A stretch of DNA of 64,000 nucleotides. It comes from a virus. A program made the position numbers and the translations under genes. The notes under the pieces were generated by a model. That model did not search any database. It was not told the DNA's origin and saw nothing but the letters and a program-made list of their open reading frames with translations. Below are positions 1 through 64,000 of the stretch, one piece after another (within the stretch, counting starts at the first letter, position 1; every line of letters starts with the position of its first letter). The stretch lies in IMG/VR virus record IMGVR_UViG_3300045988_184134. One strand, given 5' to 3'.

Positions 1-313
1 TGTCATCACATCAGAATCCCGCTGGCAGGTATAATTCGGGTCTACCTGTTTGATGACGCTATAAATCGTCGCGCGGTTCATGTTGTATTCTTTCGCCAGC
101 TCAACGGCCGTCACACCCTTGCTGTACTTGCGAGCAATTTCTTTGTCTCGTTGTTTCTTCCATTTATGGAAGTCCATAGAATGTTCTTTACGACTTGCTT
201 CACGAGATACCCTGTAGCAGATGTGGTTTGATACATGATGCTTTGCGGCAGCGTCTTTGATAGACATACCACTCTTCAAGTCCTCGACAATGAGCCGATT
301 CCTTTCTAACATT
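1..313 (-). CDS. HTH DNA-binding protein (tandem helix-turn-helix repeats), 5'-part only; ORF runs off window start
   Basis: Minus-strand ORF with ATG at 313, absent from the ORF track because it is truncated by the window edge. Translation MLERNRLIVEDLKSGMSIKDAAAKHHV...IARKYSKGVTAVELAKEYNMNRATIYSV shows two Y..G.S...IA.KY.V-type HTH units like those in 8883..9683. Confidence 0.45.
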
Positions 314-423
314 GCCTCTCTATCAATCAATGTTCTGTCCTCCTTGCATATAAAAAAGCAGGCTCGTAAAAGAACCTGCTTTAGTGGTCGTTAATGCACT
401 TTTTGGTTTACAATACCCAGTTT

Positions 424-450
424 ACTCAATTCGCACAAACGTGCAAGAAG
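424..450 (-). promoter_or_regulatory. promoter-like element TTGCAC-GTTTGTGCGAATTG for the HTH gene ending at 313
   Basis: -35 and spacer motif are clear; -10 is weak (TAAACT). Confidence 0.35.
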
Positions 451-466
451 GCAACATAAAACGGTT

Positions 467-943
467 TTATTTCCATTCCATATATGGAATATGTGCCAGC
501 ATAAGCAAACACACTTCAAGATTTGATTCGATGTAACGAGCAATTGTATCGAATCGTTGATTCAGACTCAATGACTCAAAAGTGTAGCCGGATTCAGAAA
601 GAAGCATTTCCTCGCTGCTGGTATACAAAACATTGAGCATTGCCGTCAATGCTTGCAGAATTTCCGTATCGCAGTTCTTCTTTGTGAAGAAGAAATATCG
701 TGTTGAGTTCCCATCGGTGATGCCGATTTTGCCTTCATAGTCATCAAAATTTGCAAGGTCACCAAATAGGCTGCAAGCAATATAGCCAAGCTTTTCTTCA
801 ACCGGCACAGTGACCCACAAAGGATAACGCTCGTTTGGCTGAAAATCAGTCTTGCCACAGTTATACTCCCACTCGATGAAAGCACGAATACTGATAACTT
901 CTCCGTACGGCGTAATAATTTTGACGTTTTCCAATTTACTCAC
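467..943 (-). CDS. hypothetical protein (158 aa)
   Basis: ORF-track ORF with a GTG/TTG start region and a GAGGTGA RBS; no recognisable motif. Confidence 0.45.
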   Translation of the reverse strand: MSKLENVKIITPYGEVISIRAFIEWEYNCGKTDFQPNERYPLWVTVPVEEKLGYIACSLFGDLANFDDYEGKIGITDGNSTRYFFFTKKNCDTEILQALTAMLNVLYTSSEEMLLSESGYTFESLSLNQRFDTIARYIESNLEVCLLMLAHIPYMEWK

Positions 944-963
944 CTCACTTGTGCGTCACATGA

Positions 964-1027
964 CTTTATTGTATTCAATTCGCAATGAAAAGCAAAAAGA
1001 GGGGCCGCCTGACGGCAGTCCCTCTTA
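964..1027 (-). promoter_or_regulatory. terminator of 1038..1547 followed by a promoter (TTGCTT-N16-TACAAT, spacer TTGCGAATTG) for 467..943
   Basis: Hairpin AAGAGGGACTGCCGTCAGGCGGCCCCTCTT plus U-run, then the promoter. Confidence 0.45.
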
Positions 1028-1037
1028 TGCAATGTGA

Positions 1038-1547
1038 TTAGTATTTTCCGGCTTGTACACCGGGAATGGCTTCGATTTTCTTGAGGATGTTCTCGAAGTT
1101 GTGCATGACATACGAAGAAATCTCGCACATCTTCTCCTCGTGGTTCAGGGTGTCGAATTTGGCAAAAGCGCCGTTTTCCTCATAAGCAGCTTTCACCTCT
1201 GCGTAAACACGCTTGAAAACATTCGCGCTTTCGATGGCAACCTTGTCTGCGTAAAACGGGCACCAGACCTCTTTGGTGGTGTTGGCGGTTTTGATGAGGA
1301 TAGGCTCTCCCCTGTCGTCGCCATTGCCCAGCATTTGGAACAATGACATAGACATAGCCTGCATCATCTGGGACGGAGTCAACTCCTCCCATTTGGTGTC
1401 GGGCTCGGCAATCTTGCAGCTGTTGAACTTGGCGTATGCACAGCCGGTCTCGGCCTGGTAGTTCTTGTCGCGGGTTTCTGCATAGAGAAATTCGGCAACA
1501 TCTTTGGTCGGCATGGATTTGCCCATCAGAATAACAGTTTTGCTCAT
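1038..1547 (-). CDS. hypothetical protein (169 aa)
   Basis: Intact ORF followed by an intrinsic terminator at 994..1027. Confidence 0.5.
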   Translation of the reverse strand: MSKTVILMGKSMPTKDVAEFLYAETRDKNYQAETGCAYAKFNSCKIAEPDTKWEELTPSQMMQAMSMSLFQMLGNGDDRGEPILIKTANTTKEVWCPFYADKVAIESANVFKRVYAEVKAAYEENGAFAKFDTLNHEEKMCEISSYVMHNFENILKKIEAIPGVQAGKY

Positions 1548-1571
1548 GGTGGTATTCTCCTTTTTGAAAAA

Positions 1572-3005
1572 TTACATCGTCGGACTTTGCGGCAGCCACT
1601 GCTGCGGATAAGAACGAAGCAGATTCTTCGGCACACAATCATTCAGTGCAGAGTTCTCAGCAAGTGCCATGTCGATGATGTAGTAATCATCACCGTTGCG
1701 CATCACATCAACACTCCACTGCCCTGTCAGCTCTACGTGCGGGATAACCTTCTTCAGCTCATCCAGAACAATCTGGACACTCTCCTTGTAGCGCTTTTCC
1801 AGCACATCCTCGTGCATCTGGTAGATAACGTAGTCGTGCCGTTCCTGCGGACTGCTCACTTCCTGGAATTTGCCCTTCATCACATCGCTGCGCCAGTAAG
1901 GACTCACTCCGAGAATTGTCTTGGCATCGAAGTCCACAAACACGCGGTATTCAGTGTGCAGCGGCAGACCGTTATAGATAGTCGGGTTTCCTTCCTTGTC
2001 TTTGATATACTCTCTGACAACCCATTCATTGGTCGTATTTGCCCCATAGAAGCAATGTCCATTGGTGGGCGCTGCCATAGAACAGGTCAGGTGGTTCAGA
2101 AACAAGAAATACTCGCCTATCTCACGGACCTCTTGCGGTTCCTGGACATGAGCATTGCGAAACTCGTACTTGGAAGAGTAGGTGCCGGTTTTGATAAAGT
2201 AGTCGCCGTCATCGTTCAGATGGAAGATTCTCTTGCAGTAACGGTTCACAATCGCCTTCGTCACGGGATTCAGCGTCTCAAAGCCGAGTCTCGTGAGTTG
2301 GAGCATCGTGATGGGCACATGTAGGAGTTTCGTCTCCGGCACCTTGAAGAACTTATTACCGTCTAAGCCTTTAACCAACGGCGGCAGCCAGTAGCTCATG
2401 GTGTTCGGATTCATTTCGAGCATCTGATATGTGATGTCATCGAGGTCCAGAATATCGAGGCCCTGGCGGAACATGTGATACTGCATCGCCTTGTTTCGGT
2501 CATTTCTCGCATCGAGATACGCCTTGTAGTGGCTGAGCAGCACCTTGTAAGATGGCTCAGAAATGTCAATCTTCATCAGATTGCCGGTCAGCTGCGGCCG
2601 AAGTTCTTCCGGGAACTTCTTGAGGTCCTCATTCGTAACCGGCGGAAGGATATGCTGGTTTGCGGAATATCGAACGTAGTAACCACCGCGTTTCGGCTCA
2701 TAGATGTACAGTCTGGTGTCATCCATCAGCTCGGCAACGATTTGGTCAATGAGATTGTCCAGCTCTTTCGTAAAAGGCACGCTCTTATCGAGCATTGCCT
2801 TTACGGTTGCGGTATCCCACTGGAGAAGATTGTCAGACAGTGTCCCACTTTCCAGCACTTGGGTTTTGTAGACATCCTCAAAGGTTTTAAGAGCATCAGG
2901 GCTTGTTTTCAGCATCGATGCAAGCTCTTCATAGGAAAACAGCTTATTTTCTTTCTTAGATAGCATTGCACCGATTTGAGCAAGCATGTCATTGAACTGA
3001 GCCAT
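1572..3005 (-). CDS. ATP-grasp-like domain protein (477 aa)
   Basis: C-terminal half has an ATP-grasp-like pattern (…TGTYSSKYEF…VREIGEYFLFLNH…WSVDVMRNGDDYYIIDMALAENS). Start overlaps the stop of 3005..3337 (ATGA). Confidence 0.45.
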   Translation of the reverse strand: MAQFNDMLAQIGAMLSKKENKLFSYEELASMLKTSPDALKTFEDVYKTQVLESGTLSDNLLQWDTATVKAMLDKSVPFTKELDNLIDQIVAELMDDTRLYIYEPKRGGYYVRYSANQHILPPVTNEDLKKFPEELRPQLTGNLMKIDISEPSYKVLLSHYKAYLDARNDRNKAMQYHMFRQGLDILDLDDITYQMLEMNPNTMSYWLPPLVKGLDGNKFFKVPETKLLHVPITMLQLTRLGFETLNPVTKAIVNRYCKRIFHLNDDGDYFIKTGTYSSKYEFRNAHVQEPQEVREIGEYFLFLNHLTCSMAAPTNGHCFYGANTTNEWVVREYIKDKEGNPTIYNGLPLHTEYRVFVDFDAKTILGVSPYWRSDVMKGKFQEVSSPQERHDYVIYQMHEDVLEKRYKESVQIVLDELKKVIPHVELTGQWSVDVMRNGDDYYIIDMALAENSALNDCVPKNLLRSYPQQWLPQSPTM

Positions 3006-3337
3006 CAGTAGCCCTCCTCATCGGGAATCTCATCTGCCGTCAGGTCTTCGTTGAAGTCCACGGTCAAATCAGCAACCGGCGCGTCCAGCTTTTTAAGGCC
3101 GAACGACTCATAGAAGCCATCAGGAATCTCGGCCGCATCACCCCAGTTGAAGTAGCCACTGTTGAGTCGCAGCGTCTTTTTGCCTTCTTCGGTATCCAGA
3201 TAAGACTTTACGGCGTTGCGTACTTGCGTGAGAACGTCATACGCTTTTTCAGAGTCATACTCAAACTGCAACATGGTCGTCTCGGTGCTGAATGGGCCGA
3301 TGATTTCGTTTGCTGCGATAGTAAAAATTTTAGTCAT
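3005..3337 (-). CDS. hypothetical acidic protein (110 aa)
   Basis: AAAGGAG RBS 8 nt before the ATG; first gene after leader/terminator module copy 1. Confidence 0.55.
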   Translation of the reverse strand: MTKIFTIAANEIIGPFSTETTMLQFEYDSEKAYDVLTQVRNAVKSYLDTEEGKKTLRLNSGYFNWGDAAEIPDGFYESFGLKKLDAPVADLTVDFNEDLTADEIPDEEGY

Positions 3338-3364
3338 GGTAAATACACTCCTTTGTTTTGACGC

Positions 3365-3494
3365 AAAAAGAGCGGGCCTCCCGCGTGGGAAGTCCGCTCT
3401 TCAAGCGAAATTGTGAATACGAAGGGCAAGTCGCCTTTTCGATTATGTTATCTATCGTACACTTTTATCTTACGCAATTCGCATATTTTGACAA
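3365..3494 (-). promoter_or_regulatory. module copy 1 (TTGTCA-N16-TAAGAT promoter, leader, terminator) upstream of 3005..3337
   Basis: Same P1, P2 and conserved CGTATTCACAATTTCGCTT box as copy 4; terminator AGAGCGGAC…GCCCGCTCT plus U5 at 3365..3400. Confidence 0.55.
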
Positions 3495-3666
3495 CCGGGT
3501 GCTTTTGTTGGATGAATGACTGGATACGAGTGGCATCGTCATATTCGAGATGAAGGGTCGCGTTTACCATATTAGTAATAGATTGGATTGGTTATTGGAT
3601 AGAATTGGATAGATTTTGTATTGCTATGAGTTAATATCTAATCAAGAACGGAACAGTTGATACCCT

Positions 3667-4824
3667 TTACGGCTTGCAATACCCGCAAGGTGTATAGCCC
3701 TGCTCGATTAGGTCATCGCGGGAACCTGTATAGTCTTTGCGGTTTGCATCGCTCATTTGAGCTACGGCGGAGCAGTCAGGCTTATGAAATTTCATAGAGT
3801 TTGTGTTCAGGACATAGGTACTGACCGTCGTATCCTTTTGCTGTGACTCCTCGACCTCGACTGTATCGGTGGTAGTGCTTTCTGCCGCCTGGTGATATTC
3901 GCCATAAGTGAAAGTGACGTCCTTACCGTCCGATGTGCAGTAGATGTCTCCCATCTCGTCAGTTCTGAAAACCTCAATGTCTTTGCTCTGGAGCTTTGCC
4001 AAAGTGATGTCGTGTGGATGACCATAGCTGTTGTCCTTGCCACAGGAAATAACAGCATAGGCTGGATTCACTGTGTCGAGGAATGCTTCGGATGTGGAGG
4101 TTCGAGAACCATGATGCCCTACCTTCAGAACAGTAGATTGGATGTCTTGTCCAGACTGTAGGATAACATCTTCGGCAGGCTCTTCTGCATCACCCGTAAA
4201 CAAGAATGAGGTTTCTCCATATACGATGCGTAGGACAATGGAGGTATTGTTGGTATCATCCGGCACTGAGTTCACGGCGATAACAGTCACTTCGGCATCG
4301 CCAAGGGAGAATGTATCCCCTACCGACGGAATCGTAAGGCCGTTGCCTCTTTCTTCCGCTCGCTGCTTGAAGTTCCGAAAAGCTTTACTGTCGTACTCTG
4401 TGACAGGGCAATACGTGACATCAGCCGTCACGGCTTCGAATGCACCGGAAAGACCTCCGATATGGTCTTCATGGGCGTGCGTGCCAACAACATAATCCAG
4501 ATGTCCGTCTGTCTCACGTTCCAGAACAGAATATACGAGGTCAGAATCATCAACATTGCCACCGTCAATGAGCATCGAATGCCCATCACAGGTAACAAGA
4601 GCAGAGTCCGCCTGCCCCACATCAATGAAGTGGATAGTAAAGCTGCCGTCTTCCGTTACGCCAGCCGTCTGCTCGCTGTCAGAGACAGGACTTTCTGAGA
4701 CGACCCCGGATACAGGAAGACTACCCGAATCAATCGGGGTCTGACCGCAGCCTGCGAAGCTGAGGGTGAAGAGTGCCGCAATCGCTGCCGCTGCTCTCCG
4801 CAAGAATGTGTTTTTGCTTTGCAT
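3667..4824 (-). CDS. MBL-fold metallo-hydrolase lipoprotein with C-terminal Cys/His zinc-ribbon-like tail
   Basis: Lipobox LSFAGC after the signal peptide; HAHEDHIGG (HxHxDH) metallo-beta-lactamase motif; C-terminal H-K-P-x-C…C-G-Y-C-K-P motif. Confidence 0.7.
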   Translation of the reverse strand: MQSKNTFLRRAAAAIAALFTLSFAGCGQTPIDSGSLPVSGVVSESPVSDSEQTAGVTEDGSFTIHFIDVGQADSALVTCDGHSMLIDGGNVDDSDLVYSVLERETDGHLDYVVGTHAHEDHIGGLSGAFEAVTADVTYCPVTEYDSKAFRNFKQRAEERGNGLTIPSVGDTFSLGDAEVTVIAVNSVPDDTNNTSIVLRIVYGETSFLFTGDAEEPAEDVILQSGQDIQSTVLKVGHHGSRTSTSEAFLDTVNPAYAVISCGKDNSYGHPHDITLAKLQSKDIEVFRTDEMGDIYCTSDGKDVTFTYGEYHQAAESTTTDTVEVEESQQKDTTVSTYVLNTNSMKFHKPDCSAVAQMSDANRKDYTGSRDDLIEQGYTPCGYCKP

Positions 4825-4844
4825 TGGAAATTTCTCCTTTCAAA

Positions 4845-4983
4845 TAAAAAAGAGCGGGCCTACCCCGGAATGGGATAAGTCCGCTCTTAAAACAGATTGT
4901 GAACGATAGAAAATCGTAACATCTTTATGTGTTTGGTATCTATCGCACAATCAATATTGTAGTCAATTCGAAAGGAATGGCAA
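4845..4983 (-). promoter_or_regulatory. module copy 2 (TTGCCA-N16-TACAAT promoter, leader, terminator) upstream of 3667..4824
   Basis: Divergent leader that keeps P1 (GCGATAGA…TCTATCG) and CGTTCACAATCT; terminator AGAGCGGAC…GCCCGCTCT plus U6. Confidence 0.5.
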
Positions 4984-4988
4984 GGCCT

Positions 4989-5210
4989 TCACTTTTGGTT
5001 ATGGGACACTTTAAGGTCAGCATAAATGCAGCACCCAATAAGACCCAGGCTGCAGATACATCCAAGTGCTATATGGCGAGGATAAAGAATAAGCCAAGTG
5101 GGGTCAGTCATCGCCTTTGCCCAAAAAAGAACGTCCGCCAAAGCAATGGTGAGCGGAATGATAATGGTCTTTGTGACCTTCCAGATTTTCAGTAGTTTTT
5201 CCTTTGACAT
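4989..5210 (-). CDS. small membrane protein (73 aa)
   Basis: Two hydrophobic segments; AGGAG-like RBS; lies immediately downstream of the sortase-like gene. Confidence 0.4.
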   Translation of the reverse strand: MSKEKLLKIWKVTKTIIIPLTIALADVLFWAKAMTDPTWLILYPRHIALGCICSLGLIGCCIYADLKVSHNQK

Positions 5211-5222
5211 CTTTTGGCACTC

Positions 5223-5996
5223 CTAAGCAGACAGCGTGGCTCTGACGACATAGCGTTGGTTTGTGGTTTGGTAGTATCCGAACGGATAGCAGGTATACAT
5301 CACGAGCCGGTCGGTGGTGTCCGAAAGGTCCACAAGAATGGTTCCATCATCGGCCACCACAGTGCCCGCGTCTGCCGTTACCGTTCCCGGCCTGGCAGAA
5401 TCTACCGTATATACGTATTGTCCGTAGTCTGTAGTGACCACAAATTCGTCACCAATACTTACGTATTGAAGCAAAGCCAAAGTGCTGTCGTTATGGGAGC
5501 AAAGAAGATGACAACCACCGTAGCCTACCTGATAGGAGCCTGCGTACTGATATACACCGCTGCGGCTGTCGAGGAGAGCTTGGTCATCGCCCCAGATAAG
5601 GGAAGCGTTGATACCTACGCTGCTGCATGAGACTGTCCCGTAGGAAGCGCCATACGTGGCAGGCACCACATCACCCCATACGCTGGTCGTGAGTGGAGCC
5701 GGAGTATCTGTAGGGACCGGTATTGGTGCTTCTGTCGGTTCAGGCGTCTGTGTAGGAGTAGGCTCTGGTGCAGCTGTTGGTTTCGACAAAGGAGCATGAG
5801 GTGTGGGTTCCGGGATGCTGTCGGTGCTTAGATAAATCGCATCATTCGCTGTCTCAGCCGTTGCCGCTGATTCCGTTGTGCTGGCAAAAGAGTCTGGTGG
5901 TACTGATACGGGAGTAGATGCACTACTCGCGCAAGCTGTGGCAAAGGTCAGTACGCCTACTGCCACAGCAGTTATCACTGCTTTTGTCCGTCTCAT
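5223..5996 (-). CDS. sortase-family protein (secreted/lipoprotein, Pro/Thr-rich linker)
   Basis: N-terminal signal/lipobox (FATAC); PT-rich linker. C-terminal domain carries the sortase signature order: His (GGCHLL), Y.Y.V, TLxTC-like LVMYTCYPF, and Arg in RYVVRA. Confidence 0.5.
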   Translation of the reverse strand: MRRTKAVITAVAVGVLTFATACASSASTPVSVPPDSFASTTESAATAETANDAIYLSTDSIPEPTPHAPLSKPTAAPEPTPTQTPEPTEAPIPVPTDTPAPLTTSVWGDVVPATYGASYGTVSCSSVGINASLIWGDDQALLDSRSGVYQYAGSYQVGYGGCHLLCSHNDSTLALLQYVSIGDEFVVTTDYGQYVYTVDSARPGTVTADAGTVVADDGTILVDLSDTTDRLVMYTCYPFGYYQTTNQRYVVRATLSA

Positions 5997-6038
5997 ATAA
6001 CAAGTCCTTTCTGGTCGTTAGTAAAAATCAAAGCTGCC

Positions 6039-6704
6039 TCAATGCTTAACGAATCGAGGCAGCTTTTTGGCAACGGACATGATAAGCCATTTTTGCGTTT
6101 CTTCTGAGAGTTGGTGCGGTTTGCACTCTACCTTCTTGCGGATACCATAGGTGCTTTCACCGTCATAGTAAATCAGGACACCGATGCCATCGGGAATTTC
6201 GCCTTTCACTTTTTTATAGAGAGCCGTCGGCATAGCATAGTAGTTGCAATGCCCTACAAAGTTGTGCCCGTGGTCAGAGTGAAAGTCCCCTACTGAGATT
6301 TTAATTTCTACACAGGTGATGACGGTATCAATCGTGTAGAGATGCTGTGTCTTATACAACCTACAGAACCGCTCGGTGCAAGGTTCGTTGCGAAAATTCC
6401 AGTTGGAGATGTCCTTCGGACAATTCACTTCCTGCGTCCATTGTTCGATAGACGGCATAACGAGGTCTTTATCCTCGTCGGAGTACATCGACAATTTGCA
6501 AGTTCCACACTTTGTCTCAGAAGTAAAACACTCCTGCACACGGACGAAATCTACAAGCCCAGAGCGTGTCGTGCCGCACTCCACAGGCACTTCAAGAGCA
6601 TCGAAGCCCTGGCGGAATGTATCCGTTCTATACCCGCCGTAGTTGGTTGGATTCCAGTTATGGAGCGCCACCTCAATTTCGCGGGTCAATTGTGTTTTAG
6701 CCAC
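6039..6704 (-). CDS. Cys-rich hypothetical protein, possible PD-(D/E)xK-like nuclease
   Basis: Candidate D…E-x-K arrangement (LVDFVRV … VITCVEIKIS) and several CxxC pairs; weak. Confidence 0.35.
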   Translation of the reverse strand: MAKTQLTREIEVALHNWNPTNYGGYRTDTFRQGFDALEVPVECGTTRSGLVDFVRVQECFTSETKCGTCKLSMYSDEDKDLVMPSIEQWTQEVNCPKDISNWNFRNEPCTERFCRLYKTQHLYTIDTVITCVEIKISVGDFHSDHGHNFVGHCNYYAMPTALYKKVKGEIPDGIGVLIYYDGESTYGIRKKVECKPHQLSEETQKWLIMSVAKKLPRFVKH

Positions 6705-6710
6705 TTGTGT

Positions 6711-6830
6711 TTACCTCAGAATATCATGGCCCAGCTGAATCATCTTTTTACGCTTTTTGTGCAAAGAGACAAGATGCGCAACGGCAGCTGCGATACCGGC
6801 TACCATTACCATTTTCAGAAACTTCTTCAT
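6711..6830 (-). CDS. small hydrophobic peptide (39 aa), below the ORF-track cutoff
   Basis: Strong RBS AAAGGAGAACCCCC-ATG. Translation MKKFLKMVMVAGIAAAVAHLVSLHKKRKKMIQLGHDILR. Sits between the ParB-like gene and 6039..6704. Confidence 0.4.
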   Translation of the reverse strand: MKKFLKMVMVAGIAAAVAHLVSLHKKRKKMIQLGHDILR

Positions 6831-6848
6831 GGGGGTTCTCCTTTCAGG

Positions 6849-7715
6849 TTACGCCTTTTTCTTGGCTTTTTTGGCTTCAGGCTTTACGATACGTCCCGTG
6901 GCGTCGTAGATGTTGTACGGGAAATCACCGTCATTGATGCGCTTTGCGACACGCTGGCCGGTGGCAGTCTTATAATACTGGTTCAGTCGGTTCGCAGTAC
7001 GGTAGAAGGCATACTTCGCATACTGTGTGCCGGTTTTGGAAGTGTTGTTGCGAATCAGGTCATCACGCAGCATGACGGCATAGTGCTCGGCTTCATTGGT
7101 CGTGAAACCGCTATAGAAAACTTCGAGAAACTTGGCGATATAGGCTTCGGGCACATCGTTTATCGCTGCCACAATCATGGCGGCGGTGATACCGGCGGAA
7201 GACAGGCCACGCATCGAACCACGCTTAATATGGCTCGTGACCATCTCAATCTGAGGCCGATACTTGGCGAGCCACTCGGTCAGGTCTTCCTCATGGCTTA
7301 AATTGGAGCCGGAAAACATACGGCCGATAAGGTTGGCTGCCGAGAGAATTGTTTTGTCGGTCCAACTCATGTCGTAGTCTGACATCTGGACACGGTTCGC
7401 CATCGAGCGGCTGTTGCCGGAATCGATGTGCTGAGACTTGGGCGCATTGAAGGTCACGTTCATGCGTACTGTAACGCCGGACTCTACTACCGCCATCAGA
7501 CGGTGCTGACCATCGACCAACGTGCCATCGGTGGCAATCGCAATGCCCTGATGAGTCGTGTCCCAGTGACCCTCGCGCATATCCTTTGCCATTTTCTTGA
7601 CCTTGGCAAAGTTCACATTGCGGTTGTTGGTGTTCTTCTCAAGCCACTGCTTTGCAAGCGCCGGAGTGACGACATAGCCGTCACGAGTATGCTGTTCAAA
7701 ATTATAACGTCCCAT
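6849..7715 (-). CDS. ParB-like nuclease domain protein
   Basis: LVDGQHRLMAV matches the ParB/sulfiredoxin-fold DGxHR signature; basic C-terminal tail. Confidence 0.65.
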   Translation of the reverse strand: MGRYNFEQHTRDGYVVTPALAKQWLEKNTNNRNVNFAKVKKMAKDMREGHWDTTHQGIAIATDGTLVDGQHRLMAVVESGVTVRMNVTFNAPKSQHIDSGNSRSMANRVQMSDYDMSWTDKTILSAANLIGRMFSGSNLSHEEDLTEWLAKYRPQIEMVTSHIKRGSMRGLSSAGITAAMIVAAINDVPEAYIAKFLEVFYSGFTTNEAEHYAVMLRDDLIRNNTSKTGTQYAKYAFYRTANRLNQYYKTATGQRVAKRINDGDFPYNIYDATGRIVKPEAKKAKKKA

Positions 7716-7793
7716 TGTGATTTCCTTCCTGTTTGATAGGCATGTAATATGACTGATTTGTATTTACTGTGATTTGCCGATAAATGAGATAGA

Positions 7794-8345
7794 TTAGATG
7801 ACGGGCTTTTCCGCAGAATACTGCCGATTGACCAGTTCCTGTGTACTCATGGCGCAGAACCCTGCATCAGCGGCCGCGTCAACCGCCTTGAAGTAGTCAT
7901 CCACAAAGAGAATTTGGGAAGGCTCTAAGCCGTAGACTTTGGCAAACATCTGCATAACGGTCACTTTGCGTTCCGGGCTGGATGTGCCAAGCATGTCATG
8001 GAACTGGCCCGGAAAGTGCATTTCAAGCCATTGTTTTTTGAACGGCAGCGTGATGCTGTCCTGCACAAAAGAGATACAGTATTTCGGAATGTCGGGGCAG
8101 CTCTCAAGGAAGTGCTGGATGAGGTCATTGGGCTCACCGATTTCATCAAAGACTCGGTAGCCGTCCTTCGTTTCTTTTTCCCGGCGCAGGAGCCGTTCCC
8201 TGTGGGCCTCTCCCGTAGCATCGAGCCGATGTTCCCGATAGTGGATAAGCAGTGTATCATCAAAATCGAAGAACATCATCTTGATTTTTGAAAGGTTCAT
8301 GTCGTTTTCTCCTTTATTTGTAGGCAATTTCATGGTTTGTGACAT
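7794..8345 (-). CDS. HAD-superfamily phosphatase
   Basis: Motif I FFDFDDTLL (DxDxT) and motif IV LFVDD. Confidence 0.65.
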   Translation of the reverse strand: MSQTMKLPTNKGENDMNLSKIKMMFFDFDDTLLIHYREHRLDATGEAHRERLLRREKETKDGYRVFDEIGEPNDLIQHFLESCPDIPKYCISFVQDSITLPFKKQWLEMHFPGQFHDMLGTSSPERKVTVMQMFAKVYGLEPSQILFVDDYFKAVDAAADAGFCAMSTQELVNRQYSAEKPVI

Positions 8346-8607
8346 CAGATTCTGTCAGGAAAACATCACTATAGTCGTCCTCATCCGTTCCAGCGCAAAC
8401 ATGGTGTTCATAAGGCATAGAGCCTTCTTGCTCCACATCAATGCGCCAGATACCGTCGGTGTAGTGGACGAACAAAACCGTGTCATCTTCCAGAAAGAGC
8501 CAGACACCGGCCACATCATAGCAGCCGATTTCATCCACTGCATAATTTGAATTGTCCAAGCAGACGAGGTCGTCGCTCGAACCGTAGATTTTAACCATCA
8601 TATACAT
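8314..8607 (-). CDS. hypothetical acidic protein (97 aa)
   Basis: ORF-track ORF overlapping the start of the HAD gene by about 30 nt. Confidence 0.4.
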   Translation of the reverse strand: MYMMVKIYGSSDDLVCLDNSNYAVDEIGCYDVAGVWLFLEDDTVLFVHYTDGIWRIDVEQEGSMPYEHHVCAGTDEDDYSDVFLTESDVTNHEIAYK

Positions 8608-8698
8608 CCCTGCTTTACTTCACGATGCAATCTTTTACCGCAGCTTCTGACTCTGCGTACTGCCGAGCATGACTTTTGGCTGCCACCAGCAGAGCATC

Positions 8699-8899
8699 CT
8701 ACTCAACCTGAAGCACTGCCTGCATTGAGGTGTGCTGTTTCCGCTTTGCACGTGAAACGGCATGCTGCCTGACCGCCTGGCGGATGGCTGCGTTTGTGTG
8801 TTGGATGCTGGCGGTTTCCTCACGCGAAAAGTTTTTGTCCGTATTTCCTTGAAGATTAGACTCAGTTACAGCCTTTGCAAACTTAATAGATGTCGTCAT
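8699..8899 (-). CDS. small basic protein (66 aa)
   Basis: Internal ATG at 8899 preceded by GGAGG-CAGCT; trimmed from ORF-track 8699..8935. Confidence 0.3.
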   Translation of the reverse strand: MTTSIKFAKAVTESNLQGNTDKNFSREETASIQHTNAAIRQAVRQHAVSRAKRKQHTSMQAVLQVE

Positions 8900-9683
8900 A
8901 GCTGCCTCCGATTCCGGCCCAAAGAGCTTCATCACTCAAGTCGTTGCGAGGGCACTTGATAATGCCCGCTTCTCTTAAAATTTGTCTTGCTTCCTTTGGC
9001 GTTAAGCCGTATTGCTTGGCGAGATTCGATAGAGACTGATTTGGGATAGCTCTGGCTTGTGTAATCAATCGCCTTTTCTTTTCTGTCCAATCGATTGCTA
9101 AGCTCTTGTTTTTTGGAGCTGAGAGAGCGGTTCTTTCAAGGTCTTTTTCGAGGTCTTTTTGGTATTTTTTTGCGGCCGCCTGAATGCCGCTGACCGTCAT
9201 TCCCCATTTATCAGCAATCTTTTTATAAGACATGCCACTGATGTAGTCTTCATATATTTGTTTGTTTCTGGCGTGCTTTTCCTGAACATCTTTCTGGCGA
9301 TAGAGGCGCGTCTTCGCCAAACCTTCACGCTCTTTTTGATACTTTTTCACGATTGACCGAACGCAGCTACTGGTAACGCCCCATTTCTCCGCTATTTTGA
9401 TGCAAGACGCACCACTTATAAACTCTTCATAAATTTGCTTGTTTCTGGTATGTTTTGCCTGTGCATTTTTCTGCCAGTCAAGGCGTGTCTTCGTTAAACC
9501 ATATTTGGGGTCAGAACGTAGAATTTCGACAATTCTATAGCAAGAAAGGCTATATTTGTCCGCCAACTCCAAGACACATACACCATCCATATAATCTCTG
9601 TAAATGGCGTCATTGCGTTCTTTCAAAGATTCATAGACGCCGTTATTCTTTGCCTTCATCATAGTATCGCTGCTTCTCATCAC
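8883..9683 (-). CDS. transcription regulator with four tandem HTH repeats (sigma-70 region-4 / HTH_23-like)
   Basis: Repeated units YRDYMDGVCVLELADKYSLS / YEEFISGASCIKIAEKWGVTSS / YEDYISGMSYKKIADKWGMTVS / SLSNLAKQYGLTPKEARQIL. Confidence 0.55.
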   Translation of the reverse strand: MMRSSDTMMKAKNNGVYESLKERNDAIYRDYMDGVCVLELADKYSLSCYRIVEILRSDPKYGLTKTRLDWQKNAQAKHTRNKQIYEEFISGASCIKIAEKWGVTSSCVRSIVKKYQKEREGLAKTRLYRQKDVQEKHARNKQIYEDYISGMSYKKIADKWGMTVSGIQAAAKKYQKDLEKDLERTALSAPKNKSLAIDWTEKKRRLITQARAIPNQSLSNLAKQYGLTPKEARQILREAGIIKCPRNDLSDEALWAGIGGSYDDIY

Positions 9684-12508
9684 AGACCTCCAAACGAAAG
9701 TTGCTCGCCCGTTGTCTGAGGCTTTGCTTCACTCTTTTCTTTCTTCTTGGAACCAAAGCTGCCACCATTACGCCGCTTGTAGCCGTACCCCTTATGCGCA
9801 GCCTGGACGGATTTGTACCCATACCCGTTTGCATCATCCAGCACAGTGTTGGAATCCTCTTCCATGATGACATAGCGTACATCACCGGGTTTAGATAGCT
9901 TGGAGGAGCGAATAACTCGATATTCGGCCGGAAACGCTTCTTTTTCTTTCTTATACTGCTCTTCTCCGTCCTTCCACCAGCCGACAGGTTCAGAGTCATA
10001 CGTCTGACGCTCCGGCGGCAGACGCTTGTACTGGGAGAAGTCATAGGGTTCGGTTGCGGTTTCTTCTGCAACTTTGACATCCACACCCATGCTCTGCAAG
10101 CTGTTCAGCATTTGCTCGAAACTATCAGCCGGATTCAAAACCACCTGTTTCGAGGCTTGAGCCGGGCTGTACTGGGTAACAGGCTTTGGACGCTTCTTCT
10201 CGCGGACTTTCCAGACCTTGAGAAGCTGACGCTCATTGAAGTCGATGACCAAGCCGCAGTCTTTAAGCATCTTGCGAACCACATAAGTAGAGAAGTTCGA
10301 ATAACCCGAATAGGGGCCGACATGGTTCTCAATATCGACTGCCACGCAAGACATCTGATGTTCGAACTCTGCATGGTCATCAAGCCACTGTTCAATGACA
10401 TGGAGAAGTTCTTTCTTATTGACCGATTCTTCCGTAGCTTTCTTATTCTGTTTCACGTATGCTTCGCAGGCGGCCAGAATTGTGTCATAGCCGTTTACTG
10501 CCGTACCGCCCACGATAGAGCGAGTTCCCGCATCCAGGATGACATACTGCTCACCCTGCTTGATAATAGCAACACCTTCGTCCTGCGGCTTTTCCTCAAC
10601 AATGTTGCCGCCGGTATCAAATTCAGGCAGCGAAGTGTCGGACATAACACGGTCGAGAATCGTGTCAAGGCTCTGGGAGTAGTCTTTCTCCAGATTGTAG
10701 GCGAGAGCTTCCGTATAGACGCCCTTGGTGATGCACTTCACTACCGCATTCAGAAAAGCCGTGCGGTCCGGAATTTCGACTTCATACATCGTGTTATCCC
10801 GGATGTTCCAAAGAACGCCGGTAGGAAGGCCTGTGGCGAGCATATAGCAGGCGCACTGGATGAAGTGCTTGTGTGCGAGGTTTGATACGAACTTCAGATA
10901 ATAGACCTTGTTGTCCTTGACTACATCGGCCATACCGCTAACGATAAGCGATGTGACAGGCTGCTTCAGTTCATCCTGTTCTACCACAATGTTTAGTTCT
11001 GCGCGTTCCTGAACCTCTTCATCATGGGTAAACATCGTAGAGAGGCGGTCAGTCAGCGCTTTTGCCTGTTCCGGCGTGATGAAAGGCAGTTCAACCTGCT
11101 TGATGTAACGGTCCTGACTCGTCATCAGCATCGTCAGGAACAGGACTTTTTGCTCCACTGATTTCCAAGAGGTCGGGACCTTCGCCATCTTGTCCTTGTG
11201 TAGGTACATGAAGAAGGCGATGGCGCTGTCGATGTCGTAAAAATCGAAGAAGTTTGCCTGCTGGTAGATACCGATGCAGGGAGACAGGTCAATCATCGCA
11301 TCGGAGTGCTTGATTTCGATTTCCGTCTGGTCTTTCTGGAATACCTGCTTGGTTGTGATAAGGTTGTAGCACGCATCCACATCCTCATCAAACTTGAAAT
11401 CGAACATTTCACTGATGTCGAATTTGTCCTTAAAGGTGGTGCGAGTCTTGACAGGGGTCATCAGTGTCTTGTCACTCACGAGGCTACGCTTATCAGGCTT
11501 AACGAAGATGACTTCTTGCTTGCCACGGCTCGCAGCTACGCAAAAGAGGTTGCGCATGATTTCGTAGCGAGTCAGAGGCTGGCGCATACGGGTCGCCCAG
11601 TAATCCTCGGTAAAATCGAAGACCACGCAGATAGGACGTTCCATGCCCTTGCTGCCGTCGAATGTCGTGAAGATGCCCACATTGCTGTTCGGAGCTACGC
11701 TTTTTTCGCCGTCGTTGTCCTTGATGCTGGCATAAACATGTTTTTTGTCGTAAAGGTTATCGGGGCGCTCTTCCAAGGCATTCAAAACTGCGGCCATCTG
11801 GCCGGTACGAGCGCCAAGGCATAGGACGTTCTTCGGGTCCAAATCGTTGAGGTACTCGATGACCTCATCCTTCGTCATGGACTTGACTTTGCAGTTCTCG
11901 TTGACTCCGTTGATTTCCTTATTCCAGATAGTGCCAAGGCGCTCGGCCAAGTCGTGGGACAAGCGGAAGCATTGGGTAAAGTTGACCTGCGTGTGTTTGC
12001 CGAGGAACTTGTTGATGAAGTTCCAGATGTCCAAGGATGTGGTGTCGTAGATTTTCTGCGCCATATCCCCCACCGCAATAATTTGCATGGTGGGGTTTTC
12101 TTCCTTGATATATTCAAGCATTCGAGAGATTTCTTCGTTAATATCTTGGTACTCATCGATGATGAGCACGTCATAGCGACCGACCGGAACATGCAAATCG
12201 AGCGCCTTCTTAATTTGCTCGCCCTGTCCAATATTACGAACTCCGTGCCGATAGAGGAGTTTTGAAGCAAAGCCGTGGTAGTTCTGGACGACAACATTGT
12301 CGTTTAGGATTTTTTCTTGCGCGTCGAGTTTTAGCAGACGGTTATAGGTCAGGTACAGAATCTGTTTGGAGGCGTCAAACTCGTTACACAACACGTTGAT
12401 GGTCGATGTTTTACCGCTGCCGATGCAAGCGTCACAGAGTATATTTCTGCCTGCGAGAGCCAGGCGTACAAGGTCCTGTTGCTCAGTAGACAGGTTAGCG
12501 AGAGTCAT
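9680..12508 (-). CDS. UvrD/PcrA-like superfamily-1 DNA helicase (942 aa) with long C-terminal extension
   Basis: Motif I GSGKTS, motif II IIDEYQD, FTTFDGSKGME, motif VI VAASRGKQEV; preceded by leader/terminator module copy 6. Confidence 0.8.
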   Translation of the reverse strand: MTLANLSTEQQDLVRLALAGRNILCDACIGSGKTSTINVLCNEFDASKQILYLTYNRLLKLDAQEKILNDNVVVQNYHGFASKLLYRHGVRNIGQGEQIKKALDLHVPVGRYDVLIIDEYQDINEEISRMLEYIKEENPTMQIIAVGDMAQKIYDTTSLDIWNFINKFLGKHTQVNFTQCFRLSHDLAERLGTIWNKEINGVNENCKVKSMTKDEVIEYLNDLDPKNVLCLGARTGQMAAVLNALEERPDNLYDKKHVYASIKDNDGEKSVAPNSNVGIFTTFDGSKGMERPICVVFDFTEDYWATRMRQPLTRYEIMRNLFCVAASRGKQEVIFVKPDKRSLVSDKTLMTPVKTRTTFKDKFDISEMFDFKFDEDVDACYNLITTKQVFQKDQTEIEIKHSDAMIDLSPCIGIYQQANFFDFYDIDSAIAFFMYLHKDKMAKVPTSWKSVEQKVLFLTMLMTSQDRYIKQVELPFITPEQAKALTDRLSTMFTHDEEVQERAELNIVVEQDELKQPVTSLIVSGMADVVKDNKVYYLKFVSNLAHKHFIQCACYMLATGLPTGVLWNIRDNTMYEVEIPDRTAFLNAVVKCITKGVYTEALAYNLEKDYSQSLDTILDRVMSDTSLPEFDTGGNIVEEKPQDEGVAIIKQGEQYVILDAGTRSIVGGTAVNGYDTILAACEAYVKQNKKATEESVNKKELLHVIEQWLDDHAEFEHQMSCVAVDIENHVGPYSGYSNFSTYVVRKMLKDCGLVIDFNERQLLKVWKVREKKRPKPVTQYSPAQASKQVVLNPADSFEQMLNSLQSMGVDVKVAEETATEPYDFSQYKRLPPERQTYDSEPVGWWKDGEEQYKKEKEAFPAEYRVIRSSKLSKPGDVRYVIMEEDSNTVLDDANGYGYKSVQAAHKGYGYKRRNGGSFGSKKKEKSEAKPQTTGEQLSFGGL

Positions 12509-12540
12509 GGTTTGAATCCTCCAGAATACGTATTAACGCA

Positions 12541-12634
12541 AAAAGAATACCCCGGCAGGCACGCATGGTGTTCCGCCGGGGTACAATTATTTATCTTACA
12601 ATATCAATTGTAGGCAATTCGCACAGATGGTCAA
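12541..12634 (-). promoter_or_regulatory. module copy 6, short form (TTGACC-N16-TACAAT promoter, then terminator, then RBS of the helicase)
   Basis: TGTGCGAATTG spacer motif; hairpin TACCCCGGCGG…CCGCCGGGGTA plus UUCUUUUU. Confidence 0.5.
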
Positions 12635-12914
12635 GCGCTTTTTATCGTATTTTGTTTTGAGTTTTGCGAGCACAAAAACAACGTCCACCCGTGATTTACG
12701 GATGGACGTTCAATCTTACGCAGCTACATGTGCTGCTACGATGCTTTCGGACGACATGTAGTCGATACCGTCCTCGTTTCAATCTTACGCAGTCACACGG
12801 GCTGCTACGGCAAAATTACATAACAAAGAATTTTGCATATATTCAGCATTGTATATTCTGCCACTATTGGTTCTACGTTATTTTTGTTTGCTATCACCGC
12901 ATCTCTTTGCGGTT

Positions 12915-13922
12915 TTACATAATTCGATGCAGATAGGATTTGTTGATTTCTACGAGCAACTCCTCGATTTTCGCAAAATCGGGTTTTGCCGGGAGTTCCG
13001 TTTTCTTCACGTCACGCTGGAATTTCGTTTCGAGCTGGTCCACAGACTCGAAGAATTCGGGTGCATACGACCCATCCTCACGCATATACTTGCCGTTGCG
13101 GATAGCCAGCAGTTCTTCGTGCTCCTTGTCCCGGCGGGTGATGATGCGTCCTTGCTCCAGAATGTCAAATGCTGTGTAATACAGTCTCACAAGGTGCATG
13201 GCGTGCTTATTGATATGGGCAGCATCCTTTTGCGCTTTCGGATGCTGCGGCTGTTCATACTGGTCGATAGTCGTTGTCAGACCTCGAAGCAGGGACTTGA
13301 GAGAGTTGACAGGATAGTTACTCAGATTTCCAGAAATCAAGAGAGGATGTTTGCCTTCAGAATCGACATCTTCACTGATGCTGATTTTGAAAACGTCATC
13401 TTTCCCTTGGCCTGCAACCAGGCGTTCAAGACTTCTCTTCTCAAACTTGTTTTTGAGTGCTTCCGGTGAAGTGCCATTACGAAGGAGACCCATCTGCAAG
13501 CGTCTGAGCTGGTCGTTTGCAAAGCCACCATAGCTATAGGCAACGCGCCGAGTCAGAAAAAGCTCCTTATTATCGAGCAGCATCTGTCCTTCAGAGGTCA
13601 TATTCACATACAGCTCCGGGTCGTTGCCAAGAAGCTCGATGACATTAGGATTGCATTGGACAAGCAAGTTTACGAACTTATTGATAACGTAGATAACTGT
13701 GTCTGTCTGATTATTGATAACTTGCTCAAAGCGGTTAAATCCCAAGATTTCAGGCGAACCGGCCGCACCACGGATGTCAACATCCGAGCCCTCGATATTC
13801 GTGCCGTAGGCGTGGCTGCCTCCGACGGTCAAAAACAGGATATTGTCTCCCAGATGCTTGATGGTACGTAAAAAATCGTATTCTTCGCGCTGGAGGATTG
13901 CTTTCAATTCTTCGTTGGTCAC
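12915..13922 (-). CDS. Pol-beta-superfamily nucleotidyltransferase with helical C-terminal domain
   Basis: GGSHAYGTNIEGSDVDIRG, the [GS]x9-SDxD NTase signature, followed by a third acidic position in TDTVIYV. Confidence 0.55.
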   Translation of the reverse strand: MTNEELKAILQREEYDFLRTIKHLGDNILFLTVGGSHAYGTNIEGSDVDIRGAAGSPEILGFNRFEQVINNQTDTVIYVINKFVNLLVQCNPNVIELLGNDPELYVNMTSEGQMLLDNKELFLTRRVAYSYGGFANDQLRRLQMGLLRNGTSPEALKNKFEKRSLERLVAGQGKDDVFKISISEDVDSEGKHPLLISGNLSNYPVNSLKSLLRGLTTTIDQYEQPQHPKAQKDAAHINKHAMHLVRLYYTAFDILEQGRIITRRDKEHEELLAIRNGKYMREDGSYAPEFFESVDQLETKFQRDVKKTELPAKPDFAKIEELLVEINKSYLHRIM

Positions 13923-13942
13923 TAAATCACTTCCTTACTACT

Positions 13943-14362
13943 TTATGTCAGCGCGGTGCATTCGGATTCAACCCGAATCAACTTTTCAGTCCGCCAATCA
14001 TATTCCAGCACGTCTTTGGCAACCACTGTGCTTCCCTCGATATATTCCAGAATTTGCCGCACACGCATGGGACGTTTCGCATCCTGTGCTATCCGTAGCG
14101 CTGCATCTCTGTACTCAACTGTGTATGCAGGCTCGTAGGTTACATACGGGCAGCCATCGGGTTGTGTCTGACGACTCAGCTCAAAGCGCGACCGGACGTA
14201 GCCGTTGTGCAGGGCATTACGGATGGCGCAAGCACTTTTTCTTTCGCCACTCTGTTCAAAGGTTTGTGCAATTTCCTCCACACACCGACAAAAATGCGTG
14301 GCATCTTGGCTGTGTTTTGCGAAAATCAGTTTTCGAATCAGCAGTGCTTCATCTTGACTCAC
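13943..14362 (-). CDS. hypothetical protein (139 aa)
   Basis: Intact ORF in operon arrangement downstream of the NTase. Confidence 0.45.
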   Translation of the reverse strand: MSQDEALLIRKLIFAKHSQDATHFCRCVEEIAQTFEQSGERKSACAIRNALHNGYVRSRFELSRQTQPDGCPYVTYEPAYTVEYRDAALRIAQDAKRPMRVRQILEYIEGSTVVAKDVLEYDWRTEKLIRVESECTALT

Positions 14363-14374
14363 GGCTCTCTCCTT

Positions 14375-14710
14375 TCACTTCTTCGTCGAGACCAAGAAGA
14401 CTCTTTTGGAGAAAGTTCCCTTCTCTGCTGCCTTCTGGCTTCTGACCTGTTCCACTTCCCTCTTAGAGACAGCGCAAGTCTTGCCCATAGCGTACAGAAC
14501 CTCCATGACGTCTGATATTTCCTCTGCAAAGTCCAGAACGCTCCGTTGCTTGGCGGTGTAGGCTTCCAGCAGTTCGGCAACCTCTTCTTTCAGTTTCTCA
14601 GCCAGAGCATCTTCGTACTCCTTATCAGACAGCTTACGGGTCACGCAGGTTTCTCCGTTTTTCTCAATAATAGCCGGGATATTATCCCGAACCAGCTTTT
14701 GAAACATCAT
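14375..14710 (-). CDS. MazG/HisE-like all-alpha NTP pyrophosphohydrolase
   Basis: KLVRDNIPAIIEKNG…EEVAELLEA…DFAEEISDVMEVLYAMG pattern. Start trimmed to the internal ATG so the gene abuts the upstream stop. Confidence 0.55.
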   Translation of the reverse strand: MMFQKLVRDNIPAIIEKNGETCVTRKLSDKEYEDALAEKLKEEVAELLEAYTAKQRSVLDFAEEISDVMEVLYAMGKTCAVSKREVEQVRSQKAAEKGTFSKRVFLVSTKK

Positions 14711-14714
14711 AGTT

Positions 14715-15131
14715 TTATCTTTCCTCCAGTTTACAGCGCCGCAGCGGTATGCGCAGCTCATGACAGGTGTATGCGGTTTCTCGTTCATCATCGGTTCCTT
14801 CAAAGACTACACAGCCTTTCTGCTGTTGCTTGGAAAGGTATGCGGGTAAATCATCGTTTGTGACAGATACAAATAGGTATCCACGCTCACTGGCGTACAT
14901 CGCAGCCAAGGCCGCAATCTTCTGCCCTGATTCTGCTACAATGACAACCTTATCTCGTTTTGCCAGCATCTTGTCGAGATACTCAGCTACCTGTTGGCGG
15001 TGCTTCCCCATCGCTTGCTGCGTGGCAGTAACACCACAAAAGAACCAATCCTTTTCGCAGATTCTGGCATCGCATTCCTTGCACTGAAGGTGGACCACGT
15101 TGCCATCTGTATAGGGGCAATAGCTGCTCAT
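14715..15131 (-). CDS. Cys-rich hypothetical protein (138 aa)
   Basis: C-x-x-C pairs CPYTDG…CKEC and ICEKDWFFC. Confidence 0.45.
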   Translation of the reverse strand: MSSYCPYTDGNVVHLQCKECDARICEKDWFFCGVTATQQAMGKHRQQVAEYLDKMLAKRDKVVIVAESGQKIAALAAMYASERGYLFVSVTNDDLPAYLSKQQQKGCVVFEGTDDERETAYTCHELRIPLRRCKLEER

Positions 15132-15390
15132 TTAACACCATCACACCTTTTGACACAATTTATTTACTACCTATATTTTCTCATAAGCAAGAAGAAATTG
15201 CGATTGTATGTTCTATTTGTTTACGGATTGTACATATTCCGGTTTGCCGCAAAAAGAAACACCCAAGCACCTGTTAAAGTGATAGGGTGTTCTCAATCTT
15301 ACGCAGCACGAAGCTGCTTCATTTTTATCTTGGCAGACGGTAACGTGTCGGTCTTCATTAGTGACGTTTTAATCTTATACTCGTTTCTTT

Positions 15391-15603
15391 TTACACTTTT
15401 TTGAAGTATTTCTCGACATATTCATCCGGCAGCTCCATGCGCATCTTATCCGGTCCAGTGAATTCCTTGAAGCTATATTGCCCGCCGCACCATACCAGAT
15501 GCCAGATGTTCCTGCGTTTGACACGGTATGGCTTCTTTTTGCCATCTGGACCATCATACCATAGTGTCAGCGGCTTGACGCATTTGTAATTTGTGTTATA
15601 CAT
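15391..15603 (-). CDS. small protein (70 aa)
   Basis: AAGGAG-CGAT-ATG RBS at the internal Met; the longer ORF-track version 15391..15897 overlaps the macro gene and is rejected. Confidence 0.45.
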   Translation of the reverse strand: MYNTNYKCVKPLTLWYDGPDGKKKPYRVKRRNIWHLVWCGGQYSFKEFTGPDKMRMELPDEYVEKYFKKV

Positions 15604-15652
15604 ATCGCTCCTTGTTTTTGTTGGTGGATTCTCCAACCCGTATTCATTTGTC

Positions 15653-16132
15653 TTATCTCTTATTCGGCGACAAAACCCAAATCTCCACATTAGCGTTCCA
15701 CGCCTCAGCAGCTTCAGCAATGAGAGAAAAGACAGTGTCCCAATCACCGCCCGCCAGGCCGCAGCCGATGCTGCTCGGAATACGGATAGTTGCTTCCGGC
15801 GCAATTCTCGAACAATCTCGCATAAACGTAAACAATGCCGTTGCAAAGGCCGCATAGTTCGTCTGGCGTTCACCAATTCCATAGTTGTTTTGCCCAAACA
15901 GGTTCACCACATGAATGTTTGGCTCAACCTGGACTTTCTGGTAACTGCCAAGGAACTCCTTCCATGCCGGAATTTCCATATATTGCTGATACACAACGGG
16001 CCACTTACGGCGAATTTTGAGAGCAAGCCCCGCGCCCATCACGCCTCGACAATTCACCTGTTGACAGATGTAGACATCCTTGTTAGTAGGAAGATTCGTC
16101 AGGATGTCGCCGGAGATAATCTTGATGCTCAT
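15653..16132 (-). CDS. macro-domain protein (ADP-ribose binding / ADP-ribosylhydrolase-like)
   Basis: IISGDILT…DVYICQQVNCRGVMGAGLALKI fits the macro-domain N-terminal glycine-rich signature. Confidence 0.7.
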   Translation of the reverse strand: MSIKIISGDILTNLPTNKDVYICQQVNCRGVMGAGLALKIRRKWPVVYQQYMEIPAWKEFLGSYQKVQVEPNIHVVNLFGQNNYGIGERQTNYAAFATALFTFMRDCSRIAPEATIRIPSSIGCGLAGGDWDTVFSLIAEAAEAWNANVEIWVLSPNKR

Positions 16133-16136
16133 GTCC

Positions 16137-16736
16137 TCACTCCTTTATGACGGTATAGTTGCCCGTGGCAAAGCCCAGCAGCTTGTTGTAAAGTTCCGCA
16201 GCAATTTCAATGAATGTCTCGCTGCAAGGGCTTATCCTGTGCAGGAATCGCTTGTCTTGCTGCATAGACGATGCCATGTTAAAGGCAATGGCAAGAACCT
16301 TTTTCTGCATACGGCCGAAAGTCACGCCTCTCATTTCCACACTGTCAGGCGTCGCTGCCCACACGGATGCCTGTACTGTAATGGCCCACAGGTCCGCATC
16401 CCAGAATCGAGCGTTTTCGTTGCCCATCAAAGGCCGCATAATGCGCCAGGCGTTCGCATAGCTTTTGCCTTCGACATTATCAATGGCAGGGCCAAAGAAA
16501 CCGTCGGTTTTGTTGCTGAGTTCAATGAGACGCTCAGCCATCTTGGTGGCAGCGTAGGCCAGAGACTTGGCATCGGTGTCGTTCATTTCGATAGTCAGCT
16601 CTTCCCCATCGGGCTTGATGTACTTATACTTGTTCTCACCGATGGCTGCACTCTCCCACAGGATGCAGGGCAGTTCCTTCAGCACGGTCTTGCTTGCACC
16701 AGCCTTCGCTTTTTCAATATAACTGCTGTTTGACAT
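16137..16736 (-). CDS. hypothetical protein (199 aa) translationally coupled to the macro gene
   Basis: Stop is 4 nt from the macro start codon. Confidence 0.5.
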   Translation of the reverse strand: MSNSSYIEKAKAGASKTVLKELPCILWESAAIGENKYKYIKPDGEELTIEMNDTDAKSLAYAATKMAERLIELSNKTDGFFGPAIDNVEGKSYANAWRIMRPLMGNENARFWDADLWAITVQASVWAATPDSVEMRGVTFGRMQKKVLAIAFNMASSMQQDKRFLHRISPCSETFIEIAAELYNKLLGFATGNYTVIKE

Positions 16737-16774
16737 GTTGTGTTCCTCTCAGCTCAAATGACAGATGCTTTGAC

Positions 16775-17173
16775 TCAGTTCAGCTTGTTTCCCGGATAGA
16801 GCGCATAGTCATTGCGGGATGCACGCTCCTCGCTATGTATCAGCATTACGTTTGCCATGCTGGTGTAGTAGTCCTTGTCTCCGCTCATCGTGTCTTCGAC
16901 CTCAAATTTGATGTTCAGACCACCATCGATAATCTCGTACTTTACGAGCTTGGCTATGACCCACTGATTATTATGCCGGTAGTAGATGTAATCATAGTCC
17001 GTCTCTGCTGATTCTGCCGTACTGGGCTCGGCTGTTTCACTCGTAGCAAACAGCTGTGACGGAATGTCCTTCAGTTCTTCCAGCGTCTGGTCTGCTACTT
17101 CACCGCAGCCCTCGAAGGCTACTGCAACGACCAAAATCACGCACACGACCAGTGCTTTCTTTGCAAATCGCAT
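16775..17173 (-). CDS. lipoprotein (about 132 aa)
   Basis: MRFAKKALVVCVILVVAVAFEGCG signal peptide and lipobox; start trimmed to this Met. Confidence 0.45.
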   Translation of the reverse strand: MRFAKKALVVCVILVVAVAFEGCGEVADQTLEELKDIPSQLFATSETAEPSTAESAETDYDYIYYRHNNQWVIAKLVKYEIIDGGLNIKFEVEDTMSGDKDYYTSMANVMLIHSEERASRNDYALYPGNKLN

Positions 17174-17499
17174 AATCTGTTTCAAGTGAATCACCACCAT
17201 TTTTGTGGATGCAATGTGCTTTTTTCCTTCTTTATTTATAATTTTACCTGTAAAAACAGAAAAACACAACGATAGTAGCTTGTTTTTAATTTTCTGTACA
17301 CATTTTGAAAGAAAGTCTTTGCCATCGAATAGAAAAGAAAAGACCCGCCTGTTAGCAGCAGGCAGGCCGTTCTCGCAGTGAGCGTTTTAGGTCCGCTCAA
17401 GACCCTATTCGTCTCTACCGAAGCAACACTATCAGCGCCGTTCAGTATCTATTAGTATACGGTGGTCGCATATCGTGTCAACTGGATATCGCGGCAATG

Positions 17500-17545
17500 C
17501 AACAGAAAAAGGAGCCTCGCCCGTTTTTGCAGGTAAGACTCCTCG
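17500..17545 (-). terminator. terminator of paralogue cassette 17556..17876
   Basis: Hairpin plus U5; a near-identical sister terminator lies at 18010..18060. Confidence 0.45.
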
Positions 17546-17555
17546 TTCGTTTGGC

Positions 17556-17876
17556 TTAGCCTTCGATATCGAAAGTGTAGCCCTTCACGGTCATAGTGAC
17601 CAGGCCGCTGCAAGACTTGCACTTTACGCCGTCCAGGCTGACATCGAGAGTCAGGCTGGAATCTTCGTTGTCCAGCCAGCTGGGCCGCATGTAGGCAGCG
17701 AGGTCGTGCAGCGCACCGATGACGTAAGCAACCAGGTCCTCATCATCCAGAGTCTGAGCAATCACGTCGTTTTCCTTGTCAGCGGGAAAGCCGATGGAAG
17801 CGGTGATGCTGTCAAGGGTGTTGTCGCCCTTGGAACGGAAAGCGGTGGCGCTGAACTCAATCAGGTTGGTACTCAT
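17556..17876 (-). CDS. hypothetical protein (106 aa), paralogue of 18065..18385
   Basis: Shares FSATAFRS…WLDNEDSSLTLD… with the neighbouring cassette; has its own promoter and terminator. Confidence 0.5.
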   Translation of the reverse strand: MSTNLIEFSATAFRSKGDNTLDSITASIGFPADKENDVIAQTLDDEDLVAYVIGALHDLAAYMRPSWLDNEDSSLTLDVSLDGVKCKSCSGLVTMTVKGYTFDIEG

Positions 17877-17919
17877 AATGGTATTCTCCTTTGTATTTCT
17901 TATTATTTCCTATGGTACT

Positions 17920-17955
17920 TTTATTGTATTCAGTTCGCATATTGCGTCAACTATC
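17920..17955 (-). promoter_or_regulatory. promoter TTGACG-N16-TACAAT (spacer ATGCGAACTG) for 17556..17876
   Basis: Sequence match. Confidence 0.5.
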
Positions 17956-17958
17956 GCA

Positions 17959-18012
17959 CCTATGGTTCGTTGCAGCTACGCTCCCTCCCCTGTTCTTGGC
18001 TGCAGCTACGCA
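17959..18012 (+). repeat. two or three further RGCTACGSY copies, 30 nt apart
   Basis: agctacgct at 17974 and agctacgca at 18004, plus variant acctatggt at 17959; in the spacer between the paralogue cassettes. Confidence 0.45.
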
Positions 18013-18060
18013 ACAAAAAAGGCCTCACCTGTTTTTGGCAGGTAAGGCTCCTAACTGGCT
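18010..18060 (-). terminator. terminator of paralogue cassette 18065..18385
   Basis: GCCTTACCTG-CCAAAAA-CAGGTGAGGC plus U6. Confidence 0.5.
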
Positions 18061-18064
18061 TCGT

Positions 18065-18385
18065 TTAGTCTTCGAAATTGAAGGTGAAGCCACTTTCTTT
18101 CATAGCGACAAGGCCGCCGCGCGTCTGACATTTGTTTCTATCGAGAAAGGTTTCAAGCGTCAGGCTGGTGTCCTCATTGTCCAGCCATTTGGGGCGCAGG
18201 TCGCTGATAAGGTTGTACAGTGCTGCGACAGCATGGACAATCAGTTTCTCTTCGCCCAGCATGTTTCCAATCACTTCGTCGTCGTTCTCCACAGGGACGC
18301 TGATGGAAGCCGAGAGACTTTCGAGGTTGTTGTTGTCATCGTTGCGGAATGCGGTAGCTTCGAATTTGAGAGTACAAGTGTTCAT
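18065..18385 (-). CDS. hypothetical protein (106 aa), paralogue of 17556..17876
   Basis: AAAGGAGAA RBS before the internal Met MNTCTLKFEATAF; similar terminator to the sister cassette. Confidence 0.5.
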   Translation of the reverse strand: MNTCTLKFEATAFRNDDNNNLESLSASISVPVENDDEVIGNMLGEEKLIVHAVAALYNLISDLRPKWLDNEDTSLTLETFLDRNKCQTRGGLVAMKESGFTFNFED

Positions 18386-18435
18386 TTTTGATGTTCTCCT
18401 TTGTATGTTATTTGGTTTTCCTTGCACTTTAAATT

Positions 18436-18470
18436 GTACGCAGTTCGCAAGGGTAGTCAATCGGTCCAAT
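18436..18470 (-). promoter_or_regulatory. promoter TTGACT-N16-TACAAT (spacer TTGCGAACTG) for 18065..18385
   Basis: Sequence match. Confidence 0.5.
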
Positions 18471-18551
18471 AGCGCAGAATCCGGCTGGGTCGGATTTTGC
18501 AAAAAAAAATTTTGCGCAGTTAATTTTTCCTTTTACATATTTTTTATAAAT

Positions 18552-19403
18552 TTAGTCTTTAATGGCGTAGTATATATTTACTTCGTTATTTCGGCAAACA
18601 GTTTTGACATTTGTTATACTTTTGGATTTATTGAGCCTGAAAGTATCACATATTGCTATGTTTTGCCTTTTACATACCTTTTCTAAATTGATTGTATTAA
18701 AATACAGTACCTTTTCGTTCGAAGTTCCCCATGTATCGTGCATAACCAAAAAAACGTCTTCAATTCCACTAGACGCAGCTTCTCTTAGAACTGAAATAAA
18801 ATCTTTTGTAATTGGAAAATGATTATGGTCCACTATTTTACGTTTGTCGTTGTTGACTTCCCATTCTGCTGAGCATGGAATTGTTAACTCAATTAAGAAG
18901 CAGATTTTATTAGGGGCGCAACCAATCCTTTCGCAATATGAATTCACTTTTCGAAGGTGCTTTCCAATGATTCTCTCGAATTGTTTGATAAACTCATCAT
19001 AGTCGAAAGCATTAACGCTTTGCACATCGTCCAATGCCACTTTGAATAGAGCTTCGGGTGCATCTCCTTCATTTCCTTCCAAATTGTTATGGTACTGATT
19101 ATAGGTTTCTTTCCCCTTTTCTTCTTGTAGCTTTGAAGAAATCCTGATTGCGCCGTCGTTGGAGTAAATAAGACCGATTGCGAAATGCTCTATGCCACCC
19201 ATTGCCATTTTTGTTTTTGGCTCGACTATTGTAAAATCGAGCGGCAAACATGAAGCGCCGGGAACGACATCATAGCTTCCATTATTGGTTATTTTTGCAA
19301 GTGCCGATTTTACAGCTGGTGTTTGATTATCCTTCTTCAGAACAATGTTTAAACAATCGCTTTCTGCTTTATATTGCGATTCCGGACCATTGACGTCTAC
19401 CAT
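18552..19403 (-). CDS. hypothetical protein (283 aa) in AT-rich island
   Basis: Visibly lower GC than surrounding DNA. Confidence 0.45.
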   Translation of the reverse strand: MVDVNGPESQYKAESDCLNIVLKKDNQTPAVKSALAKITNNGSYDVVPGASCLPLDFTIVEPKTKMAMGGIEHFAIGLIYSNDGAIRISSKLQEEKGKETYNQYHNNLEGNEGDAPEALFKVALDDVQSVNAFDYDEFIKQFERIIGKHLRKVNSYCERIGCAPNKICFLIELTIPCSAEWEVNNDKRKIVDHNHFPITKDFISVLREAASSGIEDVFLVMHDTWGTSNEKVLYFNTINLEKVCKRQNIAICDTFRLNKSKSITNVKTVCRNNEVNIYYAIKD

Positions 19404-19521
19404 AGTGGCTCCTTTCTACAAAACAAAAAGGCCTCCCACCGCAGTCAGTATGATACTGATTACGATAGGAGGCTGTGAACCTGTTGCTATGTCTGTATTA
19501 TATCATGATTTGCGTTGCGAT

Positions 19522-20967
19522 TCAACCGCCAACCAAAAAGGCGCTGTCCAGCCTGGCAATGCTCTCCATCTCTTCTCGCAACTCCCTGTTTGCCTCCGCA
19601 TCCCCTACCATATCTCTCAGCACCACAAACAAAGCTCTCACCACAATGCAAGAGCCATGATAACGCCCAACGCGCTGGTGCTTTTCAGAGTCGCAACTGT
19701 CATGCAGTATCGGTGCTTGCCTAAATGCAATAGCTGCGTTAAGCGCCATTGCAATGGGCGCTCCGATGGTAAACTCGCCATCTGAGACCAATGCAAGCTT
19801 TGCAAGCCAGATATAGGAGCGGAAAATAAAGAGTATCTCCTCAAGGGATAGAAGGCTCCAGTCGGGGATGGAGTCGTTTCCTTGGATGGCGACAATGGCT
19901 TTCTTGAAGCCATCCTTCGCCTGCTGATACTTCCTTTCGACCGCATCCAGCCATGCAATTTGAAACATAGCCTTGTAGTAGGTACTATCCAGATGTAGAG
20001 CTTTCTGGAAGCATTGCAAGGCCCTCTCGCTATCCGCGTACATCTGCTTTTCAGACAGGCCGTATTTCAGGAATATCTCAGCTGTAAAAGGCATCGTCTC
20101 TTTGGAGGCATGCTCTATAGCATCACGCAGGTACGGTCGCGCATCAAGAGCGAACTGTGGTTGCCCTTCGCACAGTGCGGCGGCCAGGTGGTACATGGAT
20201 ATGAAGTCTGGCTCGACGCGGTGGATTTTGTTCAGTTCCGAAAGTAGTTTCTCTACCGGCTCAAGGACCGAGAGTAGTCTTATCCTCAACGGAGAGTAAG
20301 TCTCCAACGCGGCCGTAAGCTCTCTTAGATGTCTCTGCGCGTTCACATAAGCGTACACGGAATAGACGCTCTGAGGCCCTATTCGGCATTGCTTTTCCAG
20401 CTCAATGAAAGAATCTGCCATCTCGTTGAGGTAGCCGTCATCTGGCAACTTGTAATCACTTCTTGGGTTAAGAGCTTTTAGTTCGCTCATTTTCAGAGCC
20501 TGAAACGTACTCTTGATTTGCAAGTGCGCGAACATGTCAAACCGCCAGAAGGTCTCATTGATGTGCTGGAGACTCGCTACTGCCATCGCATCTTCTCGCC
20601 AAACGTGACGAATGATGTCATTAAGCGCTTCCTTCTCAAACCGCATCACAGAGGAACGGCCTTGTATAGCATCAGCACCATTGATAATCAGTTTCTGTTC
20701 CTTGATGCTGAAAACGCACCACAATTCATTCTCAGCCGGTTCTGAATCACCGGGATAGCAGTCAGTGAGAAACAGATACGCTGTCTGTTTATTCTCAGGA
20801 TGCGCCAATATCTTATGTTGCTTTGACATGTCTTCGGCCGACATCCTGGTTGTTCTGACCAGGCAGCCAACGAAGGTAAAGAATGTTCTCAAGACTTCTT
20901 TTTCTGCTCCGGCTTGCGGTTCGTAGCAAATCTTGATAGCCATAATTGGCTTGATTGCATTGCTCAT
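19522..20967 (-). CDS. TPR-like repeat protein (481 aa)
   Basis: Helical repeat segments such as YYKAMFQIAWLDAVERKYQQAKDGFKKAI. Confidence 0.5.
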   Translation of the reverse strand: MSNAIKPIMAIKICYEPQAGAEKEVLRTFFTFVGCLVRTTRMSAEDMSKQHKILAHPENKQTAYLFLTDCYPGDSEPAENELWCVFSIKEQKLIINGADAIQGRSSVMRFEKEALNDIIRHVWREDAMAVASLQHINETFWRFDMFAHLQIKSTFQALKMSELKALNPRSDYKLPDDGYLNEMADSFIELEKQCRIGPQSVYSVYAYVNAQRHLRELTAALETYSPLRIRLLSVLEPVEKLLSELNKIHRVEPDFISMYHLAAALCEGQPQFALDARPYLRDAIEHASKETMPFTAEIFLKYGLSEKQMYADSERALQCFQKALHLDSTYYKAMFQIAWLDAVERKYQQAKDGFKKAIVAIQGNDSIPDWSLLSLEEILFIFRSYIWLAKLALVSDGEFTIGAPIAMALNAAIAFRQAPILHDSCDSEKHQRVGRYHGSCIVVRALFVVLRDMVGDAEANRELREEMESIARLDSAFLVGG

Positions 20968-21029
20968 GATTGCTTTTTATAACAAGAAACGCACGCGTGC
21001 GTTCAAAATCACATGCGTGCGTTTTAAGA

Positions 21030-21647
21030 TTATTTCGTTTCTTTCTTCGGATAGACACCGCTCGTTGTAGCCGTAAACAGCTTTTGGAAGATTGCTACAG
21101 CTACCAGGCAGAACCTCTCTGATTTTGTTCTTCCTTCTACTTGCAGGCAGCCGCTTTCCTGAATTTGTAGCAGCGCCTTATAGATGGCTCCATAGATGGT
21201 CTTTCGGAGGTCTGCATCTTCTTTGAGTACAACCACGATGTCTTTCGATGCCCAGGTGCAGACGCACATGAGTTCTGAAAACTTTTCGTCTTCTCCTTCA
21301 AAGGCCAGCTTCCCGCCGGGTGCGAAAGCTGCAAGTGCCAGTTTGTAAAGCTCCTCGTCATCTTTTGGCGTTTCGAGTTTGTCAGACTCTTTTGTGGCAT
21401 CCCATACTTTAAGGATGCCGTCAGCATATTTTGCCGACATGAAAGCAAGTCTGGTTCGCGTAAAATCGTTTGCCTTTACACGCTGCTCAGTTTCGGGATT
21501 GTAACAGGTCGTACTATCTACAATGTACTGCTGCTTCATCGTCGTCTCGATAGCTCGAACTGCAGGCATCAGACTTTTTGTATAGCTTTCAAGGGCTTGA
21601 AAGCCTTTATCCCCTTCGCTATTGCGATTCTTGTAATTGCACTTCAT
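21030..21647 (-). CDS. hypothetical protein (205 aa)
   Basis: Intact ORF in operon spacing. Confidence 0.45.
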   Translation of the reverse strand: MKCNYKNRNSEGDKGFQALESYTKSLMPAVRAIETTMKQQYIVDSTTCYNPETEQRVKANDFTRTRLAFMSAKYADGILKVWDATKESDKLETPKDDEELYKLALAAFAPGGKLAFEGEDEKFSELMCVCTWASKDIVVVLKEDADLRKTIYGAIYKALLQIQESGCLQVEGRTKSERFCLVAVAIFQKLFTATTSGVYPKKETK

Positions 21648-21658
21648 AGATGACTCCG

Positions 21659-22270
21659 TTACGCAATAGAATTAACCATATCCAGCTCCATACAGAAAAG
21701 TACGAAGGCCAGGTTGGTGATTTTATCGGCATCTGTATCGAGATGCCTGCCGAGTTCCTTGACCGCGCCGCCGTCCTTGAGGCTCTTGGCCGCCTGGTAG
21801 ATGAGCATGTAGGTGTTGACGTAGATAGCCTGCTGTTTCACGCGGTCCTTGGTAATGTGCTCCGGCATGCAATCCTCTGACAGCGACTTAATGAGCGGAT
21901 ACCAGCAGGAAAGGTACAAAGCACCATCCTCATCGTTCATCGCCTGCTGAATCTTGACCTGATACTTCGGGTAGTTGCCATTCACGACCTCAATGAACTC
22001 GGTATCTTTGAACTCATCGCGGTGGCAGTGAAGCCACAGGATAGCGTTGGCAAGGTCCATGCAGATAAGCGCCAGCTTTTCGGCTTTGGAATCATCCAGC
22101 TGAACCGTATCGAAGCTGTCAGCATCGATGTCATACTGCTTGTAAATGTTCACCAGCTTGTAGCTGTTCTCCCCTGCGCGTACCTTCTTCTTGATGAAGT
22201 CGGTAAAGTCGTGCGCCAAGGCCTCATAGGCTTTCTGCTGCTCTTCGGCAATCGTATTCTGTTCGCTCAT
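21659..22270 (-). CDS. hypothetical protein (203 aa), paralogue of 23498..24109
   Basis: Start trimmed to the Met with AAAGGAGAA-CTCAAC-ATG. Shares YKLVNIY and EDCMP…KSLK.GG…DADKI.NLAF with the paralogue. Confidence 0.5.
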   Translation of the reverse strand: MSEQNTIAEEQQKAYEALAHDFTDFIKKKVRAGENSYKLVNIYKQYDIDADSFDTVQLDDSKAEKLALICMDLANAILWLHCHRDEFKDTEFIEVVNGNYPKYQVKIQQAMNDEDGALYLSCWYPLIKSLSEDCMPEHITKDRVKQQAIYVNTYMLIYQAAKSLKDGGAVKELGRHLDTDADKITNLAFVLFCMELDMVNSIA

Positions 22271-22284
22271 GTTGAGTTCTCCTT

Positions 22285-22728
22285 TTATCTTAATTTGGTC
22301 CTGATTTCTTCGAGCATCATGCCCAGTTTGTTCTGACCGTGAACGCCCTTGCATCTGGGACACTGGCAGTCGCCCCAATAGTTATCGTGCCAGCCTGTCG
22401 TGTCCTCAATAATGTGCCGGTCGCCTGTAGCGAGCAGTCGCTGTTTGAACTCTTCGTTCTGGTTGAACTTGGCATACAGCACCCGGCGCATCGCTTCGTC
22501 TCGAACTTTGTCCCAATCTGGAGAAAGTTGGACCCGGCGGCCGAGTCGCTTAGCCTCGTTCGGCATGAGACAGGCAAACTGGCGTCTTTCCTCCGGCGGG
22601 ACCTTTTGTGCCTGGAACGCTGCCTCCGCGTTGAGGTAGTAGATTCCATCTAGCACAAAGGAGCAAGGATAATAATTGCTCAGAAACCCGTAGGTCGGGT
22701 CGTCTTTCTTAAACCGCAGCAGATTCAA
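22285..22728 (-). CDS. NADAR-domain protein (YbiA-like N-glycosidase / ADP-ribose processing)
   Basis: YGFLSNYYPCSFVLDGIYYLNAEAAFQAQK…EAKRLGRRV…DWDKVRDEAMRRVLYAKFNQNEEFKQRLLATGDRHIIEDTT matches the NADAR signature. TTG start with GGAGGG RBS, overlapping the upstream stop. Confidence 0.65.
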   Translation of the reverse strand: MNLLRFKKDDPTYGFLSNYYPCSFVLDGIYYLNAEAAFQAQKVPPEERRQFACLMPNEAKRLGRRVQLSPDWDKVRDEAMRRVLYAKFNQNEEFKQRLLATGDRHIIEDTTGWHDNYWGDCQCPRCKGVHGQNKLGMMLEEIRTKLR

Positions 22729-23371
22729 TGTGCATTCCCTCCATAACCCCGGCGGGCGTATCTTTGAGAACCTTGTAGCGCATCGTCGTGGCACCAAGCA
22801 GACCGTTGAAGACGGTCACGGCGGTATGCACGAACAGAGGGTTCTGCAAGGTCATCTTGCCGTTTGTATCCCACTGGCCTTTGAGTTCAGCGGCCGCATC
22901 GTACACAACCATCATCATGGCTTCATACATGTCGGACATCAGCTGTCGGTCGTACTTCTTCAAAGCATAGTAGCTTGGTAGGTTGTAAACGCGGCCGAGG
23001 AGCGGCTCGTCATACAAGGGCGAACCTTTCGCAACCATCGTATTGTAGACTTTGGGCCAGGCAGCTTCTTTCGGCTTGCCGGTGGTTGCCTGCATCTCGA
23101 TGTTCTTGAAACCAGCCGTCATGTTGTACAGCACCATGAGCCGCTCGGCAAGCAAGACGGAAGATTCAGCCAGGTGCTTTGCTTCCTCATTGGTCATCGC
23201 AACCTGCATGGCCGTGCTGTCCGAGTCGTTGCCATAATAGAAATACTGCTTGCGCCCGGCGGCAGCTTTCTGTACGAGCTTCTTTGCCAGCTGGCTTTCG
23301 ATGTAATTGTAGATGTCGTTTTCCAACTCACAGGTGATGTGCGTTGCGGTATAATGGATATTTTTGTTCAT
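22709..23371 (-). CDS. hypothetical protein (220 aa) co-transcribed with NADAR
   Basis: Stop overlaps the NADAR start; preceded by leader/terminator module copy 7. Confidence 0.5.
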   Translation of the reverse strand: MNKNIHYTATHITCELENDIYNYIESQLAKKLVQKAAAGRKQYFYYGNDSDSTAMQVAMTNEEAKHLAESSVLLAERLMVLYNMTAGFKNIEMQATTGKPKEAAWPKVYNTMVAKGSPLYDEPLLGRVYNLPSYYALKKYDRQLMSDMYEAMMMVVYDAAAELKGQWDTNGKMTLQNPLFVHTAVTVFNGLLGATTMRYKVLKDTPAGVMEGMHIESAAV

Positions 23372-23403
23372 TGGTTTACCTCTTTGTGTATAATAAAAAG
23401 AAA

Positions 23404-23490
23404 GAGCGGTCGAGCCGCTCTCCTCAAAACACTTATTTAGCTTACAATTTTCATTCTATGCAATTCGCACAGACACGCAAGGCAAAATGG
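23404..23490 (-). promoter_or_regulatory. module copy 7, short form (TTGCGT-N16-TAGAAT promoter, then terminator, then RBS of 22709..23371)
   Basis: TGTGCGAATTG spacer motif; hairpin GAGAGCGGCTCGACCGCTCTTTC plus U5. Confidence 0.5.
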
Positions 23491-23497
23491 CGACGCC

Positions 23498-24109
23498 TCA
23501 CGGATTCATCTCGTAGGCAATCAGTGCATCGTTGAAATACTTGAAAGCAAGATTTCCGATTTTATCTGCGTCTTTCGGCAGCTTGTCCACCATGCGTTTG
23601 ATGGAACCACCTGTCTTGAGAGACTTCATTGCCAGGTGAACATTCCAGTACATGTTGGTGTATACCAGCTGCCACTTCTTTTTGTCTCCAACATAGGCAT
23701 CCGGCATACAGTCTTCTGCCACAAGGCGAATAAGCATGTCCCACGCATCCAGGTAGAGAGGACTTGTATCATCGTTCAGCTTATGGATGATTTGCTTCAG
23801 ATAGGAAGTGTAGTCTTCCCCACTGATGTCAACAAGCTCGATGTCTGCGAACTTGTCGCGGAAGTAATACAGCCAAAGCGTTGCTTTCGCAAGGTCACAG
23901 CTGGCCGCAGCAAGCAGCTGAGCTTTCTGGTCCTGCAAAGTCACAATCTTGGCATCAGGGTCATCCAAGCCCTTCTCACCATAGAGATTGACCAGCTTGT
24001 ACTGGTCTTTGCCGACTCTATCCTCTCTGCGGATAAACTCTTTGAAGTCTTCCACGAAGGCAATGTATGCCTGGACCTGTGGGTCGTTTTTCGGGTTGAA
24101 CTCACTCAT
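23498..24109 (-). CDS. hypothetical protein (203 aa), paralogue of 21659..22270
   Basis: AAAGGAGAAGCGCAC-ATG; promoter with CGTTCGAATTG spacer at 24133..24165. Confidence 0.5.
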   Translation of the reverse strand: MSEFNPKNDPQVQAYIAFVEDFKEFIRREDRVGKDQYKLVNLYGEKGLDDPDAKIVTLQDQKAQLLAAASCDLAKATLWLYYFRDKFADIELVDISGEDYTSYLKQIIHKLNDDTSPLYLDAWDMLIRLVAEDCMPDAYVGDKKKWQLVYTNMYWNVHLAMKSLKTGGSIKRMVDKLPKDADKIGNLAFKYFNDALIAYEMNP

Positions 24110-24132
24110 GTGCGCTTCTCCTTTACTTTAGT

Positions 24133-24165
24133 CTACCTACAATGATACTCAATTCGAACGGATGA
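24133..24165 (-). promoter_or_regulatory. promoter TTGTTC-N17-TATCAT (spacer CGTTCGAATTG) for 23498..24109
   Basis: Sequence match. Confidence 0.4.
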
Positions 24166-24299
24166 ACAAGGAACCTTACGACATGTACATGGTTTCTTTA
24201 GAAATTGTTATCACGCTTTTAATAAACAGCGTCAAATCTCGCATTTTTGTATTCCATGTGTTATAAATGCAAGTAGAAAAGAAGGATGAGGCGTTTTTT

Positions 24300-24734
24300 A
24301 TGACACAAACTGATACTAAGACCCGTATCACTGGTTTTGGCTTTTACCTGGATGAAATCGAAAAGCTGATATTTTACATTTTCCTTGAGAATCATCATCA
24401 GACTACAGATGCAATGACCGCTTCGGATAATGTTCGGGTGTTCCTTGACCGTATTTGTCTCGATAACGGCCGCATTAACTACGATGAAGCGGATAGGCTT
24501 TTGGCAAAGGATGACGATTGTGCCTTGATGGGCGAATGCCTTACTGCTATCCTCAATTATGAGTTTGGAGAAGAGCTACTCTCTTGCCACTGTAGTGGTT
24601 CGACCGCCATGAACCGCCCGTGCCTTATACTTTCATCTGAAAAAGACCATGATGAGTCGGCTGCGGCGTATATGAAGAAAGCTACGAAGGAACTTCTCGT
24701 GGATTTTGAGCATGCGTGTCACTATATCCTGTAA
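24300..24734 (+). CDS. hypothetical Cys/His-rich protein on plus strand
   Basis: One of the few plus-strand genes; followed by a bidirectional terminator at 24737..24795. Confidence 0.4.
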   Translation: MTQTDTKTRITGFGFYLDEIEKLIFYIFLENHHQTTDAMTASDNVRVFLDRICLDNGRINYDEADRLLAKDDDCALMGECLTAILNYEFGEELLSCHCSGSTAMNRPCLILSSEKDHDESAAAYMKKATKELLVDFEHACHYIL

Positions 24735-24736
24735 AA

Positions 24737-24795
24737 TAAAAAAGAAGGCTGCCACACCGGAGTTTGAGGTAACAGCCTATTTTTATTTTGCTCGG
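24737..24795. terminator. bidirectional intrinsic terminator between convergent genes
   Basis: Hairpin AGGCTGCC…CAGCCT with A-run on one side and T-run on the other. Confidence 0.5.
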
Positions 24796-24980
24796 CCATT
24801 GTAAAGCGCCGCAACCATATCCAATGCTTCTTCCGGTGATTTGCACTTGTAGCTGATGACGGTCCCGTTGCCCACGAGCATCGAGCCGCAGCGCCAGAAG
24901 GCTTTGCCATCGGAGGTATAGATTGTGTTGCCATTAGATACTCGAAGCGTTACTCCGCTATTGGTTCTGATTTCATCCAT
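24783..24980 (-). CDS. small protein (65 aa), tandem paralogue of 24973..25173
   Basis: GGAAGGAGA RBS at the internal Met; shares SGV[ST]LR[IV]…NG…F with the neighbour. Confidence 0.4.
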   Translation of the reverse strand: MDEIRTNSGVTLRVSNGNTIYTSDGKAFWRCGSMLVGNGTVISYKCKSPEEALDMVAALYNGRAK

Positions 24981-25173
24981 TGATTGTCTCCTTCCTGCCA
25001 CCATACTTTGCAAGTACGATTGCAACTGCGTCTTTCATGGTTGTGGCTTCTCCTTCGATTTCGCCATCACTCCGAATTAGGCGGCCATTGATGAACCAGT
25101 AGGATACATTATTGGAAGCAAAGATGACCGTACCATTGATACGAAGGCTGACGCCTGATTTCGTTTCAATCAT
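24973..25173 (-). CDS. small protein (66 aa), tandem paralogue
   Basis: MIETKSGVSLRINGTVIFASNNVSYWFINGRLI; paralogue of 24783..24980. Confidence 0.4.
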   Translation of the reverse strand: MIETKSGVSLRINGTVIFASNNVSYWFINGRLIRSDGEIEGEATTMKDAVAIVLAKYGGRKETING

Positions 25174-25366
25174 AACAAATTACGCCTCCTCCCCTTATAA
25201 CTTTTTAGGAGTTGCTTTTGCTACAATACGTCCCGTTTCCGAAACATTGTGTTCCAACTGGAACGAATTGCGTTTATGACTAACAATAGCACTTGGTTTA
25301 GGTGTATAAGCTCTGACTCGATTGGCATTTGCTCTATTTAGCATTTCAAAGCATGTAGGGCAGATT

Positions 25367-26257
25367 TTATACATGGTTCACCTCCAGGCATTCATTACAG
25401 ACAGTGCGGTAATAATCTGCCGTAGGCTGCTCGCCTTTAGGAAGCGGCATGATGGGCTTGACATGAAGGCTCACACCCTCCGTCGGTGAGCGGCCGCAGA
25501 GAGTGCAGCGGAACCCATCACGCTGCAGGACTGAGTGACGAAGCTCGGCAGATGCTGCTTTGCGAGCTGCTGCCCGTCTTTGCTTTTCTGCCTCATGTTC
25601 CTTTGCCAGCCTGACAAACTCCTTGGCCTCTGCCATAGAATATGTACGTGTCTCAGAGAGTGTCTTCCCTCTTGTGGGAGTATACTGCTTGACAGCATGG
25701 AAGACCGGCTGCGTGACAGGCGTGCCATATACCGCATCATTCACGAGTTTCTGTTCCCACTTGTGATAGAGGCAAAACGGCACTCGGCGGCCACAATCGT
25801 CATCTTTCTCCGTCCAGTTGGGCAGGTCTTCGAGTTCTTTTTTGTACATTCCAAACTGGACGTTGTTGCTATTGGCCCAACCGAAGACCTCTTCAAACGC
25901 ATCAATTTTCTTCTGGACGGTGCTCATAAAGAGCCGGTCAAAAGAAGCGTTTTCATAGTCTTCCTTCGTATCTTGAGGATACTCCAGCGTGATTTCCGCA
26001 TCGACATCATAGAACTCATAGCCTTGATTGATTTCTCGTAGCCCATCGAGGATGTTACTCGTCTGTTCTACATTCTTCTTGGCATGACGTGTGACCAGAA
26101 ACCAGATGAGCCCGATAATTCCCAGCAAGCCTGCTGCCACCAGCACAATATCCAAGGGCGTTATCATTGCCATTTGGTCCTCAATCCAGAACGAAAACTC
26201 GTCCGGCATGTCAATCAGCCAATCACCAAAGTCAATTGGCTTACCGTAGTTGTACAT
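25367..26257 (-). CDS. membrane protein with C-terminal degenerate HNH-like zinc finger
   Basis: TM helix near the N-terminus. C-terminal FRCTLCGRS…LHVKPIMP…TVCNECLEVNH resembles HNH, with the D-H pair replaced by K-P. Confidence 0.45.
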   Translation of the reverse strand: MYNYGKPIDFGDWLIDMPDEFSFWIEDQMAMITPLDIVLVAAGLLGIIGLIWFLVTRHAKKNVEQTSNILDGLREINQGYEFYDVDAEITLEYPQDTKEDYENASFDRLFMSTVQKKIDAFEEVFGWANSNNVQFGMYKKELEDLPNWTEKDDDCGRRVPFCLYHKWEQKLVNDAVYGTPVTQPVFHAVKQYTPTRGKTLSETRTYSMAEAKEFVRLAKEHEAEKQRRAAARKAASAELRHSVLQRDGFRCTLCGRSPTEGVSLHVKPIMPLPKGEQPTADYYRTVCNECLEVNHV

Positions 26258-26359
26258 GTTTCACCTCTTTCAGTTCAAGCCATTTTCATCATACTTGTCG
26301 CTCTTGCCAAGATTACAGATGCTGCAAAGAGTCCGCAGGTTGAATAGCCTGAAAGTCCT

Positions 26360-26785
26360 TTATGCAAATATAGATAGAATTCGATATACGATGCCGACTG
26401 CAACAAGCATAAGCACCGGAATCCAGCTACCGAATGTCATGGGCTGGTCTTCCCTGCAGCAAAATGCTCTTTTTGGGTTCCCGCTCGGAAAATAGAACAT
26501 CCTTGGCTCCGGGTAGTCATTCTGTTGGCGGCGCTTTGTATATATCCTGCCTTCAAACTCAAATTGATATGTGACGGAATAGTTGTGGCTCTTATAGGCA
26601 GGTTCATTGGAGTTATACGGCTTGTCTTGGATTTTGACAGGCGTTGCCATAGCGCAGTAGCCTTTGTCTTTTGCCGAATGTATTTTCTCTTCATAGGTTT
26701 TAAACCAACGAGGGTGGGTAGCAACCGGAATACCAATACAGATGATGACGATAAATGTTGAGATTGCGAATAAAGCGATATTCAT
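26360..26785 (-). CDS. two-TM membrane protein (DUF3592-like topology)
   Basis: N- and C-terminal hydrophobic helices flank a beta-rich middle. Confidence 0.45.
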   Translation of the reverse strand: MNIALFAISTFIVIICIGIPVATHPRWFKTYEEKIHSAKDKGYCAMATPVKIQDKPYNSNEPAYKSHNYSVTYQFEFEGRIYTKRRQQNDYPEPRMFYFPSGNPKRAFCCREDQPMTFGSWIPVLMLVAVGIVYRILSIFA

Positions 26786-28056
26786 TGCCAGTCTCTCCCA
26801 TAAACTCTGATATCAGGAGGATATTCGGTAAGCGTTTTGTATTCTTCTTCGCTCGCATCTACCCGTCCCCAAATGAATTTACCGTCAGCCAAAATATAGA
26901 CTTGAGCAATAGTAAGGTCAGAAATGAGCTCCGCCTGTTTCTTGGTAAGATGGCATACTTTTGCCACCTCTGGAACTAGATGGCTCCAAATGTGGTGATA
27001 TACCTGAACATCGGCATCAAGCATAATTTCGTGAAGAAACGCAAGGTCTTCGTCATAGTTAAAGACGCTGGTTGCGGAAATTACTGTGCAGTTGTTCAGC
27101 ATTGCGTTCTGGCAAATATATTTACTCCAGCCCAGCGTGGTGTCTTGCTCCAGCATATAAGGACCATACTTCATAACGTCTTGACTTTCGCCAAAAAACA
27201 CATCGCACAACAAGATGGCTTTTTTGTCTGCATCGTTTTGCATCCGTTCACTCAGGATTTCAAAACAGTAAGCCATCATAAATTCTTTGGCGCTGTTATC
27301 TTTGTTGATTTTGCCTTTATACTCCATAAAGTCCAAAACAAGGAATGGACTGTCCCAATCAATATCTGTCTTGTAGTTGAACCAGCCATAGGGACCGTCA
27401 ACGAAAAGCGAAAGCCGGTCAGCAAATTCTTCAAGCTCTTTCACTTTTGAAAGTTTAATGGTCATGTACAGGTCTTTGATGGTAGGAAACTCTTTGTACT
27501 GGTTTGTCCCTTCTACAAACAGGCTCGCGTTGTCAAGCGTAATGCCTTTCTTTTTGTAAACCTCATGCAGCATCATGTCCAAAAGAGCAGTTTGCTTTGG
27601 TATAATGCCGGGCATCAGAGTCTTAAACACAGCCAGCAATTCACGAATTTTTCTCTCCAGCACAGAACCTTTACATCTATCCTCGTTTGGTTTACGTATA
27701 TCGAACAAATTGATGTGAGCGTTTTCGCCAAGGAAAACGGTTTTACCGCCCAACAGGTCGCACATATATCCATATTTCTGTCGGCTCAACCCGCTCACAA
27801 GAACTGTTGCCTGCGCCCCTTCTTTGCAAAGCCGATAGAGAATAAGCTTGCTGGTGAAATTCTTGCCTGTACCGTGGCTCCCCACGATAGAAATGACCGA
27901 GCTCCTGTGCTTAGAAGAATCTGTCATATTGAAGGACAGTTCTCCTATTTCCGGCTCAAACCACCAGCGATTGGCAATGCAAATGCCACCATCTTCGTGA
28001 ATAACGTCTGGTTCAGGCGCTTTGACCGGCTCCTTTTTCTTAAAAAATGGAAACAT
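26782..28056 (-). CDS. P-loop NTPase (HerA/FtsK/VirB4-like ATPase domain)
   Basis: Walker A SIVGSHGTGKNFTSK; Walker-B-like ILLCDVFFGES. Confidence 0.5.
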   Translation of the reverse strand: MFPFFKKKEPVKAPEPDVIHEDGGICIANRWWFEPEIGELSFNMTDSSKHRSSVISIVGSHGTGKNFTSKLILYRLCKEGAQATVLVSGLSRQKYGYMCDLLGGKTVFLGENAHINLFDIRKPNEDRCKGSVLERKIRELLAVFKTLMPGIIPKQTALLDMMLHEVYKKKGITLDNASLFVEGTNQYKEFPTIKDLYMTIKLSKVKELEEFADRLSLFVDGPYGWFNYKTDIDWDSPFLVLDFMEYKGKINKDNSAKEFMMAYCFEILSERMQNDADKKAILLCDVFFGESQDVMKYGPYMLEQDTTLGWSKYICQNAMLNNCTVISATSVFNYDEDLAFLHEIMLDADVQVYHHIWSHLVPEVAKVCHLTKKQAELISDLTIAQVYILADGKFIWGRVDASEEEYKTLTEYPPDIRVYGRDWQ

Positions 28057-28094
28057 GTTCTTTTCCCTCCCAATGTGTATCGCTTTCTATTATC

Positions 28095-28130
28095 TGCAAT
28101 TCGCACAATTCATCAAATTTTCGCAGATAC
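28095..28130 (-). promoter_or_regulatory. promoter TTGATG-N17-ATAATA (spacer TGTGCGAATTG) for 26782..28056
   Basis: Sequence match; conventional terminator, then promoter order here. Confidence 0.45.
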
Positions 28131-28131
28131 G

Positions 28132-28165
28132 AAAAAAGCAGCCACCTCCCGAAGGAAGCGGCTGC
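28132..28165 (-). terminator. intrinsic terminator of 28182..29066
   Basis: GCAGCCGCTTCCTTCGGGAGGTGGCTGC plus U6 on the minus strand. Confidence 0.6.
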
Positions 28166-28181
28166 ATATCACTAATCCGAA

Positions 28182-29066
28182 TTAGAACTTGAAGAATCGA
28201 GGCACAATACCATCTTTGTCCATGTCCAGAATCATGGCAGCGAAAGTATCCATCTGAATCGGCACAAACTCAGCCGTATAGCTGAGCGAGCCGCCGGACT
28301 CCTCCGCAATGTCGAGCATCGTCTTGAGGAATGCTGTAAAATCCTGAATCTCGTTAGGCTTGAGGGTGACGCTCGTGCAGATGGAAAGGCAACTCTCATC
28401 CACGTCTGCCACATCGCCTTCCTTGCGGCCAAAGACGCTCCAGACAGACTGAACTGCAGCCAGCATCTTATCGACCTGCTGAACGGTGAAGGTATCTCCC
28501 GCTTCCAGCTCCATCTCGAAGGTGTAGCAGAACCAGAAAGGAATATCCTTTACCGCTTCTTCCGACACATAATCGGGACTGTCGCACAGCGTCTTGCCAT
28601 CAAATGTCAGCATCGACACATGGCTGTCCACGTCGTAGTATTCAAGGCCCTGATACCGAACAGATTCAGCCCCGCAATCCTGCAAAATATCGCTCCAGAA
28701 TGCAGAGCCGTAGAAGATGCTGTGGCTGAAGTAGTGAATCATGCCGTAAGACAGAAACGCTTCAACGTCCACATCTTCGAGGATACGCGAAACGGCATCC
28801 TCCACTTCCGGCGTGCTCTGCCAGCTGGTATCGAGACCATCAAGCCCCTTCCCGCCGGTCTTGTTGTGAATGTCCAGAGCAGTTTTCCCGTCAAGTTTGA
28901 TGACCATTGCGCTAAGACTCATGGACTCGATGCTGGCGGTATCGAGGAACTGGCGCAAATACCGCGCCAAATCTTTACGTACCTGCTCGGCACCCTTCTC
29001 ACCTTTCCCGATAATGATGCGCTCAATAGCGACCAATTCAGTGCTCATAGTATCTCCTTTACTCAA
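28182..29066 (-). CDS. hypothetical protein (294 aa)
   Basis: Intact ORF with an intrinsic terminator at 28132..28165 downstream. Confidence 0.5.
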   Translation of the reverse strand: MSKGDTMSTELVAIERIIIGKGEKGAEQVRKDLARYLRQFLDTASIESMSLSAMVIKLDGKTALDIHNKTGGKGLDGLDTSWQSTPEVEDAVSRILEDVDVEAFLSYGMIHYFSHSIFYGSAFWSDILQDCGAESVRYQGLEYYDVDSHVSMLTFDGKTLCDSPDYVSEEAVKDIPFWFCYTFEMELEAGDTFTVQQVDKMLAAVQSVWSVFGRKEGDVADVDESCLSICTSVTLKPNEIQDFTAFLKTMLDIAEESGGSLSYTAEFVPIQMDTFAAMILDMDKDGIVPRFFKF

Positions 29067-29233
29067 TATGGACAGGCAGCTTGATTTCTGTCTCGCTCTG
29101 TTTCAGAGGCGGCAAATCCTGTACGTACTCAGCAATCTTCTCAGCCAGTTCGGCAGCGCTCAGCATTTTGATTTCCGGCGGAACAATGCAGCGGTCATCA
29201 ACGACATAGTTCTTAGTGCCCATAGGCATTCAC

Positions 29234-29734
29234 TCACAGTGCAGCCAGATAGTGAATCGCCATCTTTGCAAACCCGATAGCAGATACAAGGCACCATCCT
29301 GCTTTTCCAGCCCAGATAACCTTTGTATAGATGGGTAATACCTTTCGGACCGGCTCCAATTTCCCGAATGCAAGAGGAATTGCAGATACCATCAGCAGCG
29401 AAATATCAAACGCTAAACAAACAAATACAGTTAAACAGTAGTTCAGCATGAGTTGAGCTTCGACCTTATTGACTTCAATTAAGCGCAAAGCCAACAAAGC
29501 AAATGCCGTTGAAATCACACAGCTAATGACAAGGATTCGTACCGTATGGTTCAGAGTATCCTCGGGTGATAGGTATTTTCTTTTGCCGCAGCAATAGGTT
29601 ACTTCTTGGAAGGCTTTACGCCCAAAATACAAGTTATAAACACCACTTGCGGCAAAAAGGATAGCAGTCACAAAGAACAGCGCCGCTCTGCAAATATCAA
29701 CGATACCCATAGGAATCAGAAGGAGAACTTGCAC
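29234..29734 (-). CDS. multi-pass membrane protein (166 aa)
   Basis: Four or five hydrophobic segments. Confidence 0.45.
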   Translation of the reverse strand: MQVLLLIPMGIVDICRAALFFVTAILFAASGVYNLYFGRKAFQEVTYCCGKRKYLSPEDTLNHTVRILVISCVISTAFALLALRLIEVNKVEAQLMLNYCLTVFVCLAFDISLLMVSAIPLAFGKLEPVRKVLPIYTKVIWAGKAGWCLVSAIGFAKMAIHYLAAL

Positions 29735-30603
29735 TCACGGCGCTCGCGGCCATTGCCGCACCAATAGTGCCGCCAGGTGGGAGCCTTACCGTTCGCTTCC
29801 TTCTTGTAACGCTCCATCAGATAATGGCCCACCACAAAGGTCTTGATATTGACTTTCTTGGTCTGGCCCTTGAACGTAAAGACAGGACGTTCGTCCTTTT
29901 TCGGGCTGTCCAGACGAATCTCCACGCCTTTGCTGGCAAGGTAGTAGGCACACAGCATTGCGAGACGGACATAGGGCGTGCCTTCGCCGTAAACAGACGG
30001 GATAGCGTCCAGCGTTTCAGGAATAGTGATGTCATCTTTATCGCGGGTCGAAGATGCCTTTTCGATGTACTGTTTCGTGCTGCGAGTCGCCTCCGTCAAG
30101 CTCTGACCCTCCTTAATCCAAGCGGGAAGGGACAGGAACGCGAAGTTCTCCTTCTCGTTCTGGACGGGGCCGACAAGGACGATGCCAACGAAGGTGTCAT
30201 CCGTCTTTGTATCGAACTCGATATGCACGAACATGCCGCAGTAGTCCACGCTGTTGTACAGAGGCACATAGAAGTTCTTGAACGGCAGGCGCTCCAGCAC
30301 CTCGCGATGGAGAGTGAGGTCATCGGTATCCATCAGCAGTTCCAGAAAATCCTTGCCGAAATCGTAGATGACCTTGGTCTTGTTCCAGTTGGCGATGGTG
30401 TAGCACGGGAAAATCTGGGCAGCCAGCACCTTTTCAAATCCAGGCTGCTGCATCTGCTGGGCAACACGCAGGCACTGAAGCGTAGCGCTCTTGGTGAATT
30501 CGTCCAGCGTCTTGCCGCAGGGGTCCTCAAAATCGAAGCCGGTACGGGTCGAGCGAGTAACGGCATTGGCGGTGAGTGCGATACGAACCTGTTCAGAAGT
30601 CAT
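29716..30603 (-). CDS. hypothetical protein (295 aa)
   Basis: GGAGGA RBS. Confidence 0.5.
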   Translation of the reverse strand: MTSEQVRIALTANAVTRSTRTGFDFEDPCGKTLDEFTKSATLQCLRVAQQMQQPGFEKVLAAQIFPCYTIANWNKTKVIYDFGKDFLELLMDTDDLTLHREVLERLPFKNFYVPLYNSVDYCGMFVHIEFDTKTDDTFVGIVLVGPVQNEKENFAFLSLPAWIKEGQSLTEATRSTKQYIEKASSTRDKDDITIPETLDAIPSVYGEGTPYVRLAMLCAYYLASKGVEIRLDSPKKDERPVFTFKGQTKKVNIKTFVVGHYLMERYKKEANGKAPTWRHYWCGNGRERRECKFSF

Positions 30604-30663
30604 AAATATCCTCCAAAATATGTTATTTGTTTTCGGTTTCCCGATGGTTTGTTAGAAAGCAAA

Positions 30664-30746
30664 GTTGTCTGCCAGCCGTAGCTGTTGCCCGCTGCCCGCC
30701 TCGTGGAGGCCTCTTTGCGTAAAGGCAGCTGCGGGGAGAACCCCGC
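30664..30746. other. conserved intergenic structured element, copy A
   Basis: GTTGCCCGCYGC…GCC(Y)CGTGGAGGC…GGCAGC plus terminal hairpin GCGGGGAGAACCCCGC; abuts the stop codon of 30747..31343; no U-run. Confidence 0.4.
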
Positions 30747-31343
30747 TCAAGATTTGATGTTTAGGCGTCTATTGATTTCTTTCACGCCGAGTTTCCGAGA
30801 TGTAAATACAGGCTTTACCTCTTGCCCGTGCTGTTTCACAAACCGTTCGAGCACTGTCCATGACGGCTCGCTTCCATCCTCAAAGGAATACGGGTCAAGG
30901 TTCAGAAAGAGCCAGGTCTTGGTGTGTTCCCTGCCGGCCAGATAGTGAATGAGTGATGCCGTAATGGCAAGAACCCCCTTATGCCATGTGTAGGTCATAG
31001 TTCGGCTCACATCATGGACAATAAGTTGGGGCTGCTTTCCCATCGCCATATCGACTTCGATGGTATGCGCCACAACGGGCTTATCGTCCGTAATCTTATA
31101 TTGATGCAGAATCATCGGAATGCGGCCCGGAACGATACGGTCATGGTCCAGTACAAAGTCCGCGTACTCCCCTGTCACATCAAAGACAATGATTCGGTCT
31201 GATATGGTACGCAGCGTCTTGGCAATCTGACGCTTACACCAGAACGTCTTCCCTACCCCTTCATTGGCAGATACGAGAGTATAGTAGCTGGTTTCAATGA
31301 TATTAGGTTCTATCCTTTTCATTCCTTGATGTACTCCTCGCAA
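30747..31343 (-). CDS. small P-loop NTPase (198 aa)
   Basis: Walker A SANEGVGKT; hhhhD Walker B IIVFDVTGE. Confidence 0.45.
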   Translation of the reverse strand: MRGVHQGMKRIEPNIIETSYYTLVSANEGVGKTFWCKRQIAKTLRTISDRIIVFDVTGEYADFVLDHDRIVPGRIPMILHQYKITDDKPVVAHTIEVDMAMGKQPQLIVHDVSRTMTYTWHKGVLAITASLIHYLAGREHTKTWLFLNLDPYSFEDGSEPSWTVLERFVKQHGQEVKPVFTSRKLGVKEINRRLNIKS

Positions 31344-31849
31344 AACTCCAGTTTGCGTTCTGCATAACTCTCATCACCCGTAACATTGACCAGAAATTCT
31401 TGCAATTCCGCTTCGAGCTTCTTCTCGGTCAGAGTGGCGAGCTTTTCGTTATACTCTTTCGGCGGCCAATCAATGGCGCAGAAAACCATCGTGTTGCCAT
31501 CGTAATCAAACGTACTGAAAAAGCTCCCGGAGGGATAGCCGTAACACTTTTCAAAAACGAGACACAGGGCGTTTGCATAGATGATATGGGCTTCTTCCTT
31601 CAAGCAGTCACTTCCGTAGTCCTTAGCCCGGTGCAGATTATACCAATCACCGGCTGCCGCAACGAATTTCATGCCCAGCGGCCAGGATTCATACCCTTCG
31701 AGGTCTTCGTTTTTGAAAGACGGCACTAAGGCAAGAACTTCTTCTTTAGTCGGAACATATCTCGCCAGAAAGTCCTCGTTGTAATGGACTTCCTCACCGT
31801 CTCCAAGGTTAATACCTTTCCCGGTGTTGTTTACGTGATACCACCCCAT
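31319..31849 (-). CDS. hypothetical protein (176 aa)
   Basis: Intact ORF. Confidence 0.45.
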   Translation of the reverse strand: MGWYHVNNTGKGINLGDGEEVHYNEDFLARYVPTKEEVLALVPSFKNEDLEGYESWPLGMKFVAAAGDWYNLHRAKDYGSDCLKEEAHIIYANALCLVFEKCYGYPSGSFFSTFDYDGNTMVFCAIDWPPKEYNEKLATLTEKKLEAELQEFLVNVTGDESYAERKLEFCEEYIKE

Positions 31850-32423
31850 TAGTTGTTTGCCCCTCCATTTGCATTTTGATTAGCAGAACTGCGCTTGTTG
31901 CAGACAGCAGTGAAAGAAATCCGCACAGAAACGATGCCCAAAAATTCTCGGCGTCGGAGCTGCTGTCTACGCTGATATAGTACGGATATGCGTTCATGTC
32001 TCCAATTGCTTCCTGATATTCCTCCAGGTGTTCTGCCGGTACAGCCAGGATATTGCCTTTAATAGGAGCATGGCTATAGATATAGGAGCCTTTTTCGCTA
32101 TCATCAAACTCGGCCGCGATGATATAATCATCACCACTTTTGGTGTATACCTTTATCGGGTAGAAGGCTGTTACGTAGTCGCCGGACGGCTCATCACTTG
32201 CGGCCTGATGCCGTTCCCACATGATGATGTTGGATACAATGTTATAGTCTTCCGAATCCAGCGCAATGGATTTTTTCTCATACTGCTCCAATTGAGAAGG
32301 CTCAACCGTAGCCAGGTTCGTTCTGATAACCTGCTGCATGTAGGAAATCGGTACGAATGCAAACAGTACCGCCATCACCAACATAAGAAGTATCTGCATA
32401 ATGGCTTTCGTTTTCTTTTTCAT
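31809..32423 (-). CDS. membrane/secreted protein
   Basis: MKKKTKAIMQILLMLVMAVLFAF signal anchor; C-terminal second hydrophobic helix. Confidence 0.4.
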   Translation of the reverse strand: MKKKTKAIMQILLMLVMAVLFAFVPISYMQQVIRTNLATVEPSQLEQYEKKSIALDSEDYNIVSNIIMWERHQAASDEPSGDYVTAFYPIKVYTKSGDDYIIAAEFDDSEKGSYIYSHAPIKGNILAVPAEHLEEYQEAIGDMNAYPYYISVDSSSDAENFWASFLCGFLSLLSATSAVLLIKMQMEGQTTNGVVSRKQHRERY

Positions 32424-32509
32424 AGTTATCTCCCGTGTGCTGCATACCAAGCATAGAAGCCATCGTATTGCTCCCGCCCTGGTCTGCCTTCGCTCAAACT
32501 CGCGGGTAT

Positions 32510-32773
32510 CTACAAATGACTATACCGTCCGGCGTGCAAGCCTCTACCACAGGCTTCTTTTTCGGCTTCTTTGAGTTTCTCAGGAAATTCCCGTTCTTCC
32601 TTCTCGTTTTCTCGGAAGGCTTCCGCAAACGCTTTGTACAAGTCGTAAGTATCTTTTTCAGGATTAAAAGGCACGGTCCTATAATACTCCGTTATGAACC
32701 ATTTTTTACCATCGATGCTTGTCAGATAAAATCTTGTATTTGGGATTGGGATACTTCCTATCATGTTACTCAC
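32510..32773 (-). CDS. hypothetical protein (about 88 aa)
   Basis: Trimmed to the internal Met so it does not overlap the upstream gene. Confidence 0.3.
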   Translation of the reverse strand: MSNMIGSIPIPNTRFYLTSIDGKKWFITEYYRTVPFNPEKDTYDLYKAFAEAFRENEKEEREFPEKLKEAEKEACGRGLHAGRYSHL

Positions 32774-33162
32774 CATCCTCCACGAGATAAGCGAACCCAC
32801 TCTGTCCTTGTCCCGCTGTAATACGGAGTATGAGTATACGCTTCGTAGGCCCATTTGCGCTCTTGCTCTTCCCTCAATGCTTGCTCCTCCTTCAGTTCCT
32901 TGACTGTGGCGATGAGCTTGTTTTCTTTGCCTTCCGCTTCACCTTTGGCAAAAGCGGCTTTTTGGGCTTCGTCAATACGCTGGTATCTGTTCTTTCGTTC
33001 TTTCTCGATATAGAGTAGTCCATTGGCTACTGCATCGAGAAATGCTTGTGTCTCAAAGGCAGAAATAGGTTCTTTTCCATCCTTATCTTTGGATACACAG
33101 AAAAAGCCGTTTTCGTCATAGCAGATGAAATAGGGAGAGTTTGGGACCTGTTGTGTTTTCAT
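32770..33162 (-). CDS. hypothetical protein (130 aa)
   Basis: Glu/Lys-rich; GGAGAAAGCC-ATG RBS. Confidence 0.45.
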   Translation of the reverse strand: MKTQQVPNSPYFICYDENGFFCVSKDKDGKEPISAFETQAFLDAVANGLLYIEKERKNRYQRIDEAQKAAFAKGEAEGKENKLIATVKELKEEQALREEQERKWAYEAYTHTPYYSGTRTEWVRLSRGGW

Positions 33163-33196
33163 GGCTTTCTCCCCTTCTTTTTCGTTCTGAAGACTA

Positions 33197-33293
33197 TTTG
33201 CCAGGAGCCTTTCCCGTTGCCCGCCGCTTGCCCCGTGGAGGCTGTCTTCGTTGAGCGGCAGCAGCCCTCAATGGGCTGCGTGATGAACCTCAA
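33197..33293. other. conserved intergenic structured element, copy B
   Basis: Same conserved blocks with covarying stems (CCGC/GCGG instead of GCTGCC/GGCAGC; terminal hairpin CAGCCCTCAATGGGCTG); abuts the stop of 33294..34688. Confidence 0.4.
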
Positions 33294-34978
33294 TTATTTG
33301 TTGGGGCCCGTCTTCTTTTTATACGGATTGGTTTTGTTGGTGGTAGCATGCTTCTCAGCTGCCTTGGCGTGAGCATCCATGATGGCCTTTTCCTCGTCCG
33401 TAAAATCGGGACGGAAAGAAGTTTTATCTTCGCCGGTGATAGGGTCTTTCTCATGGAACATCCAACCATCTTCGACACGCTCGGAGGTGATGTGAGATTT
33501 TGGCTCGTCCAACTCCACACCATCGATATGGATGTTGCGGTCCGTCTTAGCCTGGATGCTATTGGCACGAACAATCTCACCCATGTCGATACCGGTTGCC
33601 TCCTTCACCGTCTGCATGGTCTGGGCCATGAGCACCGGGACGTTACCAGACACACCGGATACGCCGGAAGCATCACCACCGATGATAGACACCTTGTCGA
33701 TGCTGGACAGGGGCTGGGCCACGCTCTTGGCGATGTCAGGCAGAACCTTGATAAGCATTTCGGCAACAGCTGCGTCGTTGTACTGTTTGTAGGCTTCGGC
33801 TTTCTGCTTCATAGCCTCTGCCTCAGCCAGACCTTTCTGGCGAATGGCTTCAGCCTCAGCCTTACCGACCATCTCGATGCCTTCTGCTTCCTGCTGCTTA
33901 GCGAACTTTTGCGCTTCGGCTGCACGCTCCGCCTCGTATTTTTTGGCTTCTGCTTCTTTCTGACGGCGATAAAGGTCTGCATCAGCCTGTTTACGGACTT
34001 CTGCGTCCAGTTTACGCTGCTGGACTTCGGCTTCCTGCGCAGCAAGGTCAACCATCTTCTTCTGCTTGGCAATCTCTGCGTCAGCCTCAGCTTCTTTGAT
34101 TTCCTTGGCACGGAGGTTCATCTGGATACGACCGGCAGCATCTGCGTCGGCCGCAGCCTTGTCAGCTTCTGCCTTCAGCTTTGCCTTGGCAAGCTGCAAC
34201 TCGTTGTTGCGCTGTGCGATAGCGGTCTGGGCTTCAACTTCCTTGGCGTTCGCTGCCATCTCAGCATCTGCTTTGGCACATGCCACATCGCGAGCAGCCT
34301 GGGCACGGGCAATCTCAGCCTGCTTCTTCACCAGTTCTTCCTGCTCGATACCGATAGCTTCGATGACACCGTGATTGTGGCCCTGTGCATCAATCGCGTC
34401 CCTAATGTCTTGAACATTGAAGGTCACGACCTCAAGGCCCATCTTGGCGAGGTCTGGACGAGCGTTCTCAATGACGCTCAGTGCCATCTGCTTGCGGTTT
34501 GTCAGAATCTGGTCAACGGTCATGTCGGAGACAATCTCACGCAGGTTGCCCTGCAGAACGTCATTGACCTTGTCGTTGATGCCCTGCTCGTTCATGCCAA
34601 GAAAGTTTGAGATAGCTGCCTGCTGGCGGGACATGATATACGCCTTGGCGTCCTTCAGACCAGATGCTTTGACCTCATCGTCCAGCACAGTGGAGTTCTC
34701 ACTGTAGACCTGAATCGTTACGACAGAATCAGCGACACGCCATTCTGAGTCTTAACGCCTGTTTCCGGGGTCTTGACATCAATCTTCAGAAGCCGCATGT
34801 TCAGTTTGTCTGCTCGTTGCAAGACAGGAAGCACAAACGTGCCTTTACCGGATACTACTTTTGGCTTTGACAACCCAAAGCCGGTCACGACGATAGCCTC
34901 CGTCGGAGGGGCCTTCTTGTAGCACAGAAAGCCGAAGATGATAATAAGGACTGCTACAATCCCGATGATAAGCGCCAT
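33294..34978 (-). pseudogene. flotillin/SPFH (YqiK/FloA-like) gene interrupted by a 1-nt frameshift near 34735
   Basis: N-terminal fragment 34718..34978 (TM helix plus …VVSGKGTFVLPVLQRADKLNMRLLKIDVKTPETGVKTQNGVS) and C-terminal ORF 33294..34688 (SPFH core …TFNVQDIRD… plus long Ala/Glu/Lys coiled coil) are in different frames. Reading across them, …NGVS|ADSVVTIQVYSENSTVLDDEVKAS… is continuous apart from one missing base. Confidence 0.65.
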
Positions 34979-35040
34979 ATTCATACTCCTTTCGCTCATC
35001 ACAACCAATGCCTGTCTTTTGTGCAGGCGCGAATACAAAC

Positions 35041-35073
35041 AAAAAAGCTGCGGAAGCAAAAGCAACCACAGCC
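35041..35073 (-). terminator. intrinsic terminator inside the flotillin leader, about 60 nt before its RBS
   Basis: Minus strand GGCTGTGGTTGCTTTTGCTTCCGCAGC plus UUUUUUG. Confidence 0.5.
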
Positions 35074-35220
35074 TTTTATATGAACCACCGGCCCAGGAAA
35101 AAGCCGATGGGGTGAATACAAGCGGAAAGCAAACATGTCAAAGTGAGAGGAAACCACGTCGTACACACCGGCAGGAAGAGGTTAAGACCCGCCGGAACCC
35201 AATTCCGCTTGTACAATTCT

Positions 35221-35260
35221 AATTCTACGCAATTCGCACAAATGCACAAGACATTATTTC
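35221..35260 (-). promoter_or_regulatory. promoter TTGTGC-N16-TAGAAT with TGTGCGAATTG spacer motif; heads the about 230-nt leader of the flotillin gene
   Basis: Sequence match; an upstream intrinsic terminator at 35271..35310 insulates it. Confidence 0.5.
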
Positions 35261-35474
35261 GATAAGCAAAAAGAATCCCCGCTGCTCTTTGCGGGGAAAG
35301 CAGCGGGGTCCGTAAGAAAGGATGTAAGGAACGAGGTGACTGCATGAAAGCAGATAGAACCGTCGGAGAGGGACGGCAAATGTTGTGAGAACTCAGGCAC
35401 TGTACCCTGCCCCGGTTTGCATGGCTGCCATCGACAGCACCGTCGGGTCTTTGTCCTTGCCCTCTATATTGTAT

Positions 35475-35492
35475 TATACCACATGTGGTATA
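35475..35492. promoter_or_regulatory. 18-bp perfect palindrome TATACCACATGTGGTATA (candidate operator)
   Basis: Exact inverted repeat in the non-coding region 35261..35640, next to a TGTATAAT -10-like sequence at 35541..35548. Confidence 0.4.
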
Positions 35493-35642
35493 CAAAATCA
35501 AGATGCAATCCGAAAATATGGCACATTTAGTGCTTTGTCTGTATAATGAGTTGAACTTTTTTGCCTCTGTTTGTGGAGCTCAATCCAAAAAGATAGCCGT
35601 TTTCCAACCTTTTGGGAAATGAGATACACTTTTAACTTTAAC

Positions 35643-36153
35643 TCATTCCTGAAGCAGAGTAATGATGACGGTTCTGGCATTGGAGTAGTCCGAGGCACAG
35701 GTCGTCAGTGCCAACACCTTATAAGCTCCAGCATCTTTTTTGTAGGCTGCGAGTACATCCTGATTTACGTTCTCTGCATTTTCTTCTACATGTCTCGGCA
35801 GCAAAGCCAAACGGTGCGTAGACGCTTTCCAGCTGTTCAGCCGTTAGATAGTAGCGTTCCCGGCCAGCCAGGTGTTCGGGTCCTTGCAGGTCTGTGGTAC
35901 TGCCCACCTTTGCCCAGTCACCATTGATGCAAGCAAAGAAACCGGCAGCCGAGCCGTCCTCGCTTTCAAGTTTGATGTCTGCTTCTTTGTCTTCTTCAAG
36001 GCTGCTTTGCATTGCTATTTCGGAGGTCGCAATTGATGTTGTATTCTGTCCCTTCTTATCATCTGCGTAAGCCGCCGGTATGAAAGGAGTAAACAACTGC
36101 GCGGCGAGCAAAATGGCAGCCGATAAGCTTGTGATTCTTTTTGCGTCTGTCAC
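35643..36153 (-). pseudogene. secreted protein with probable frameshift about 35825 (or assembly indel)
   Basis: GTG start with signal peptide TDAKRITSLSAAILLAAQLFTPFIPAAYA. After …YAPFGFAAET the annotated frame becomes Arg/Cys/Lys-rich junk, while an alternative frame reads protein-like (HVEENAENVNQDVLAAYKKDAGAYKVLALTTCASDYSNARTVIITLLQE-stop). Confidence 0.3.
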
Positions 36154-36380
36154 TGTATCACACCTTTGCTGATATTTTGCGAAAAAGTTATAATGTGACA
36201 ACCATTGCAATGGATATTGTTGCCAATTCGCACGTTTTGGCAACAAAAAGGCCCGACCGCTTTGGGTCGAGCTTAATGCTTCTTATTATATGTTGCTGGT
36301 TTTGCGTTTTCTTTTGGGACAGTGAAGTGTTTGCAAACAATTCATCACACACTGTCGAGATTTATTATGATATGGTATAA

Positions 36381-36389
36381 TGGGTATAG
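36381..36389 (+). promoter_or_regulatory. extended -10 (TGgTATAAT) for the GNAT-like gene
   Basis: Sequence match 23 nt upstream of the RBS. Confidence 0.35.
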
Positions 36390-36411
36390 AAAATGAGAGG
36401 AATGATGTGTA

Positions 36412-36825
36412 ATGCAAACCTCAATGCAGAGACTGTGTCTTTCAAACGAGCAGATTGAACGGCTTCAAGCTATCATAGAGTCAAAGCAAAACTGCAAGTG
36501 CCAGGCGGATGTATCGTTTGGCACTGTATGGATTACATCGGATGATGAACTCAATGAGCTGCGAGTCTCTTTTCTGGGTGATTTCGAGCTTGTCGTGTCC
36601 CGCGTTGGCTTTACTCATAAGCGTCGTGGTACGATGACTTCTGTTCTGGAAGAACTGAAGAAGATATGCACCGAGGTCGGCGTTCCCAGGATTGTGATAC
36701 AGTCTGTTCTGACACCTGAGATGCAGGCATTCTGCCAGGCGCATCATATTGAGCCTGACAAGAACACAACCATGCAGGTTGGTGATGTCTTGGTAGGCGA
36801 CTATTATCTTATGCTGGATACCTGA
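36412..36825 (+). CDS. GNAT-family acetyltransferase-like protein (plus strand)
   Basis: FTHKRRGTMTSVLEELKKICTEVG resembles GNAT motif A; extended -10 (TGgTATAAT) at 36381..36389. Confidence 0.45.
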   Translation: MQTSMQRLCLSNEQIERLQAIIESKQNCKCQADVSFGTVWITSDDELNELRVSFLGDFELVVSRVGFTHKRRGTMTSVLEELKKICTEVGVPRIVIQSVLTPEMQAFCQAHHIEPDKNTTMQVGDVLVGDYYLMLDT

Positions 36826-36831
36826 ACCTTT

Positions 36832-37221
36832 TCAGCATTCGAGAACTTCCGGGTCTCCATCGAAATTCTCTCCCCTGTCGAGGCGCTGCCCCACAGAGAA
36901 GTTGATGACAAGGGGGTCCTTGTCATATTCAGAATAGTCGAAGTCTTCCCTCTCACCGTCACTCAACGCTGGGTCATACTCAATTGTTGCGAGCCAAGCA
37001 TCGAACGGCATTTCATCATGGGTTGCGATGTATTTGGCGTACTGCCCAAACAGTTCGCAGCATCTGGGCCACGGCAGAGGATTGTCAAGATAAAACTCAA
37101 GCTGCCAGTCCTCATACGGAGTCAGGTCGTTCACGCCGTAACGCTGGAGCCCCTTGAGTGCTTCCTGGCCTTCCTTGCTGGTAAAGAGATAATCGTATCC
37201 GTTCATGTTCATTTCCGTCAT
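36832..37221 (-). CDS. hypothetical acidic protein (129 aa)
   Basis: Converges on the GNAT-like gene. Confidence 0.45.
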   Translation of the reverse strand: MTEMNMNGYDYLFTSKEGQEALKGLQRYGVNDLTPYEDWQLEFYLDNPLPWPRCCELFGQYAKYIATHDEMPFDAWLATIEYDPALSDGEREDFDYSEYDKDPLVINFSVGQRLDRGENFDGDPEVLEC

Positions 37222-37380
37222 CTTTTACAGGTCCTTTCTTTATTTGTGTTTCTTCCAAGTTCGTGGTGGTCGGCCGAGTCCCTGCCCCCTTTCTTTGTGG
37301 GGTCACTCTATAAAGAGATATTTTCTATAAAAATGTAAACCGCTATATACAAAAAGCCTCCAAAATTCTGGCGGCTGCTG

Positions 37381-37905
37381 TTATTTGTGATGGAGAGGTG
37401 CTGCTCCGAGTAATGCTGTCACATCAAACGACGATGCGTTATAGACTGTCAGCTGTTTCTCAAGCGCGTATTTCACAGTATAAGCTGTGCCGCCTGTCTG
37501 CTTCGTGCAGTAAGAAATGCAATAGTCTGAGCAATCGACCAGATGCCTGTCACGGGTCAAGTAAGCACTCTTGCTCGGCTCTTTACTGACATAGACGATT
37601 TTGTCCATCTTTTTGTCTAAGTTCTTAGCATGGAGCTGCTGTTCTGGAGTCCATCGGTCGCGGTAGCCTTCAAAAGGAAGCACCTCGATGATGCGCAGGC
37701 GGCCGTTTTCTTTCTTCAGCTCAATGAGCATCTCCGCTACGAGGGTATCGAATCCTAAAGCACCGCCTACTCCATAGTAGATAATTCCGCTCTGGATGAG
37801 TGGGATAAGCCGATGCCTTACTCTGGTTAGAATCTTTGTTTGCTCTCCCGGCGGGATGTTTCGATGCCCCGTAAAGCAGCATGTTTGCTTCTTAAATTTT
37901 CCCAT
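37381..37905 (-). CDS. SLOG-superfamily protein (DUF1273/YpsA-like)
   Basis: CCFTGHRN…GGALGFD pattern typical of YpsA/DprA-like SLOG Rossmann domains. Confidence 0.4.
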   Translation of the reverse strand: MGKFKKQTCCFTGHRNIPPGEQTKILTRVRHRLIPLIQSGIIYYGVGGALGFDTLVAEMLIELKKENGRLRIIEVLPFEGYRDRWTPEQQLHAKNLDKKMDKIVYVSKEPSKSAYLTRDRHLVDCSDYCISYCTKQTGGTAYTVKYALEKQLTVYNASSFDVTALLGAAPLHHK

Positions 37906-37975
37906 ACCGGCTCCTTTCTGTCAATTGGACAATTTATCATCTTTTGTCAATTCCGCTCACAAATAAAGTGACGAT

Positions 37976-38003
37976 ATTGACGAATTAGCGCAATTCCGTA
38001 TAA
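37976..38003 (+). promoter_or_regulatory. plus-strand promoter TTGACG-N16-TATAAT for the BlaI-like / XRE regulator pair
   Basis: Near-consensus hexamers; spacer contains CGAATTAGCGCAATTCCG. Confidence 0.5.
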
Positions 38004-38035
38004 TTGAAATCAGCATTACAGAATAACAATGAAAG

Positions 38036-38431
38036 TTGGTGTTTTCTATGGCAGCTTCCAGCCATGCGCCCCGTCCGTATCATCTGACTCCCGCAGAGGA
38101 AACCGTTATGAAAGCTTTCTGGAACAGCAAAAAGCCGCTGTGCCAGCAGGATATCCTTGACCATGTGAAAGAGAATGGTGACCTGTTCTGGAAAGAGCGT
38201 TCCATCTTCGCCATCATCAATTCTCTGATGAAGAAAGGCTGTATCAAGGAGGATGGGATGGTTCGCGCCGGTAAAACCTATGCCAGAACTTTTGCTCCCG
38301 CAATGAGCCGTGCAGAGTTCTATGCGGGCATGGTGACGAACGCGCTGACGAAGAAAGAGCTGGTCGAGTTCCGTCGCGCTATGCGTCAGTTAGCGAACGA
38401 AGATTCTGAATCTTCCGATGAGGAGGCTTGA
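38036..38431 (+). CDS. BlaI/MecI/CopY-family winged-helix transcriptional repressor
   Basis: LTPAEETVMKAFW…QQDILDHV…ERSIFAIINSLMKKGCIKEDGMVRAGKTYARTFAP matches the penicillinase-repressor family. Confidence 0.6.
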   Translation: MVFSMAASSHAPRPYHLTPAEETVMKAFWNSKKPLCQQDILDHVKENGDLFWKERSIFAIINSLMKKGCIKEDGMVRAGKTYARTFAPAMSRAEFYAGMVTNALTKKELVEFRRAMRQLANEDSESSDEEA

Positions 38432-38437
38432 CTTCAT

Positions 38438-38746
38438 TTGGAGGTGACTCTTATGCCGAATGCACGGATATTAGGTGCTTATATCAGGCAGAGGATGAAA
38501 GAGAAAAATCTTTCCGTAAGTGCTGTTGCCTCTATGCTTAGTTGTAGCGAGGTGGATGTGCAGAGGCTTTTATGTGGCCGGGCACTTGCTTCATACCCAC
38601 AGATGCAGCGCCTGGCGGAAGGCTTAGGTTTATCTGTGCCTGCACTGCTGCGGAATGCCTCCAGAATTGAGACAAACGCTTCCAGAGAAAAGATTCTTGA
38701 CATTATCTGGGACTACATGGATGTCCGAGATGCGGTACTATGTTGA
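38438..38746 (+). CDS. XRE-family HTH regulator
   Basis: LGAYIRQRMKEKNLSVSAVASMLSCSEVDVQRLLCG helix-turn-helix. Confidence 0.55.
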   Translation: MEVTLMPNARILGAYIRQRMKEKNLSVSAVASMLSCSEVDVQRLLCGRALASYPQMQRLAEGLGLSVPALLRNASRIETNASREKILDIIWDYMDVRDAVLC

Positions 38747-38768
38747 CTACACGCCACAGTGGTGGGCC

Positions 38769-39041
38769 TTAACAAGGGTCTGCTGCCGTGGCGTTTTTTC
38801 TTGCTTCCACGAACCATTTATCTACTTCATAATAGAGGTATGTTCTGGCCCTTCCAATCTGGCATGTATAGCGGACTCCCACTCCGCCAGTCTTGGAGTA
38901 TTTGCGCGGCATCACCTCTGAGATGTTGGTGATGTCGAAGCGTTGGCCCGTATCCCAGATAACGGTCTGTGGCATGAGCGTTCCGTCCGGCTGAAAGTCA
39001 GCGATGACCTCAACATATTTCTTGATTCTCTGTTCTGGCAT
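38769..39041 (-). CDS. small protein immediately downstream of the Y-family polymerase (YolD-like by position)
   Basis: In SPbeta-type elements the uvrX-like Y-polymerase is followed by yolD; positional inference only. Confidence 0.3.
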   Translation of the reverse strand: MPEQRIKKYVEVIADFQPDGTLMPQTVIWDTGQRFDITNISEVMPRKYSKTGGVGVRYTCQIGRARTYLYYEVDKWFVEARKNATAADPC

Positions 39042-39044
39042 GGA

Positions 39045-40313
39045 TTATATGCTCCCTTGTAAGTATCCGTGTGGGTGAATCGTATGGTCTGCCCTCGCGT
39101 CGCAATGCGAGAGGAGTCGGTCCTTATACATCACAGCTCGCTGTACAGAATAGTATCCAAATCGGTTTCTGACCCCATCAATGGCAGATTCTAAGCGTTC
39201 CATCTCTTCTTGCTTTTCGGCACTGAAGTCGAACGAGATTTGGCAAGGCTCCGTATCCGGCTGTAGGTCTATGGCCCGCACGCCAATGGAACGAAGATGC
39301 TCGCTCCAATGATAGTGCTTTTTATATAACGTGAACGCGGCGGTCGCTATCTCTTGCTCTTGCATTGTCGGCAGGGACAGTTTCATCTGGCGCTCGAAGC
39401 TGAATAGGTTGGAGTCCCTCAAACTCACCTCCACGCCTCGGCATCGGAAATGGTTCTCTCGGAGGCGTGCCGCGACACTCTCTGCGAGTAGGTAAAGCAC
39501 TATCCAAACATCCTGGTCGGTCTTTAAGTCCCGTGGTGTCGTCCAGCTATTTCCGATGCTCTTGATGGGAGCAAGCACCTCCCGCTGCTCGTACTTCGCC
39601 ACCGGGTCAGAGTCCAGGCCGTTGGCAAACCTCCAGAGCAAGAGTCCTACCTTGCCGAGCTTCTCCTGCAAGAACTGAGGTCTGGTCTTTGCCAAGTCTC
39701 CAATGGTATGTATAGCATAGCTATCTAACTTAGCAGCCGTTTTCTTTCCTACATATAGCAAATCCGAAGCAGGCAGCGGAAAGACTATCTTCTCGAAATT
39801 CTGTCTATTGATGACCGTAATGGCATCTGGCTTTTTGTAGTCCGAGCCGAGCTTTGCCATCGTTTTATTCCAACTGACTCCGACCGAGCAGGTAATGCCG
39901 AGTTCGTCCTTGACGGTGTCGGAGATTTTCTTTGCTATCTCCTCCCCTGTCCCAAAGAGAGACTGACTCGCGGTACAATCGAGCCAGGCTTCGTCCAAGC
40001 CAAACGGTTCGACCTGGTCGGTATAGCGCAGGAAGATTTCTCTGGTATAGCCGCTGAATCGGGTGTATAGGTCATAGTGAGCCGGAACAAAGGTGATGTC
40101 TCTGCAATGTTGCTGTGCCTCCCAAAGCGGCATACCAGTTTTCACGCCCATCCGCTTGGCCGGATACGAAGCTGTCAATACGATGCCGCTCCGCCGTTCT
40201 GGGTCACCGCATACTGCAATCGGCTTGTCCCGTAATTCAGGATGGTAGGCCATCTCACAGCTGGCATAGAAGCAGTTCATATCGCAATGAAGGACGGCTC
40301 GTTCTTTTGCCAT
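39045..40313 (-). CDS. Y-family DNA polymerase (DinB/UmuC/UvrX-like)
   Basis: MAKERAVLHCDMNCFYASCEMAYHPELRDKPIAVCGD… N-terminal signature. Start trimmed to MAK because the TGYGCGAATTG promoter motifs at 40326..40365 lie inside the longer ORF-track version. Confidence 0.85.
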   Translation of the reverse strand: MAKERAVLHCDMNCFYASCEMAYHPELRDKPIAVCGDPERRSGIVLTASYPAKRMGVKTGMPLWEAQQHCRDITFVPAHYDLYTRFSGYTREIFLRYTDQVEPFGLDEAWLDCTASQSLFGTGEEIAKKISDTVKDELGITCSVGVSWNKTMAKLGSDYKKPDAITVINRQNFEKIVFPLPASDLLYVGKKTAAKLDSYAIHTIGDLAKTRPQFLQEKLGKVGLLLWRFANGLDSDPVAKYEQREVLAPIKSIGNSWTTPRDLKTDQDVWIVLYLLAESVAARLRENHFRCRGVEVSLRDSNLFSFERQMKLSLPTMQEQEIATAAFTLYKKHYHWSEHLRSIGVRAIDLQPDTEPCQISFDFSAEKQEEMERLESAIDGVRNRFGYYSVQRAVMYKDRLLSHCDARADHTIHPHGYLQGSI

Positions 40314-40325
40314 AATATACAACCT

Positions 40326-40365
40326 CAATTCGTACAGATGGTTCCTAATTCGCATATAACAACCG
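40326..40365 (-). promoter_or_regulatory. two tandem TGYRCGAATTR motifs immediately upstream of the Y-family polymerase start
   Basis: TATGCGAATTAG and TGTACGAATTGAGG on the minus strand; -10 TATATT abuts the ATG. Confidence 0.35.
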
Positions 40366-40508
40366 ACTGTTGTTATTATAGCCTATCAAGTGGTGGGATG
40401 CAAGGGGTATGGAAGAATTTGCCGTTTGCAATCCCATTAGTTACTCTACAACTGTGGAAGACCTTGACAAAAGAAAGAGAGGAGCTTGTTTAGCTCCCCT
40501 CTTTTACT

Positions 40509-42218
40509 TTATTCTGTGATATTCAGTTTTTTGAGTTCCTCGTACACGCTCTGCTCTACAAGACTTAGCGATGTGACATCACGGATATAGCCTACTGGAA
40601 CGCCTTTTCGTCCGGCAAGGTCTTTGATTGGCGTATACTCTTTATGGCCCATGCTGTCAGTCTTGAAGAGTACGGCGGCCGCACCGTCCAATTGCCTATC
40701 GGCCGTCATTGCTTTATCTTTCTCGACGACAGCGGCTTCCGGGTATTTCTGAGCGAATTTGCCCATGATGTTTGGATGCCCACCAACGAAGACGATTTTC
40801 TTAGCCGAGAAGATTTTTGAAAGTTCCTCCTCATAGTTGATGTCTGTTTCCGCCGGGGCAGCCTCTACTCTTTCTTCGGTCGGTTGAGCTGGAAGCTGCT
40901 GACGCAGCCTGGCGTTCTCTTCCCGCAGGGCTTTGAGTTGTTCCTCAAGGTCTGTGATTTGCTTTTGCTGGGACTCGACCTTGGATTGGATGCCTGCATA
41001 GCGATTCCTGGCATCCTCGGCCGCACGCTCTGCCGCATCGGCGCGGACCTTGTATTCCTTCAGAGACTCTTTCTGCTGTTTCAGCAGCTCACCGTCCCGT
41101 TCCATCTGTCGCTTGCACTTCTTCAGTTCATTGTTTAGGCGGGTCCCCTGCGGATTGAAGAAGTAGTCCTGTAATCCTTCCAGCACAGTTTTCTTCGTTT
41201 GCTCGCAAAGCATCGTATAGTAAGTAGCATTAAAGAGTGCAGTACGGAATATTTTCACTTTCTCTTTTGCTATCTGTATGGTTTCGTCATCGTAAGCAGA
41301 TTCGTTTTCTGCGTCAATCGCTTCCCATACCTTCTCAAGCGGTGCATCTACTTTATCGATACTGGCGGCCGTATAAGCAGCAACTGCCATGTGCATCAGC
41401 ATTTCCTTGGACAGCACCTGCTTATCCATTCTTTGCTGGTTCATTACGCCACTGGCCGTGAGTGTCGCGATAAGAGGCATCTGAAGAGCGTTTTCTTCAT
41501 CGCGTTCTATACCTGTTTTCCGGCGCATCGTATTGGAGTCGTTAATCCAGGTGGCACCGAAGCTTTTAGCAGCAAATCGCGGCCGTACTATGGTTCGATA
41601 CAAATAGTCGTAGCGTTCCATGTAGCGAACCTTGGCAGTGGTATTGATATTACCCAACAGCATCATCGCCAAGAGTGCATTGGTGTAGATGTCATTGCTG
41701 CAAGAATCGAAATTCTTGTATCGCGGTGCATATACCGCAAAGAAGGCTCTGGATGGCGGATTCAGTTTATGTTCTGTAAAAGCGTCATACGCTATGGTTT
41801 GCTTGCTCTTGTCGTCATCAGGGGTTGACTCTATCTTACTGTATACTGCTTCGAGCGCCTTCTCGTTAATCGCAGGCAATTTTTCTTTCTTTGTGTTTTT
41901 CAGATAGGTTGATAGGAGGTCTTCGGTAAACTGCGGCTTATCATCTTCGTCGCTGCTTAGAATACATGCCAGGCATAGGACTGCATTGCGGCTCTGCACT
42001 GTATCTAAGCCTAATATGTACTGGAGCGTTTTCTCTCCGTGGCAGATTGCTTTGATATGCTTATCTACCTTATCCTGATGCTCACTGTAGTATTTGCCGG
42101 ACAACTCTATGCACGCTTTGCTTCGGCTCGCAAATAGCGCCATGCGTTCGGCGTACTTATCGTACAATGCGCCCACTGTCATGGTTTTTGGAATTTTGTT
42201 CTTTGCCACGTCATTCAC
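40509..42218 (-). CDS. coiled-coil protein with conserved C-terminal VFVGGHP domain (569 aa)
   Basis: Long Glu/Lys/Arg coiled coil at about aa 370..460. C-terminal KKIVFVGGHPNIMGKF… is paralogous to the C-terminus of 43808..44452. Confidence 0.5.
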   Translation of the reverse strand: MNDVAKNKIPKTMTVGALYDKYAERMALFASRSKACIELSGKYYSEHQDKVDKHIKAICHGEKTLQYILGLDTVQSRNAVLCLACILSSDEDDKPQFTEDLLSTYLKNTKKEKLPAINEKALEAVYSKIESTPDDDKSKQTIAYDAFTEHKLNPPSRAFFAVYAPRYKNFDSCSNDIYTNALLAMMLLGNINTTAKVRYMERYDYLYRTIVRPRFAAKSFGATWINDSNTMRRKTGIERDEENALQMPLIATLTASGVMNQQRMDKQVLSKEMLMHMAVAAYTAASIDKVDAPLEKVWEAIDAENESAYDDETIQIAKEKVKIFRTALFNATYYTMLCEQTKKTVLEGLQDYFFNPQGTRLNNELKKCKRQMERDGELLKQQKESLKEYKVRADAAERAAEDARNRYAGIQSKVESQQKQITDLEEQLKALREENARLRQQLPAQPTEERVEAAPAETDINYEEELSKIFSAKKIVFVGGHPNIMGKFAQKYPEAAVVEKDKAMTADRQLDGAAAVLFKTDSMGHKEYTPIKDLAGRKGVPVGYIRDVTSLSLVEQSVYEELKKLNITE

Positions 42219-42279
42219 TCCTTTTCTATCTGTATTATACCAAGAGCGGTATCAACAACCAATGTTGGCGGTAAGAATG

Positions 42280-42744
42280 TTACAGATTCTTCAGTTCTTC
42301 TTTGATAAACGCCCATAAGTCAGGAAGGTGAAGAGCTGTGCGGAGGTAATCTGAAAGTTCTTTGTACTGGCTAAGGCCTACTCGGCCGCGATAAAGATAC
42401 TGCTCCCCTGCATCGTTTGTCAGGGTCAGATACCAGCGGTCGGTATGATGGCTGTCCTCCGTCTGCAGGAGCATCGGCAAATCATGTTTTACTTTCTCGA
42501 ACACGGAATGTATTGCATCAGCCGGTAGATGATGAATGGTGTAGTGGTCTCGGACCGGTTCGTCTTCATCCAGATATTCGAGCTGTTCGAGATATACATG
42601 ACCTCCCTGTTCTGCCACAATGAGCCGCTGCTCTGATTCTTTGTTCGGTTCTGCATCGAGACTTAGTTTCGTACAGGTGGTACGAAGCTGCAATCTGATG
42701 ATGTTTTCCTCGAACCGCTTCGAGTTATGGTCTGTAAGTGCCAT
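42280..42744 (-). CDS. hypothetical protein (154 aa)
   Basis: Intact ORF. Confidence 0.45.
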   Translation of the reverse strand: MALTDHNSKRFEENIIRLQLRTTCTKLSLDAEPNKESEQRLIVAEQGGHVYLEQLEYLDEDEPVRDHYTIHHLPADAIHSVFEKVKHDLPMLLQTEDSHHTDRWYLTLTNDAGEQYLYRGRVGLSQYKELSDYLRTALHLPDLWAFIKEELKNL

Positions 42745-42855
42745 GAAGATGCCTCTTTCTGAGTACGATGTGTCTCTGTATAGTTTATCGCCCTATGCAC
42801 AACTCGTTTTCATTTTCCGCATGACGATGTTTGTATTTATAGCACGTAGCGTGCT

Positions 42856-43662
42856 TTATGGTTTGCGGCTCTCAAGGTTTTCCTTCTCACGCTGATAAGC
42901 AGAATCAAACTCTCTTTGTTTCTTCTCTCTCATAACATCTGAAAAGAGAATCAAGTTCTTGCGTTGCCCCATCTGTTCATCGTCTTGGAAGCCCTCAAAG
43001 GTCAGTTTGCAGTCGAGGGCCATCTCTAAGCTGACGATACGGGAATAGTCCTTATTGAGTGGAAGCTCGTGCTCTTCGTCATCCAAAAGCAGGATACTAT
43101 AGAGCCATCTGGCTGGTCCTTCGATAAAGTCAAGGTCAATCTTTGTGTCGAACAGTTCTTCGCCTGGGAACAGCGGTGATTTGACTTTCGGACATTCTTC
43201 ATCGAAGCCGAAATTATAAATCAGCTCGCAGTAAGGTGATGCGGGTGTTATCGTGCAGCGGTATTTTTCAGTCGGAAAGGCAATGCACTGTGTTAGAGTG
43301 TAGGCAAATGGCCCGGCGCTGCGAGTTGCAAGGTTGAAGTATTCCGCCCAGGCATTGAGGTCTGTTGTTAGATAGGAAATCGCTGCTTCCTGTATTTGCT
43401 TGATAGCATCCTTTCGGTTCGCATTCAGAAGCCCGCCTTCCGGGGCCTCTTTGCCCTGCTGCATCTGGAAGCCTTCTGCTTCGTCGTAGGATGCTTTCAC
43501 CTTTCCGGCTTTGATTTCAAGACGAGAGAATCCAAAGGCTCCATCATAGTGCAGAAAGCTGTACTTCCGTGTGTCGATATAAAGTGTTCCTTTGATGATA
43601 AACTCTGTGTCATAGAAGCCTATATGGTGGTAGCCGGAAACTTCCGTACGGATGATACTCAT
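42856..43662 (-). CDS. hypothetical protein (268 aa)
   Basis: Intact ORF. Confidence 0.45.
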   Translation of the reverse strand: MSIIRTEVSGYHHIGFYDTEFIIKGTLYIDTRKYSFLHYDGAFGFSRLEIKAGKVKASYDEAEGFQMQQGKEAPEGGLLNANRKDAIKQIQEAAISYLTTDLNAWAEYFNLATRSAGPFAYTLTQCIAFPTEKYRCTITPASPYCELIYNFGFDEECPKVKSPLFPGEELFDTKIDLDFIEGPARWLYSILLLDDEEHELPLNKDYSRIVSLEMALDCKLTFEGFQDDEQMGQRKNLILFSDVMREKKQREFDSAYQREKENLESRKP

Positions 43663-43807
43663 ACCAATACCCTCTTTTGATTTTTAGGAAACAGAGATTT
43701 TTTCAGAGAAAATTTTCAAAATTGCGAAAGCGGCTTGTAGCAAAGATTTAGCAAGTATTAGCAAGCTGCGTAGATAGTTTGCTCTGAGCTGAAGCAAGTA
43801 CCAGCTC

Positions 43808-44452
43808 TTATTGATGCAGGTCCGCGTCGACCACCTGTTCTGCGCATTTCGTTGCGGAAGCCGAAGTGAAATAGCGCAGTGGGATGTTCTTGCTGCGGAC
43901 AATGTCGATGATTTTGTAGAAAGCCTTATGGGAAAGGTAGTTCGTCTGCAGCCACACAATTTCAGCGCCCTTGATTTGTTCAGTGCTCGGTACACCATCC
44001 ACGAATTTCACATCAGGAATCATCGGCCGTATTGCTTTCAGCCAAGAAGGATGCCCGCCAAATACGATATGCTTCATGGTAGTGTGGTACGGGAACTCTA
44101 CCTGCGTTTTGGTATCTTTCCCGGCGGCAGAGTCTGCGTCGTTGGTCAGCGCAAACACCAGCTCACGAAGGTCGTTCAGTTCTTGCTTTTCTTTCTCGTG
44201 TTCTACAGAAGCCTTCTCTATGGCAGTAGTTAGTTCACCGATTGTCTTTTCAGCTTTATAGAGTGCCTGCTTATTCTTTTCGTGCGTATTCTTGAGTTTC
44301 TCAATCTCTGCTTCATACGTATCGCATTTGGCGCGTAAAGCATCGCACTCATCTTTTGTGTCGTTTGGAAAGTCGATACGGTCTTTCAAGTTGGACAGTA
44401 GAGATATGTATGCGGCGTATACAGCTCTACCTTCCGGCGCGGTTACGCCCAA
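43808..44452 (-). CDS. coiled-coil protein with C-terminal VFGGHP domain (paralogue of the 40509..42218 C-terminus), possibly a fragment
   Basis: HIVFGGHPSWLKAI…VDGVPS… domain after a coiled coil. Preceded by two further ORFs in other frames with only small gaps or overlaps. Confidence 0.45.
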   Translation of the reverse strand: MGVTAPEGRAVYAAYISLLSNLKDRIDFPNDTKDECDALRAKCDTYEAEIEKLKNTHEKNKQALYKAEKTIGELTTAIEKASVEHEKEKQELNDLRELVFALTNDADSAAGKDTKTQVEFPYHTTMKHIVFGGHPSWLKAIRPMIPDVKFVDGVPSTEQIKGAEIVWLQTNYLSHKAFYKIIDIVRSKNIPLRYFTSASATKCAEQVVDADLHQ

Positions 44453-44478
44453 ATCGGTAAGGGCTGTTTCTACTGGGT

Positions 44479-44817
44479 CTACGCTGGCTGTGTTACGTGG
44501 AACGAGGACTCCATCGGTATAGGTGTATACGGCACTGGAGTCTTTGCATCTGCACCTTCTTGTTGTACCAAGGACATTGTATCCCAGCAGATTGGCACAA
44601 CACTGCTATCTCTTGTCAGGTTGTCTTCCATTAGATGGAGCTTGGCTGTATTTGCATCGATATAGGAAGCGGACTGACCTGTTGCATCCAAGCATTGTTT
44701 GACTGCTCCTCCACACCACGGTAGTTGCGCCGCTGCGTAGGAGAGAAGCACACAGGATGGATAGTAAAGCCACGGAAGATTATCGCCGTTATCTATCATG
44801 TAATAGAATGCGAGCAC
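44479..44817 (-). CDS. ORF fragment (112 aa), possibly part of a frameshifted larger gene
   Basis: Separated from the flanking ORFs by a 26-nt gap (44453..44478) and a 22-nt overlap (44796..44817), in different frames. Confidence 0.25.
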   Translation of the reverse strand: MLAFYYMIDNGDNLPWLYYPSCVLLSYAAAQLPWCGGAVKQCLDATGQSASYIDANTAKLHLMEDNLTRDSSVVPICWDTMSLVQQEGADAKTPVPYTPIPMESSFHVTQPA

Positions 44818-45938
44818 ACTGCATACGGGTCCATGACTTCAAACATCACCGCACGCTTTGCTACTGCTGCCGAATATTTCTTTGTCCATGTCTCTTCTGT
44901 CCAATAGACACATTCGGCACTGTCATAAGCAAAGTCTCGTTCCAACTCGTTGAGCTTTTTGAGTTTGGTTTGCATTGCCTCTAACTTTGCAACGATAGTT
45001 TCTCCGCGTTCTGCAATAGAATGGAGCCCGATTGTCATTTCTGTTTTTGTACCGACTCCAGGCATATTATTTTTAGCAAGCGGCAGGGCTTTTGCTTTGA
45101 CCATAGAATGCGTCTTTTGGGAAAAAGCATTTGCTTCATCGCTCACTTTATTAAGCTCGTCATCAAGGCGATGAATTTCATCCAGACATTTCTTCTCTTC
45201 CTTGACCCACTTGGAGCGGCAACAGAAATAACGACTTATGGCTCCTCTTACCTGTATTGCATACGTATTTACAGCATTATCGACCTTATCCTCCGGGAGC
45301 AAACCAATAATGGCATCAAACACATTTCTGGACAGTACATTCTGATGCTGCTTACCCGCAACGGTATAGCTATCAGTGACAGGATACTTGAGTGGAGGCT
45401 TCTCCGGGTTATTGATGCCAACACAGTCCTCGTTTCGATGCAGAATGATATAAACCATACTGCGAATCACAGCTTCACTATAGCAAGGAGATACACAAGA
45501 CGGTAGTTCGATAGATGCGAGCTGTTCCTCGTCTTTTGGCAACAAAGCGAGTGCTTCATCCATCTTGTGGTTCGCTCTGATGGCATCCAGCATCCAGATA
45601 GCAGCGGCGAGCGAGTAATTGAACTGTCGCTCACCTATGTTGAACGGAGGAGTCATCACCATATTCAGGCGGACCCATTCGTCCTCGTATCGCACCTCAA
45701 GGTCTTCCGGTATATATTCTTTGGCAATAGCTACTGCCATATCTCGTGTTTCGGCAATGGCTTCTACTCGCCTATCTATTGTTTTGTTGTCAATGTCAAA
45801 CTCAAAGGCAACGCTTGGGTCCTTCTCCATCTCGCCGCCGAATCCGGCTATGTTTTTAAGCAACGCCCGTTTGCATCGTTCTTTGAAGCTGCTGGTTGGC
45901 TTCTTGCTATTGCGTTTTGCCTTGCCTTTGCCCATCGT
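44796..45938 (-). CDS. hypothetical protein (about 380 aa)
   Basis: AAAGGAGAACACG-ATG at the internal Met MGKGKAKRNS…; the longer ORF-track N-terminus is unsupported. Confidence 0.4.
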   Translation of the reverse strand, partial: TMGKGKAKRNSKKPTSSFKERCKRALLKNIAGFGGEMEKDPSVAFEFDIDNKTIDRRVEAIAETRDMAVAIAKEYIPEDLEVRYEDEWVRLNMVMTPPFNIGERQFNYSLAAAIWMLDAIRANHKMDEALALLPKDEEQLASIELPSCVSPCYSEAVIRSMVYIILHRNEDCVGINNPEKPPLKYPVTDSYTVAGKQHQNVLSRNVFDAIIGLLPEDKVDNAVNTYAIQVRGAISRYFCCRSKWVKEEKKCLDEIHRLDDELNKVSDEANAFSQKTHSMVKAKALPLAKNNMPGVGTKTEMTIGLHSIAERGETIVAKLEAMQTKLKKLNELERDFAYDSAECVYWTEETWTKKYSAAVAKRAVMFEVMDPYAVCSHSIT

Positions 45939-46453
45939 GTTCTCCTTTGTCTGGGTTGCGCCAGATTTCTCTAATATAACATTATACGACATGTTGCGGT
46001 ATTTATCAATCACCACACTTTTCCGTGTACGGCAAGCTTCACATTTTCCCGACGAGTTTTTGCTGATTCCGGCACTTTTTACAACGAGTTCCGTTCTACT
46101 GTTTGTGGTTTGCGTGAACGCCGCACTCGGCTCCCACATAGAGTTGCTTGCCAACTGTGTCATGGTTGGCTGCTCTGATATGATGTCTGGCAGCGCTTGC
46201 TCGCTATGAAGCGCGTGCCGGATGTACTGGACCGTGCCCCTTGCCGTGGTTCATCCAGCACAAAGAGAACTTACACGCCGTGCAACAGAATTCGTCTATA
46301 GCTTACACGCGTGTAACTATCCGTGTAAGTTATTCACAGCGCCACAAGGCCGCCTGCCACGAGGTATTTCATGCTTAGACCGATATTGTTCCTATACAAC
46401 AAGAAAAGCACGCCACAGAAGCCCGTAGGCCCCTATGACGTGCGTATCGTTAT

Positions 46454-47296
46454 TTAGAGATAGTTAGATAGCTTAATGACGGATACTCCGTATGGAGATG
46501 TATCAATGTCGAGGTATGTGCAGCCGGAGTTGGGTCTATCCATCCGAGTGATTTCTTTATGAGGGATATGGCCGAAAACATAGAGCGTATCCCGATGGCC
46601 GGTCAGCATTTCATCTTTATCATAGTCAAAGACTCTGCCGAACGGATTGTTGTGTGTCACCACGACTTGTTTGAATCGAGAGCCAGGCGGAGGTGTGATA
46701 TTGAGTTCCTGCGTTTGATTCTCAAAGACGGCTTCAAAGCTTTCCCTTGTCCTTTTCGTGCCAGACAGGTACTCGTAGATGGTATGCTCTGCTTCATACG
46801 GTGTGCCACACATATTGTCGAGCAAGTATACGACCATCTGCCAAAGCCCATCATTCTCCCACGAGAGAGTATAAGTGATGAAGAGCTTCTGCCACCCGGC
46901 GAATGTATGAGGTCTTGCGGCGAGAATCTTCTTTCTTTCCTCCATGCTGCATCTGAGCGTTTCGAGTTCTTCTTTTGTTCTGAAGATGTGCTCTCCTTGC
47001 TTGTAGTGTAGGAAGACCCAGGCTGCGAGCTTTCTGACGGTCGGAGACTGTGCGAGTGCTTTATAGTATCGAAGCATCTGCCTATGTTCGTATTCGTGGT
47101 TGCCAAGAACGAGATGGACTGTATCTGGATGTTCCGTAATGAAGTTGACGACCTTTGCGTTTTCCTTGCCACGGTCTACTACATCACCAACGAAGACGAG
47201 CTTGTCGGTTCCTTCATTCCATCCGGCGGCCATGAGGGATTCGATGAGACCTTTGTAGTTCCCATGCACATCTCCTGCCACATAGATGTCGCTCAT
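46454..47296 (-). CDS. calcineurin-like metallophosphoesterase (Ser/Thr phosphatase / ApaH-like)
   Basis: GDVHGN, GDVVDRG and GNHE motifs in the canonical order. Confidence 0.75.
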   Translation of the reverse strand: MSDIYVAGDVHGNYKGLIESLMAAGWNEGTDKLVFVGDVVDRGKENAKVVNFITEHPDTVHLVLGNHEYEHRQMLRYYKALAQSPTVRKLAAWVFLHYKQGEHIFRTKEELETLRCSMEERKKILAARPHTFAGWQKLFITYTLSWENDGLWQMVVYLLDNMCGTPYEAEHTIYEYLSGTKRTRESFEAVFENQTQELNITPPPGSRFKQVVVTHNNPFGRVFDYDKDEMLTGHRDTLYVFGHIPHKEITRMDRPNSGCTYLDIDTSPYGVSVIKLSNYL

Positions 47297-48081
47297 TGGT
47301 TATCACCTTCTTTCCCAAAGTCGTCCGTGTTTATTTCCGCAATCTGGTTGTACAGCACTCTGAGCTTGTACATCGGTTTATCGATGTCTTGGTGCATGTG
47401 GCCGCAACACCATTGTTTAAACTTCACCCGGCGGTAAATTTCATCAAGGTATACGCCAGTCGGGTCGTGAATCGGGCTGATGTCTCTGAAATAGATTGGC
47501 ATGAGCATCTGTGGAAGCATGTGCGTCAGGATGATGTCTACTTTATTCCCATGCTCATCCAATGCGTCAAGACCGTGCCACATCTCTTTCTGAGATGGGA
47601 CTTCTTCCCTCCACCAAGTGACGCCTTCTGTACGGTATGCTTTATCGATAGACTCTGCACCTCCCATACACCATACAGTCATACCATCAATCGTGTAGTA
47701 TTCGCCGCGCATCAGGTGGATGACATTCGGTGCTTCCGGCAGGCGTTGAATCAAGCCGCCATTCCACCGTTCAGTAGGCTGCTCTGCCCAGAAGGTGTGG
47801 TTATCGTGGTTACCATCGATGAAGAGGATATTGCAAGGAAAAGACTTCATCCAGTCGGTGTACATCTGGTACGCTCGCGCTGACTTGATACAGTGTTGCG
47901 GCATGTCCAGTGTCTTGAGGTCGTCCGCCGGGATGCGGTCTGTCGGAAAGAACGGAAATCCGAAGTCTCCGCAAACAACAATCGCATCATCTTTTGTGAT
48001 GTCACGGTTAAGGAACCGTTTCGGATTGATTTTGGAAATCTCATCCGGTCCATGTGTATCGCCAAAAATATGAAGAAGCAT
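47293..48081 (-). CDS. second calcineurin-like metallophosphoesterase
   Basis: GDTHG, GDFG and GNHD motifs; start overlaps the stop of the first phosphoesterase. Confidence 0.7.
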   Translation of the reverse strand: MLLHIFGDTHGPDEISKINPKRFLNRDITKDDAIVVCGDFGFPFFPTDRIPADDLKTLDMPQHCIKSARAYQMYTDWMKSFPCNILFIDGNHDNHTFWAEQPTERWNGGLIQRLPEAPNVIHLMRGEYYTIDGMTVWCMGGAESIDKAYRTEGVTWWREEVPSQKEMWHGLDALDEHGNKVDIILTHMLPQMLMPIYFRDISPIHDPTGVYLDEIYRRVKFKQWCCGHMHQDIDKPMYKLRVLYNQIAEINTDDFGKEGDNQ

Positions 48082-48140
48082 CCGTCGTCATCTCCTTTCT
48101 GTTCTGCGTTGATTTTGTTCTGGATGGATTATAGGGTGCC

Positions 48141-48899
48141 TCACAGCATCGCGAGCAGTTTCTCTGCTTCATGGTTTTCCTTGTAGGCCGCAATCGCCAT
48201 ATTCCGCCGGTCTCTCTCCTGCTCTTCTTCGGGATACCAGTCTTCGGTATAGTCGTCGCCCAGCAGCTTCTTTACGACATCCTCAAACGGAATGCCCTTG
48301 CTGGGTTCGCCGCTTTCAGCAAGGTCTTTCTTTTCTTCCTCAAGGTTCGCATCGATTTCAGCTTTGGCGTTCTCCATACCTTCAGGTTCGATGCCAAAAA
48401 AGGTCATCTCCCACAACACGCGGGAAAGGCACCACTCAAGGCCGTAGATATAGATACTGGACGGTGCCAGTTTCCAGCTGAGAATCTCTTCCCAACTGCA
48501 AAACTCAAAGGCGTATTGTGTCGGCAAGTCCTGCTTCATTACGGCGGCCATGATGTCGTCGGTGCTCATAAAGGTAAGCATCTCGTCGCTGATGGTTTCC
48601 GCTTCAGGAACTTTTGTGTGCTTCTCTTTCCACTCGCGAAGGTCACTAGCTTCAATGCAGACGGTGTCATCTCCTACATTGCCAAAGCCCTTGCAGACGA
48701 AGAGCAGTTTCTGCTCCGGCTCTACTTTCAGGGTGAGTGTCTTCATGCGCATGAATGCAGCATTGACCTCTTCTTTGGCATCTGCAAGCCTGTCGCGTTC
48801 TTCGCCGCCACTGTGATACATAGCTGCAAACTCCGCAGCCAGCTTGTCTACGTCACAGTGCATGAATGCCTGATAGGTGTTCTCAAAGTTCGTGGTCAT
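48141..48899 (-). CDS. hypothetical acidic protein (252 aa)
   Basis: Intact ORF. Confidence 0.45.
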   Translation of the reverse strand: MTTNFENTYQAFMHCDVDKLAAEFAAMYHSGGEERDRLADAKEEVNAAFMRMKTLTLKVEPEQKLLFVCKGFGNVGDDTVCIEASDLREWKEKHTKVPEAETISDEMLTFMSTDDIMAAVMKQDLPTQYAFEFCSWEEILSWKLAPSSIYIYGLEWCLSRVLWEMTFFGIEPEGMENAKAEIDANLEEEKKDLAESGEPSKGIPFEDVVKKLLGDDYTEDWYPEEEQERDRRNMAIAAYKENHEAEKLLAML

Positions 48900-49004
48900 A
48901 ATTGCCTTTCCGGCTGTTCACTTCAGCCCAATTCTTGTGTATTCCAAAGTGCTGCTTCATAGTTCTTGATGAACTTATATCAGGCAACAGCTTCATCATA
49001 TCTC

Positions 49005-49238
49005 TTATTTCTTCGTTTTCTTCCCGGCTTCTTTCAAAATAGTCACCTTCGTCTTCGGATGCAGCTTATCCTTTACAGCTTCATATTCTTCTGTCGTCCC
49101 CTCAAAGGTGATTTTACTACCTCCTGCTACCATCGCTTTTTGCATATCAAGAGAGTCAATGCACTGTGCGGATTCCGTATGAACTCCAATGATAGTTCCT
49201 GTTCCGCGTCCTCTCGGACTTATCACTTCATATACCAT
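49005..49238 (-). CDS. small protein (77 aa)
   Basis: Intact ORF just downstream of 9-mer repeat cluster A. Confidence 0.4.
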   Translation of the reverse strand: MVYEVISPRGRGTGTIIGVHTESAQCIDSLDMQKAMVAGGSKITFEGTTEEYEAVKDKLHPKTKVTILKEAGKKTKK

Positions 49239-49243
49239 GTTTG

Positions 49244-49416
49244 GCTACGCCTCCTAAAAAGAAAAAGAACGACGGCTACGCAACCAGCGACCAGTTTCAT
49301 GGTGGCAGCTACGCTTCCGTCGTTCATAAGCTCCTTTGCTATTGGCAGCGATGCTTTCATCCTCTGCCTACGGTTCGTTCCACGCGCACCTACGGTTTCA
49401 CCCGCCGGGCTACGCT
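49244..49416 (+). repeat. 9-mer repeat cluster A: six copies of RGCTACGSY in 173 nt
   Basis: Copies start at 49244, 49274, 49308, 49366, 49388 and 49408, all in the same orientation; the first three are spaced about 30 to 34 nt apart. Confidence 0.6.
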
Positions 49417-49605
49417 TTAATCATCGTCGTCTTTGAGTGCGTTATAGGCAAAGAACCCATAAAGGCCAAAGAAGTACAGCGTAATAACCCAAGTGGGAAG
49501 GTATTCAGTCACGCCGGTCAGCGTGAAGACAACAGCCATAATACAAGCCGTTACCAGGAACTGCGAATCGACGTACAGCACCAATCCGATGTTAAAGCCT
49601 TTCAT
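49417..49605 (-). CDS. small two-TM membrane protein (62 aa)
   Basis: Two hydrophobic helices; acidic DDDD C-terminus. Confidence 0.4.
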   Translation of the reverse strand: MKGFNIGLVLYVDSQFLVTACIMAVVFTLTGVTEYLPTWVITLYFFGLYGFFAYNALKDDDD

Positions 49606-49607
49606 CT

Positions 49608-50273
49608 TTATGCCTCCTCAAAGTAGTCTCTCAGCGAGTCAGAGACTTTAACTCGTACAGTGTCATCCCACGAGTCGTATTTGTTCTCCGGGTACGAAAC
49701 ATCTTCGACAGAACTCAGCTTCCAGGTAGAAACAGGCTCACCGTCTTCGATGCGAACAATGGTAGGAGCGCCGATACGCTTCTCTCCAATCTCGTACTTG
49801 TTCTTGTCCTTATCACTTACCGTGTAATCTGCCAGGTAGTCTTGCAGCCAATTGAGAAGTTCATCATACCCTTCCCCTGCTGCTTTTGTCATCACAGGAG
49901 CACCAGCATTCTCGTCGTATGCGTAGATGTCGCGGTACTCATCGATTTGGCAGTAGTAAACGGTCTGGTTCTTTTCTTTGGCAATACCGGTAAGTTCAGG
50001 AATCAGGTTGCGGCAGTAAGGGCAGCGAGGATACGCAAAGATAACGATGCCATCTTTGATTTCTCTCGCCTGTGTCGCAGTCACTTCAACATAAGTGTTA
50101 TTCCAGGGAATGCCTACGGTTTGATAGGTATAGTCAGCAGCTACGCTCGGCTTCTGGTTGTTGTATCCAGAGTAGCTTCTTGCAACTACGGCTCCATCAC
50201 TACTGGCTACGCTAATTGCAGCAGCCATTGCCAGCGATGCAACTACGTAAGGAACAATGAATTTCTTAGTCAT
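49608..50273 (-). CDS. secreted thioredoxin/glutaredoxin-fold protein (CPYC active site)
   Basis: Signal peptide MTKKFIVPYVVASLAMAAAISVASS; IVIFAYPRCPYCRNLIPEL CxxC motif. Its first 55 codons carry five copies of the RGCTACGSY 9-mer. Confidence 0.6.
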   Translation of the reverse strand: MTKKFIVPYVVASLAMAAAISVASSDGAVVARSYSGYNNQKPSVAADYTYQTVGIPWNNTYVEVTATQAREIKDGIVIFAYPRCPYCRNLIPELTGIAKEKNQTVYYCQIDEYRDIYAYDENAGAPVMTKAAGEGYDELLNWLQDYLADYTVSDKDKNKYEIGEKRIGAPTIVRIEDGEPVSTWKLSSVEDVSYPENKYDSWDDTVRVKVSDSLRDYFEEA

Positions 50274-50490
50274 TTCTCAAAACCTCAAGTGCCTACGGTC
50301 AGGAGCTACGCTTTGAGGTTTGTAGTTCTTCGGCTACGCTTCGGCAGCTACGCTCCTTCCGTGTTTCGTCTTCTTTATTTTCATCGCCATTATACCACGA
50401 ATTCGTAATTGTCTCAATTGTGGTCCTTCGATGTTCATAAAATAGTAATATTTGCTTTTGAGGTTTTTGACGTGCGCTATCAGCTACGCT
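50112..50490 (+). repeat. 9-mer repeat cluster B: ten copies of RGCTACGSY spanning the 5' end of the thioredoxin-like gene and its upstream region
   Basis: Copies at 50112, 50138, 50183, 50205, 50240, 50291, 50304, 50332, 50346 and 50482. Two of them sit in the loop of the inverted repeat AAACCTCAA…TTGAGGTTT (50281..50322). Confidence 0.6.
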
Positions 50491-50505
50491 TCTTTTGAAT
50501 GAGAC

Positions 50506-51708
50506 TTAAAAGAGACTCTTCTGTTCAGCGGTGTTTGCCGCTTCCATCGCTCGCGCCTCACTCTCTTTAGCAGCATCCAACTGTTTCTGCAACTGTTCAA
50601 TTTGCTTGACCAGTGCATCCTCATTGGAGTTCTTCGTGCCGCCAAATAGCTCATTGGAGATAGAGCCTTTCAGTTCATCGTTGTATGCTTCGCCGAGACT
50701 GCGAATTGCGATGTACATAGGCAGCATCGTGTTATAGAGATTGACGATAGCAGCCACAGCAAGACTTGATGTTTCATCCGCCAGGATTCGGCCATTGTCA
50801 TCAATTTTGATGTGCTCATCGTCCATCAAGGAGAAGAAATCGCCGCGCACCACTTTGCCATCTTCACCGACCTTGGTAAAGTATAAGCTCTTGGCAACAG
50901 CACGCTGAGCTTCGGTGAATTTTTGCTTCGTAATGGTACGGTCATAAGCCGGGCTATTTGCAACACCGGCATCCAACAGGGCCAGCGTGCTCAGCATTTC
51001 GGCGGAACAAGACACGCCGTAGTTAGAGAAAGAGAACCAGTCAAAATGACCAATATCTCCATCGTCATCTTCTAACATGAGGTCATTCGTTCCAGATACC
51101 AGAACTGCATTCGTCACGAGGTCAGAGAAGTTCTTCTGGTTTGTCATACCATATTGGACAAAGAATTTCTCTTGCTCAGACAAAGGCTTTTCTGCATCTG
51201 TCTTTCGGGTCATCTGAGATAATGTGTTGCAAAGACGCGAAAAGCCCATTCGGTTCTGTTCCAGATAGCTTTCAGGACTCGCAAGCAGGAAAATGGCAAA
51301 GACTGCCACATTCCCAATCTCGCTTCCATAAAGGCCAGACATACGCTTTGCCAATTTCAGCATGCCATCTTTTTCGTTTTTATAAATTTCACTGACAAGA
51401 GAAGCGACAGAGCCATATTCTTTGCCAAACAGCATTACCAACTTTGTGTATTTGGGTGCCTTATCCGCATACAGCAAATAATAAAGGACAGCTGCGATTT
51501 TTAGTCCCTCCGTGCGCTTGGCACAAGGCAGCACAGTAACGCCATAGAAATTCCCGTCTGCAATAAGTTCTTTTGCGCAGCGACGATAGCAAAGGTTGCT
51601 CTCGTATTCTTCGATGAACCGTTTGCGAGGACCGCCCGTGTGCGTCAGGTCAGCAGCGATAATGCTGCACCACATTGGGTCAAATGGGATAGATTCGTTA
51701 TATTTCAT
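50506..51708 (-). CDS. hypothetical protein (400 aa)
   Basis: Intact ORF with a C-terminal coiled coil. Confidence 0.45.
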   Translation of the reverse strand: MKYNESIPFDPMWCSIIAADLTHTGGPRKRFIEEYESNLCYRRCAKELIADGNFYGVTVLPCAKRTEGLKIAAVLYYLLYADKAPKYTKLVMLFGKEYGSVASLVSEIYKNEKDGMLKLAKRMSGLYGSEIGNVAVFAIFLLASPESYLEQNRMGFSRLCNTLSQMTRKTDAEKPLSEQEKFFVQYGMTNQKNFSDLVTNAVLVSGTNDLMLEDDDGDIGHFDWFSFSNYGVSCSAEMLSTLALLDAGVANSPAYDRTITKQKFTEAQRAVAKSLYFTKVGEDGKVVRGDFFSLMDDEHIKIDDNGRILADETSSLAVAAIVNLYNTMLPMYIAIRSLGEAYNDELKGSISNELFGGTKNSNEDALVKQIEQLQKQLDAAKESEARAMEAANTAEQKSLF

Positions 51709-51876
51709 AAAGAGTTTTCTCCTTTCAAAAGAAAAACCGCTCGGTGTAGCAACCGAACGGCAGGAATTGTGAATTATATAAAGGAATAGTATCTATGCTA
51801 CATTCATAATTGTACGCATATCGCACAGTCGTGCAATAGAAAAAGCCGCCCTCTTGAAAGAGGACGGCAGTTAATG

Positions 51877-52827
51877 TTATTTGTTTTCCAGGGCTACAGT
51901 TACGCGCTTAGAAACCTCGCTCCGAATATCTTCGGGGACCCCGAGCGTATCCAATGCCTTATCAAGCGTAAGATTCAAAGAGTGCATTAGGCTCTCGATG
52001 TTTTTCACCGTAGCCTCAATACGTCCCTGCTCGACGCCTTTTTTGATGCCCTTTGCTTCCACAAGGTCACTATAGTTGCACATGCTATCAACTCCTTGTC
52101 GGATGTTATTTGTGATTTTAATTCCGCAATTGCGGACGGTTTCAAGTTTTTCTGCGATAGGCACATCAGAACTATACACTGTAGAGAAAAGACGTACCAA
52201 ATCGTTATCAGAAGTAATGTCACCAAGACACGCCATTACTACACAAAGTTTATCATATTGCTGCTTGGGGAAACGATATTCTTTGGTAAGGCATTCCTCG
52301 GTAAGTTCATAGCGATTGATTACTCCACTCGCCTTCTCGTTCGGAGAGATGCACAGCCAGATGCTGTATACTTTGCGAATCTTTCCGTATTGCGAGTTGT
52401 GGAAGACAGTCTCTTTCTGGGAAGAGAGAAGCCTGCCACAATAGAATACAGCGCGAGTAAGTAAGGGGTAGCCGGGGTAGTAATTGTTCTGAGCTTCAAT
52501 GTCGATGATGACCTTTGCCTTATTGCTGTCTGGAAGATGGATGTCAAAGAGGACATCGTAATAAAGGGTTCCTTCGTTTACACTCTTTGACTCAACATTT
52601 TTATCATCGATTCTTTCGGGCAGGTCATCGACATTATGAAGTCCAATTTCCGGTGTTCCAACAATTCGATTTGCAATTTCATCAACAGACATGCCTTCAA
52701 ATTCTGCAATGCAGTTCTTTACCACAAAGGCCGCAATAGCCTTGCAGCCAAGAAGCGCTTTACATCCGGCATCCAAATTGCTCTTGTCATTGCTCACGGC
52801 ATGGCCGACGGAATTGAGAGATTCCAT
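51877..52827 (-). CDS. Rpn-family (transposase_31 / PD-(D/E)xK) recombination-promoting nuclease-like protein
   Basis: YYDVLFDIHLP…VIIDIEAQN core. C-terminal AKGIKKGVEQGRIEATVKNIESLMHSLNLTLDKALDTLGVPE resembles the Rpn C-terminal tail. Confidence 0.5.
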   Translation of the reverse strand: MESLNSVGHAVSNDKSNLDAGCKALLGCKAIAAFVVKNCIAEFEGMSVDEIANRIVGTPEIGLHNVDDLPERIDDKNVESKSVNEGTLYYDVLFDIHLPDSNKAKVIIDIEAQNNYYPGYPLLTRAVFYCGRLLSSQKETVFHNSQYGKIRKVYSIWLCISPNEKASGVINRYELTEECLTKEYRFPKQQYDKLCVVMACLGDITSDNDLVRLFSTVYSSDVPIAEKLETVRNCGIKITNNIRQGVDSMCNYSDLVEAKGIKKGVEQGRIEATVKNIESLMHSLNLTLDKALDTLGVPEDIRSEVSKRVTVALENK

Positions 52828-52971
52828 TGGGTTTTGCCTCCTATATTATATCACGTGACGCATACGCCTGCAACTGTTCACTGGTATCCACCTCCTTTAA
52901 CGTGAACATTGCGATAAATAAAAAATGGCCCACCCGAAGGGGTGAGCCATCCGCCAAAGGAGAATAAGCTG

Positions 52972-53271
52972 TTACTGCTTTTCCTCCTTCTTCTTCTCGA
53001 ACGCCTTGGTAGCCCGTTCGTAGCCAGCCTTGAAGTGCTTGGTGCGCTTCACAAGCTGGTACGGCAGGAAGATACCGAAGAGGCCAGAGAACGTCAGCCC
53101 AAAAGCTGCCTTAGCGAGAGACCACAGCACATTGAGTGCCACGAAACCAATCGCCTTGACAGCCAGGATGACGGCCAATACGGCAACGGTAGCGGCGGCA
53201 ACGACCACGAAGGTCTTACCGGCTATGTTGCCAATGGATTTGACGGACTGGGACATTTTCTGCTTGTTCAT
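52972..53271 (-). CDS. membrane protein (99 aa)
   Basis: Two or three hydrophobic helices. Confidence 0.4.
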   Translation of the reverse strand: MNKQKMSQSVKSIGNIAGKTFVVVAAATVAVLAVILAVKAIGFVALNVLWSLAKAAFGLTFSGLFGIFLPYQLVKRTKHFKAGYERATKAFEKKKEEKQ

Positions 53272-53471
53272 TTTTGCTACCTCCTAATGGTGCTGAACAA
53301 GATAGCCTTGGACGTATTCCAAGACTATTGTGATTAAAACTGGATGTAACGGTTACATCCAGTGCAGGGAAACAACGGGTAAGCAAGCCTAAAAGGAATC
53401 AGTTCAAATGAAGTTATCAATCAAGTGCTCGCGAGTCACTCGAAATCATCTTCGCTATCACGTCAAACCTC

Positions 53472-53795
53472 TTAACGGCAGTAATGGATGAAACCATCAC
53501 TTACGCCTGCATCGATGTCATGCCAAGCGGGCGCAACATTGCGCCACTGGTAGACACCGTCGTCAATCTCCTCGAATACGGGAACTTCCTCTTCGCCCTC
53601 GTCACGAACGCGGCTCGGGTAGAGGATTTCTTCCGCAAACTTAGCGAAGGAAACTCGATGGGTAGGGACATCATCAGGCCGGTCGAATAGACTGACAAGA
53701 CGATTTTTGAGACTGACATAAACAATATCGTCAGCCTCGATGGATAGGTGTGGGTCCAGCGCATTGCGGACCGTGGATATGCAATTGACGTTCAT
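53472..53795 (-). CDS. hypothetical protein (107 aa)
   Basis: First gene after module copy 3 and its long leader. Confidence 0.4.
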   Translation of the reverse strand: MNVNCISTVRNALDPHLSIEADDIVYVSLKNRLVSLFDRPDDVPTHRVSFAKFAEEILYPSRVRDEGEEEVPVFEEIDDGVYQWRNVAPAWHDIDAGVSDGFIHYCR

Positions 53796-53930
53796 TTTTT
53801 CGTTCTCCCTTCCAAGAGACAGTTAATTAGTGAGCAGAAAACCATATAGGCTTCTGTATCGCAAGATAGCGATTCGGTCAATTTATTCAAAACAGCACCT
53901 AAGGGCAAGGTACTGGTAGTCCGCCAAATA

Positions 53931-54112
53931 AAAAAGAGCGGGCCTCCTGACGAATCAGGAAGTCCGCTCTTGGCAGTTTGTTAAGGGTCAAAGCTCAAGC
54001 AGCCGGATTGGTTCCGGTGGACAACTTACAACATAGTAAGTTTCCAAATTGCTTGCGATAAATGGTATCCATTAACTGCTTTTTATTATAGGCAGTTCGC
54101 AAGCAGCGTCAA
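53931..54112 (-). promoter_or_regulatory. module copy 3 (TTGACG-N16-TATAAT promoter, different leader, same terminator hairpin) upstream of 53472..53795
   Basis: Terminator AGAGCGGACTTCC…GGAGGCCCGCTCT plus U6 at 53931..53970; about 130 nt more of leader before the RBS. Confidence 0.45.
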
Positions 54113-54136
54113 CATCATAACAGAAGATTTTTCTAG

Positions 54137-55318
54137 TTACTTTTTTGAGGCCTTTACACTAAAGCTGCGACTCGTTTCTCGCTGCGGAATCAGGCAGTCG
54201 TTAAAAGCCTTGGGATACAAAGCCTCCAGCTTTTTCATGTCAACGGAAGTGCGGCTCATGCGAGGCGTGTACTTGATAAGCCATGTAGTGCCATCAACGC
54301 CCGTGGCTTCGCCAGCAACATTCGCACCGAGCGCAGCAGCGAACGGGACAACCATATCCTTGCACTGCTCGTCCAGCAGCTCATACGCCTTTTTAGTGGC
54401 ATCACGTTTGGCCTTCAGGTCGCTGTACTCCTTGCACATCTGAGCAAACTCAGAGCCAAGCAGCATGGCAGGAGCCTTTTTGTTCGCATCCCCCGCGTAC
54501 TTGTGAATCGTGTCCAGCACAGCCTCCGCGTTGCCAATCGGCTCAGGCGGGTTCATAGGAAGAACATGATTCAGCCAGAAGTCATCAATTCCTTCAATGA
54601 TGCGCATTTCCTCGTCGAGGTCACGCTTAATGGTGTTAGCCACGATAGTATCGCGGTCAAACATGCAGACAACAACACATTCCCAGACACCCAGGATTGC
54701 CATATATGTGCGCACCTGATAAATGTAAGGAAGAGGGATGTTGCCGTTCTCCCATTCAGACTTCTTGAAAGAACTCGCCGTTTTGATTTCGACAAGGCAG
54801 TAGGAGCCGTCGGGTTTGCGCATCATACGGTCGATGTTGGCCGTAATATAAGGCTTGCCTGGCATGGCGTAAATGTTCGTATCCGTGATAATTTGGTTGT
54901 ACGGATAGCGCTCAGACAGCCACGCATCCACATACTCCTCGGAGATGTGGCCCCACAGCTTGTTTAATCTCGACTGGGATGTTTCCTGCTCAACGACCAG
55001 AGGCTTCTTGCCCGTCTTGGCATAGTACAGGTCAAGGTTCGTCTTATAGGCATTCGCGCCAAAGATGGCAGAAATGTCAGAGCCTCCAAGGTGAGTGGCA
55101 CGGCGGTCCTGCCACTGGGTATCCGTCAGCGTGCTGGCATCAACCTCAACTTCGGGGCCATTGTAACCATCCGGGTCACAGAACTTGATAGCTTCGGGCG
55201 AAGCCTGGCCCATTGCCTCATTGTAAAGGCTGCGGGTGTACTCCGTCCGAATTTCCCAGTACGGAAGGTGCTGAGCGCACCCCGCGCTGGATTTGTTAGT
55301 ACCGTCATAGCTTGCCAT
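54137..55318 (-). CDS. YqaJ/lambda-Exo-like 5'-3' exonuclease (PD-(D/E)xK)
   Basis: LGGSDISAIFG…, RKPDGSYCLVEIKT (D…E-x-K) and a C-terminal extension. Confidence 0.65.
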   Translation of the reverse strand: MASYDGTNKSSAGCAQHLPYWEIRTEYTRSLYNEAMGQASPEAIKFCDPDGYNGPEVEVDASTLTDTQWQDRRATHLGGSDISAIFGANAYKTNLDLYYAKTGKKPLVVEQETSQSRLNKLWGHISEEYVDAWLSERYPYNQIITDTNIYAMPGKPYITANIDRMMRKPDGSYCLVEIKTASSFKKSEWENGNIPLPYIYQVRTYMAILGVWECVVVCMFDRDTIVANTIKRDLDEEMRIIEGIDDFWLNHVLPMNPPEPIGNAEAVLDTIHKYAGDANKKAPAMLLGSEFAQMCKEYSDLKAKRDATKKAYELLDEQCKDMVVPFAAALGANVAGEATGVDGTTWLIKYTPRMSRTSVDMKKLEALYPKAFNDCLIPQRETSRSFSVKASKK

Positions 55319-55414
55319 AGAGCAAACTCCTTTCTTGTGATGAGATTCAGCGAGTTAAGCCGTAAATCAATACGGCTGCGATAAGAAGCATCAAGAAATT
55401 GCGAGGCTTTACCA

Positions 55415-56560
55415 TCACAGTTCCTCCTTGCCGGGCAGGTCCACATCGCTCCAGCGAACGCGGGCGCAACGTGCAACGCAATCGGCCGCAGCAAAGAGTT
55501 TCTTGGCATCCTTTGCATGATTCCGTACCACACTGCCGTACGCATCGCAAACGGACAGATAGATGTCTGCCGCCGTGACAGACGCATTGCCGAAGATAGA
55601 GTCGTAAGCTGCAAATGCTTCTGCTGCTTCAGCTTTCGGCATGCCGCCGCTCTTCAAAACGCGGACGAGAGCAGCTTTGCCGTTCTTCACCTCGATGGTT
55701 TGAAGCTTGCTGATGTCAGTGCTCGCATCATCGAAGTAGGCCAGCAGCGCGGTAAACGCATTGGTAACGCGCCCTTTGATGTCTTCGCCGATATGAGGGA
55801 TAGCAACATCCTTCGCCATAGGCACAACGATACCGCCGCCCATATCAAGGCACGGAATCAGGCGCACAGCGGACGCCGCGACATCCGAGCTAATCATTTG
55901 CACCGCAGGGCTGTATCCGCTGCAGAATTCAGCGGGCAACTTGCGGAAGAACTGGGCCTTGTACGCATCAAGACCGACTACGACGCTCATCATCTCATGG
56001 GACACATACCCGCTCACCATCTCGCGTTCGGGCCAGTTGGTCCGCATGTAGCTGTTCATAATCTCCAGCAGCTCGGCGTTGCTGATGTCGGCGTAGCGGG
56101 CAGAATGCACTGCGCGAATCTTTTCGTGGCTGAATTTGACACGAATCGAGCCCTGGCGTTCTGCCAGAATCAGGTTCAGGACTTCTTTGAGGCTGCCGCG
56201 ATTGTTCTTTCGCAGCAGTTCATAGCAGTTGAGACCAATCATGCCACGGTCGCAGATGCTCCGAATAGCGCTGTCCCCTACCGGCTTGGTTCCGATAGAA
56301 GTCGTGAGATTCAGCCCGGCATGTTCCTGTGTGTCGATGACCGCATCAGTGCTGACCTTCAGGTGCTTTGCATACTCGGGAGCGCAGAGCGGCTCATCAT
56401 AGCTTGCTTCGAAGCGAACATCACGGATGCCCTCATCGAGCCACTGGGTTTGGTTTGCATCCTCTTTGCAGAACTCAACAAGCTCATCAAGCTGGCCGAA
56501 ATCAAAGAACTTCTCGGCACCATCGAGGACGAAATTGGGGGTTTTAGCTGTGTTGGACAT
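55415..56560 (-). CDS. hypothetical protein (381 aa); candidate recombination partner of the exonuclease
   Basis: AAAAAGGAGAA-TGTAAT-ATG; directly upstream of the YqaJ-like gene; driven by module copy 4. Confidence 0.45.
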   Translation of the reverse strand: MSNTAKTPNFVLDGAEKFFDFGQLDELVEFCKEDANQTQWLDEGIRDVRFEASYDEPLCAPEYAKHLKVSTDAVIDTQEHAGLNLTTSIGTKPVGDSAIRSICDRGMIGLNCYELLRKNNRGSLKEVLNLILAERQGSIRVKFSHEKIRAVHSARYADISNAELLEIMNSYMRTNWPEREMVSGYVSHEMMSVVVGLDAYKAQFFRKLPAEFCSGYSPAVQMISSDVAASAVRLIPCLDMGGGIVVPMAKDVAIPHIGEDIKGRVTNAFTALLAYFDDASTDISKLQTIEVKNGKAALVRVLKSGGMPKAEAAEAFAAYDSIFGNASVTAADIYLSVCDAYGSVVRNHAKDAKKLFAAADCVARCARVRWSDVDLPGKEEL

Positions 56561-56584
56561 ATTACATTCTCCTTTTTTAGACGC

Positions 56585-56719
56585 AAAAAGGCGGACCCCC
56601 GAAAATTTCGGAAGGTCCGCCTAAAAGCGAAATTGTGAATACGAAGGGCGCTTTGCCTTTTCGATAACTGTTATCTATCGTACAACTACCATTGTATTCA
56701 CTTCGCACAGCTGTGCAAG
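56585..56719 (-). promoter_or_regulatory. module copy 4: promoter (TTGCAC-N17-TACAAT), conserved structured leader, intrinsic terminator, then RBS of 55415..56560
   Basis: On the minus strand: TTGCACAGCTGTGCGAAGTGAATACAAT; P1 CGATAGATAAC…ATCG; P2 AAGGC-AAAGC-GCCCTT; box CGTATTCACAATTTCGCTT; hairpin GGCGGACC…GGTCCGCC plus U5; AAAAAGGAGAA; ATG. Confidence 0.55.
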
Positions 56720-56722
56720 CAA

Positions 56723-57172
56723 TTATTCGGCAGCCGTTTCGGCGGTAGCCGCTTCACTGCTCTGCATAACGATTACTTGACAAGTATCCGATAAAGCCCC
56801 ATCCTTCGTTGAAAGAGTCAAAGTAGTAGTCCCGGCGGATACGCCACGCAAAACGCCAGCCTGTTCATCATAAACAGCAACCGATTCATTGGCCGTTGTC
56901 CATACAAGGTCGAGCTTATTGACTGCCGCTATCACCAGGTCGTTATCCTGCACTTTAGCAGTTGCCACATTAAAGCCGACCGCTTGGGCCTCGCCTACAT
57001 TCAGCTCAACTGTACCATTCAAGACAAGTTGGGTGATTTCCACCTTGTTTGCCTTAGATACCTGATAACTGAAAGCCAGAATGAGTGCCAAGATAGCAGC
57101 AATGACTGCAACGATAAAAGCGGGCTTTTTGAAAATCGGTTTTGATTTCTGCGTGGATTTGCTATTTTTCAC
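56723..57172 (-). CDS. membrane-anchored Big_2 (bacterial Ig-like) domain protein
   Basis: N-terminal TM helix; …AVYDEQAGVLRGVSAGTTTLTLSTKDGALSDTCQVIV Big_2 pattern. Confidence 0.5.
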   Translation of the reverse strand: MKNSKSTQKSKPIFKKPAFIVAVIAAILALILAFSYQVSKANKVEITQLVLNGTVELNVGEAQAVGFNVATAKVQDNDLVIAAVNKLDLVWTTANESVAVYDEQAGVLRGVSAGTTTLTLSTKDGALSDTCQVIVMQSSEAATAETAAE

Positions 57173-57175
57173 GAT

Positions 57176-57751
57176 TTATTGTCCTTTCTGCTGTGCTATA
57201 TCATTGTCTGTGGTTTCGGGAGTTCCAATCGGGATACTATAGTAGACCTTTGAAAGAATGTTATCTCTCGGCACAAAATGTTCATCCCAATAACGTGAAT
57301 CGTATGAGTTATTTCGATTGTCCCCCATCATAAAGTAGCATCCACTGGGTATCTGAAAGGGACCAAAATCCAAATCTTCTGGAGTTTCTCTCAAGTACGG
57401 CTCATCATAGATTTCACCATTGATATAGGTTTGCCCGTGCTTGATTTCAAGAGTGTCTCCCGGCATTCCAACAATACGCTTGGCATATATCTTTGAATTG
57501 CCATCTGCTCTTTTGAAAAGCACGATGTCTCCCCTTTCAGGTTCTTCAAACCAGTAAGTGGCTCTTGCGCTGAAGGAGAAACACGGAGAGGGCAATGTCG
57601 GATACATAGATGCGGTAGGGATAATAGCAGTCAGGAAAACGAACTTGAATAAGATAAATGCAACTGCGAAGCAGATAACGGGGAATCTCCATTCCCGCCA
57701 GAACTGTTTCACCCTTGCGGTGTGCGACTGCACATTGTTATTTTCGTCCAA
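57176..57751 (-). CDS. signal peptidase I (S26 family)
   Basis: Box B ASMYPTL (catalytic Ser), box D KRIVGMPGDT (catalytic Lys), box E GDNRNNSYDSRYW. Confidence 0.8.
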   Translation of the reverse strand: MDENNNVQSHTARVKQFWREWRFPVICFAVAFILFKFVFLTAIIPTASMYPTLPSPCFSFSARATYWFEEPERGDIVLFKRADGNSKIYAKRIVGMPGDTLEIKHGQTYINGEIYDEPYLRETPEDLDFGPFQIPSGCYFMMGDNRNNSYDSRYWDEHFVPRDNILSKVYYSIPIGTPETTDNDIAQQKGQ

Positions 57752-57758
57752 AATAAGT

Positions 57759-58133
57759 TCACCTCGGTAAATTAGAATTCACAAAAGCTATAAGCTGCTG
57801 TAGGTAATAGGAAACCTGGGTCAGGATTGCTTGATAGTCAACCTCGATGCCAAGATACTGCATAAGATGATACACCGCATATAGCGTGATGCCACCCAGT
57901 ACGATTGTCTCAAACACTCGACTGACACCGCGAGCAACAAACCAAACCACCATAACAATCAAAGCAATATCGACTACAACTCGAATATCACCAGACTGCA
58001 CAAGAGAATTGATGCTGTTCGCCACATCGTTCATGGCAGACATAAAAATCGCCTCCTTTGCGTTGATGCTACCATTTTTTATCCTACGCCGTTCGCACAT
58101 TTCCGCAATGAAACGGCATAACTCGTAAAACAT
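57759..58133 (-). CDS. membrane protein (124 aa)
   Basis: Central hydrophobic helices IVMVVWFVARGV… and GGITLYAVYHL. Confidence 0.4.
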   Translation of the reverse strand: MFYELCRFIAEMCERRRIKNGSINAKEAIFMSAMNDVANSINSLVQSGDIRVVVDIALIVMVVWFVARGVSRVFETIVLGGITLYAVYHLMQYLGIEVDYQAILTQVSYYLQQLIAFVNSNLPR

Positions 58134-58183
58134 TCATAATAAAAAAGGGCAGCACCACGAGGATGCTGCCGATATGTGTGGGA

Positions 58184-59152
58184 TTACTTAATAGCCTTGC
58201 AGTTTGCAACGTACAGGTACGCAGATTCGTCGCCGCGATACAAGGTTACCACGAAAATACCACGGTTGCCGTTAAGGATGTTCTCCTTTGCGGCCTCATA
58301 GTCCTTGTTGTCACGACGGACCCAGTTGCCATTTTTCCTCATATCCGTGATTTGCCGCTGGAGGGTCTCCAGGGCTTTCGCAGAGGTGATAGCAACTTCC
58401 ATAGCGCTGCCAATAGAGTCGTACACGACGTAGACCCTATCGGGGACGCTGCTGGCAGCCGGTGCAGCCGGAGCCTGAGGAGCAGGCAAAGCCGAGGTTG
58501 CAGCAGGCTTCGGAGCAGCGGGTGCATTGTCGGTCACACCCGGAATCTTGCGGCCGTGAATCTCAAGGTAGCCCGCCGGGTTTGCAATGTATGCAGCCCA
58601 GTGCATCTTGATGGCGCTTGCCATAGCGACCAGTTCCTGGCTGGTGCATCCAACCGTAATGAACGTAGCCTTTGCACCCTGTTTCTTCTGATAGCCACCA
58701 AGATTGTTCTTCTCGCCTTCAGCTTCCGTAACCGAGATTGCATAGTCCATCTTAGAGCCAGGGGCAAGAGCAATCTGACGCCACATGACGGGGCGGTCGC
58801 CTTTGGCATCACTGCCGCCATTGTACGTAAAAATAGCCTGCGGGTACTTTTCTCCTGCTGCTTTTGCATCATTCAGAGCCTTCTGACGGCGTTTGTGCAT
58901 CACACCACTCAGAATTGCCTCGCAGAAATACAAGGCACCGTCGCCTCCATTGATGCGCAGAGCGCCCTCAACGTGGGCAATCGGGGAGCAGCCATTTGCG
59001 CGGCCCGTGTGCGACACGAACGAAAGATGAACTTTGTCAATATTGGCCCAATCCATCTTGACCTTGAGGAAACTCTTCGGCCCCTGGATTTGGTAAATGA
59101 CGCTATCATCTTTTTCCTTTACCTTTGTGTTGCGTGCGTTGCTGTTTTCCAT
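58184..59152 (-). CDS. hypothetical protein with Pro/Ala-rich linker (322 aa)
   Basis: Two globular parts joined by …PAAPKPAATSALPAPQAPAAPAAS…. Confidence 0.45.
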   Translation of the reverse strand: MENSNARNTKVKEKDDSVIYQIQGPKSFLKVKMDWANIDKVHLSFVSHTGRANGCSPIAHVEGALRINGGDGALYFCEAILSGVMHKRRQKALNDAKAAGEKYPQAIFTYNGGSDAKGDRPVMWRQIALAPGSKMDYAISVTEAEGEKNNLGGYQKKQGAKATFITVGCTSQELVAMASAIKMHWAAYIANPAGYLEIHGRKIPGVTDNAPAAPKPAATSALPAPQAPAAPAASSVPDRVYVVYDSIGSAMEVAITSAKALETLQRQITDMRKNGNWVRRDNKDYEAAKENILNGNRGIFVVTLYRGDESAYLYVANCKAIK

Positions 59153-59168
59153 TTTCTTAGTTCCTTTC

Positions 59169-60386
59169 TTATGCAGTTACATTTAAATCACGAGGAATAA
59201 ACGGGATATACTTGAATTCCTGTTTTTCCGCGCATTTTACGATACTTTGATTGGCGGGAATGAATGGTCGTAAAGCCTTTCCCTGCGATACTGCAAGGAA
59301 GTAATCATCCACGCCTTTGTAAGCCGTGCCCCAGTTGAAGCGCGTCATAGTGATGCCATAACGAGCTGCAATCGCATAGAGCTTTTTCAGCGCATTGCGA
59401 ACATGCTCATTGCTTTCTCGGTCCGAATCGAAGGCATCAGCCACATGAGTAACGCCCAACGCTTTGAGGTGCTCACAAGTCGCTTCCCATTGGTTAAAGC
59501 AGTTGACTCCAGCAAGGGCAATGTACGGATTCGAGTTACCACTCAGCGTGCAGGCAATGTGAGCTTTCAAAGCTCCTTCCGTGATGTACACGGTCTTGTC
59601 CTTTGCGCATTTGGGCATAACTCCCGGAATACCATAGCTTGCGATGTTTTTGGCGCTACACCCGTTCTCATAACCTGGAGATGAGAACCAACGATAACGC
59701 TTGTCACCATCATCGAACCGAATCTGCATACCAACAATCTGATTATCGGCATTAAAGTACGGGATGAAGAATCCGGGCTTCGTACAAGCAGAGAAGGCTT
59801 TTCCGTTTTTCTCATAGAAGCCGGGAATTCCAATAAAGGAAATCTTCAGCTTCTTGAGTCTCACGAATACGCCAGCCCAGTGTTCAGGAACAGAACGATA
59901 CAGGCATCGGTCGATGACCTCGTCCGTCAAACCTCGCTTGCGCAGATTTTCTCGATGCTCAGGATTCAGAGTCAGCTCATTCAGAACCGCTCTATACACC
60001 TTATCGAGTTCTGCATCAGGACGTGCCTGTAAGCTGAGGTCAATGTCCGATTCCGGCCTCATCACAATTTTACATTTTGTGTGCGCTGGTTTGCCGCTGA
60101 GGTCCATCGAAATGGCATGCTTGGCGAACTGTCTGTCGTTAGGGTCAATTCCCGTAAACATGCAGTAAAGGTCAATCATGCCGCCACTGTATGGGCATCC
60201 GCTGCAACAATGGAAGCAGTTGTACTGTCCCTTTGCAACATTGACGCTGAAATAGACTGGTTGCTTATTGCGCCCGCATACGCCATGCGGGCACTGCACC
60301 TCTATTTCACCGGCACGCGTAACCTTTCCACGGGTCTTGGCCCCCACAAGGTCCAAAACCGTGTCCATAGAAAAGCTCCATGCCAC
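59169..60386 (-). CDS. DnaG-type DNA primase (CHC2 zinc finger + TOPRIM)
   Basis: CPHGVCGRN…YNCFHCCSGCPYSGG zinc finger; TOPRIM Glu (TVYITEGALKAHIA) and DxD (ADAFDSDRESNEH). Confidence 0.8.
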   Translation of the reverse strand: MAWSFSMDTVLDLVGAKTRGKVTRAGEIEVQCPHGVCGRNKQPVYFSVNVAKGQYNCFHCCSGCPYSGGMIDLYCMFTGIDPNDRQFAKHAISMDLSGKPAHTKCKIVMRPESDIDLSLQARPDAELDKVYRAVLNELTLNPEHRENLRKRGLTDEVIDRCLYRSVPEHWAGVFVRLKKLKISFIGIPGFYEKNGKAFSACTKPGFFIPYFNADNQIVGMQIRFDDGDKRYRWFSSPGYENGCSAKNIASYGIPGVMPKCAKDKTVYITEGALKAHIACTLSGNSNPYIALAGVNCFNQWEATCEHLKALGVTHVADAFDSDRESNEHVRNALKKLYAIAARYGITMTRFNWGTAYKGVDDYFLAVSQGKALRPFIPANQSIVKCAEKQEFKYIPFIPRDLNVTA

Positions 60387-60428
60387 TGAGGTATCCCCCT
60401 TTCATTGAAATTTTGTAGGAAAATGCGA

Positions 60429-61331
60429 TTAGAGGTTGTACTGTCCCGCAATCAGGCGAGCGGCAGCCTGAATCGGTTTACCGTTGTACTGAGGCCGCAG
60501 GAAGTAGGTGATGGCCCCACCGTTACCGGAGTCCATCATTTCCTTCATGGTCTGCCCAGCAAAACGACCAGCCATAACTTTGAACGCCAGAGCTTTTTCA
60601 AGCGTCATAGGCTCATTGTCGGGAGTCGGATTTGCAGCCGGGACAGGCGGAACAGGGAAAGTGTTCTGAACAGGCGCAGCGACAGGCTTTACAGGTTCAT
60701 CCACTTTTTCTTCAACCTGAGTCGGAGCCGCTTTCGGTGCAGCTTTTTTGACGGTCTTCTTTGCAGCAGGTACATCAGTCTTGGGGTCGGTCTCTTTTTC
60801 CTTCTCCTTGACCTTGTCCTGAAGCTGCTGCGGCACAGGTGGCACCGGGAAATTCGTCAAAACGCCGCCGTCAACGGGGGCATCCGGCAAATCGGCCGTT
60901 GTCTTGTACACGGTAGTGACATCTTCGATGTACTCAGCGTCCGCCGGGGTGCCAAATCCGCAGTTGCCGAGGGCTTTGCGAATCGCGGCCGTACCGGCGT
61001 TCTGGATGTAGTCCTTGCCGAACTGGTCATCGCTGTGATAGCGGGTGGCGAAAGCGTTCGCCAAAAGGTTGCCATTTTCGTCGATGACGCGGCCCTCGAC
61101 CGTTGCCATCTGGTCATTGGCCCGATAGACAATCTGTTCCAAGCGCCCGCCGGGGTGCTTCAGTCGGAACCACAGCATAGCAGGCTCTGCCTGGAGATAC
61201 ATGCGGTTGTTACCTTCCGCATCCTGAAAGCAGGACGTTACCAGGCGGGGGTCAAAACCATCTACTGCATTGACATTAGCCATTGCCGTGAGAGTCTTCT
61301 TCTGGGCATCTTTGATTGTTTCTTTGGTCAT
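60429..61331 (-). CDS. possible Rad52/Sak-like single-strand annealing protein with Pro/Lys-rich linker
   Basis: …GRVIDENGNLLANAFATRY…QNAGTAAIRKALGNCGFG resembles the Rad52 …[20 protein letters not shown] region; weak. Confidence 0.4.
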   Translation of the reverse strand: MTKETIKDAQKKTLTAMANVNAVDGFDPRLVTSCFQDAEGNNRMYLQAEPAMLWFRLKHPGGRLEQIVYRANDQMATVEGRVIDENGNLLANAFATRYHSDDQFGKDYIQNAGTAAIRKALGNCGFGTPADAEYIEDVTTVYKTTADLPDAPVDGGVLTNFPVPPVPQQLQDKVKEKEKETDPKTDVPAAKKTVKKAAPKAAPTQVEEKVDEPVKPVAAPVQNTFPVPPVPAANPTPDNEPMTLEKALAFKVMAGRFAGQTMKEMMDSGNGGAITYFLRPQYNGKPIQAAARLIAGQYNL

Positions 61332-61370
61332 TTCGATTTACTCCTTTTGTTTTTTTGTTGGTTACAAATA

Positions 61371-61505
61371 CAAAAAGAGCGAACCTCCCATAATAGGAAG
61401 TCTGCTCTTTAAGCGAAATTGTGAATACGCAGGGCTTTCGCCTTTTCGATTGTTATGGTATCTATCGTACAACTATCATTGTATCCACTTCGCACAAATG
61501 TGCAA
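61371..61505 (-). promoter_or_regulatory. module copy 5 (TTGCAC-N16-TACAAT promoter, leader, terminator) upstream of 60429..61331
   Basis: P1; P2 with a GAAA loop (AAGGC-GAAA-GCCCTG); conserved box; terminator AGAGCAGAC…GTTCGCTCT plus U5. Confidence 0.55.
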
Positions 61506-61558
61506 GCAACCTATGACACAAAAAATGCCGCCTACCCGAAGGCAGACGGCAAATGGTA

Positions 61559-63283
61559 TCAGAGGAGATTCTTCTTGACGATGTTGCAAAGTACACGAGG
61601 CATCGTTTCAAGATTGCTGATGTCGATGAAATTGTCACCAAATTCATGTTCAACGCTGCCACGGGAAGAACCGATACCTGCACCAATGACGATGATGTTG
61701 TACTTCTTCCTCAGGTCTTTGATAACCTGCTGGATGCTTTCGCGGCCACCGTCAGAGCAACCATCCGTACTAACAATCAGCAGGCGCTTCTCTGCCTGTT
61801 CGCGTCTGAGCTTTTCGCCCATATAGCGCATAGCAGGCATAGTAGGCGTGCCGCCGCGAGATGCCATACCGGTGATGCGGTACTTGTCCTTGCCATCAAT
61901 GTCCTGGTCAACATACTCAAGAATCTGCGTTCCGCCATAGTTGCTTGCTGTAGTGTATCCGCAGATATAACACGGCAACTCCATGCGTTCACAGAGGTCC
62001 TGAATGATGATGCCGGTACGAACCGAAGCCTGAATTGCAGACCCGCTCATAGAACCGGATTCGTCACAAAGGTAGCCAACTGCAAGGCGAGGGTTGTCTC
62101 TGGGGAAATTCTTGCGGCTGAAGATTTTTCCGTCCTGATGATAGGCAAGCCGAGCCTCTACGCGGCTGCCCATAGGCAAACCGGCAACAGCATCGTCATT
62201 CTCTTCATCACGGATTACGGTCTTCAGTCGGCGTTCGAGATTCTTTGTGACACCGAGCAAATCGCTGGACAGCCTTTTGTAGGTTGCCACATTGGAGTCA
62301 CTTACCTTCTCTGCCCGAGTGACTTCGAGTCTCGTACCAACAGTCTTCCTCATTTCCGCAGCTTCTTTTTTGAGCTGTGCATTGAGTTCTTCGTTAGCCT
62401 GCTCAGTAGCTGCCTCAATCTTGCGCTGGTTTTCGATGCTCTTCAAGTCCATCGTTGCAGCGCCCAAATCAGGTTGACCAATAGAAGAACCTTTCTCGTG
62501 AGACACATTGTTATGGTCAGTACGGCCAGTGTCGGATTCACTCGCTGCCTGTTTTCCGTTGCTATAATCCTTAGCTTCCTTAGAACGAGCGCCTTTGTCT
62601 GTAATGCTCTGGGAGTCACGGTCGCCCTCTTTGGTTGCGCCAGCGCGGTTAGCAGCCTTTTGGGCGGCTTTTGCTGCCTTTTGAAGTGCTTTCTGCAGGA
62701 CACTCTGAGGAATGTTCTGGATAGAATCATTCTGGCCCTGCTGACTGCTGTTGTTTCCGTTCTGGCTCTGCTGGTTATTGCTATTGCCATTTTGGCTTTG
62801 GCTCTTATCGCCGGAGGAACCGTTCTGCCCAGAAGGGCCGCTGTTTCCCATACCACCAGAAGGTGAGCCGGAATCTCCACCGCCTGCGCTCTGGTCCATC
62901 TTTGTTTCCTTCTTGATGAAGTCTTTCAAAAGCGGATACAGGGCGCAGCACAGTTCGTTGACGCCTTTGAGTCTTTTTAACGAGTCGCGTTCGTATTTGC
63001 AGTCGTCAATAAGTTCGATGCACTCGTCGAAGATGTCATCGTATTCTGACGGCATATCTTCGGTCATAGTAAAATCGAACTTTGCATACAGCAAAACTTG
63101 CTCCATCATAGCCTCAAACGGAGAGCTCTTCTTCAGCGTTTCGCCAAAGCTCTGGCTCTTGGAAATGAGTGCGTCATTGATAGTAGCCAGTTCGGTAGAA
63201 GCCAGGCCGCCGTACATGGAACGAATCTCACGCTCAATGAAGCCGTCTTCGATGGAATTCTCAATGTTCTTAGCAATGCTCAT
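61559..63283 (-). CDS. von Willebrand factor A (vWA) domain protein with Ser/Gly/Asn/Gln-rich low-complexity centre
   Basis: MIDAS motif LCDESGSMSG (DxSxS) plus downstream IVSTDGCSDGG; about 90-aa low-complexity stretch (GGGDSGSPSGG…QNGNSNNQQSQNGNN). Confidence 0.65.
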   Translation of the reverse strand: MSIAKNIENSIEDGFIEREIRSMYGGLASTELATINDALISKSQSFGETLKKSSPFEAMMEQVLLYAKFDFTMTEDMPSEYDDIFDECIELIDDCKYERDSLKRLKGVNELCCALYPLLKDFIKKETKMDQSAGGGDSGSPSGGMGNSGPSGQNGSSGDKSQSQNGNSNNQQSQNGNNSSQQGQNDSIQNIPQSVLQKALQKAAKAAQKAANRAGATKEGDRDSQSITDKGARSKEAKDYSNGKQAASESDTGRTDHNNVSHEKGSSIGQPDLGAATMDLKSIENQRKIEAATEQANEELNAQLKKEAAEMRKTVGTRLEVTRAEKVSDSNVATYKRLSSDLLGVTKNLERRLKTVIRDEENDDAVAGLPMGSRVEARLAYHQDGKIFSRKNFPRDNPRLAVGYLCDESGSMSGSAIQASVRTGIIIQDLCERMELPCYICGYTTASNYGGTQILEYVDQDIDGKDKYRITGMASRGGTPTMPAMRYMGEKLRREQAEKRLLIVSTDGCSDGGRESIQQVIKDLRKKYNIIVIGAGIGSSRGSVEHEFGDNFIDISNLETMPRVLCNIVKKNLL

Positions 63284-63341
63284 ATAGCATCATCACTTTC
63301 TGCCACAACTTTATAAACCTTATCGTCATCCAATACAAATC

Positions 63342-63740
63342 TTACCATTTCAGTAATTCGTCCCCCATCACAATCTTCCAGTCATCTACTTGACCTTTCC
63401 AGTAGCGGCGAGAAATTTCCAATTGCTCAATAGATGCTTTCTTCTCAAGATTTTCCCGAGTTTCGACCTCGACAATCACAATGCGTTCATCTATCAAATA
63501 AATCATAAAATCTGTTTTCCATCCAATTGTAAGGTAGGCATCTCTGAGTCCTGTGGCATCTATCTTTTCAGCCACTTTTTCAAGCGGAACATCTGTATCG
63601 TAATGCTCTACTCTATCATCGTTTTCAAGTAATCTCGCCACTTCACGAGCAATAACGGAATGCACCATAATAACCCTTCCGTTCTTTTTACTCATAAATG
63701 AAATATCGCGTATGTTTTTTCGATTTTTGTTCATATTCAA
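63342..63740 (-). CDS. hypothetical protein (132 aa), possible PD-(D/E)xK-like fold
   Basis: DFMIYLIDERIVIVEVETRE arrangement; sits next to an AT-rich repeat region. Confidence 0.35.
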   Translation of the reverse strand: MNMNKNRKNIRDISFMSKKNGRVIMVHSVIAREVARLLENDDRVEHYDTDVPLEKVAEKIDATGLRDAYLTIGWKTDFMIYLIDERIVIVEVETRENLEKKASIEQLEISRRYWKGQVDDWKIVMGDELLKW

Positions 63741-64000
63741 ATTCCTTTCTATGATTTATTTCAAAAAATCGCATTACATATTCCATAAAATGGAAATTAT
63801 TGGCGATTTTTTACGATATAATTTTTTAATTTCAAATAATTTCAAACATTTTTTATTAAAATTTTCGTTGCTGTTTGAAATTCATCGCATCATCGTCGAT
63901 TACCGCTCTAAAATTTTAGAATAAATAATTTCGGAATAAAACTATATGTAATCACCTCTCGTGCCGTGTCCAATGGAACCAATATAATGTCCGTATTGGT
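63741..64000. repeat. AT-rich region with direct and inverted AATTTCAAA-type repeats
   Basis: atttcaaaaaatcg, taatttcaaataatttcaaacat and inverted gtttgaaattcat; a sharp GC drop compared with the rest of the window. Confidence 0.4.

Follow-up and report, generated by a model that had tools for sequence, protein, structure and literature searches.

The window, the whole 64,000-nt stretch of viral DNA analysed here, carries a series of minus-strand genes interrupted by two related intergenic elements, site A and site B. On consensus matches to a promoter and to terminators, both elements appear to lie inside a single promoter-to-terminator unit running from ~35,215 to ~28,135. The unit and its surroundings comprise:

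35277-35308, terminator closing the preceding unit, similar to the one closing the operon (terminator scan)
35212..35262, minus strand, promoter-like repeat upstream of the operon: TTGTGC, 16 nt containing TGCGAATTG, TAGAAT (repeat families D2-D4 and D6)
33294..35065, minus strand, segment 1, flotillin/SPFH gene, frameshift-split in the window into two ORFs (34718-35065 and 33294-34688)
33163..33188, minus strand, 26-nt 5′ UTR after ribozyme B, Shine-Dalgarno GGGGAG at 33169-33174, 6 nt before the ATG at 33162
30747..33162, minus strand, segment 2, five ORFs between the ribozymes (32770-33162, 32510-32854, 31809-32450, 31319-31849 and 30747-31343)
30604..30658, minus strand, 55-nt 5′ UTR after ribozyme A, Shine-Dalgarno GGAGG at 30610-30614, before the ATG at 30603
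28182..30603, minus strand, segment 3, three ORFs downstream of ribozyme A (29716-30603, 29234-29734 and 28182-29066)
28138..28165, minus strand, intrinsic terminator closing the operon, a 12-bp stem followed by UUUUUU

We infer a transcription start near 35,215. The motif TGCGAAYTG occurs 13 times, as compared with 1.8 expected, and terminator and repeat scans between 35,212 and 28,165 identified no promoter repeat and no strong minus-strand terminator. The flotillin ORFs match Pfam Band_7 and Flot and NCBIfam FloT (9.3e-70 and 1.8e-10), and an intact flotillin homolog is present in contig L049. Searches of the flanking genes against Pfam, PHROGs and NCBIfam returned almost nothing besides this flotillin upstream of site B. 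In particular, the segment 2 ORFs have essentially no matches, the last of them (30747-31343) showing a weak P-loop similarity, and in segment 3 ORF 29716-30603 matches phrog_6160 (unknown function). Megablast of positions 24,000-40,000 against phage and plasmid collections gave no match.

A sequence-only reading of this DNA had reported two related intergenic copies, each following a stop codon and preceding the next gene. The two copies do lie between stop and start, but the genes concerned are on the minus strand, and the plus strand on which the elements had been read is the wrong one. The relationship of the copies was confirmed: the window contains exactly two instances of the 27-nt minus-strand core GCCTCCACGRGGC-RRGCRGC-GGGCAAC (30684-30710 and 33216-33242), as compared with 0 expected by chance, none of 100 dinucleotide shuffles contains a match, and pairwise alignment of site A with site B shows strong similarity over ~60 nt. 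Read on the plus strand, the elements fold no better than shuffles (z −0.6 and −0.8), as compared with −2.1 and −1.4 on the minus strand, which is the strand of all neighbouring genes. The ranges originally given, 30664-30746 and 33197-33293, leave out the P2 3′ arm of each copy and, at site B, extend 14 nt beyond the element. With these corrections, the elements comprise, at site A:

30659-30746, minus strand, site A element at its true limits, between the stop TGA 30747-30749 and the start ATG 30603-30601 of minus-strand genes
30731..30746, minus strand, leader hairpin P0 (GCGGGG-UUCU-CCCCGC), then an unpaired A (30730), then the predicted cleavage site
30659..30729, minus strand, predicted HDV-like ribozyme core (Rfam RF02682 and sequence), predicted cleavage 5′ of G30729
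30723-30729 (GCUGCCU) with 30691-30697 (GGGCAGC), minus strand, P1, 7 bp including one U-G
30713-30718 (GCAAAG) with 30659-30664 (CUUUGC), minus strand, P2
30698-30710, minus strand, P3/L3 (GCC-UCCACGA-GGC)
C30706 and C30705 with G30689 and G30690, minus strand, P1.1
30684-30690, minus strand, J1.1/4 (GGGCAAC)
30674-30683, minus strand, P4 (AGC-UACG-GCU)
30665-30673, minus strand, J4/2 (GGCAGACAA), GGC at 30671-30673, putative catalytic C at 30671

and at site B:

33189-33279, minus strand, site B element at its true limits, between the stop TAA 33294-33296 and the start ATG 33162-33160 of minus-strand genes
33261..33279, minus strand, leader hairpin P0 (GCAGCCC-AUUGA-GGGCUGC), then an unpaired U (33260), then the predicted cleavage site
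33189..33259, minus strand, predicted HDV-like ribozyme core (Rfam RF02682 and sequence), predicted cleavage 5′ of G33259
33254-33259 with 33223-33228, minus strand, P1 (GCCGCU/AGCGGC), 6 bp plus a C33253/A33229 mismatch
33244-33249 (GAAGAC) with 33189-33194 (GUCUUC), minus strand, P2
33230-33242, minus strand, P3/L3 (GCC-UCCACGG-GGC)
C33238 and C33237 with G33221 and G33222, minus strand, P1.1
33216-33222, minus strand, J1.1/4 (GGGCAAC)
33203-33215, minus strand, P4
33195-33202, minus strand, J4/2 (GGCAAAUA), GGC at 33200-33202, putative catalytic C at 33200

Both copies display the complete nested double-pseudoknot anatomy of the HDV ribozyme, with all elements in canonical order (P1, P1.1, P2, P3/L3, J1.1/4, P4 and J4/2). 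Specifically, P1 has 6-7 bp and begins with G1, the nucleotide 3′ of the predicted scissile phosphate; P2 crosses P1, with its 5′ arm just before P3 and its 3′ arm after J4/2; and P3, a GC-rich helix of 3 bp, closes an L3 within the 7-8-nt range, with U as its first nucleotide and the G needed for the U-G reverse wobble. P1.1, two pairs between the CC of L3 and the first two nucleotides after P1, creates the second pseudoknot, while J4/2 places a cytosine after P4 and GG, in the position of the catalytic C75 of HDV. Both copies are almost certainly HDV-like self-cleaving ribozymes, a known kind of RNA, and both are likely to be catalytically active. The structure first proposed had missed the P2 pseudoknot and the catalytic core, while several of its parts find a place in the fold: the shared blocks GTTGCCCGCYGC and CGTGGAGGC, reverse-complemented from the plus strand, give J1.1/4 with the P1 3′ arm and P3/L3, respectively, and the stems said to covary are real, helix P1 being GCTGCC/GGCAGC in one copy and GCCGCT/AGCGGC in the other. 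The block GGCAGC is only partly homologous between the copies, being the P1 5′ arm at site A and straddling the cleavage site at site B. Each copy has features that could slow catalysis: at site B, the C-A mismatch at the seventh P1 pair; at site A, a 2-nt P2-P3 spacer and a long (9-nt) J4/2.

In Rfam, both sites match RF02682 (HDV-F-prausnitzii) best, with alignments spanning the whole model (1-74). Site B scores 43.0 bits (E 4.6e-7 in the local scan and 1.3e-4 over the whole window) and site A 35.9 bits (E 2.2e-5 and 5.7e-3), and the HDV ribozyme itself, RF00094, comes second at site B with 24.9 bits, as compared with a gathering score of 50. Both copies stay below the RF02682 gathering score (44 bits); a scan of the whole window at gathering thresholds was empty, and the match surfaced only in Rfam E-value scans. 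A riboswitch, considered for the pseudoknot and a resemblance to c-di-GMP-II, was rejected: in the Rfam E-value scans no riboswitch family matched, while HDV-like models did. Because the curated threshold misses both copies, annotation pipelines would leave such sites as blank intergenic DNA.

We searched for further copies and built a covariance model, R1, which scores site B at 65.6 bits and site A at 54.7 bits, both copies being in its seed. Within the window, R1 (filters off), the degenerate core (3 mismatches), the two short blocks and a loose descriptor found the two sites and no others. A weak plus-strand candidate at ~62,141-62,190 (13.1 bits, E 0.03) has no convincing P2 or P4 and is probably a chance match. 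Beyond the window, the core pattern matched 59 viral contigs, 67 genome stretches, mostly Clostridia MAGs, and >120 further viral stretches; in all, pattern scans of gut viral contigs and Clostridia genomes yielded >120 distinct relatives. Several exceed the RF02682 gathering score (L136 68.6, L133 64.9, L003 60.6 and L061 58.8 bits), and the site B ortholog in L049, in which the P1 mismatch is repaired, scores 47.0 bits. Since that ortholog passes and many relatives score 44-69 bits, the window copies are near-threshold members of one sequence continuum.

The genomic settings of the relatives bear on whether these would be allosteric ribozymes, responding to a ligand or condition and regulating downstream genes as glmS does, rather than constitutive processing sites. 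Ribozymes of the site B type always precede one small gene (MK/RT/VQQVPNSPYF...), with either flotillin or a 569-aa protein upstream; such a constant link to one downstream gene would fit regulation, as would the location of the elements in 5′ UTRs and the proposal that the closest characterised relative, the F. prausnitzii ribozyme upstream of glmM, is metabolite-responsive (PMC6765202). The core, however, precedes at least 42 unrelated clusters of downstream genes and, in other cases, tRNAs directly, a spread at odds with a single dedicated ligand; apart from the minimal HDV fold and the leader hairpin, no further domain is conserved, and P4, the usual place of insertion, is short and variable. 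We therefore regard allosteric control as unlikely.

The below-threshold Rfam scores, the P1 mismatch at site B and the atypical J4/2 at site A would suit catalytically dead relics, or a structured RNA co-opted as a protective 5′ cap-like fold, a protein-binding site or a translation enhancer of the IRES-like kind suggested for the HDV-like ribozymes of the retrotransposons R2 and L1Tc (PMC6765202). Against this, the catalytic-core positions are intact in both copies (L3 U and G, P1.1 CC/GG, GGGCAAC and J4/2 GGC), and the site B ortholog with the repaired mismatch passes the threshold. Orthologs in related contigs, moreover, keep the helices by compensatory changes: the site A ortholog (L130 type), which lies between the same two genes, has P1 changed from GCUGCCU/GGGCAGC to ACUGUCU/GGACAGU. 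Such changes imply selection on the complete fold, and we consider loss or co-option quite unlikely.

A further feature shared by the two HDV-like ribozymes is the leader hairpin P0. The two terminal hairpins of the sequence-only reading exist, but they lie outside the ribozyme, on the 5′ side of the predicted cut, and P0 of site A begins immediately 3′ of the TGA stop. The 30-nt leaders fold with a minimum free energy of −14.8 kcal/mol at site B and −13.2 kcal/mol at site A. Among 78 unique 30-nt leaders of the family, 73 reach ≤ −10 kcal/mol as compared with 5 of 78 shuffled ones (mean folding energy −15.1 versus −5.3 kcal/mol), 0-2 nt lie between hairpin and cut in 70 of the 78, and nucleotide −1 is never G. 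With its 6-7 GC-rich base pairs and its place immediately behind a stop codon, P0 resembles a transcription terminator or attenuator, which would make the conserved sequence after it incidental. As the earlier reading had noted, however, neither hairpin has a U-run: A or U and then the P1 strand (GCUGCC/GCCGCU) come next. The terminator scan calls the true terminators at 35277-35308 and 28138-28165 and neither P0, and a covarying double pseudoknot lies 3′ of the hairpin, so that a terminator role is very improbable.

P1, P2, P4 and P1.1 all covary in the family. In an alignment of 58 sequences, 98.2% of cells pair, as compared with 33-52% when partners are slid by 1-3 columns, and two-sided changes occur at 7/7 P1 pairs and 4/4 P4 pairs; P2 was left out of this counting, as the MAFFT alignment lost register of its 3′ arm. 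The covariation score of 0.586 (0.208 in shuffles) was reached by none of 500 shuffles. In P1.1, C-G becomes U-A in the three AGGCAAC sequences, in which L3 reads CU (3/58, with no exception in the alignment). A perfect 7-bp P1, the arm of which was unspecified in the search pattern, is present in 115 of 141 unique cores, and in 116 of 124 sequences a fully paired P2 immediately follows GGCNNN; such perfect pairing in the parsed sets is partly a selection effect, by which the covariation, slid and swapped controls are unaffected. A first comparison of own with swapped P2 arms was uninformative, many relatives having similar A/U-rich arms, and was replaced by one on distinct arm pairs: among 60 of these, swapped arms are fully complementary in just 5.4% of cases. 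The J4/2 GGC lies outside the search pattern, yet it is invariant in 58/58 aligned sequences and present in 116 parsed ones, whereas the invariance of L3 and J1.1/4 among relatives is largely imposed by the pattern, that of P3/L3 being uninformative.

Approximately 30 cells of the alignment are G-U pairs, which would be A-C mismatches on the plus strand; since the neighbouring genes are, in addition, all on the minus strand, the element is a minus-strand RNA. The small structured RNA with covarying stems that had been among the original candidates is borne out. A DNA-level element, be it the partition or regulator site originally listed beside it or a REP-like dispersed repeat, could explain the similarity of two intergenic copies on a mobile element and is extremely improbable, as the window holds only two copies in a single orientation relative to transcription, pairing potential rather than sequence is conserved, the G-U pairs exist on one strand only, the fold is a pseudoknot, and the covariance-model match to a ribozyme family is specific.

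Among known systems, the F. prausnitzii ribozyme RF02682 is the closest, as the best full-model match at both sites, with the same helix order, L3 and J4/2 motifs and host range (gut Clostridia). The window copies differ from it in having GGGCAAC and L3 UCC, as in HDV proper, instead of AGGCAAC and L3 UCU, and in residing in an operon of unknown-function genes on a phage-like element instead of upstream of glmM. With the genomic and antigenomic HDV ribozymes (RF00094), they share the nested double pseudoknot, predicted cleavage at the 5′ edge of P1, a J1.1/4 of GGGCAAC (identical to genomic HDV), an L3 that starts with UCC and carries CG, and the J4/2 cytosine after GG. Unlike HDV, they have a much shorter P4, a 7-nt L3 and, at the base of P1, a G1-C pair, as in the RF02682 consensus, in place of the G1-U wobble, and they are DNA-encoded in a bacterial or phage operon, not in a rolling-circle RNA replicon. 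Co-transcriptional folding of the HDV ribozyme is rescued by a stable upstream hairpin, and P0 may be the analogue of the upstream P(−1) hairpin of HDV (PMC6097654).

Theta ribozymes are minimal HDV-like ribozymes of gut phages, with predicted hosts that are ~90% Bacteroidota, without P4 and with a cleavage site within 5 nt of a tRNA 3′ end (PMC10879173). The window elements resemble them in the HDV-like fold, the gut phage contigs and a putative RNA-processing role, and some of their relatives are located in phage tRNA arrays. In these relatives, however, the ribozyme 3′ end abuts the tRNA 5′ end, and a hairpin, not a tRNA, precedes the cut. Theta membership of the window copies was rejected: both have P4, and ARAGORN finds no tRNA in the whole window. 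For hammerhead and twister, it has been suggested that the ribozymes process bacterial polycistrons (PMC6765202). In Clostridium cellulolyticum, the transcript of the cip-cel operon is cut between genes, and stem-loops at the resulting 3′ ends determine the relative stability of the segments and the transcript ratios (PMC4423207); there cellular RNases make the cuts, whereas the window RNA would cleave itself at one defined phosphodiester bond, a single nucleotide past the stem-loop.

The explanation as a whole, that hairpin-plus-HDV-like-ribozyme modules of the RF02682 type split the operon transcript, is in our judgement very likely. During transcription of the operon, each ribozyme would fold into the nested double pseudoknot (P1, P1.1, P2, P3 and P4), and the J4/2 cytosine (C30671 at site A and C33200 at site B), with bound Mg2+, would promote attack of the 2′-OH of nucleotide −1 on the phosphate 5′ of G1 (G30729 and G33259). 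The upstream product would terminate one nucleotide past the P0 hairpin, in a 2′,3′-cyclic phosphate, and the downstream product would have its 5′-OH buried in the folded ribozyme, which leads into a short 5′ UTR with its Shine-Dalgarno sequence and then the next gene. Because both modules lie inside one promoter-to-terminator unit, a ~7.1-kb primary transcript would yield three RNAs: the flotillin gene (RNA 1, ~1.96 kb), the five small ORFs (RNA 2, 2.53 kb) and the three ORFs of segment 3 (RNA 3, ~2.6 kb), with P0-B, P0-A and the terminator as their respective 3′ hairpins.

We infer, with moderate confidence, that the role of the modules is segmentation of the operon transcript with differential stabilisation, whereby stability and translation of the three RNAs would be uncoupled. 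Of the functions initially suggested, a processing site or a 3′-UTR stabiliser, the evidence favours an RNA processing site, although of a self-processing kind. In Firmicutes, RNase J1 reportedly degrades the 5′-OH product that glmS cleavage leaves (Collins et al., 2007); cleavage could thus down-regulate rather than stabilise the downstream genes.

The unit 'stable hairpin, 0-2 nt, HDV-like ribozyme' might, tentatively, be a cassette for RNA punctuation in general use among gut Clostridia and their phages. We did not find such a cassette described in the literature covered, which excludes the primary F. prausnitzii ribozyme papers, where the hairpin may appear; the roles of bacterial and phage self-cleaving ribozymes besides glmS have been described as largely elusive (PMC6765202). 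If this is true, polycistrons would be cut at defined points, upstream products ending in a protective stem-loop and downstream products starting with a folded ribozyme, in three settings: between protein genes, as in the window; as the 5′ leader of tRNAs in phage tRNA arrays, where 4 kb can contain as many as six; and, on bacterial chromosomes, separating a surface-protein gene from genes for polysaccharide synthesis. The cassette would then be a natural counterpart of synthetic ribozyme insulators. The present locus is a clean case, with one candidate promoter, one terminator and two hairpin-led ribozymes, and predicts three discrete RNAs with defined ends. The family-wide position of the hairpin, 0-2 nt before the cut, points to two alternative roles, insulation of ribozyme folding or protection of the new 3′ end. 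In the RF02682-type relatives L133 and L136 (65-69 bits), the leader hairpin also abuts the cut.

On its minus strand the window carries two intergenic elements, site A and site B, each composed of a leader hairpin (P0) and a downstream element that belongs, by its sequence, with the HDV-like ribozymes of Rfam family RF02682. At the gathering threshold, Rfam had no match anywhere in the window. In E-value scans of both intergenic regions, RF02682 ('HDV ribozyme from F. prausnitzii', gathering score 44) matched full length at site B (33188–33259, minus; 43.0 bits, E 4.6e-7) and at site A (30659–30729, minus; 35.9 bits, E 2.2e-5), with the HDV ribozyme model RF00094 second at site B (24.9 bits). 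An E-value scan of the whole window returned the two sites as its sole meaningful matches (E 1.3e-4 for B and 5.7e-3 for A). Re-scanning 13 relatives at the gathering threshold gave 15 RF02682 matches at 44–69 bits, including the site B ortholog of viral contig L049 (47.0 bits), in which the seventh P1 pair is restored, indicating that the window copies are near-threshold members of a known family.

A sequence-only reading had proposed that the two elements are related, which the core motif bears out. Specifically, the degenerate core GCCTCCACGRGGC-RRGCRGC-GGGCAAC occurs on the minus strand at 30684–30710 and 33216–33242, at no other place in the 64 kb and in none of 100 dinucleotide-preserving shuffles of the window, and pairwise alignment of the two sites shows ~60 highly identical nucleotides. 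The individual 9-mers of the core occur at chance frequency in the window, so the signal lies in their combination. The surrounding ORFs are all on the minus strand, and relative to shuffles only RNA of this strand shows a gain in folding (z −2.1 and −1.4 for the two sites, against −0.6 and −0.8 for the plus strand), indicating that the conserved blocks of the sequence-only reading are reverse complements of the functional strand. About 30 G-U cells in a 58-sequence family alignment also fix the strand as minus.

The nested double pseudoknot is complete in both copies, its elements following the canonical order, with cleavage predicted 5′ of G30729 (site A) and G33259 (site B), each designated G1. 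The elements, as read from the sequence, are as follows:

30731–30746, minus: site A P0, GCGGGG-UUCU-CCCCGC, directly after a TGA stop and followed by one A and then G1
30723–30729 with 30691–30697, minus: site A P1, GCUGCCU with GGGCAGC
30713–30718 with 30659–30664, minus: site A P2, GCAAAG with CUUUGC
30698–30710, minus: site A P3/L3, GCC-UCCACGA-GGC
Within L3 and J1.1/4, minus: site A P1.1, CC of L3 with GG of J1.1/4
30684–30690, minus: site A J1.1/4, GGGCAAC, identical to that of genomic HDV
30674–30683, minus: site A P4, AGC-UACG-GCU
30671, minus: putative catalytic C of site A, in J4/2 GGCAGACAA
33261–33279, minus: site B P0, GCAGCCC-AUUGA-GGGCUGC, followed by one U and then G1
33254–33259 with 33223–33228, minus: site B P1, GCCGCU/AGCGGC, plus a C-A mismatch
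33244–33249 with 33189–33194, minus: site B P2, GAAGAC/GUCUUC
33230–33242, minus: site B P3/L3
33216–33222, minus: site B J1.1/4, GGGCAAC
33203–33215, minus: site B P4
33200, minus: putative catalytic C of site B, in J4/2 GGCAAAUA

A weak third HDV-like candidate lies at 62,141–62,190 on the plus strand, antisense within ORF 61559–63283. It has six of seven P1 pairs, an L3 UCUACGC paired with AGGCAAA, and no convincing P2 or P4 (13.1 bits with our own model, E 0.03), and is probably a chance occurrence.

A search for further copies and a covariance model, both suggested by the sequence-only reading, yielded relatives in IMG/VR contigs and Clostridia MAGs. The core pattern, in which the P1 arm was given as N, and L3 and J1.1/4 were fixed and owe their invariance in the relatives to this, matched 59 IMG/VR contigs and 67 genome stretches, mostly from Ruminococcus, Oscillospiraceae, Acutalibacteraceae, Lachnospiraceae and other Clostridia MAGs; about 10 further matches in other phyla lack P1 and are due to chance. 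A relaxed pattern gave more than 120 further viral stretches among the matches listed. A perfect 7-bp P1 stands at the expected place in 115 of 141 unique cores (chance, a few percent per sequence), and P2 is fully paired directly after the GGCNNN J4/2 in 116 of 124, perfect pairing in the parsed sets being partly a selection effect. Neither caveat touches the covariation or the slid and swapped controls. In the 58-sequence alignment, 98.2% of cells pair, compared with 33–52% when the partners are slid by 1–3 columns, and both sides have changed at all seven P1 and all four P4 pairs, confirming the covarying stems noted from the sequence (covariation score 0.586 versus 0.208 in shuffles, equalled by none of 500). 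P1.1 is U-A instead of C-G in three sequences, which are also the only ones with AGGCAAC. P2, scored separately because MAFFT did not keep it in register, is represented by 60 distinct complementary arm pairs with at least four pair types at each position, and full complementarity falls to 5.4% of cases once arms are swapped.

The 'terminal hairpin' of the sequence-only reading exists, but it is P0 and sits outside the ribozyme, 5′ of the predicted cut. A hairpin abutting the cut is a rule of the family: it ends 0–2 nt before the predicted cut in 70 of 78 unique 30-nt leaders. Seventy-three of these leaders fold at −10 kcal/mol or better (shuffled, 5 of 78), with a mean of −15.1 versus −5.3 kcal/mol for shuffled leaders. 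The stretch of 25 nt that follows the ribozyme has a mean of just −1.3 kcal/mol. The nucleotide at −1 is A or U, C twice and never G. P0 as a terminator is ruled out, since no U-run follows it at either site and the terminator scan calls neither hairpin. The earlier interpretation holds in part: it was right about a small structured RNA and about the lack of a simple terminator, and wrong about the strand of the conserved blocks and the place of the hairpin. Plausible roles for P0, which are not exclusive, are folding insulation and 3′-end protection. The HDV ribozyme can be locked into the inactive Alt1 fold by sequence upstream of it, and this is avoided when a stable hairpin lies upstream (PMC6097654). 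In the cip-cel operon of Clostridium cellulolyticum, transcript ratios are set by selective RNA processing and stabilisation, a model for P0 shielding the new 3′ end from 3′-exonucleases (PMC4423207).

Terminator and repeat analyses delimit the unit that contains both modules:

35277–35308, minus: strong terminator, preceding the promoter-like repeat
35212–35262, minus: promoter-like repeat containing TGCGAATTG (repeat analysis)
28138–28165, minus: next strong terminator (terminator scan)
28089–28116, minus: promoter repeat after that terminator

The interval between the 35212–35262 repeat and the 28138–28165 terminator lacks promoter repeats and strong minus-strand terminators. The gene order is a flotillin/SPFH gene, module B, five ORFs with no assigned function, module A and three ORFs. 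A transcript of ~7.1 kb would self-cleave into RNAs of ~1.96, 2.53 and 2.6 kb, ending in P0-B, P0-A and the terminator hairpin, respectively, and the second and third RNAs would open with the folded ribozyme, after which comes a UTR of 26 or 55 nt bearing a Shine-Dalgarno sequence. From the established HDV-like mechanism, we infer that at both sites the J4/2 cytosine and Mg2+ would catalyse 2′-O-transesterification at the phosphate 5′ of G1, so that the upstream RNA, capped by its hairpin, would end in a 2′,3′-cyclic phosphate and the downstream RNA would begin with a 5′-OH. Cleavage may either stabilise or destabilise the downstream segment. In Bacillus, RNase J1 degrades the 5′-OH product of glmS cleavage.

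The flotillin/SPFH gene is split by a frameshift near 34,690–34,720 (ORFs 34718–35065 and 33294–34688, minus), and is intact in L049 as a single ORF of ~614 aa; the split reflects either pseudogene formation or a mistake in assembly.

The promoter-like repeat consists of TTG(C/A)nC, a spacer with an invariant TGCGAAYTG, and TAnAAT. The TGCGAAYTG repeat heads most transcription units and occurs 13 times in the window versus 1.8 expected, and, from the conservation of its spacer, may be served by a sigma factor or regulator dedicated to the element:

427–435, 976–984, 3475–3483, 12615–12623, 17931–17939, 18441–18449, minus: promoter repeat
23461–23469, 28097–28105, 35230–35238, 36224–36232, 37051–37059, 54093–54101, minus: promoter repeat
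50700–50708, plus: promoter repeat, single copy

A 56-nt repeat (GGAAG..GCGAAATTGTGAATACGAAGGGC..) lies just upstream of promoter repeats at 3388–3443, 56610–56665 and 61396–61451, and one copy overlaps a sub-threshold Rfam 'sok' match (61344–61511, minus; 22 bits versus a gathering score of 59).

Both modules recur in two viral contigs, L056 (84 kb) and L049 (100 kb), at roughly the window's spacing (2,532 and 2,537 nt). Site-B-type copies always precede the same small gene (MK/RT/VQQVPNSPYF...) and follow flotillin or an unrelated 569-aa protein. The site A ortholog (L130 type) is flanked by the same two genes and carries compensatory P1 changes, from GCUGCCU/GGGCAGC to ACUGUCU/GGACAGU. Of 191 family copies, 146 follow a co-oriented stop codon at a distance of 17–82 nt and 152 have a co-oriented start within 300 nt. 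Clostridia MAG copies (L060–L126) are flanked on one side by a gene for a large secreted or surface protein (one protein cluster, 43 members) and on the other by genes for a glycosyltransferase, flippase or acetyltransferase, which suggests processing of cell-envelope polysaccharide operons. In tRNA arrays of viral contigs, our own covariance model finds up to six copies per 4 kb:

L141 1278–5092, L218 4601–8413, L144 120–445: ribozymes in phage tRNA arrays, IMG/VR contigs
L183, L207, L162, L150, L163: ribozymes in phage tRNA arrays, IMG/VR contigs

In these units the ribozyme 3′ end is 3–5 nt from the tRNA 5′ end, as in L141 (hairpin-ribozyme unit 1609–1711, tRNA-Met from 1716), and the ribozyme would form a 5′ leader removable by RNase P. 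The downstream partners are highly diverse, which makes a dedicated ligand unlikely; a generic RNA-cutting role fits better. A tmRNA (tag DNNRYASPIAA) also lies within two of the arrays (L150 7021–7420 and L162 1410–1809).

By sequence the window elements group with RF02682-type ribozymes, and they would work like them; the sole characterised example of the type is located 5′ of the F. prausnitzii glmM gene (PMC6765202). Theta ribozymes lack P4 and cut at tRNA 3′ ends (PMC10879173), on the opposite tRNA side from the tRNA-array relatives, whose unit precedes the tRNA 5′ end. A theta identity is rejected, as P4 is present in both window copies and no tRNA gene was found in the whole window. Features that may be new are the systematic pairing of hairpin and ribozyme, the clean operon with two ribozymes and, in relatives, the placement of the ribozyme as a tRNA leader; the leader hairpin is not claimed as undescribed, the F. 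prausnitzii primary literature lying outside our comparison. Ordinary by class, the elements offer a well-defined natural system for the role of bacterial and phage self-cleaving ribozymes.

The window probably comes from a large phage, or a mobile element resembling a phage, whose host is among the gut Clostridia; this host fits the strong Shine-Dalgarno motifs and the taxonomic placement of relatives in chromosomes. Megablast with 24,000–40,000 of the window gave no close DNA match in phage and plasmid collections, and the closest contigs are IMG/VR viral contigs of 84–100 kb. PHROG matches include a tail-protein-related family, a RecE-like exonuclease, a nucleotidyltransferase and phosphoesterases, and further protein matches are a UvrD-like helicase, a Y-family polymerase and a DUF3854 protein. 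Minus-strand genes at 12915–13922, 46454–47296 and 47293–48081 encode the nucleotidyltransferase (phrog_388) and two metallophosphoesterases, of which one also matches, in part, a PHROG family of RNA ligases. Ribozyme-bearing phages are reported to be enriched in tRNA nucleotidyltransferase and an RNA ligase (PMC10879173), and, speculatively, enzymes of the nucleotidyltransferase and phosphoesterase types could heal ribozyme-made RNA ends. A tandem duplication with a 177-nt unit (70% identity) lies at 9147–9500, within ORF 8883–9683.

Follow-up and report, generated by a model that had tools for sequence, protein, structure and literature searches.

A conserved, terminator-containing leader RNA upstream of cargo genes in a mobile element, probably from gut Firmicutes

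The flotillin locus and the element that carries it

The window, i.e., the whole stretch of 64,000 nucleotides analyzed here, contains on its minus strand a flotillin gene, the structured leader that precedes it, and a second structured RNA, named RNA-X, directly upstream of the leader. The window proteins include a Y-family polymerase, a YpsA/SLOG protein, and a UvrD-like helicase, and many others have no family assignment. Genes for a sortase (5223-5996), an S26 signal peptidase (57176-57751), a DUF3854/primase-like protein (59169-60386), and a YqaJ exonuclease (54137-55318), all on the minus strand, are indicative of a plasmid or conjugative-type element from a Gram-positive host. On plasmids, the polymerase has its nearest relatives in Oscillospiraceae, Monoglobus, and Subdoligranulum. 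Judging from this gene content and from the polymerase’s plasmid relatives, the window is part of a mobile element, probably of gut Firmicutes. No relaxase, type IV secretion, or phage structural genes were recognized in the window, and no antiterminator protein family was found among its approximately 65 ORFs with Pfam and PHROGs, a search that covered the window as part of a larger element with many ORFs lacking a family. The only regulator seen was a Mor-family activator of 266 amino acids (8883-9683, minus strand), which has several further HTH repeats and corresponds to the PHROG “late transcriptional activator.” This Mor-like protein might regulate the repeated promoters described below.

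Downstream of the leader, the two ORF pieces of the gene gave Band_7 and Flot domains, which identify the product as a flotillin. The spacer behind the leader (34976..35040, minus strand) contains the RBS GGAG (34989-34986) and the flotillin ATG (34978-34976). The leader terminator stands 62 nt ahead of this start codon, and no sigma-70-like promoter was found between the two. When compared to L067 and L089, the flotillin gene of the window has a 7-nt deletion (34731-34732, minus strand) that divides it into ORFs of 86 and 464 amino acids; the split reflects either pseudogene formation or an error of assembly. In the close relative L088, the flotillin gene has another deletion, which is in-frame. 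Flotillin homologues of 95-99% identity are present on long metagenomic contigs, of which L088 and L089 are syntenic with the window and have a leader of approximately 94% identity. The closest flotillins from reference genomes (77-79% identity; L001, L002) are preceded by unrelated DNA, which indicates that the leader moves together with the element rather than with the flotillin gene.

The transcription unit is approximately 7 kb long and reaches from flotillin to a terminator with a 12-bp stem and T6 (28138..28165, minus strand), located just upstream of another promoter of the same family (28116-28089). Between 34978 and 28165 on the minus strand, the terminator scan detected no further long-stemmed, G+C-rich terminator with a clean T-run; there is one weak terminator-like site inside the unit (28708-28692, 6 pairs). 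A gene for a protein of 295 amino acids within this operon is syntenic in the window (29716-30603, minus strand), L088 (8311-9198), and L089 (8344-9231). Its copies in L088 and L089 bear a precomputed AcrVA2-like (anti-CRISPR) Pfam label, and the window copy has no Pfam match.

Anatomy of the leader, its promoter family, and RNA-X

The preliminary description of this locus had claimed a promoter, a long-range helix, a hairpin (P1 and P2 below), a terminator followed by six U residues, and an RBS, and all of them were found again on the minus strand in the same places. The promoter (35222..35249, minus strand), as read from the sequence, consists of a −35 element TTGTGC (35249-35244), a 16-nt spacer with the conserved GTGCGAATTG, and a −10 element TAGAAT (35227-35222). 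It was omitted by the sigma-70 scan because its −35 element has only 3 of 6 matches. Transcription is predicted to start at approximately 35215, within the TTGTAC start region (35216-35211). In the fold, this region is continuous with the 5′ arm of P1, and the whole segment (GUACAAGCGGAA, 35203..35216, minus strand) is invariant in 38 of 38 distinct family members. P1 itself is a long-range helix of 10-12 bp, in which GUACAAGCGG(AA) (35214-35203) pairs with (UU)CCGCUUGUAU (35127-35116), a partner segment approximately 90 nt downstream of the first bases of the RNA. This 3′ arm of P1 (UUCCGCUUGUAU, 35116..35127, minus strand) is seen both in the fold and in the alignments. Behind the 5′ arm, the fold contains a conserved GGG junction (35200-35198) and the P2 hairpin of 8 bp, including one G·U pair (CCGGCGGG, 35195-35188, with CCUGCCGG, 35175-35168), which has a 12-nt loop with AACCUCUU. 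Lineage comparison delimits a variable P3 region with the conserved junction ACAUGUUUGC (35128..35167, minus strand); its sequence and length differ among lineages, and a CAUGUyUGC motif is retained. The P4 hairpin (CCAUCGGCUU, loop UUUCCU, GGGCCGGUGG; 35085..35110, minus strand), which was absent from the preliminary description, follows. The last hairpin is an intrinsic terminator (35041..35077, minus strand), recognized in the sequence and in the fold, with the arms AAAAGGCUGUGG (35077-35066) and CCGCAGC (35053-35047) and the U6 tract (35046-35041). The terminator scan missed it only for its loop of more than 8 nt. The structured leader RNA is thus approximately 176 nt long (35216-35041, minus strand).

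The 251-nt leader folds with −91 kcal/mol, compared with −70.6 ± 4.3 kcal/mol for 200 dinucleotide shuffles (z = −4.76), none of which was as good. Together with the conservation of the leader and the pairing kept in the alignments (see below), this value bears out the earlier view of a structured 5′ leader with an internal terminator. In five representatives covering all lineages, the inner pairs of the terminator have a probability of approximately 1.0; in the window's lineage, the outermost A-U pairs reach 0.6-0.9. In nascent transcripts from which the 3′ arm of the terminator is missing, the 5′ arm has no conserved partner in any lineage. A zipper-type attenuator was considered and rejected, as no stem extension complementary to the terminator was seen in full or nascent leader folds of any lineage. 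A leader-peptide attenuator was rejected as well: the conserved AUG has no Shine-Dalgarno sequence ahead of it, the openness of all three frames is due to the composition of the leader (only 17% A), and an indel of 1 nt gives the window and L088 different frames.

The leader promoter is one of a family of near-identical copies with the consensus TTGnnn-N6-tGCGAAnTG-NN-TAnAAT. Within the window, the 28-nt pattern TTGN9GCGAANTGNNTANAAT matches at 17 sites, exclusively on the minus strand (419, 968, 3467, 4956, 12607, 17923, 18433, 23453, 24142, 28089, 35222, 36216, 51809, 54085, 56691, 58081, and 61478), with a chance expectation of 0.15. Several family promoters contain a GCACAnnTGTGC dyad. An intrinsic terminator lies between promoter and first gene at 10 of the 17, and the succession of promoter, terminator, and gene is therefore common to other units, in line with the earlier suggestion. 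The motif TGTR occurs at the predicted start of 9 of the 10 terminator-bearing promoters vs. 1 of the 7 terminator-less ones (Fisher p = 0.004). The start motif linked to the terminator-bearing family promoters reads TTGTAc (GATAGATA). Among the ten promoter-then-terminator units, the flotillin unit is the longest; the nine others in the window show the same layout of promoter, terminator, and RBS with leaders too short for plausible sRNAs. The unit of promoter 54085 (53800-54112, minus strand) has a long leader of approximately 275 nt up to the RBS and a strong terminator approximately 150 nt past the promoter, and it does not carry the TTGTA start motif. The sigma-70 scan revealed no opposite-strand promoter at the flotillin leader.

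RNA-X (35268..35501, minus strand) forms a unit of its own, with a promoter TTGATT-17-TGgTATAAT (35501-35473), which is near-consensus and has an extended −10 element, a structured RNA of approximately 200 nt, and a 12-bp terminator (35308-35277). Each of the four lineages introduced below has it directly ahead of the leader, and of the 39 pairs predicted in its 5′ domain, 15 show changes on both sides, in a compensatory manner. One of its hairpins has a GAU loop that is conserved, a CU-rich stretch precedes the terminator, and Rfam contains no match to it. A k-mer complementarity search for pairing of RNA-X with the leader gave only matches of 8-9 nt, with no position kept in all lineages; duplex folding of the two RNAs over their whole length was uninformative. 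Upstream of the RNA-X promoter, an inverted repeat is present (TCCCAAAAG..CTTTTTGGA, approximately 35583-35619, minus strand), whose lineage C counterpart is a perfect 11-bp repeat (ATTCCCAAAAG..CTTTTGGGAAT).

Conservation and covariation of the leader

Scanning IMG/VR for the promoter pattern and then applying blastn yielded many further contigs with the leader, and a metagenome scan with a pattern composed of P1, GGG, and P2 brought the total to approximately 100 loci. These metagenomic and IMG/VR loci, mostly from the human gut, fall into four lineages. The preliminary description had made its proposal dependent on conservation in related elements, and the leader is indeed kept in all four lineages. 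The metagenome scan recovered the same four lineages plus chance matches and no more divergent members. Lineage A, represented by the window, comprises a handful of loci with flotillin after the terminator. In lineage B (representative L090, approximately 14 loci), an Mrr_N-domain gene, a gene for 130 amino acids, and flotillin follow, and in lineage B′ (representative L041, approximately 10 loci) a homologous gene of the same type as that of B. Lineage C (representative L010) is the largest, with approximately 73 loci and 29 sequence variants, and here a gene for an unknown protein of 249 amino acids starts approximately 220 nt past the terminator. The genes directly after the leader, i.e., flotillin in A, the Mrr_N-domain protein in B and B′, and the unknown protein in C, are unrelated between lineages. 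The RBS of lineages B and B′ is placed only 10-13 nt past the U-tract. Overall, in A, B, and B′ the gene start or RBS follows the U-tract by approximately 10-60 nt with no promoter between, and this short, promoterless gap implies that the cargo operon depends on read-through of the leader terminator.

In lineage C, approximately 165 nt after the terminator are conserved (L079, 1280-1500, and other loci) and end with GGAGAAGCACACTATGGG, and beyond this point the cargo diverges. A shorter, variably disrupted ORF begins approximately 165 nt past the terminator, and a small gene starting MGWYHVN is retained whole at certain loci and broken at the rest. In L210 (approximately 5855-6050), the lineage C leader is broken after P2 and P3 by unrelated AT-rich DNA, and in L216 (approximately 5250-5680) most of RNA-X is replaced by sequence resembling the end of a transposase gene. 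These two interruptions indicate that the cassette is occasionally hit by insertions.

Independent folds of 19 variants gave the same architecture, consisting of a P1-closed junction with P2 and the variable P3, followed by P4 and the terminator. When lineages A, B, and B′ were aligned with MAFFT (A3), the structure paired 99.4% of cells vs. at most 54% when the 3′ partners are slid, and two pairs changed on both sides. A second alignment (A5) contains 38 distinct members aligned by covariance model R2, and its values are hence model-fitted: 96.8% of cells are paired vs. 36-51% for slid partners, and 16 pairs changed on both sides vs. 2-4 in controls. The covariation score of this model-fitted alignment is 0.431 vs. 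at most 0.111, and none of 500 shuffles reached the observed values. The compensatory changes trace to few independent events, as there are four lineages.

The individual helices contribute differently. P1 is 100% paired and its sequence is invariant except for one-sided changes of the G·U type at four pairs, with no compensatory change, so that its pairing is supported by conservation and the G·U changes alone. In P2, one pair was exchanged between lineages from G-C to A-U; the P2 of lineage C was mis-registered by model R2, and inspected by eye it is fully paired (GGCGGG/CCCGCC). All lineages share the position of P4, with stems that differ in sequence; the hairpin is seen in the independent fold of each variant and has 99.6% of cells paired, with 4 of 7 pairs changed on both sides. 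For the terminator, 11 of 14 pairs changed on both sides, which results from lineage C carrying a different terminator at the same place, and in every lineage the last hairpin leads into a U-tract. A candidate pseudoknot between GGGY in the junction and RCCU in the P2 loop, in which lineages A and C have U-A and lineages B and B′ have C-G, is suggestive only. The G·U pairs would be A·C mismatches on the opposite strand, and the structure therefore belongs to the minus-strand transcript.

Covariance model R2 detected the leader once in the window and at none of 57 other loci, and a scan with P2 only gave chance matches in coding DNA. An Rfam scan, recommended in the preliminary description, returned no Rfam 15 match at gathering thresholds for the whole window, three chance-level matches of at most 17 bits for the region 34700-35700 at E up to 10, and no match for four related loci, in agreement with the earlier remark that no riboswitch class was recognized. 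Similarly, blastn against INPHARED phages and PLSDB plasmids gave no match for the lineage A or the lineage C version, and a search for tRNA and tmRNA found none.

Proposed mechanism and its place among known systems

The reading that we favor tentatively, at a little less than an even chance, is that the leader is a default-off attenuator of a mobile-element cargo operon, in which read-through is brought about by a trans-acting factor. We infer this mechanism, including termination in vivo, the start site, read-through, and the existence and nature of the factor, from the architecture described above. It is proposed that transcription starts at one of the element’s 17 sigma-A-type promoters. 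In the nascent RNA, P1 would close a domain with P2, possibly pseudoknotted, and the variable P3, and the separate P4 and then the terminator would follow. As there is no alternative fold competing with the terminator, the default outcome would be termination, resulting in a short RNA and a silent cargo operon of approximately 7 kb. The operon would be expressed when the trans-acting factor allows polymerase to read through. This factor might be a protein or RNA encoded by the element that recognizes the invariant parts of the leader, i.e., P1, the GGG junction, and the CCU-rich loops of P2 and P4. The other option is a factor modifying RNA polymerase at the shared promoter, which is suggested by the nine other units of the window with the same promoter-then-terminator layout. 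The stable terminated RNA could itself be a functional product. In a broader and rather doubtful extension, the leader, RNA-X, and the ten promoter-then-terminator units would be parts of an undescribed element-wide regulon. A single factor, loaded at the promoter or bound to the leader, might then free all cargo and anti-defense operons together, e.g., on entry into a new host, and the flotillin-type leader would be the most elaborate RNA part of the regulon, binding polymerase or the factor or representing a new ligand-sensing class.

One may also consider that the 176-nt RNA is the product of a stand-alone sRNA gene, a trans-acting regulatory or anti-defense RNA in tandem with RNA-X, and that the downstream genes are expressed by incidental leak. 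Its own promoter and strong terminator, its retention whatever gene follows, its constant position beside another terminated structured RNA, and the distance of approximately 220 nt to the annotated gene in lineage C are in accordance with this idea. However, the cargo operon of A, B, and B′, where the RBS is within 10-60 nt and no promoter intervenes, depends on the leader promoter, nine units share the layout with leaders too short for plausible sRNAs, and no target was identified, so we consider an sRNA gene unlikely. A self-sufficient, cis-acting antiterminator RNA of the put/EAR/canT type would instead bind its own polymerase and make it terminator-resistant, and the terminator would stop only polymerases without the correct leader. 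In put, EAR, and canT (PMC11658703), a conserved structure of several helices is likewise placed between promoter and terminator, and the invariant sequence of P1 and the junctions suggests a conserved partner such as RNA polymerase. Nevertheless, processivity would have no evident use in a 7-kb unit with only the weak site at 28708-28692, the short-leader modules carry terminators behind the same promoter without such an RNA, similarity to EAR or any Rfam family is lacking, and the activity of canT needs 341-452 nt (PMC11658703); this reading appears quite unlikely.

The preliminary description termed the leader “riboswitch- or attenuator-like,” and the second of these terms holds for its architecture. 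In a new class of metabolite or ion riboswitch, P1, P2, and the possible pseudoknot would form the aptamer, and a ligand would control termination. The P1-closed junction with its conserved core and possible pseudoknot does resemble aptamer architecture, the terminator comes after the structured domain, and the leader matches none of the known classes. Yet no conserved antiterminator or anti-antiterminator pairing ties P1 or P4 to the terminator, P4 stands between the putative aptamer and the terminator, the downstream genes are functionally unrelated across lineages, and the motif is found in one mobile-element family behind one promoter type only. With no Rfam family matching either, the riboswitch part of the term is not supported, and such a class seems improbable. 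It is still less probable, and indeed very unlikely, that the element is not an RNA at all and instead is a DNA-level protein-binding or recombination site, a Frpo-like single-strand promoter, or a by-product of composition. The arms of P1 do form an invariant 11-nt inverted repeat without compensatory change, and the unit is situated at the boundary of a conserved module and variable cargo. On the other hand, the G·U pairs and the one-sided changes to G·U fit the transcribed strand only, P2 and P4 covary, the fold has a z-score of −4.76, and the U-tract follows the last hairpin in every lineage. The Frpo-like single-strand DNA promoter was rejected as a separate candidate, with the promoter hexamers outside every hairpin, −35 and −10 upstream of P1, and stems of at most 12 bp.

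If the default-off attenuator is correct, then promoter-proximal terminators govern the accessory genes of uncultured mobile elements that form a family widespread in human-gut metagenomes. The genes concerned include DNA-repair genes and one that is annotated as anti-CRISPR-like in a relative, and the leader would provide a handle on the timing of cargo expression in such elements. The leader and RNA-X are two uncatalogued structured RNAs. No description of the leader RNA family, RNA-X, or the multi-copy promoter-then-terminator layout was found in the searched literature and sequence libraries, whereas regulatory leaders with terminators are as such known from mobile elements.

In the late control region of phage lambda, the constitutive-looking promoter PR′ is followed by the terminator tR′, giving the 6S RNA of approximately 190 nt, and the downstream genes need read-through by Q. 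The units described here share with it the order of promoter and terminator, the expected short RNA, and the need for downstream read-through. The conserved spacer GCGAAyTG sits where Q-binding elements lie, and there is a conserved motif at the transcript start. Unlike in lambda, a protein of the Q family was not found in the window, the final T of the −10-like pause element is missing from the start motif TACAAG, ten units are present instead of one, and the leader RNA is structured and conserved, which is not required in Q systems.

The zipper-type attenuator cATT and the antitermination system conAn (PMC13401043; PMC8191782) have in common with this leader a long structured leader with a terminator, a Gram-positive mobile-element operon, and the attenuation principle. 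In cATT of pLS20, a segment complementary to the terminator, located upstream of a long central stem-loop, extends this central stem (PMC13401043). No such complementarity is conserved in the leader described here, which is 176 nt long vs. 456 nt and precedes cargo genes and not a conjugation operon. Like put of HK022, EAR of Bacillus, and canT of Tn916 (PMC11658703), it is a structured RNA between promoter and terminator, but no sequence or Rfam similarity to them was found, there is no internal terminator of comparable strength to bypass, and antitermination by this leader is putative. Terminator-type riboswitches also place a P1-closed conserved domain and then an intrinsic terminator in a 5′ leader; they differ from it by a mutually exclusive fold, a coherent gene association, and membership in a known class. 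Antisense attenuation, as in pIP501, pT181, and Anti-Q of pCF10, likewise involves a plasmid leader with a terminator and an adjacent small RNA gene. Here, in contrast, RNA-X is on the same strand and non-overlapping, without convincing conserved complementarity, and no promoter was seen on the opposite strand. If the proposed attenuation is true, the leader adds a case to the short list of Gram-positive mobile-element systems of attenuation or antitermination, alongside conAn, cATT, and canT.

Follow-up and report, generated by a model that had tools for sequence, protein, structure and literature searches.

What is the function of an 11-base motif that recurs, always at the same place, between the -35 and -10 hexamers of promoter after promoter on a single stretch of DNA? 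The question is raised by the promoter at 35249-35222 on the minus strand of the window, which designates here the whole 64-kb stretch of DNA analysed. This promoter reads TTGTGC att TGTGCGAATTG cg TAGAAT and carries the exact consensus of the motif, TGTGCGAAYTG, at 35240-35230. A first-pass annotation had listed 16 such sites, compared them with the sites bound by lambda Q, and proposed a dedicated regulator with tandem helix-turn-helix (HTH) proteins as candidate binders.

The exact 11-mer is present in five copies in the window, where 0.12 would be expected, and each copy lies on the minus strand. When two mismatches are allowed, the bare 11-mer is not enriched (43 matches vs 39 expected in the window), so the signal consists of the motif together with its promoter context. 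A search matrix of 28 nt, composed of the -35 hexamer, N3, the 11-mer, N2 and the -10 hexamer, returned 17 minus-strand sites scoring at least 25 bits, no plus-strand site of at least 10 bits in the window and none of at least 18 bits in shuffled sequence, confirming that the motif occupies the spacer of many promoters (Table 1). These 17 promoters, referred to as class I, share one layout: TTGc, five variable bases, yGTGCGAAyTG, two variable bases and TAcAAT, with a spacer of 16 bp. The TG of the motif ends two bases upstream of the -10 (positions -16/-15) and does not therefore constitute an extended -10 of the TGn type. Fifteen of the sites listed earlier are canonical; the sixteenth, at 40326-40365, consists of two degenerate copies outside any spacer, and the promoters at 58108-58081 and 51836-51809 had been overlooked. 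The statement that nearly every minus-strand promoter bears the motif roughly holds, with 17 motif promoters versus five others on this strand (three motif-less and two with a decayed motif) and two motif-less promoters on the plus strand, class I representing about three quarters of the promoters of the window. An inverted repeat between the motif and the -35 region had been announced for four promoters, correctly: their -35 hexamer is TTGCAC (61505, 56718, 51836 and 446) and the resulting dyad GCACA-NN-TGTGC is perfect in the first two and imperfect in the others.

Table 1. Promoters, related motif copies and candidate binder genes of the window. Class I sequences are given as -35 hexamer, N3, 11-mer, N2 and -10 hexamer; all class I promoters are on the minus strand.
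Feature	Coordinates	Strand	Sequence or remark
Class I promoter, flagged site	35222..35249	-	drives Band7/flotillin operon via structured leader
Class I promoter	61478..61505	-	TTGCAC att TGTGCGAAGTG ga TACAAT; leader and terminator ~61375
Class I promoter	58081..58108	-	TTGCGG aaa TGTGCGAACGG cg TAGGAT; short leader
Class I promoter	56691..56718	-	TTGCAC agc TGTGCGAAGTG aa TACAAT; leader and terminator ~56588
Class I promoter	54085..54112	-	TTGACG ctg CTTGCGAACTG cc TATAAT; long leader, terminator ~53933
Class I promoter	51809..51836	-	TTGCAC gac TGTGCGATATG cg TACAAT; leader and terminator ~51735
Class I promoter	36216..36243	-	TTGCCA aaa CGTGCGAATTG gc AACAAT
Class I promoter, exact consensus	28089..28116	-	TTGATG aat TGTGCGAATTG ca GATAAT; short leader
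Class I promoter	24142..24169	-	TTGTTC atc CGTTCGAATTG ag TATCAT; short leader
Class I promoter, exact consensus	23453..23480	-	TTGCGT gtc TGTGCGAATTG ca TAGAAT; leader and terminator ~23397
Class I promoter	18433..18460	-	TTGACT acc CTTGCGAACTG cg TACAAT; short leader
Class I promoter	17923..17950	-	TTGACG caa TATGCGAACTG aa TACAAT; short leader
Class I promoter P12634, exact consensus, top score	12607..12634	-	TTGACC atc TGTGCGAATTG cc TACAAT; leader and terminator ~12546
Class I promoter	4956..4983	-	TTGCCA ttc CTTTCGAATTG ac TACAAT; leader and terminator ~4849
Class I promoter	3467..3494	-	TTGTCA aaa TATGCGAATTG cg TAAGAT; leader and terminator ~3368
Class I promoter	968..995	-	TTGCTT ttc ATTGCGAATTG aa TACAAT; short leader
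Class I promoter P446, exact consensus	419..446	-	TTGCAC gtt TGTGCGAATTG ag TAAACT; leader and terminator ~354
Decayed-motif promoter P17481	17454..17481	-	TTGACA cga TATGCGACCAC cg TATACT; own leader terminator ~17336
Two degenerate motif copies	40326..40356	-	TATGCGAATTA and TGTACGAATTG; downstream of the motif-less Y-family-polymerase promoter
Class II promoter P19525	19525-19497	-	motif-less
Class II promoter	50417-50389	-	motif-less
Class II promoter P52873	52873-52845	-	decayed motif; 17-bp spacer and TGnTATAAT
Class II promoter of the Y-family-polymerase gene	~40402-40374	-	motif-less
Class II promoter of the BlaI-like and Xre genes	37977-38004	+	motif-less
Class II promoter	~36350-36385	+	motif-less
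Candidate binder: tandem-HTH protein, 266 aa	8883..9683	-	four HTH modules (Pfam Mor-type HTH, HTH_23, HTH_28); second gene of the P12634 operon
Candidate binder: second tandem-HTH paralog	1..330	-	N-terminal 110 codons, gene runs off the window; first gene after P446

The promoters of class II, which serve a small number of genes, have an ordinary Firmicutes sigma-A appearance: their spacer measures 17 bp, and four of the six have an extended -10 TGnTATAAT. The existence of motif-less promoters on the same element indicates that the host polymerase does not need the motif, which is thus an add-on. Regarding a possible switch of orthologous promoters between the two classes, the relatives recovered were too closely related to allow a conclusion. 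The class I matrix found no promoter in 41 kb of the Bifidobacterium plasmid pMP7017 or in 100 kb of SPbeta. A scan of one genome per species with the motif and the -10 (16 specified bases), for which ~280 chance matches are expected from the size of the database, gave, among the 118 matches listed, one family member, the others being chance-like occurrences outside the family; six of the 118 have TTG in place. A literature search with the motif string retrieved only unrelated primers. In a comparison of consensus sequences by eye, none of the sites of sigma-54, sigma-H, the sporulation sigmas, ECF sigmas, CRP/FNR, LexA, DnaA, Spo0A or Rex fits both sequence and spacing. The spacer motif is genuine, embedded in promoters and apparently specific to this element family, and the regulatory interpretation of the first-pass annotation stands to that extent; the binder is at the stage of candidates. 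A promoter motif restricted in this way is most economically explained by a dedicated regulator.

The constraint exerted on the motif could be evaluated across this family. An exact-pattern scan of IMG/VR with the motif and the -10 retrieved more than 120 stretches on contigs of 27-247 kb, with TTG at the -35 position in ~100 of 122 matches and ~11 different promoter sequences; 80 of these loci share ~67-95% nucleotide identity with the alignable parts of the window. Scanning ~1.1 Mb of family loci, three matches from unrelated contigs being left out, provided 84 non-redundant promoters. T-23, G-22, C-21, G-20 and A-19 are each present in 81-84 of the 84, equalling the invariance of A-11 and T-7, and A-18, y-17, T-16, G-15, C-14 and r-13 are likewise constrained. 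Of the -35, only TTG is retained; C occupies the fourth position (C-31) in 54/84, and A-28 is found in 56/84. Upstream of -42 and downstream of +20 the information falls to ~0 bits, so that the set of promoters is not a pile of recent copies. The segments -34 to -27 and -24 to -17 form a 10-bp-spaced direct repeat nTGCnnAT, and the TTGCAC subset (n=15 in the family) also forms the dyad GCACA-NN-TGTGC; neither the direct-repeat nor the dyad reading of the motif and the -35 region is decisive. An unbiased family search with the core [TC][GT]TGCGAA[TC][TCG]G placed 43 non-redundant matches in the canonical frame, in addition to a few with a degenerate -35, and 12 elsewhere versus ~12.6 expected by chance, as computed by hand from the pattern probability and the amount of sequence searched. 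The motif is thus not found detached from its exact promoter position beyond chance. One short site overlapping the core elements of many promoters (17 in the window, 84 in the family) and lying always between -35 and -10 has the outline of an element-wide regulon.

The carrier of these promoters looks like a conjugative megaplasmid rather than a phage. The genes of the window are almost all on the minus strand, and their products include a UvrD/RecD-type helicase, a DUF3854 primase-like protein, a YqaJ exonuclease, a Y-family polymerase, a metallo-beta-lactamase-fold protein, an RlaP nucleotidyltransferase, a flotillin, a sortase, a signal peptidase, NADAR and YpsA-like proteins and two proteins built of tandem HTH modules; no phage structural gene was seen in the window. 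Some SPbeta-type proteins are shared by the window, and a relative of the Y-polymerase gene is located on a contig of 389 kb. For the 477-aa protein encoded at 1572-3005, full-length relatives come exclusively from Bifidobacterium megaplasmids, those from Lactococcus megaplasmids and SPbeta-like phages being partial, and megablast of window segments against phage and plasmid collections returned nothing. Judging from such sequence features, the carrier likely belongs to the “Hodor” conjugative megaplasmids reported in thousands of human-gut metagenomes (bioRxiv 2026, PMC12934698). These plasmids exceed 200 kb (published range 211-389 kb), are found in the human gut, have ~45-47% GC (47.1% for group G1) and combine sortases with a Rep_3/ParAB/T4SS core (PMC12934698); on our side, the contigs of up to 389 kb, the 48% GC, the sortase and signal peptidase, the relatives in viral databases and the distant relatives on Bifidobacterium megaplasmids are in line with this affiliation. 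The regulatory layer described here is not in the Hodor preprint, whose main text contains none of the words promoter, terminator or sigma (PMC12934698), and the motif is undescribed for these plasmids.

The tandem-HTH paralogs are the leading candidate binders on this element, as all the promoters directly driving their genes carry the perfect consensus. The two such operons of the window, P446 with the gene starting at 330 and P12634 with a 942-aa helicase followed by the gene 8883-9683, are both under exact-consensus promoters, and over the family the exact consensus is found at 5/5 entries (four distinct promoters) with a tandem-HTH gene under direct control versus 17/79 others (p ~1e-3 by hand calculation; Mann-Whitney on motif scores, p = 0.0016), which gives some support to the candidates proposed earlier. 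This pattern is the one expected of an autoregulated regulator, without amounting to proof. Moreover, a site that is asymmetric, read in one orientation and direct-repeat-like suits a monomer with several HTH modules. These paralogs are very common in the family, the N-terminal fragment alone giving 106 tblastn matches in 61 loci, and one HTH module of the 8883-9683 protein is a recent duplication relative to 206-aa homologs. From the position of its gene behind a helicase, this protein could instead be a DNA-transfer accessory protein. Its AlphaFold model is of moderate domain confidence, with a mean pLDDT of 71 and a pTM of 0.31, Foldseek against the PDB gave nothing below E = 0.02, only assorted sigma factors and HTH domains of bipartite transposases, and an exact-protein look-up found no record. 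In the ~1.1 Mb of sampled family DNA, corresponding to a partial coverage of the plasmid, no SigA-like, YonO-like or MrpR-like ORF was found.

We favour, with a probability of about 0.4, the reading in which the 13-bp block (y)GTGCGAAyTG(cr), from -25 to -13, would be the operator of a plasmid-encoded global repressor. The class I promoters look competent for the host primary sigma, owing to their TTG -35, near-consensus TAcAAT and A-rich discriminator, and a protein bound in the spacer would exclude RNA polymerase. Most plasmid operons would in this manner be kept quiet in an established host and be released jointly once the repressor is missing or has been inactivated, as might happen right after conjugative entry, with the tandem-HTH paralogs autoregulating through the best-consensus sites. 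The regulon would be plasmid-wide, since 17 promoters per 64 kb would extrapolate, if this density holds, to several dozen on a plasmid of ~350 kb. It is the combination of sigma-A-competent hexamers, a spacer position suited to occlusion and the repressor nature of the closest documented systems that leads us to prefer this reading. The enrichment and strand bias of the motif in the window, its core from -23 to -19 invariant over diverged contigs with flanks at ~0 bits, the promoters that dispense with it on the same element, its absence from the pMP7017 and SPbeta segments, the exact consensus in front of tandem-HTH genes and the partial direct repeat and partial dyad with the -35 region all agree with a repressor operator. 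Conversely, an absolutely fixed geometry with detached copies at chance level is typical rather of polymerase-coupled factors. The class I core is also sub-optimal (16-bp spacer, no TGn, a -35 limited to TTG), which together with this geometry forms the principal objection. Both this core and the ortholog of promoter 17923..17950 in L257, which has lost the -35 TTG and yet kept the motif and the -10, hint that the motif may contribute positively. The lack of a significant structural match for the model of the tandem-HTH protein, its gene being in a helicase operon, and the lack of an MrpR homolog in the sampled family DNA also count against a repressor.

Leaders and promoter-proximal terminators, the latter put forward earlier in favour of a dedicated transcription regulator, are distributed as follows. 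Promoter-proximal terminators are present at 10 of the 17 motif promoters, where a leader of 80-160 nt is closed by a strong intrinsic terminator situated 60-150 nt downstream of the promoter and right before the ribosome-binding site; the seven others are devoid of a strong leader terminator, six of them being clearly short-leader. At about as many motif promoters (~10), the terminator of the preceding unit abuts the -35, and the transcription units are co-oriented, each with its own promoter and with terminators on both sides. The motif-less P19525 and the decayed-motif P17481 possess leader terminators of their own. Taken with the seven motif promoters lacking one and with the insulation of the units, this shows that the leader module is separable from the motif. 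The leaders of the ten promoters begin with (T)TGTAcGATAGATAaCA, and in most of them single-sequence folds pair this 5' end with a later CGTACAA around a variable hairpin displaying compensatory changes (e.g. GGCGC/GCGCU vs GGCAC/GUGCU), followed by ATTCACAAT and the terminator. RNAalifold recovered the terminator helix alone, the variable inner hairpin being misaligned by MAFFT. Rfam gave no match for the whole window at gathering thresholds, nor for one leader at E up to 1, and no tRNA was found in the window. Promoter-plus-leader modules are visibly repeated (families D1-D4). A -10-like hexamer starts 12 or 14 bp after the real -10 (+1/+3) in 48 of the 84 family promoters versus 3-5 per background position; it largely falls on a conserved leader box, which pairs in the RNA as well, and it is weak or absent at several short-leader promoters.

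The fixed geometry and the sub-optimal core keep polymerase-coupled readings alive, and it is possible, though rather doubtful, that the spacer block is a docking element for a plasmid-encoded polymerase-associated factor, either a tandem-HTH Q-like loader or a MotA-like appropriator, read together with the sigma-A-type hexamers. In the first form, a spacer-bound plasmid protein would board RNA polymerase at a sigma-dependent pause and read through the leader terminator. The lambda Q-binding element (QBE) lies between -35 and -10, precisely where the motif is found (-25 to -13), and the invariant geometry, the -10-like hexamer at +1/+3 and the terminators behind ten promoters would suit such a loader. 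We nevertheless consider it unlikely: a Q-family protein was not found at threshold among the 83 ORFs of the window (the Pfam family Phage_antitermQ reached 17.1 bits for a cut-off of 26, within an HTH), motif and leader terminator occur without each other in both directions, and most of the -10-like signal is accounted for by the leader box. The Q analogy is further weakened by the bracketing of co-oriented units between strong terminators, as a processive antiterminator would leave internal promoters and end terminators without purpose; judged indirectly from this sequence-level organization, read-through of the lambda type probably does not take place, and the resemblance is topological only. 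In the second form, a plasmid protein at -25 to -13, perhaps also contacting TTGC at -34, would be needed for initiation and would impose a plasmid-specific programme. The invariant spacing to both hexamers without detached copies, the sub-optimal core, the -35-less ortholog retaining motif and -10, and the gain of a 17-bp spacer with TGnTATAAT by the decayed-motif P52873 all point in this direction. This proposal is hardly more probable, in view of the near-consensus -10, from which basal activity is expected, and of the retained -35 TTG, unlike MotA-dependent promoters. Activators binding inside a 16-bp spacer are, to our knowledge, essentially without example, and MerR-type sites need both a 19-20-bp spacer and dyad symmetry, neither of which is displayed by class I, where the spacer is always of 16 bp and the site asymmetric.

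Other readings do without a plasmid-encoded binder of this kind. The block could be an intrinsic promoter element read by a holoenzyme containing either a sigma-70-family factor encoded by the plasmid or a variant sigma of the host, in which case two holoenzymes would correspond to classes I and II; the coherent differences between the classes in spacer length, third -10 base and extended -10, as well as the 19 contiguous constrained bases reminiscent of a dedicated promoter, agree with it. This too seems improbable to us, because the hexamers TTG and TAnAAT are those of the primary sigma, whereas an alternative-sigma class would combine distinct hexamers with a cognate sigma gene. Neither a SigA-like nor a YonO-like ORF came out of the partially covered family DNA, and we know of no sigma domain that reads -25 to -18. 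A sigma factor is likewise unmentioned in the main text of the Hodor preprint (PMC12934698). More improbable still is that a chromosomal regulator of the Bacillota host controls most of the plasmid promoters. The conservation of the motif between plasmid lineages of only ~70% nucleotide identity would fit a host factor, and the motif bears what we take to be a distant likeness to Spo0A and Rex half-sites, which fails on alignment; against it, the in-family occurrences are all on the megaplasmid family, the matches in other species among those listed are chance-like, and such wiring would make a plasmid presumed to circulate between Bacilli and Clostridia dependent on a single host factor. Least credible, finally, is the absence of any function, the block being inherited from one ancestral promoter cassette copied around the plasmid. 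The repeated D1-D4 modules recall such copying, but N3, N2, positions 5-6 of the -35 and the flanks are randomised, whereas the block is invariant in 84 promoters of diverged lineages, a contrast that implies purifying selection and not recent copying.

Known regulatory systems put the repressor reading in perspective. Global repressors of large elements, such as KorA/KorB of RK2, C1 of P1 and gp71 of mycobacteriophage L5 with its stoperators, silence a costly element over which many copies of one operator are spread, as are those of the present motif. The sites of C1 and gp71 are asymmetric and orientation-dependent, and the KorA operators always overlap the -10. In contrast to the ~17 sites per 64 kb described here, none of these operators is known to lie strictly in the spacer of every target, and sequences and proteins differ. 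The MotA boxes of T4, which define the middle promoters, are comparable as short asymmetric boxes at a fixed distance from a sigma-70-type -10 marking a promoter class; the MotA box however replaces the -35 at ~-30, whereas the TTG is kept in class I and the box is centred at ~-20. With lambda Q and its QBE are shared the spacer element, a -10-like sequence in the initial transcribed region and a terminator shortly downstream. Lambda has one such promoter per phage versus dozens here, and the present units are terminator-insulated, their leader module also occurs without the motif and no Q homolog is found among the ORFs of the window. A precedent for a repressor is offered by SPbeta, where the element SPBRE, present at ~10 promoters and located between -35 and -10 in those of yonP and yorE, is the binding site of the element-encoded master repressor MrpR (PMC10516654); in both cases a short element is repeated at many promoters of a large mobile element. 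SPBRE (AAATACAAAAAATATGTAT) is nonetheless unrelated in sequence to the present motif, and its position varies (upstream, in the spacer or downstream near the ribosome-binding site), which is never the case here (PMC10516654).

For the control of the ~350-kb gene content of the Hodor plasmids, which were recognised only recently, the invariant 13-bp element present in most promoters offers a handle for finding a master regulator, a sequence tag for mapping plasmid transcription units from sequence alone and a compact, portable regulatory part. If it were a positive polymerase-coupled signal, Gram-positive bacteria would gain a promoter element of a new type; if the docking reading were true, the megaplasmid would run its own promoter code on the host polymerase at dozens of operons, as a Gram-positive multi-operon counterpart of the lambdoid single-promoter or T4 systems.

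The Y-family-polymerase gene presents a distinct regulatory situation. The two degenerate motif copies at 40326..40356 lie outside any spacer, the second one extending over the ribosome-binding site. Both show weak conservation in relatives, where other repeats, GGTTGT/ACAACC, are present; their use as proof of an independent operator was consequently dropped. A BlaI-like repressor (38036-38431) was also considered as binder of the spacer motif and set aside, being conserved beside the Y-polymerase gene and therefore more likely a regulator of that gene. The promoter region of the latter contains GGTTGTA/TACAACC dyads of the BlaI/CopY type, and the BlaI-like protein probably belongs to the regulation of the Y-polymerase gene.

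A second class of promoters, lacking the motif and with a spacer of 17 bp, was also found in the window, and four of its six members display an extended -10 element, TGnTATAAT. It drives a BlaI-like/Xre gene pair, a Y-family polymerase gene and a few genes of unknown function. P52873, a member named after its window coordinate, looks like a former class I (motif-bearing) promoter in which the motif decayed while TGn and the 17-bp spacer were gained. The promoter region of the Y-family polymerase gene contains repeated GGTTGT(A)/(T)ACAACC dyads, which are kept in relatives (loci L244-L256), and there too the BlaI/CopY-family repressor gene remains beside the polymerase gene, with 57-61% identity. 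The BlaI-like repressor and the dyads look like a separate repressor-operator pair controlling this SOS-type polymerase.

In the ortholog of the window promoter 17950-17923 (L257, 3844-3871), the TTG of the -35 is lost (GGGCTC) and both the motif, TATGCGAACCG, and TACAAT are retained, a hint from one ortholog that the motif together with the -10 may matter more than the rest of the promoter. A chromosomal site on a scaffold of Faecalitalea cylindroides ATCC 27803 (L153, 5254-5281) matches the class I layout in full, with the sequence TTGAGT tta TGTGCGAATTG ag TATAAT. It lies upstream of an ORF whose start resembles that of a response regulator, and could be a chance occurrence or a hint at host range or a host factor. 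Compared with its 206-aa homologs (P0002-P0009), the tandem-HTH protein encoded at 8883-9683, one of the leading candidates for motif binding, has one additional, nearly identical HTH module of 60 residues. This module is a recent internal duplication, and the number of HTH modules is therefore variable within the family.

Leaders of 80-160 nt form one family in the window. Their 5' end is a conserved box, (T)TGTAcGATAGATAaCA, and a closing helix involving CGTACAA encloses a variable hairpin with compensatory changes, followed by the box ATTCACAAT and then by an intrinsic terminator immediately 5' of the ribosome-binding site. Rfam gave no match for the family and no alternative antiterminator fold was obvious; a new cis-regulatory RNA or attenuator is possible.

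Coordinates of the additional features in the window
Feature	Position	Strand
Motif-less class promoters	19525-19497, 50417-50389, 52873-52845, ~40402-40374	minus
Motif-less class promoters	37977-38004, ~36350-36385	plus
Dyads, Y-family polymerase promoter region	40300-40410	
BlaI-like gene (BlaI/CopY-family repressor)	38036-38431	plus
Leader family, closest copies	3467-3337, 4956-4824, 56691-56560, 61478-61331	minus
Leader family, variants	51809-51708, 12607-12508, 23453-23371, 35222-35065, 419-331, 54085-53920	minus
AGCGTAGCY cluster	49307-50490	minus
AGCGTAGCY, further copies	11482, 11693, 17974	
32-nt direct repeats	12709-12740, 12778-12809	

The sequence AGCGTAGCY occurs 11 times in the window (0.73 expected), with eight copies clustered in a single orientation in and around non-coding stretches at 48.9-50.5 kb. 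These repeats are candidate iterons or a candidate partition site. Upstream of the promoter of the helicase operon, a 406-bp gap contains two direct repeats of 32 nt that share 88% identity and are separated by 69 nt. This region could be protein-binding or related to a transfer origin, since Hodor plasmids reportedly pair a MOBH-like relaxase with a separate helicase (PMC12934698).
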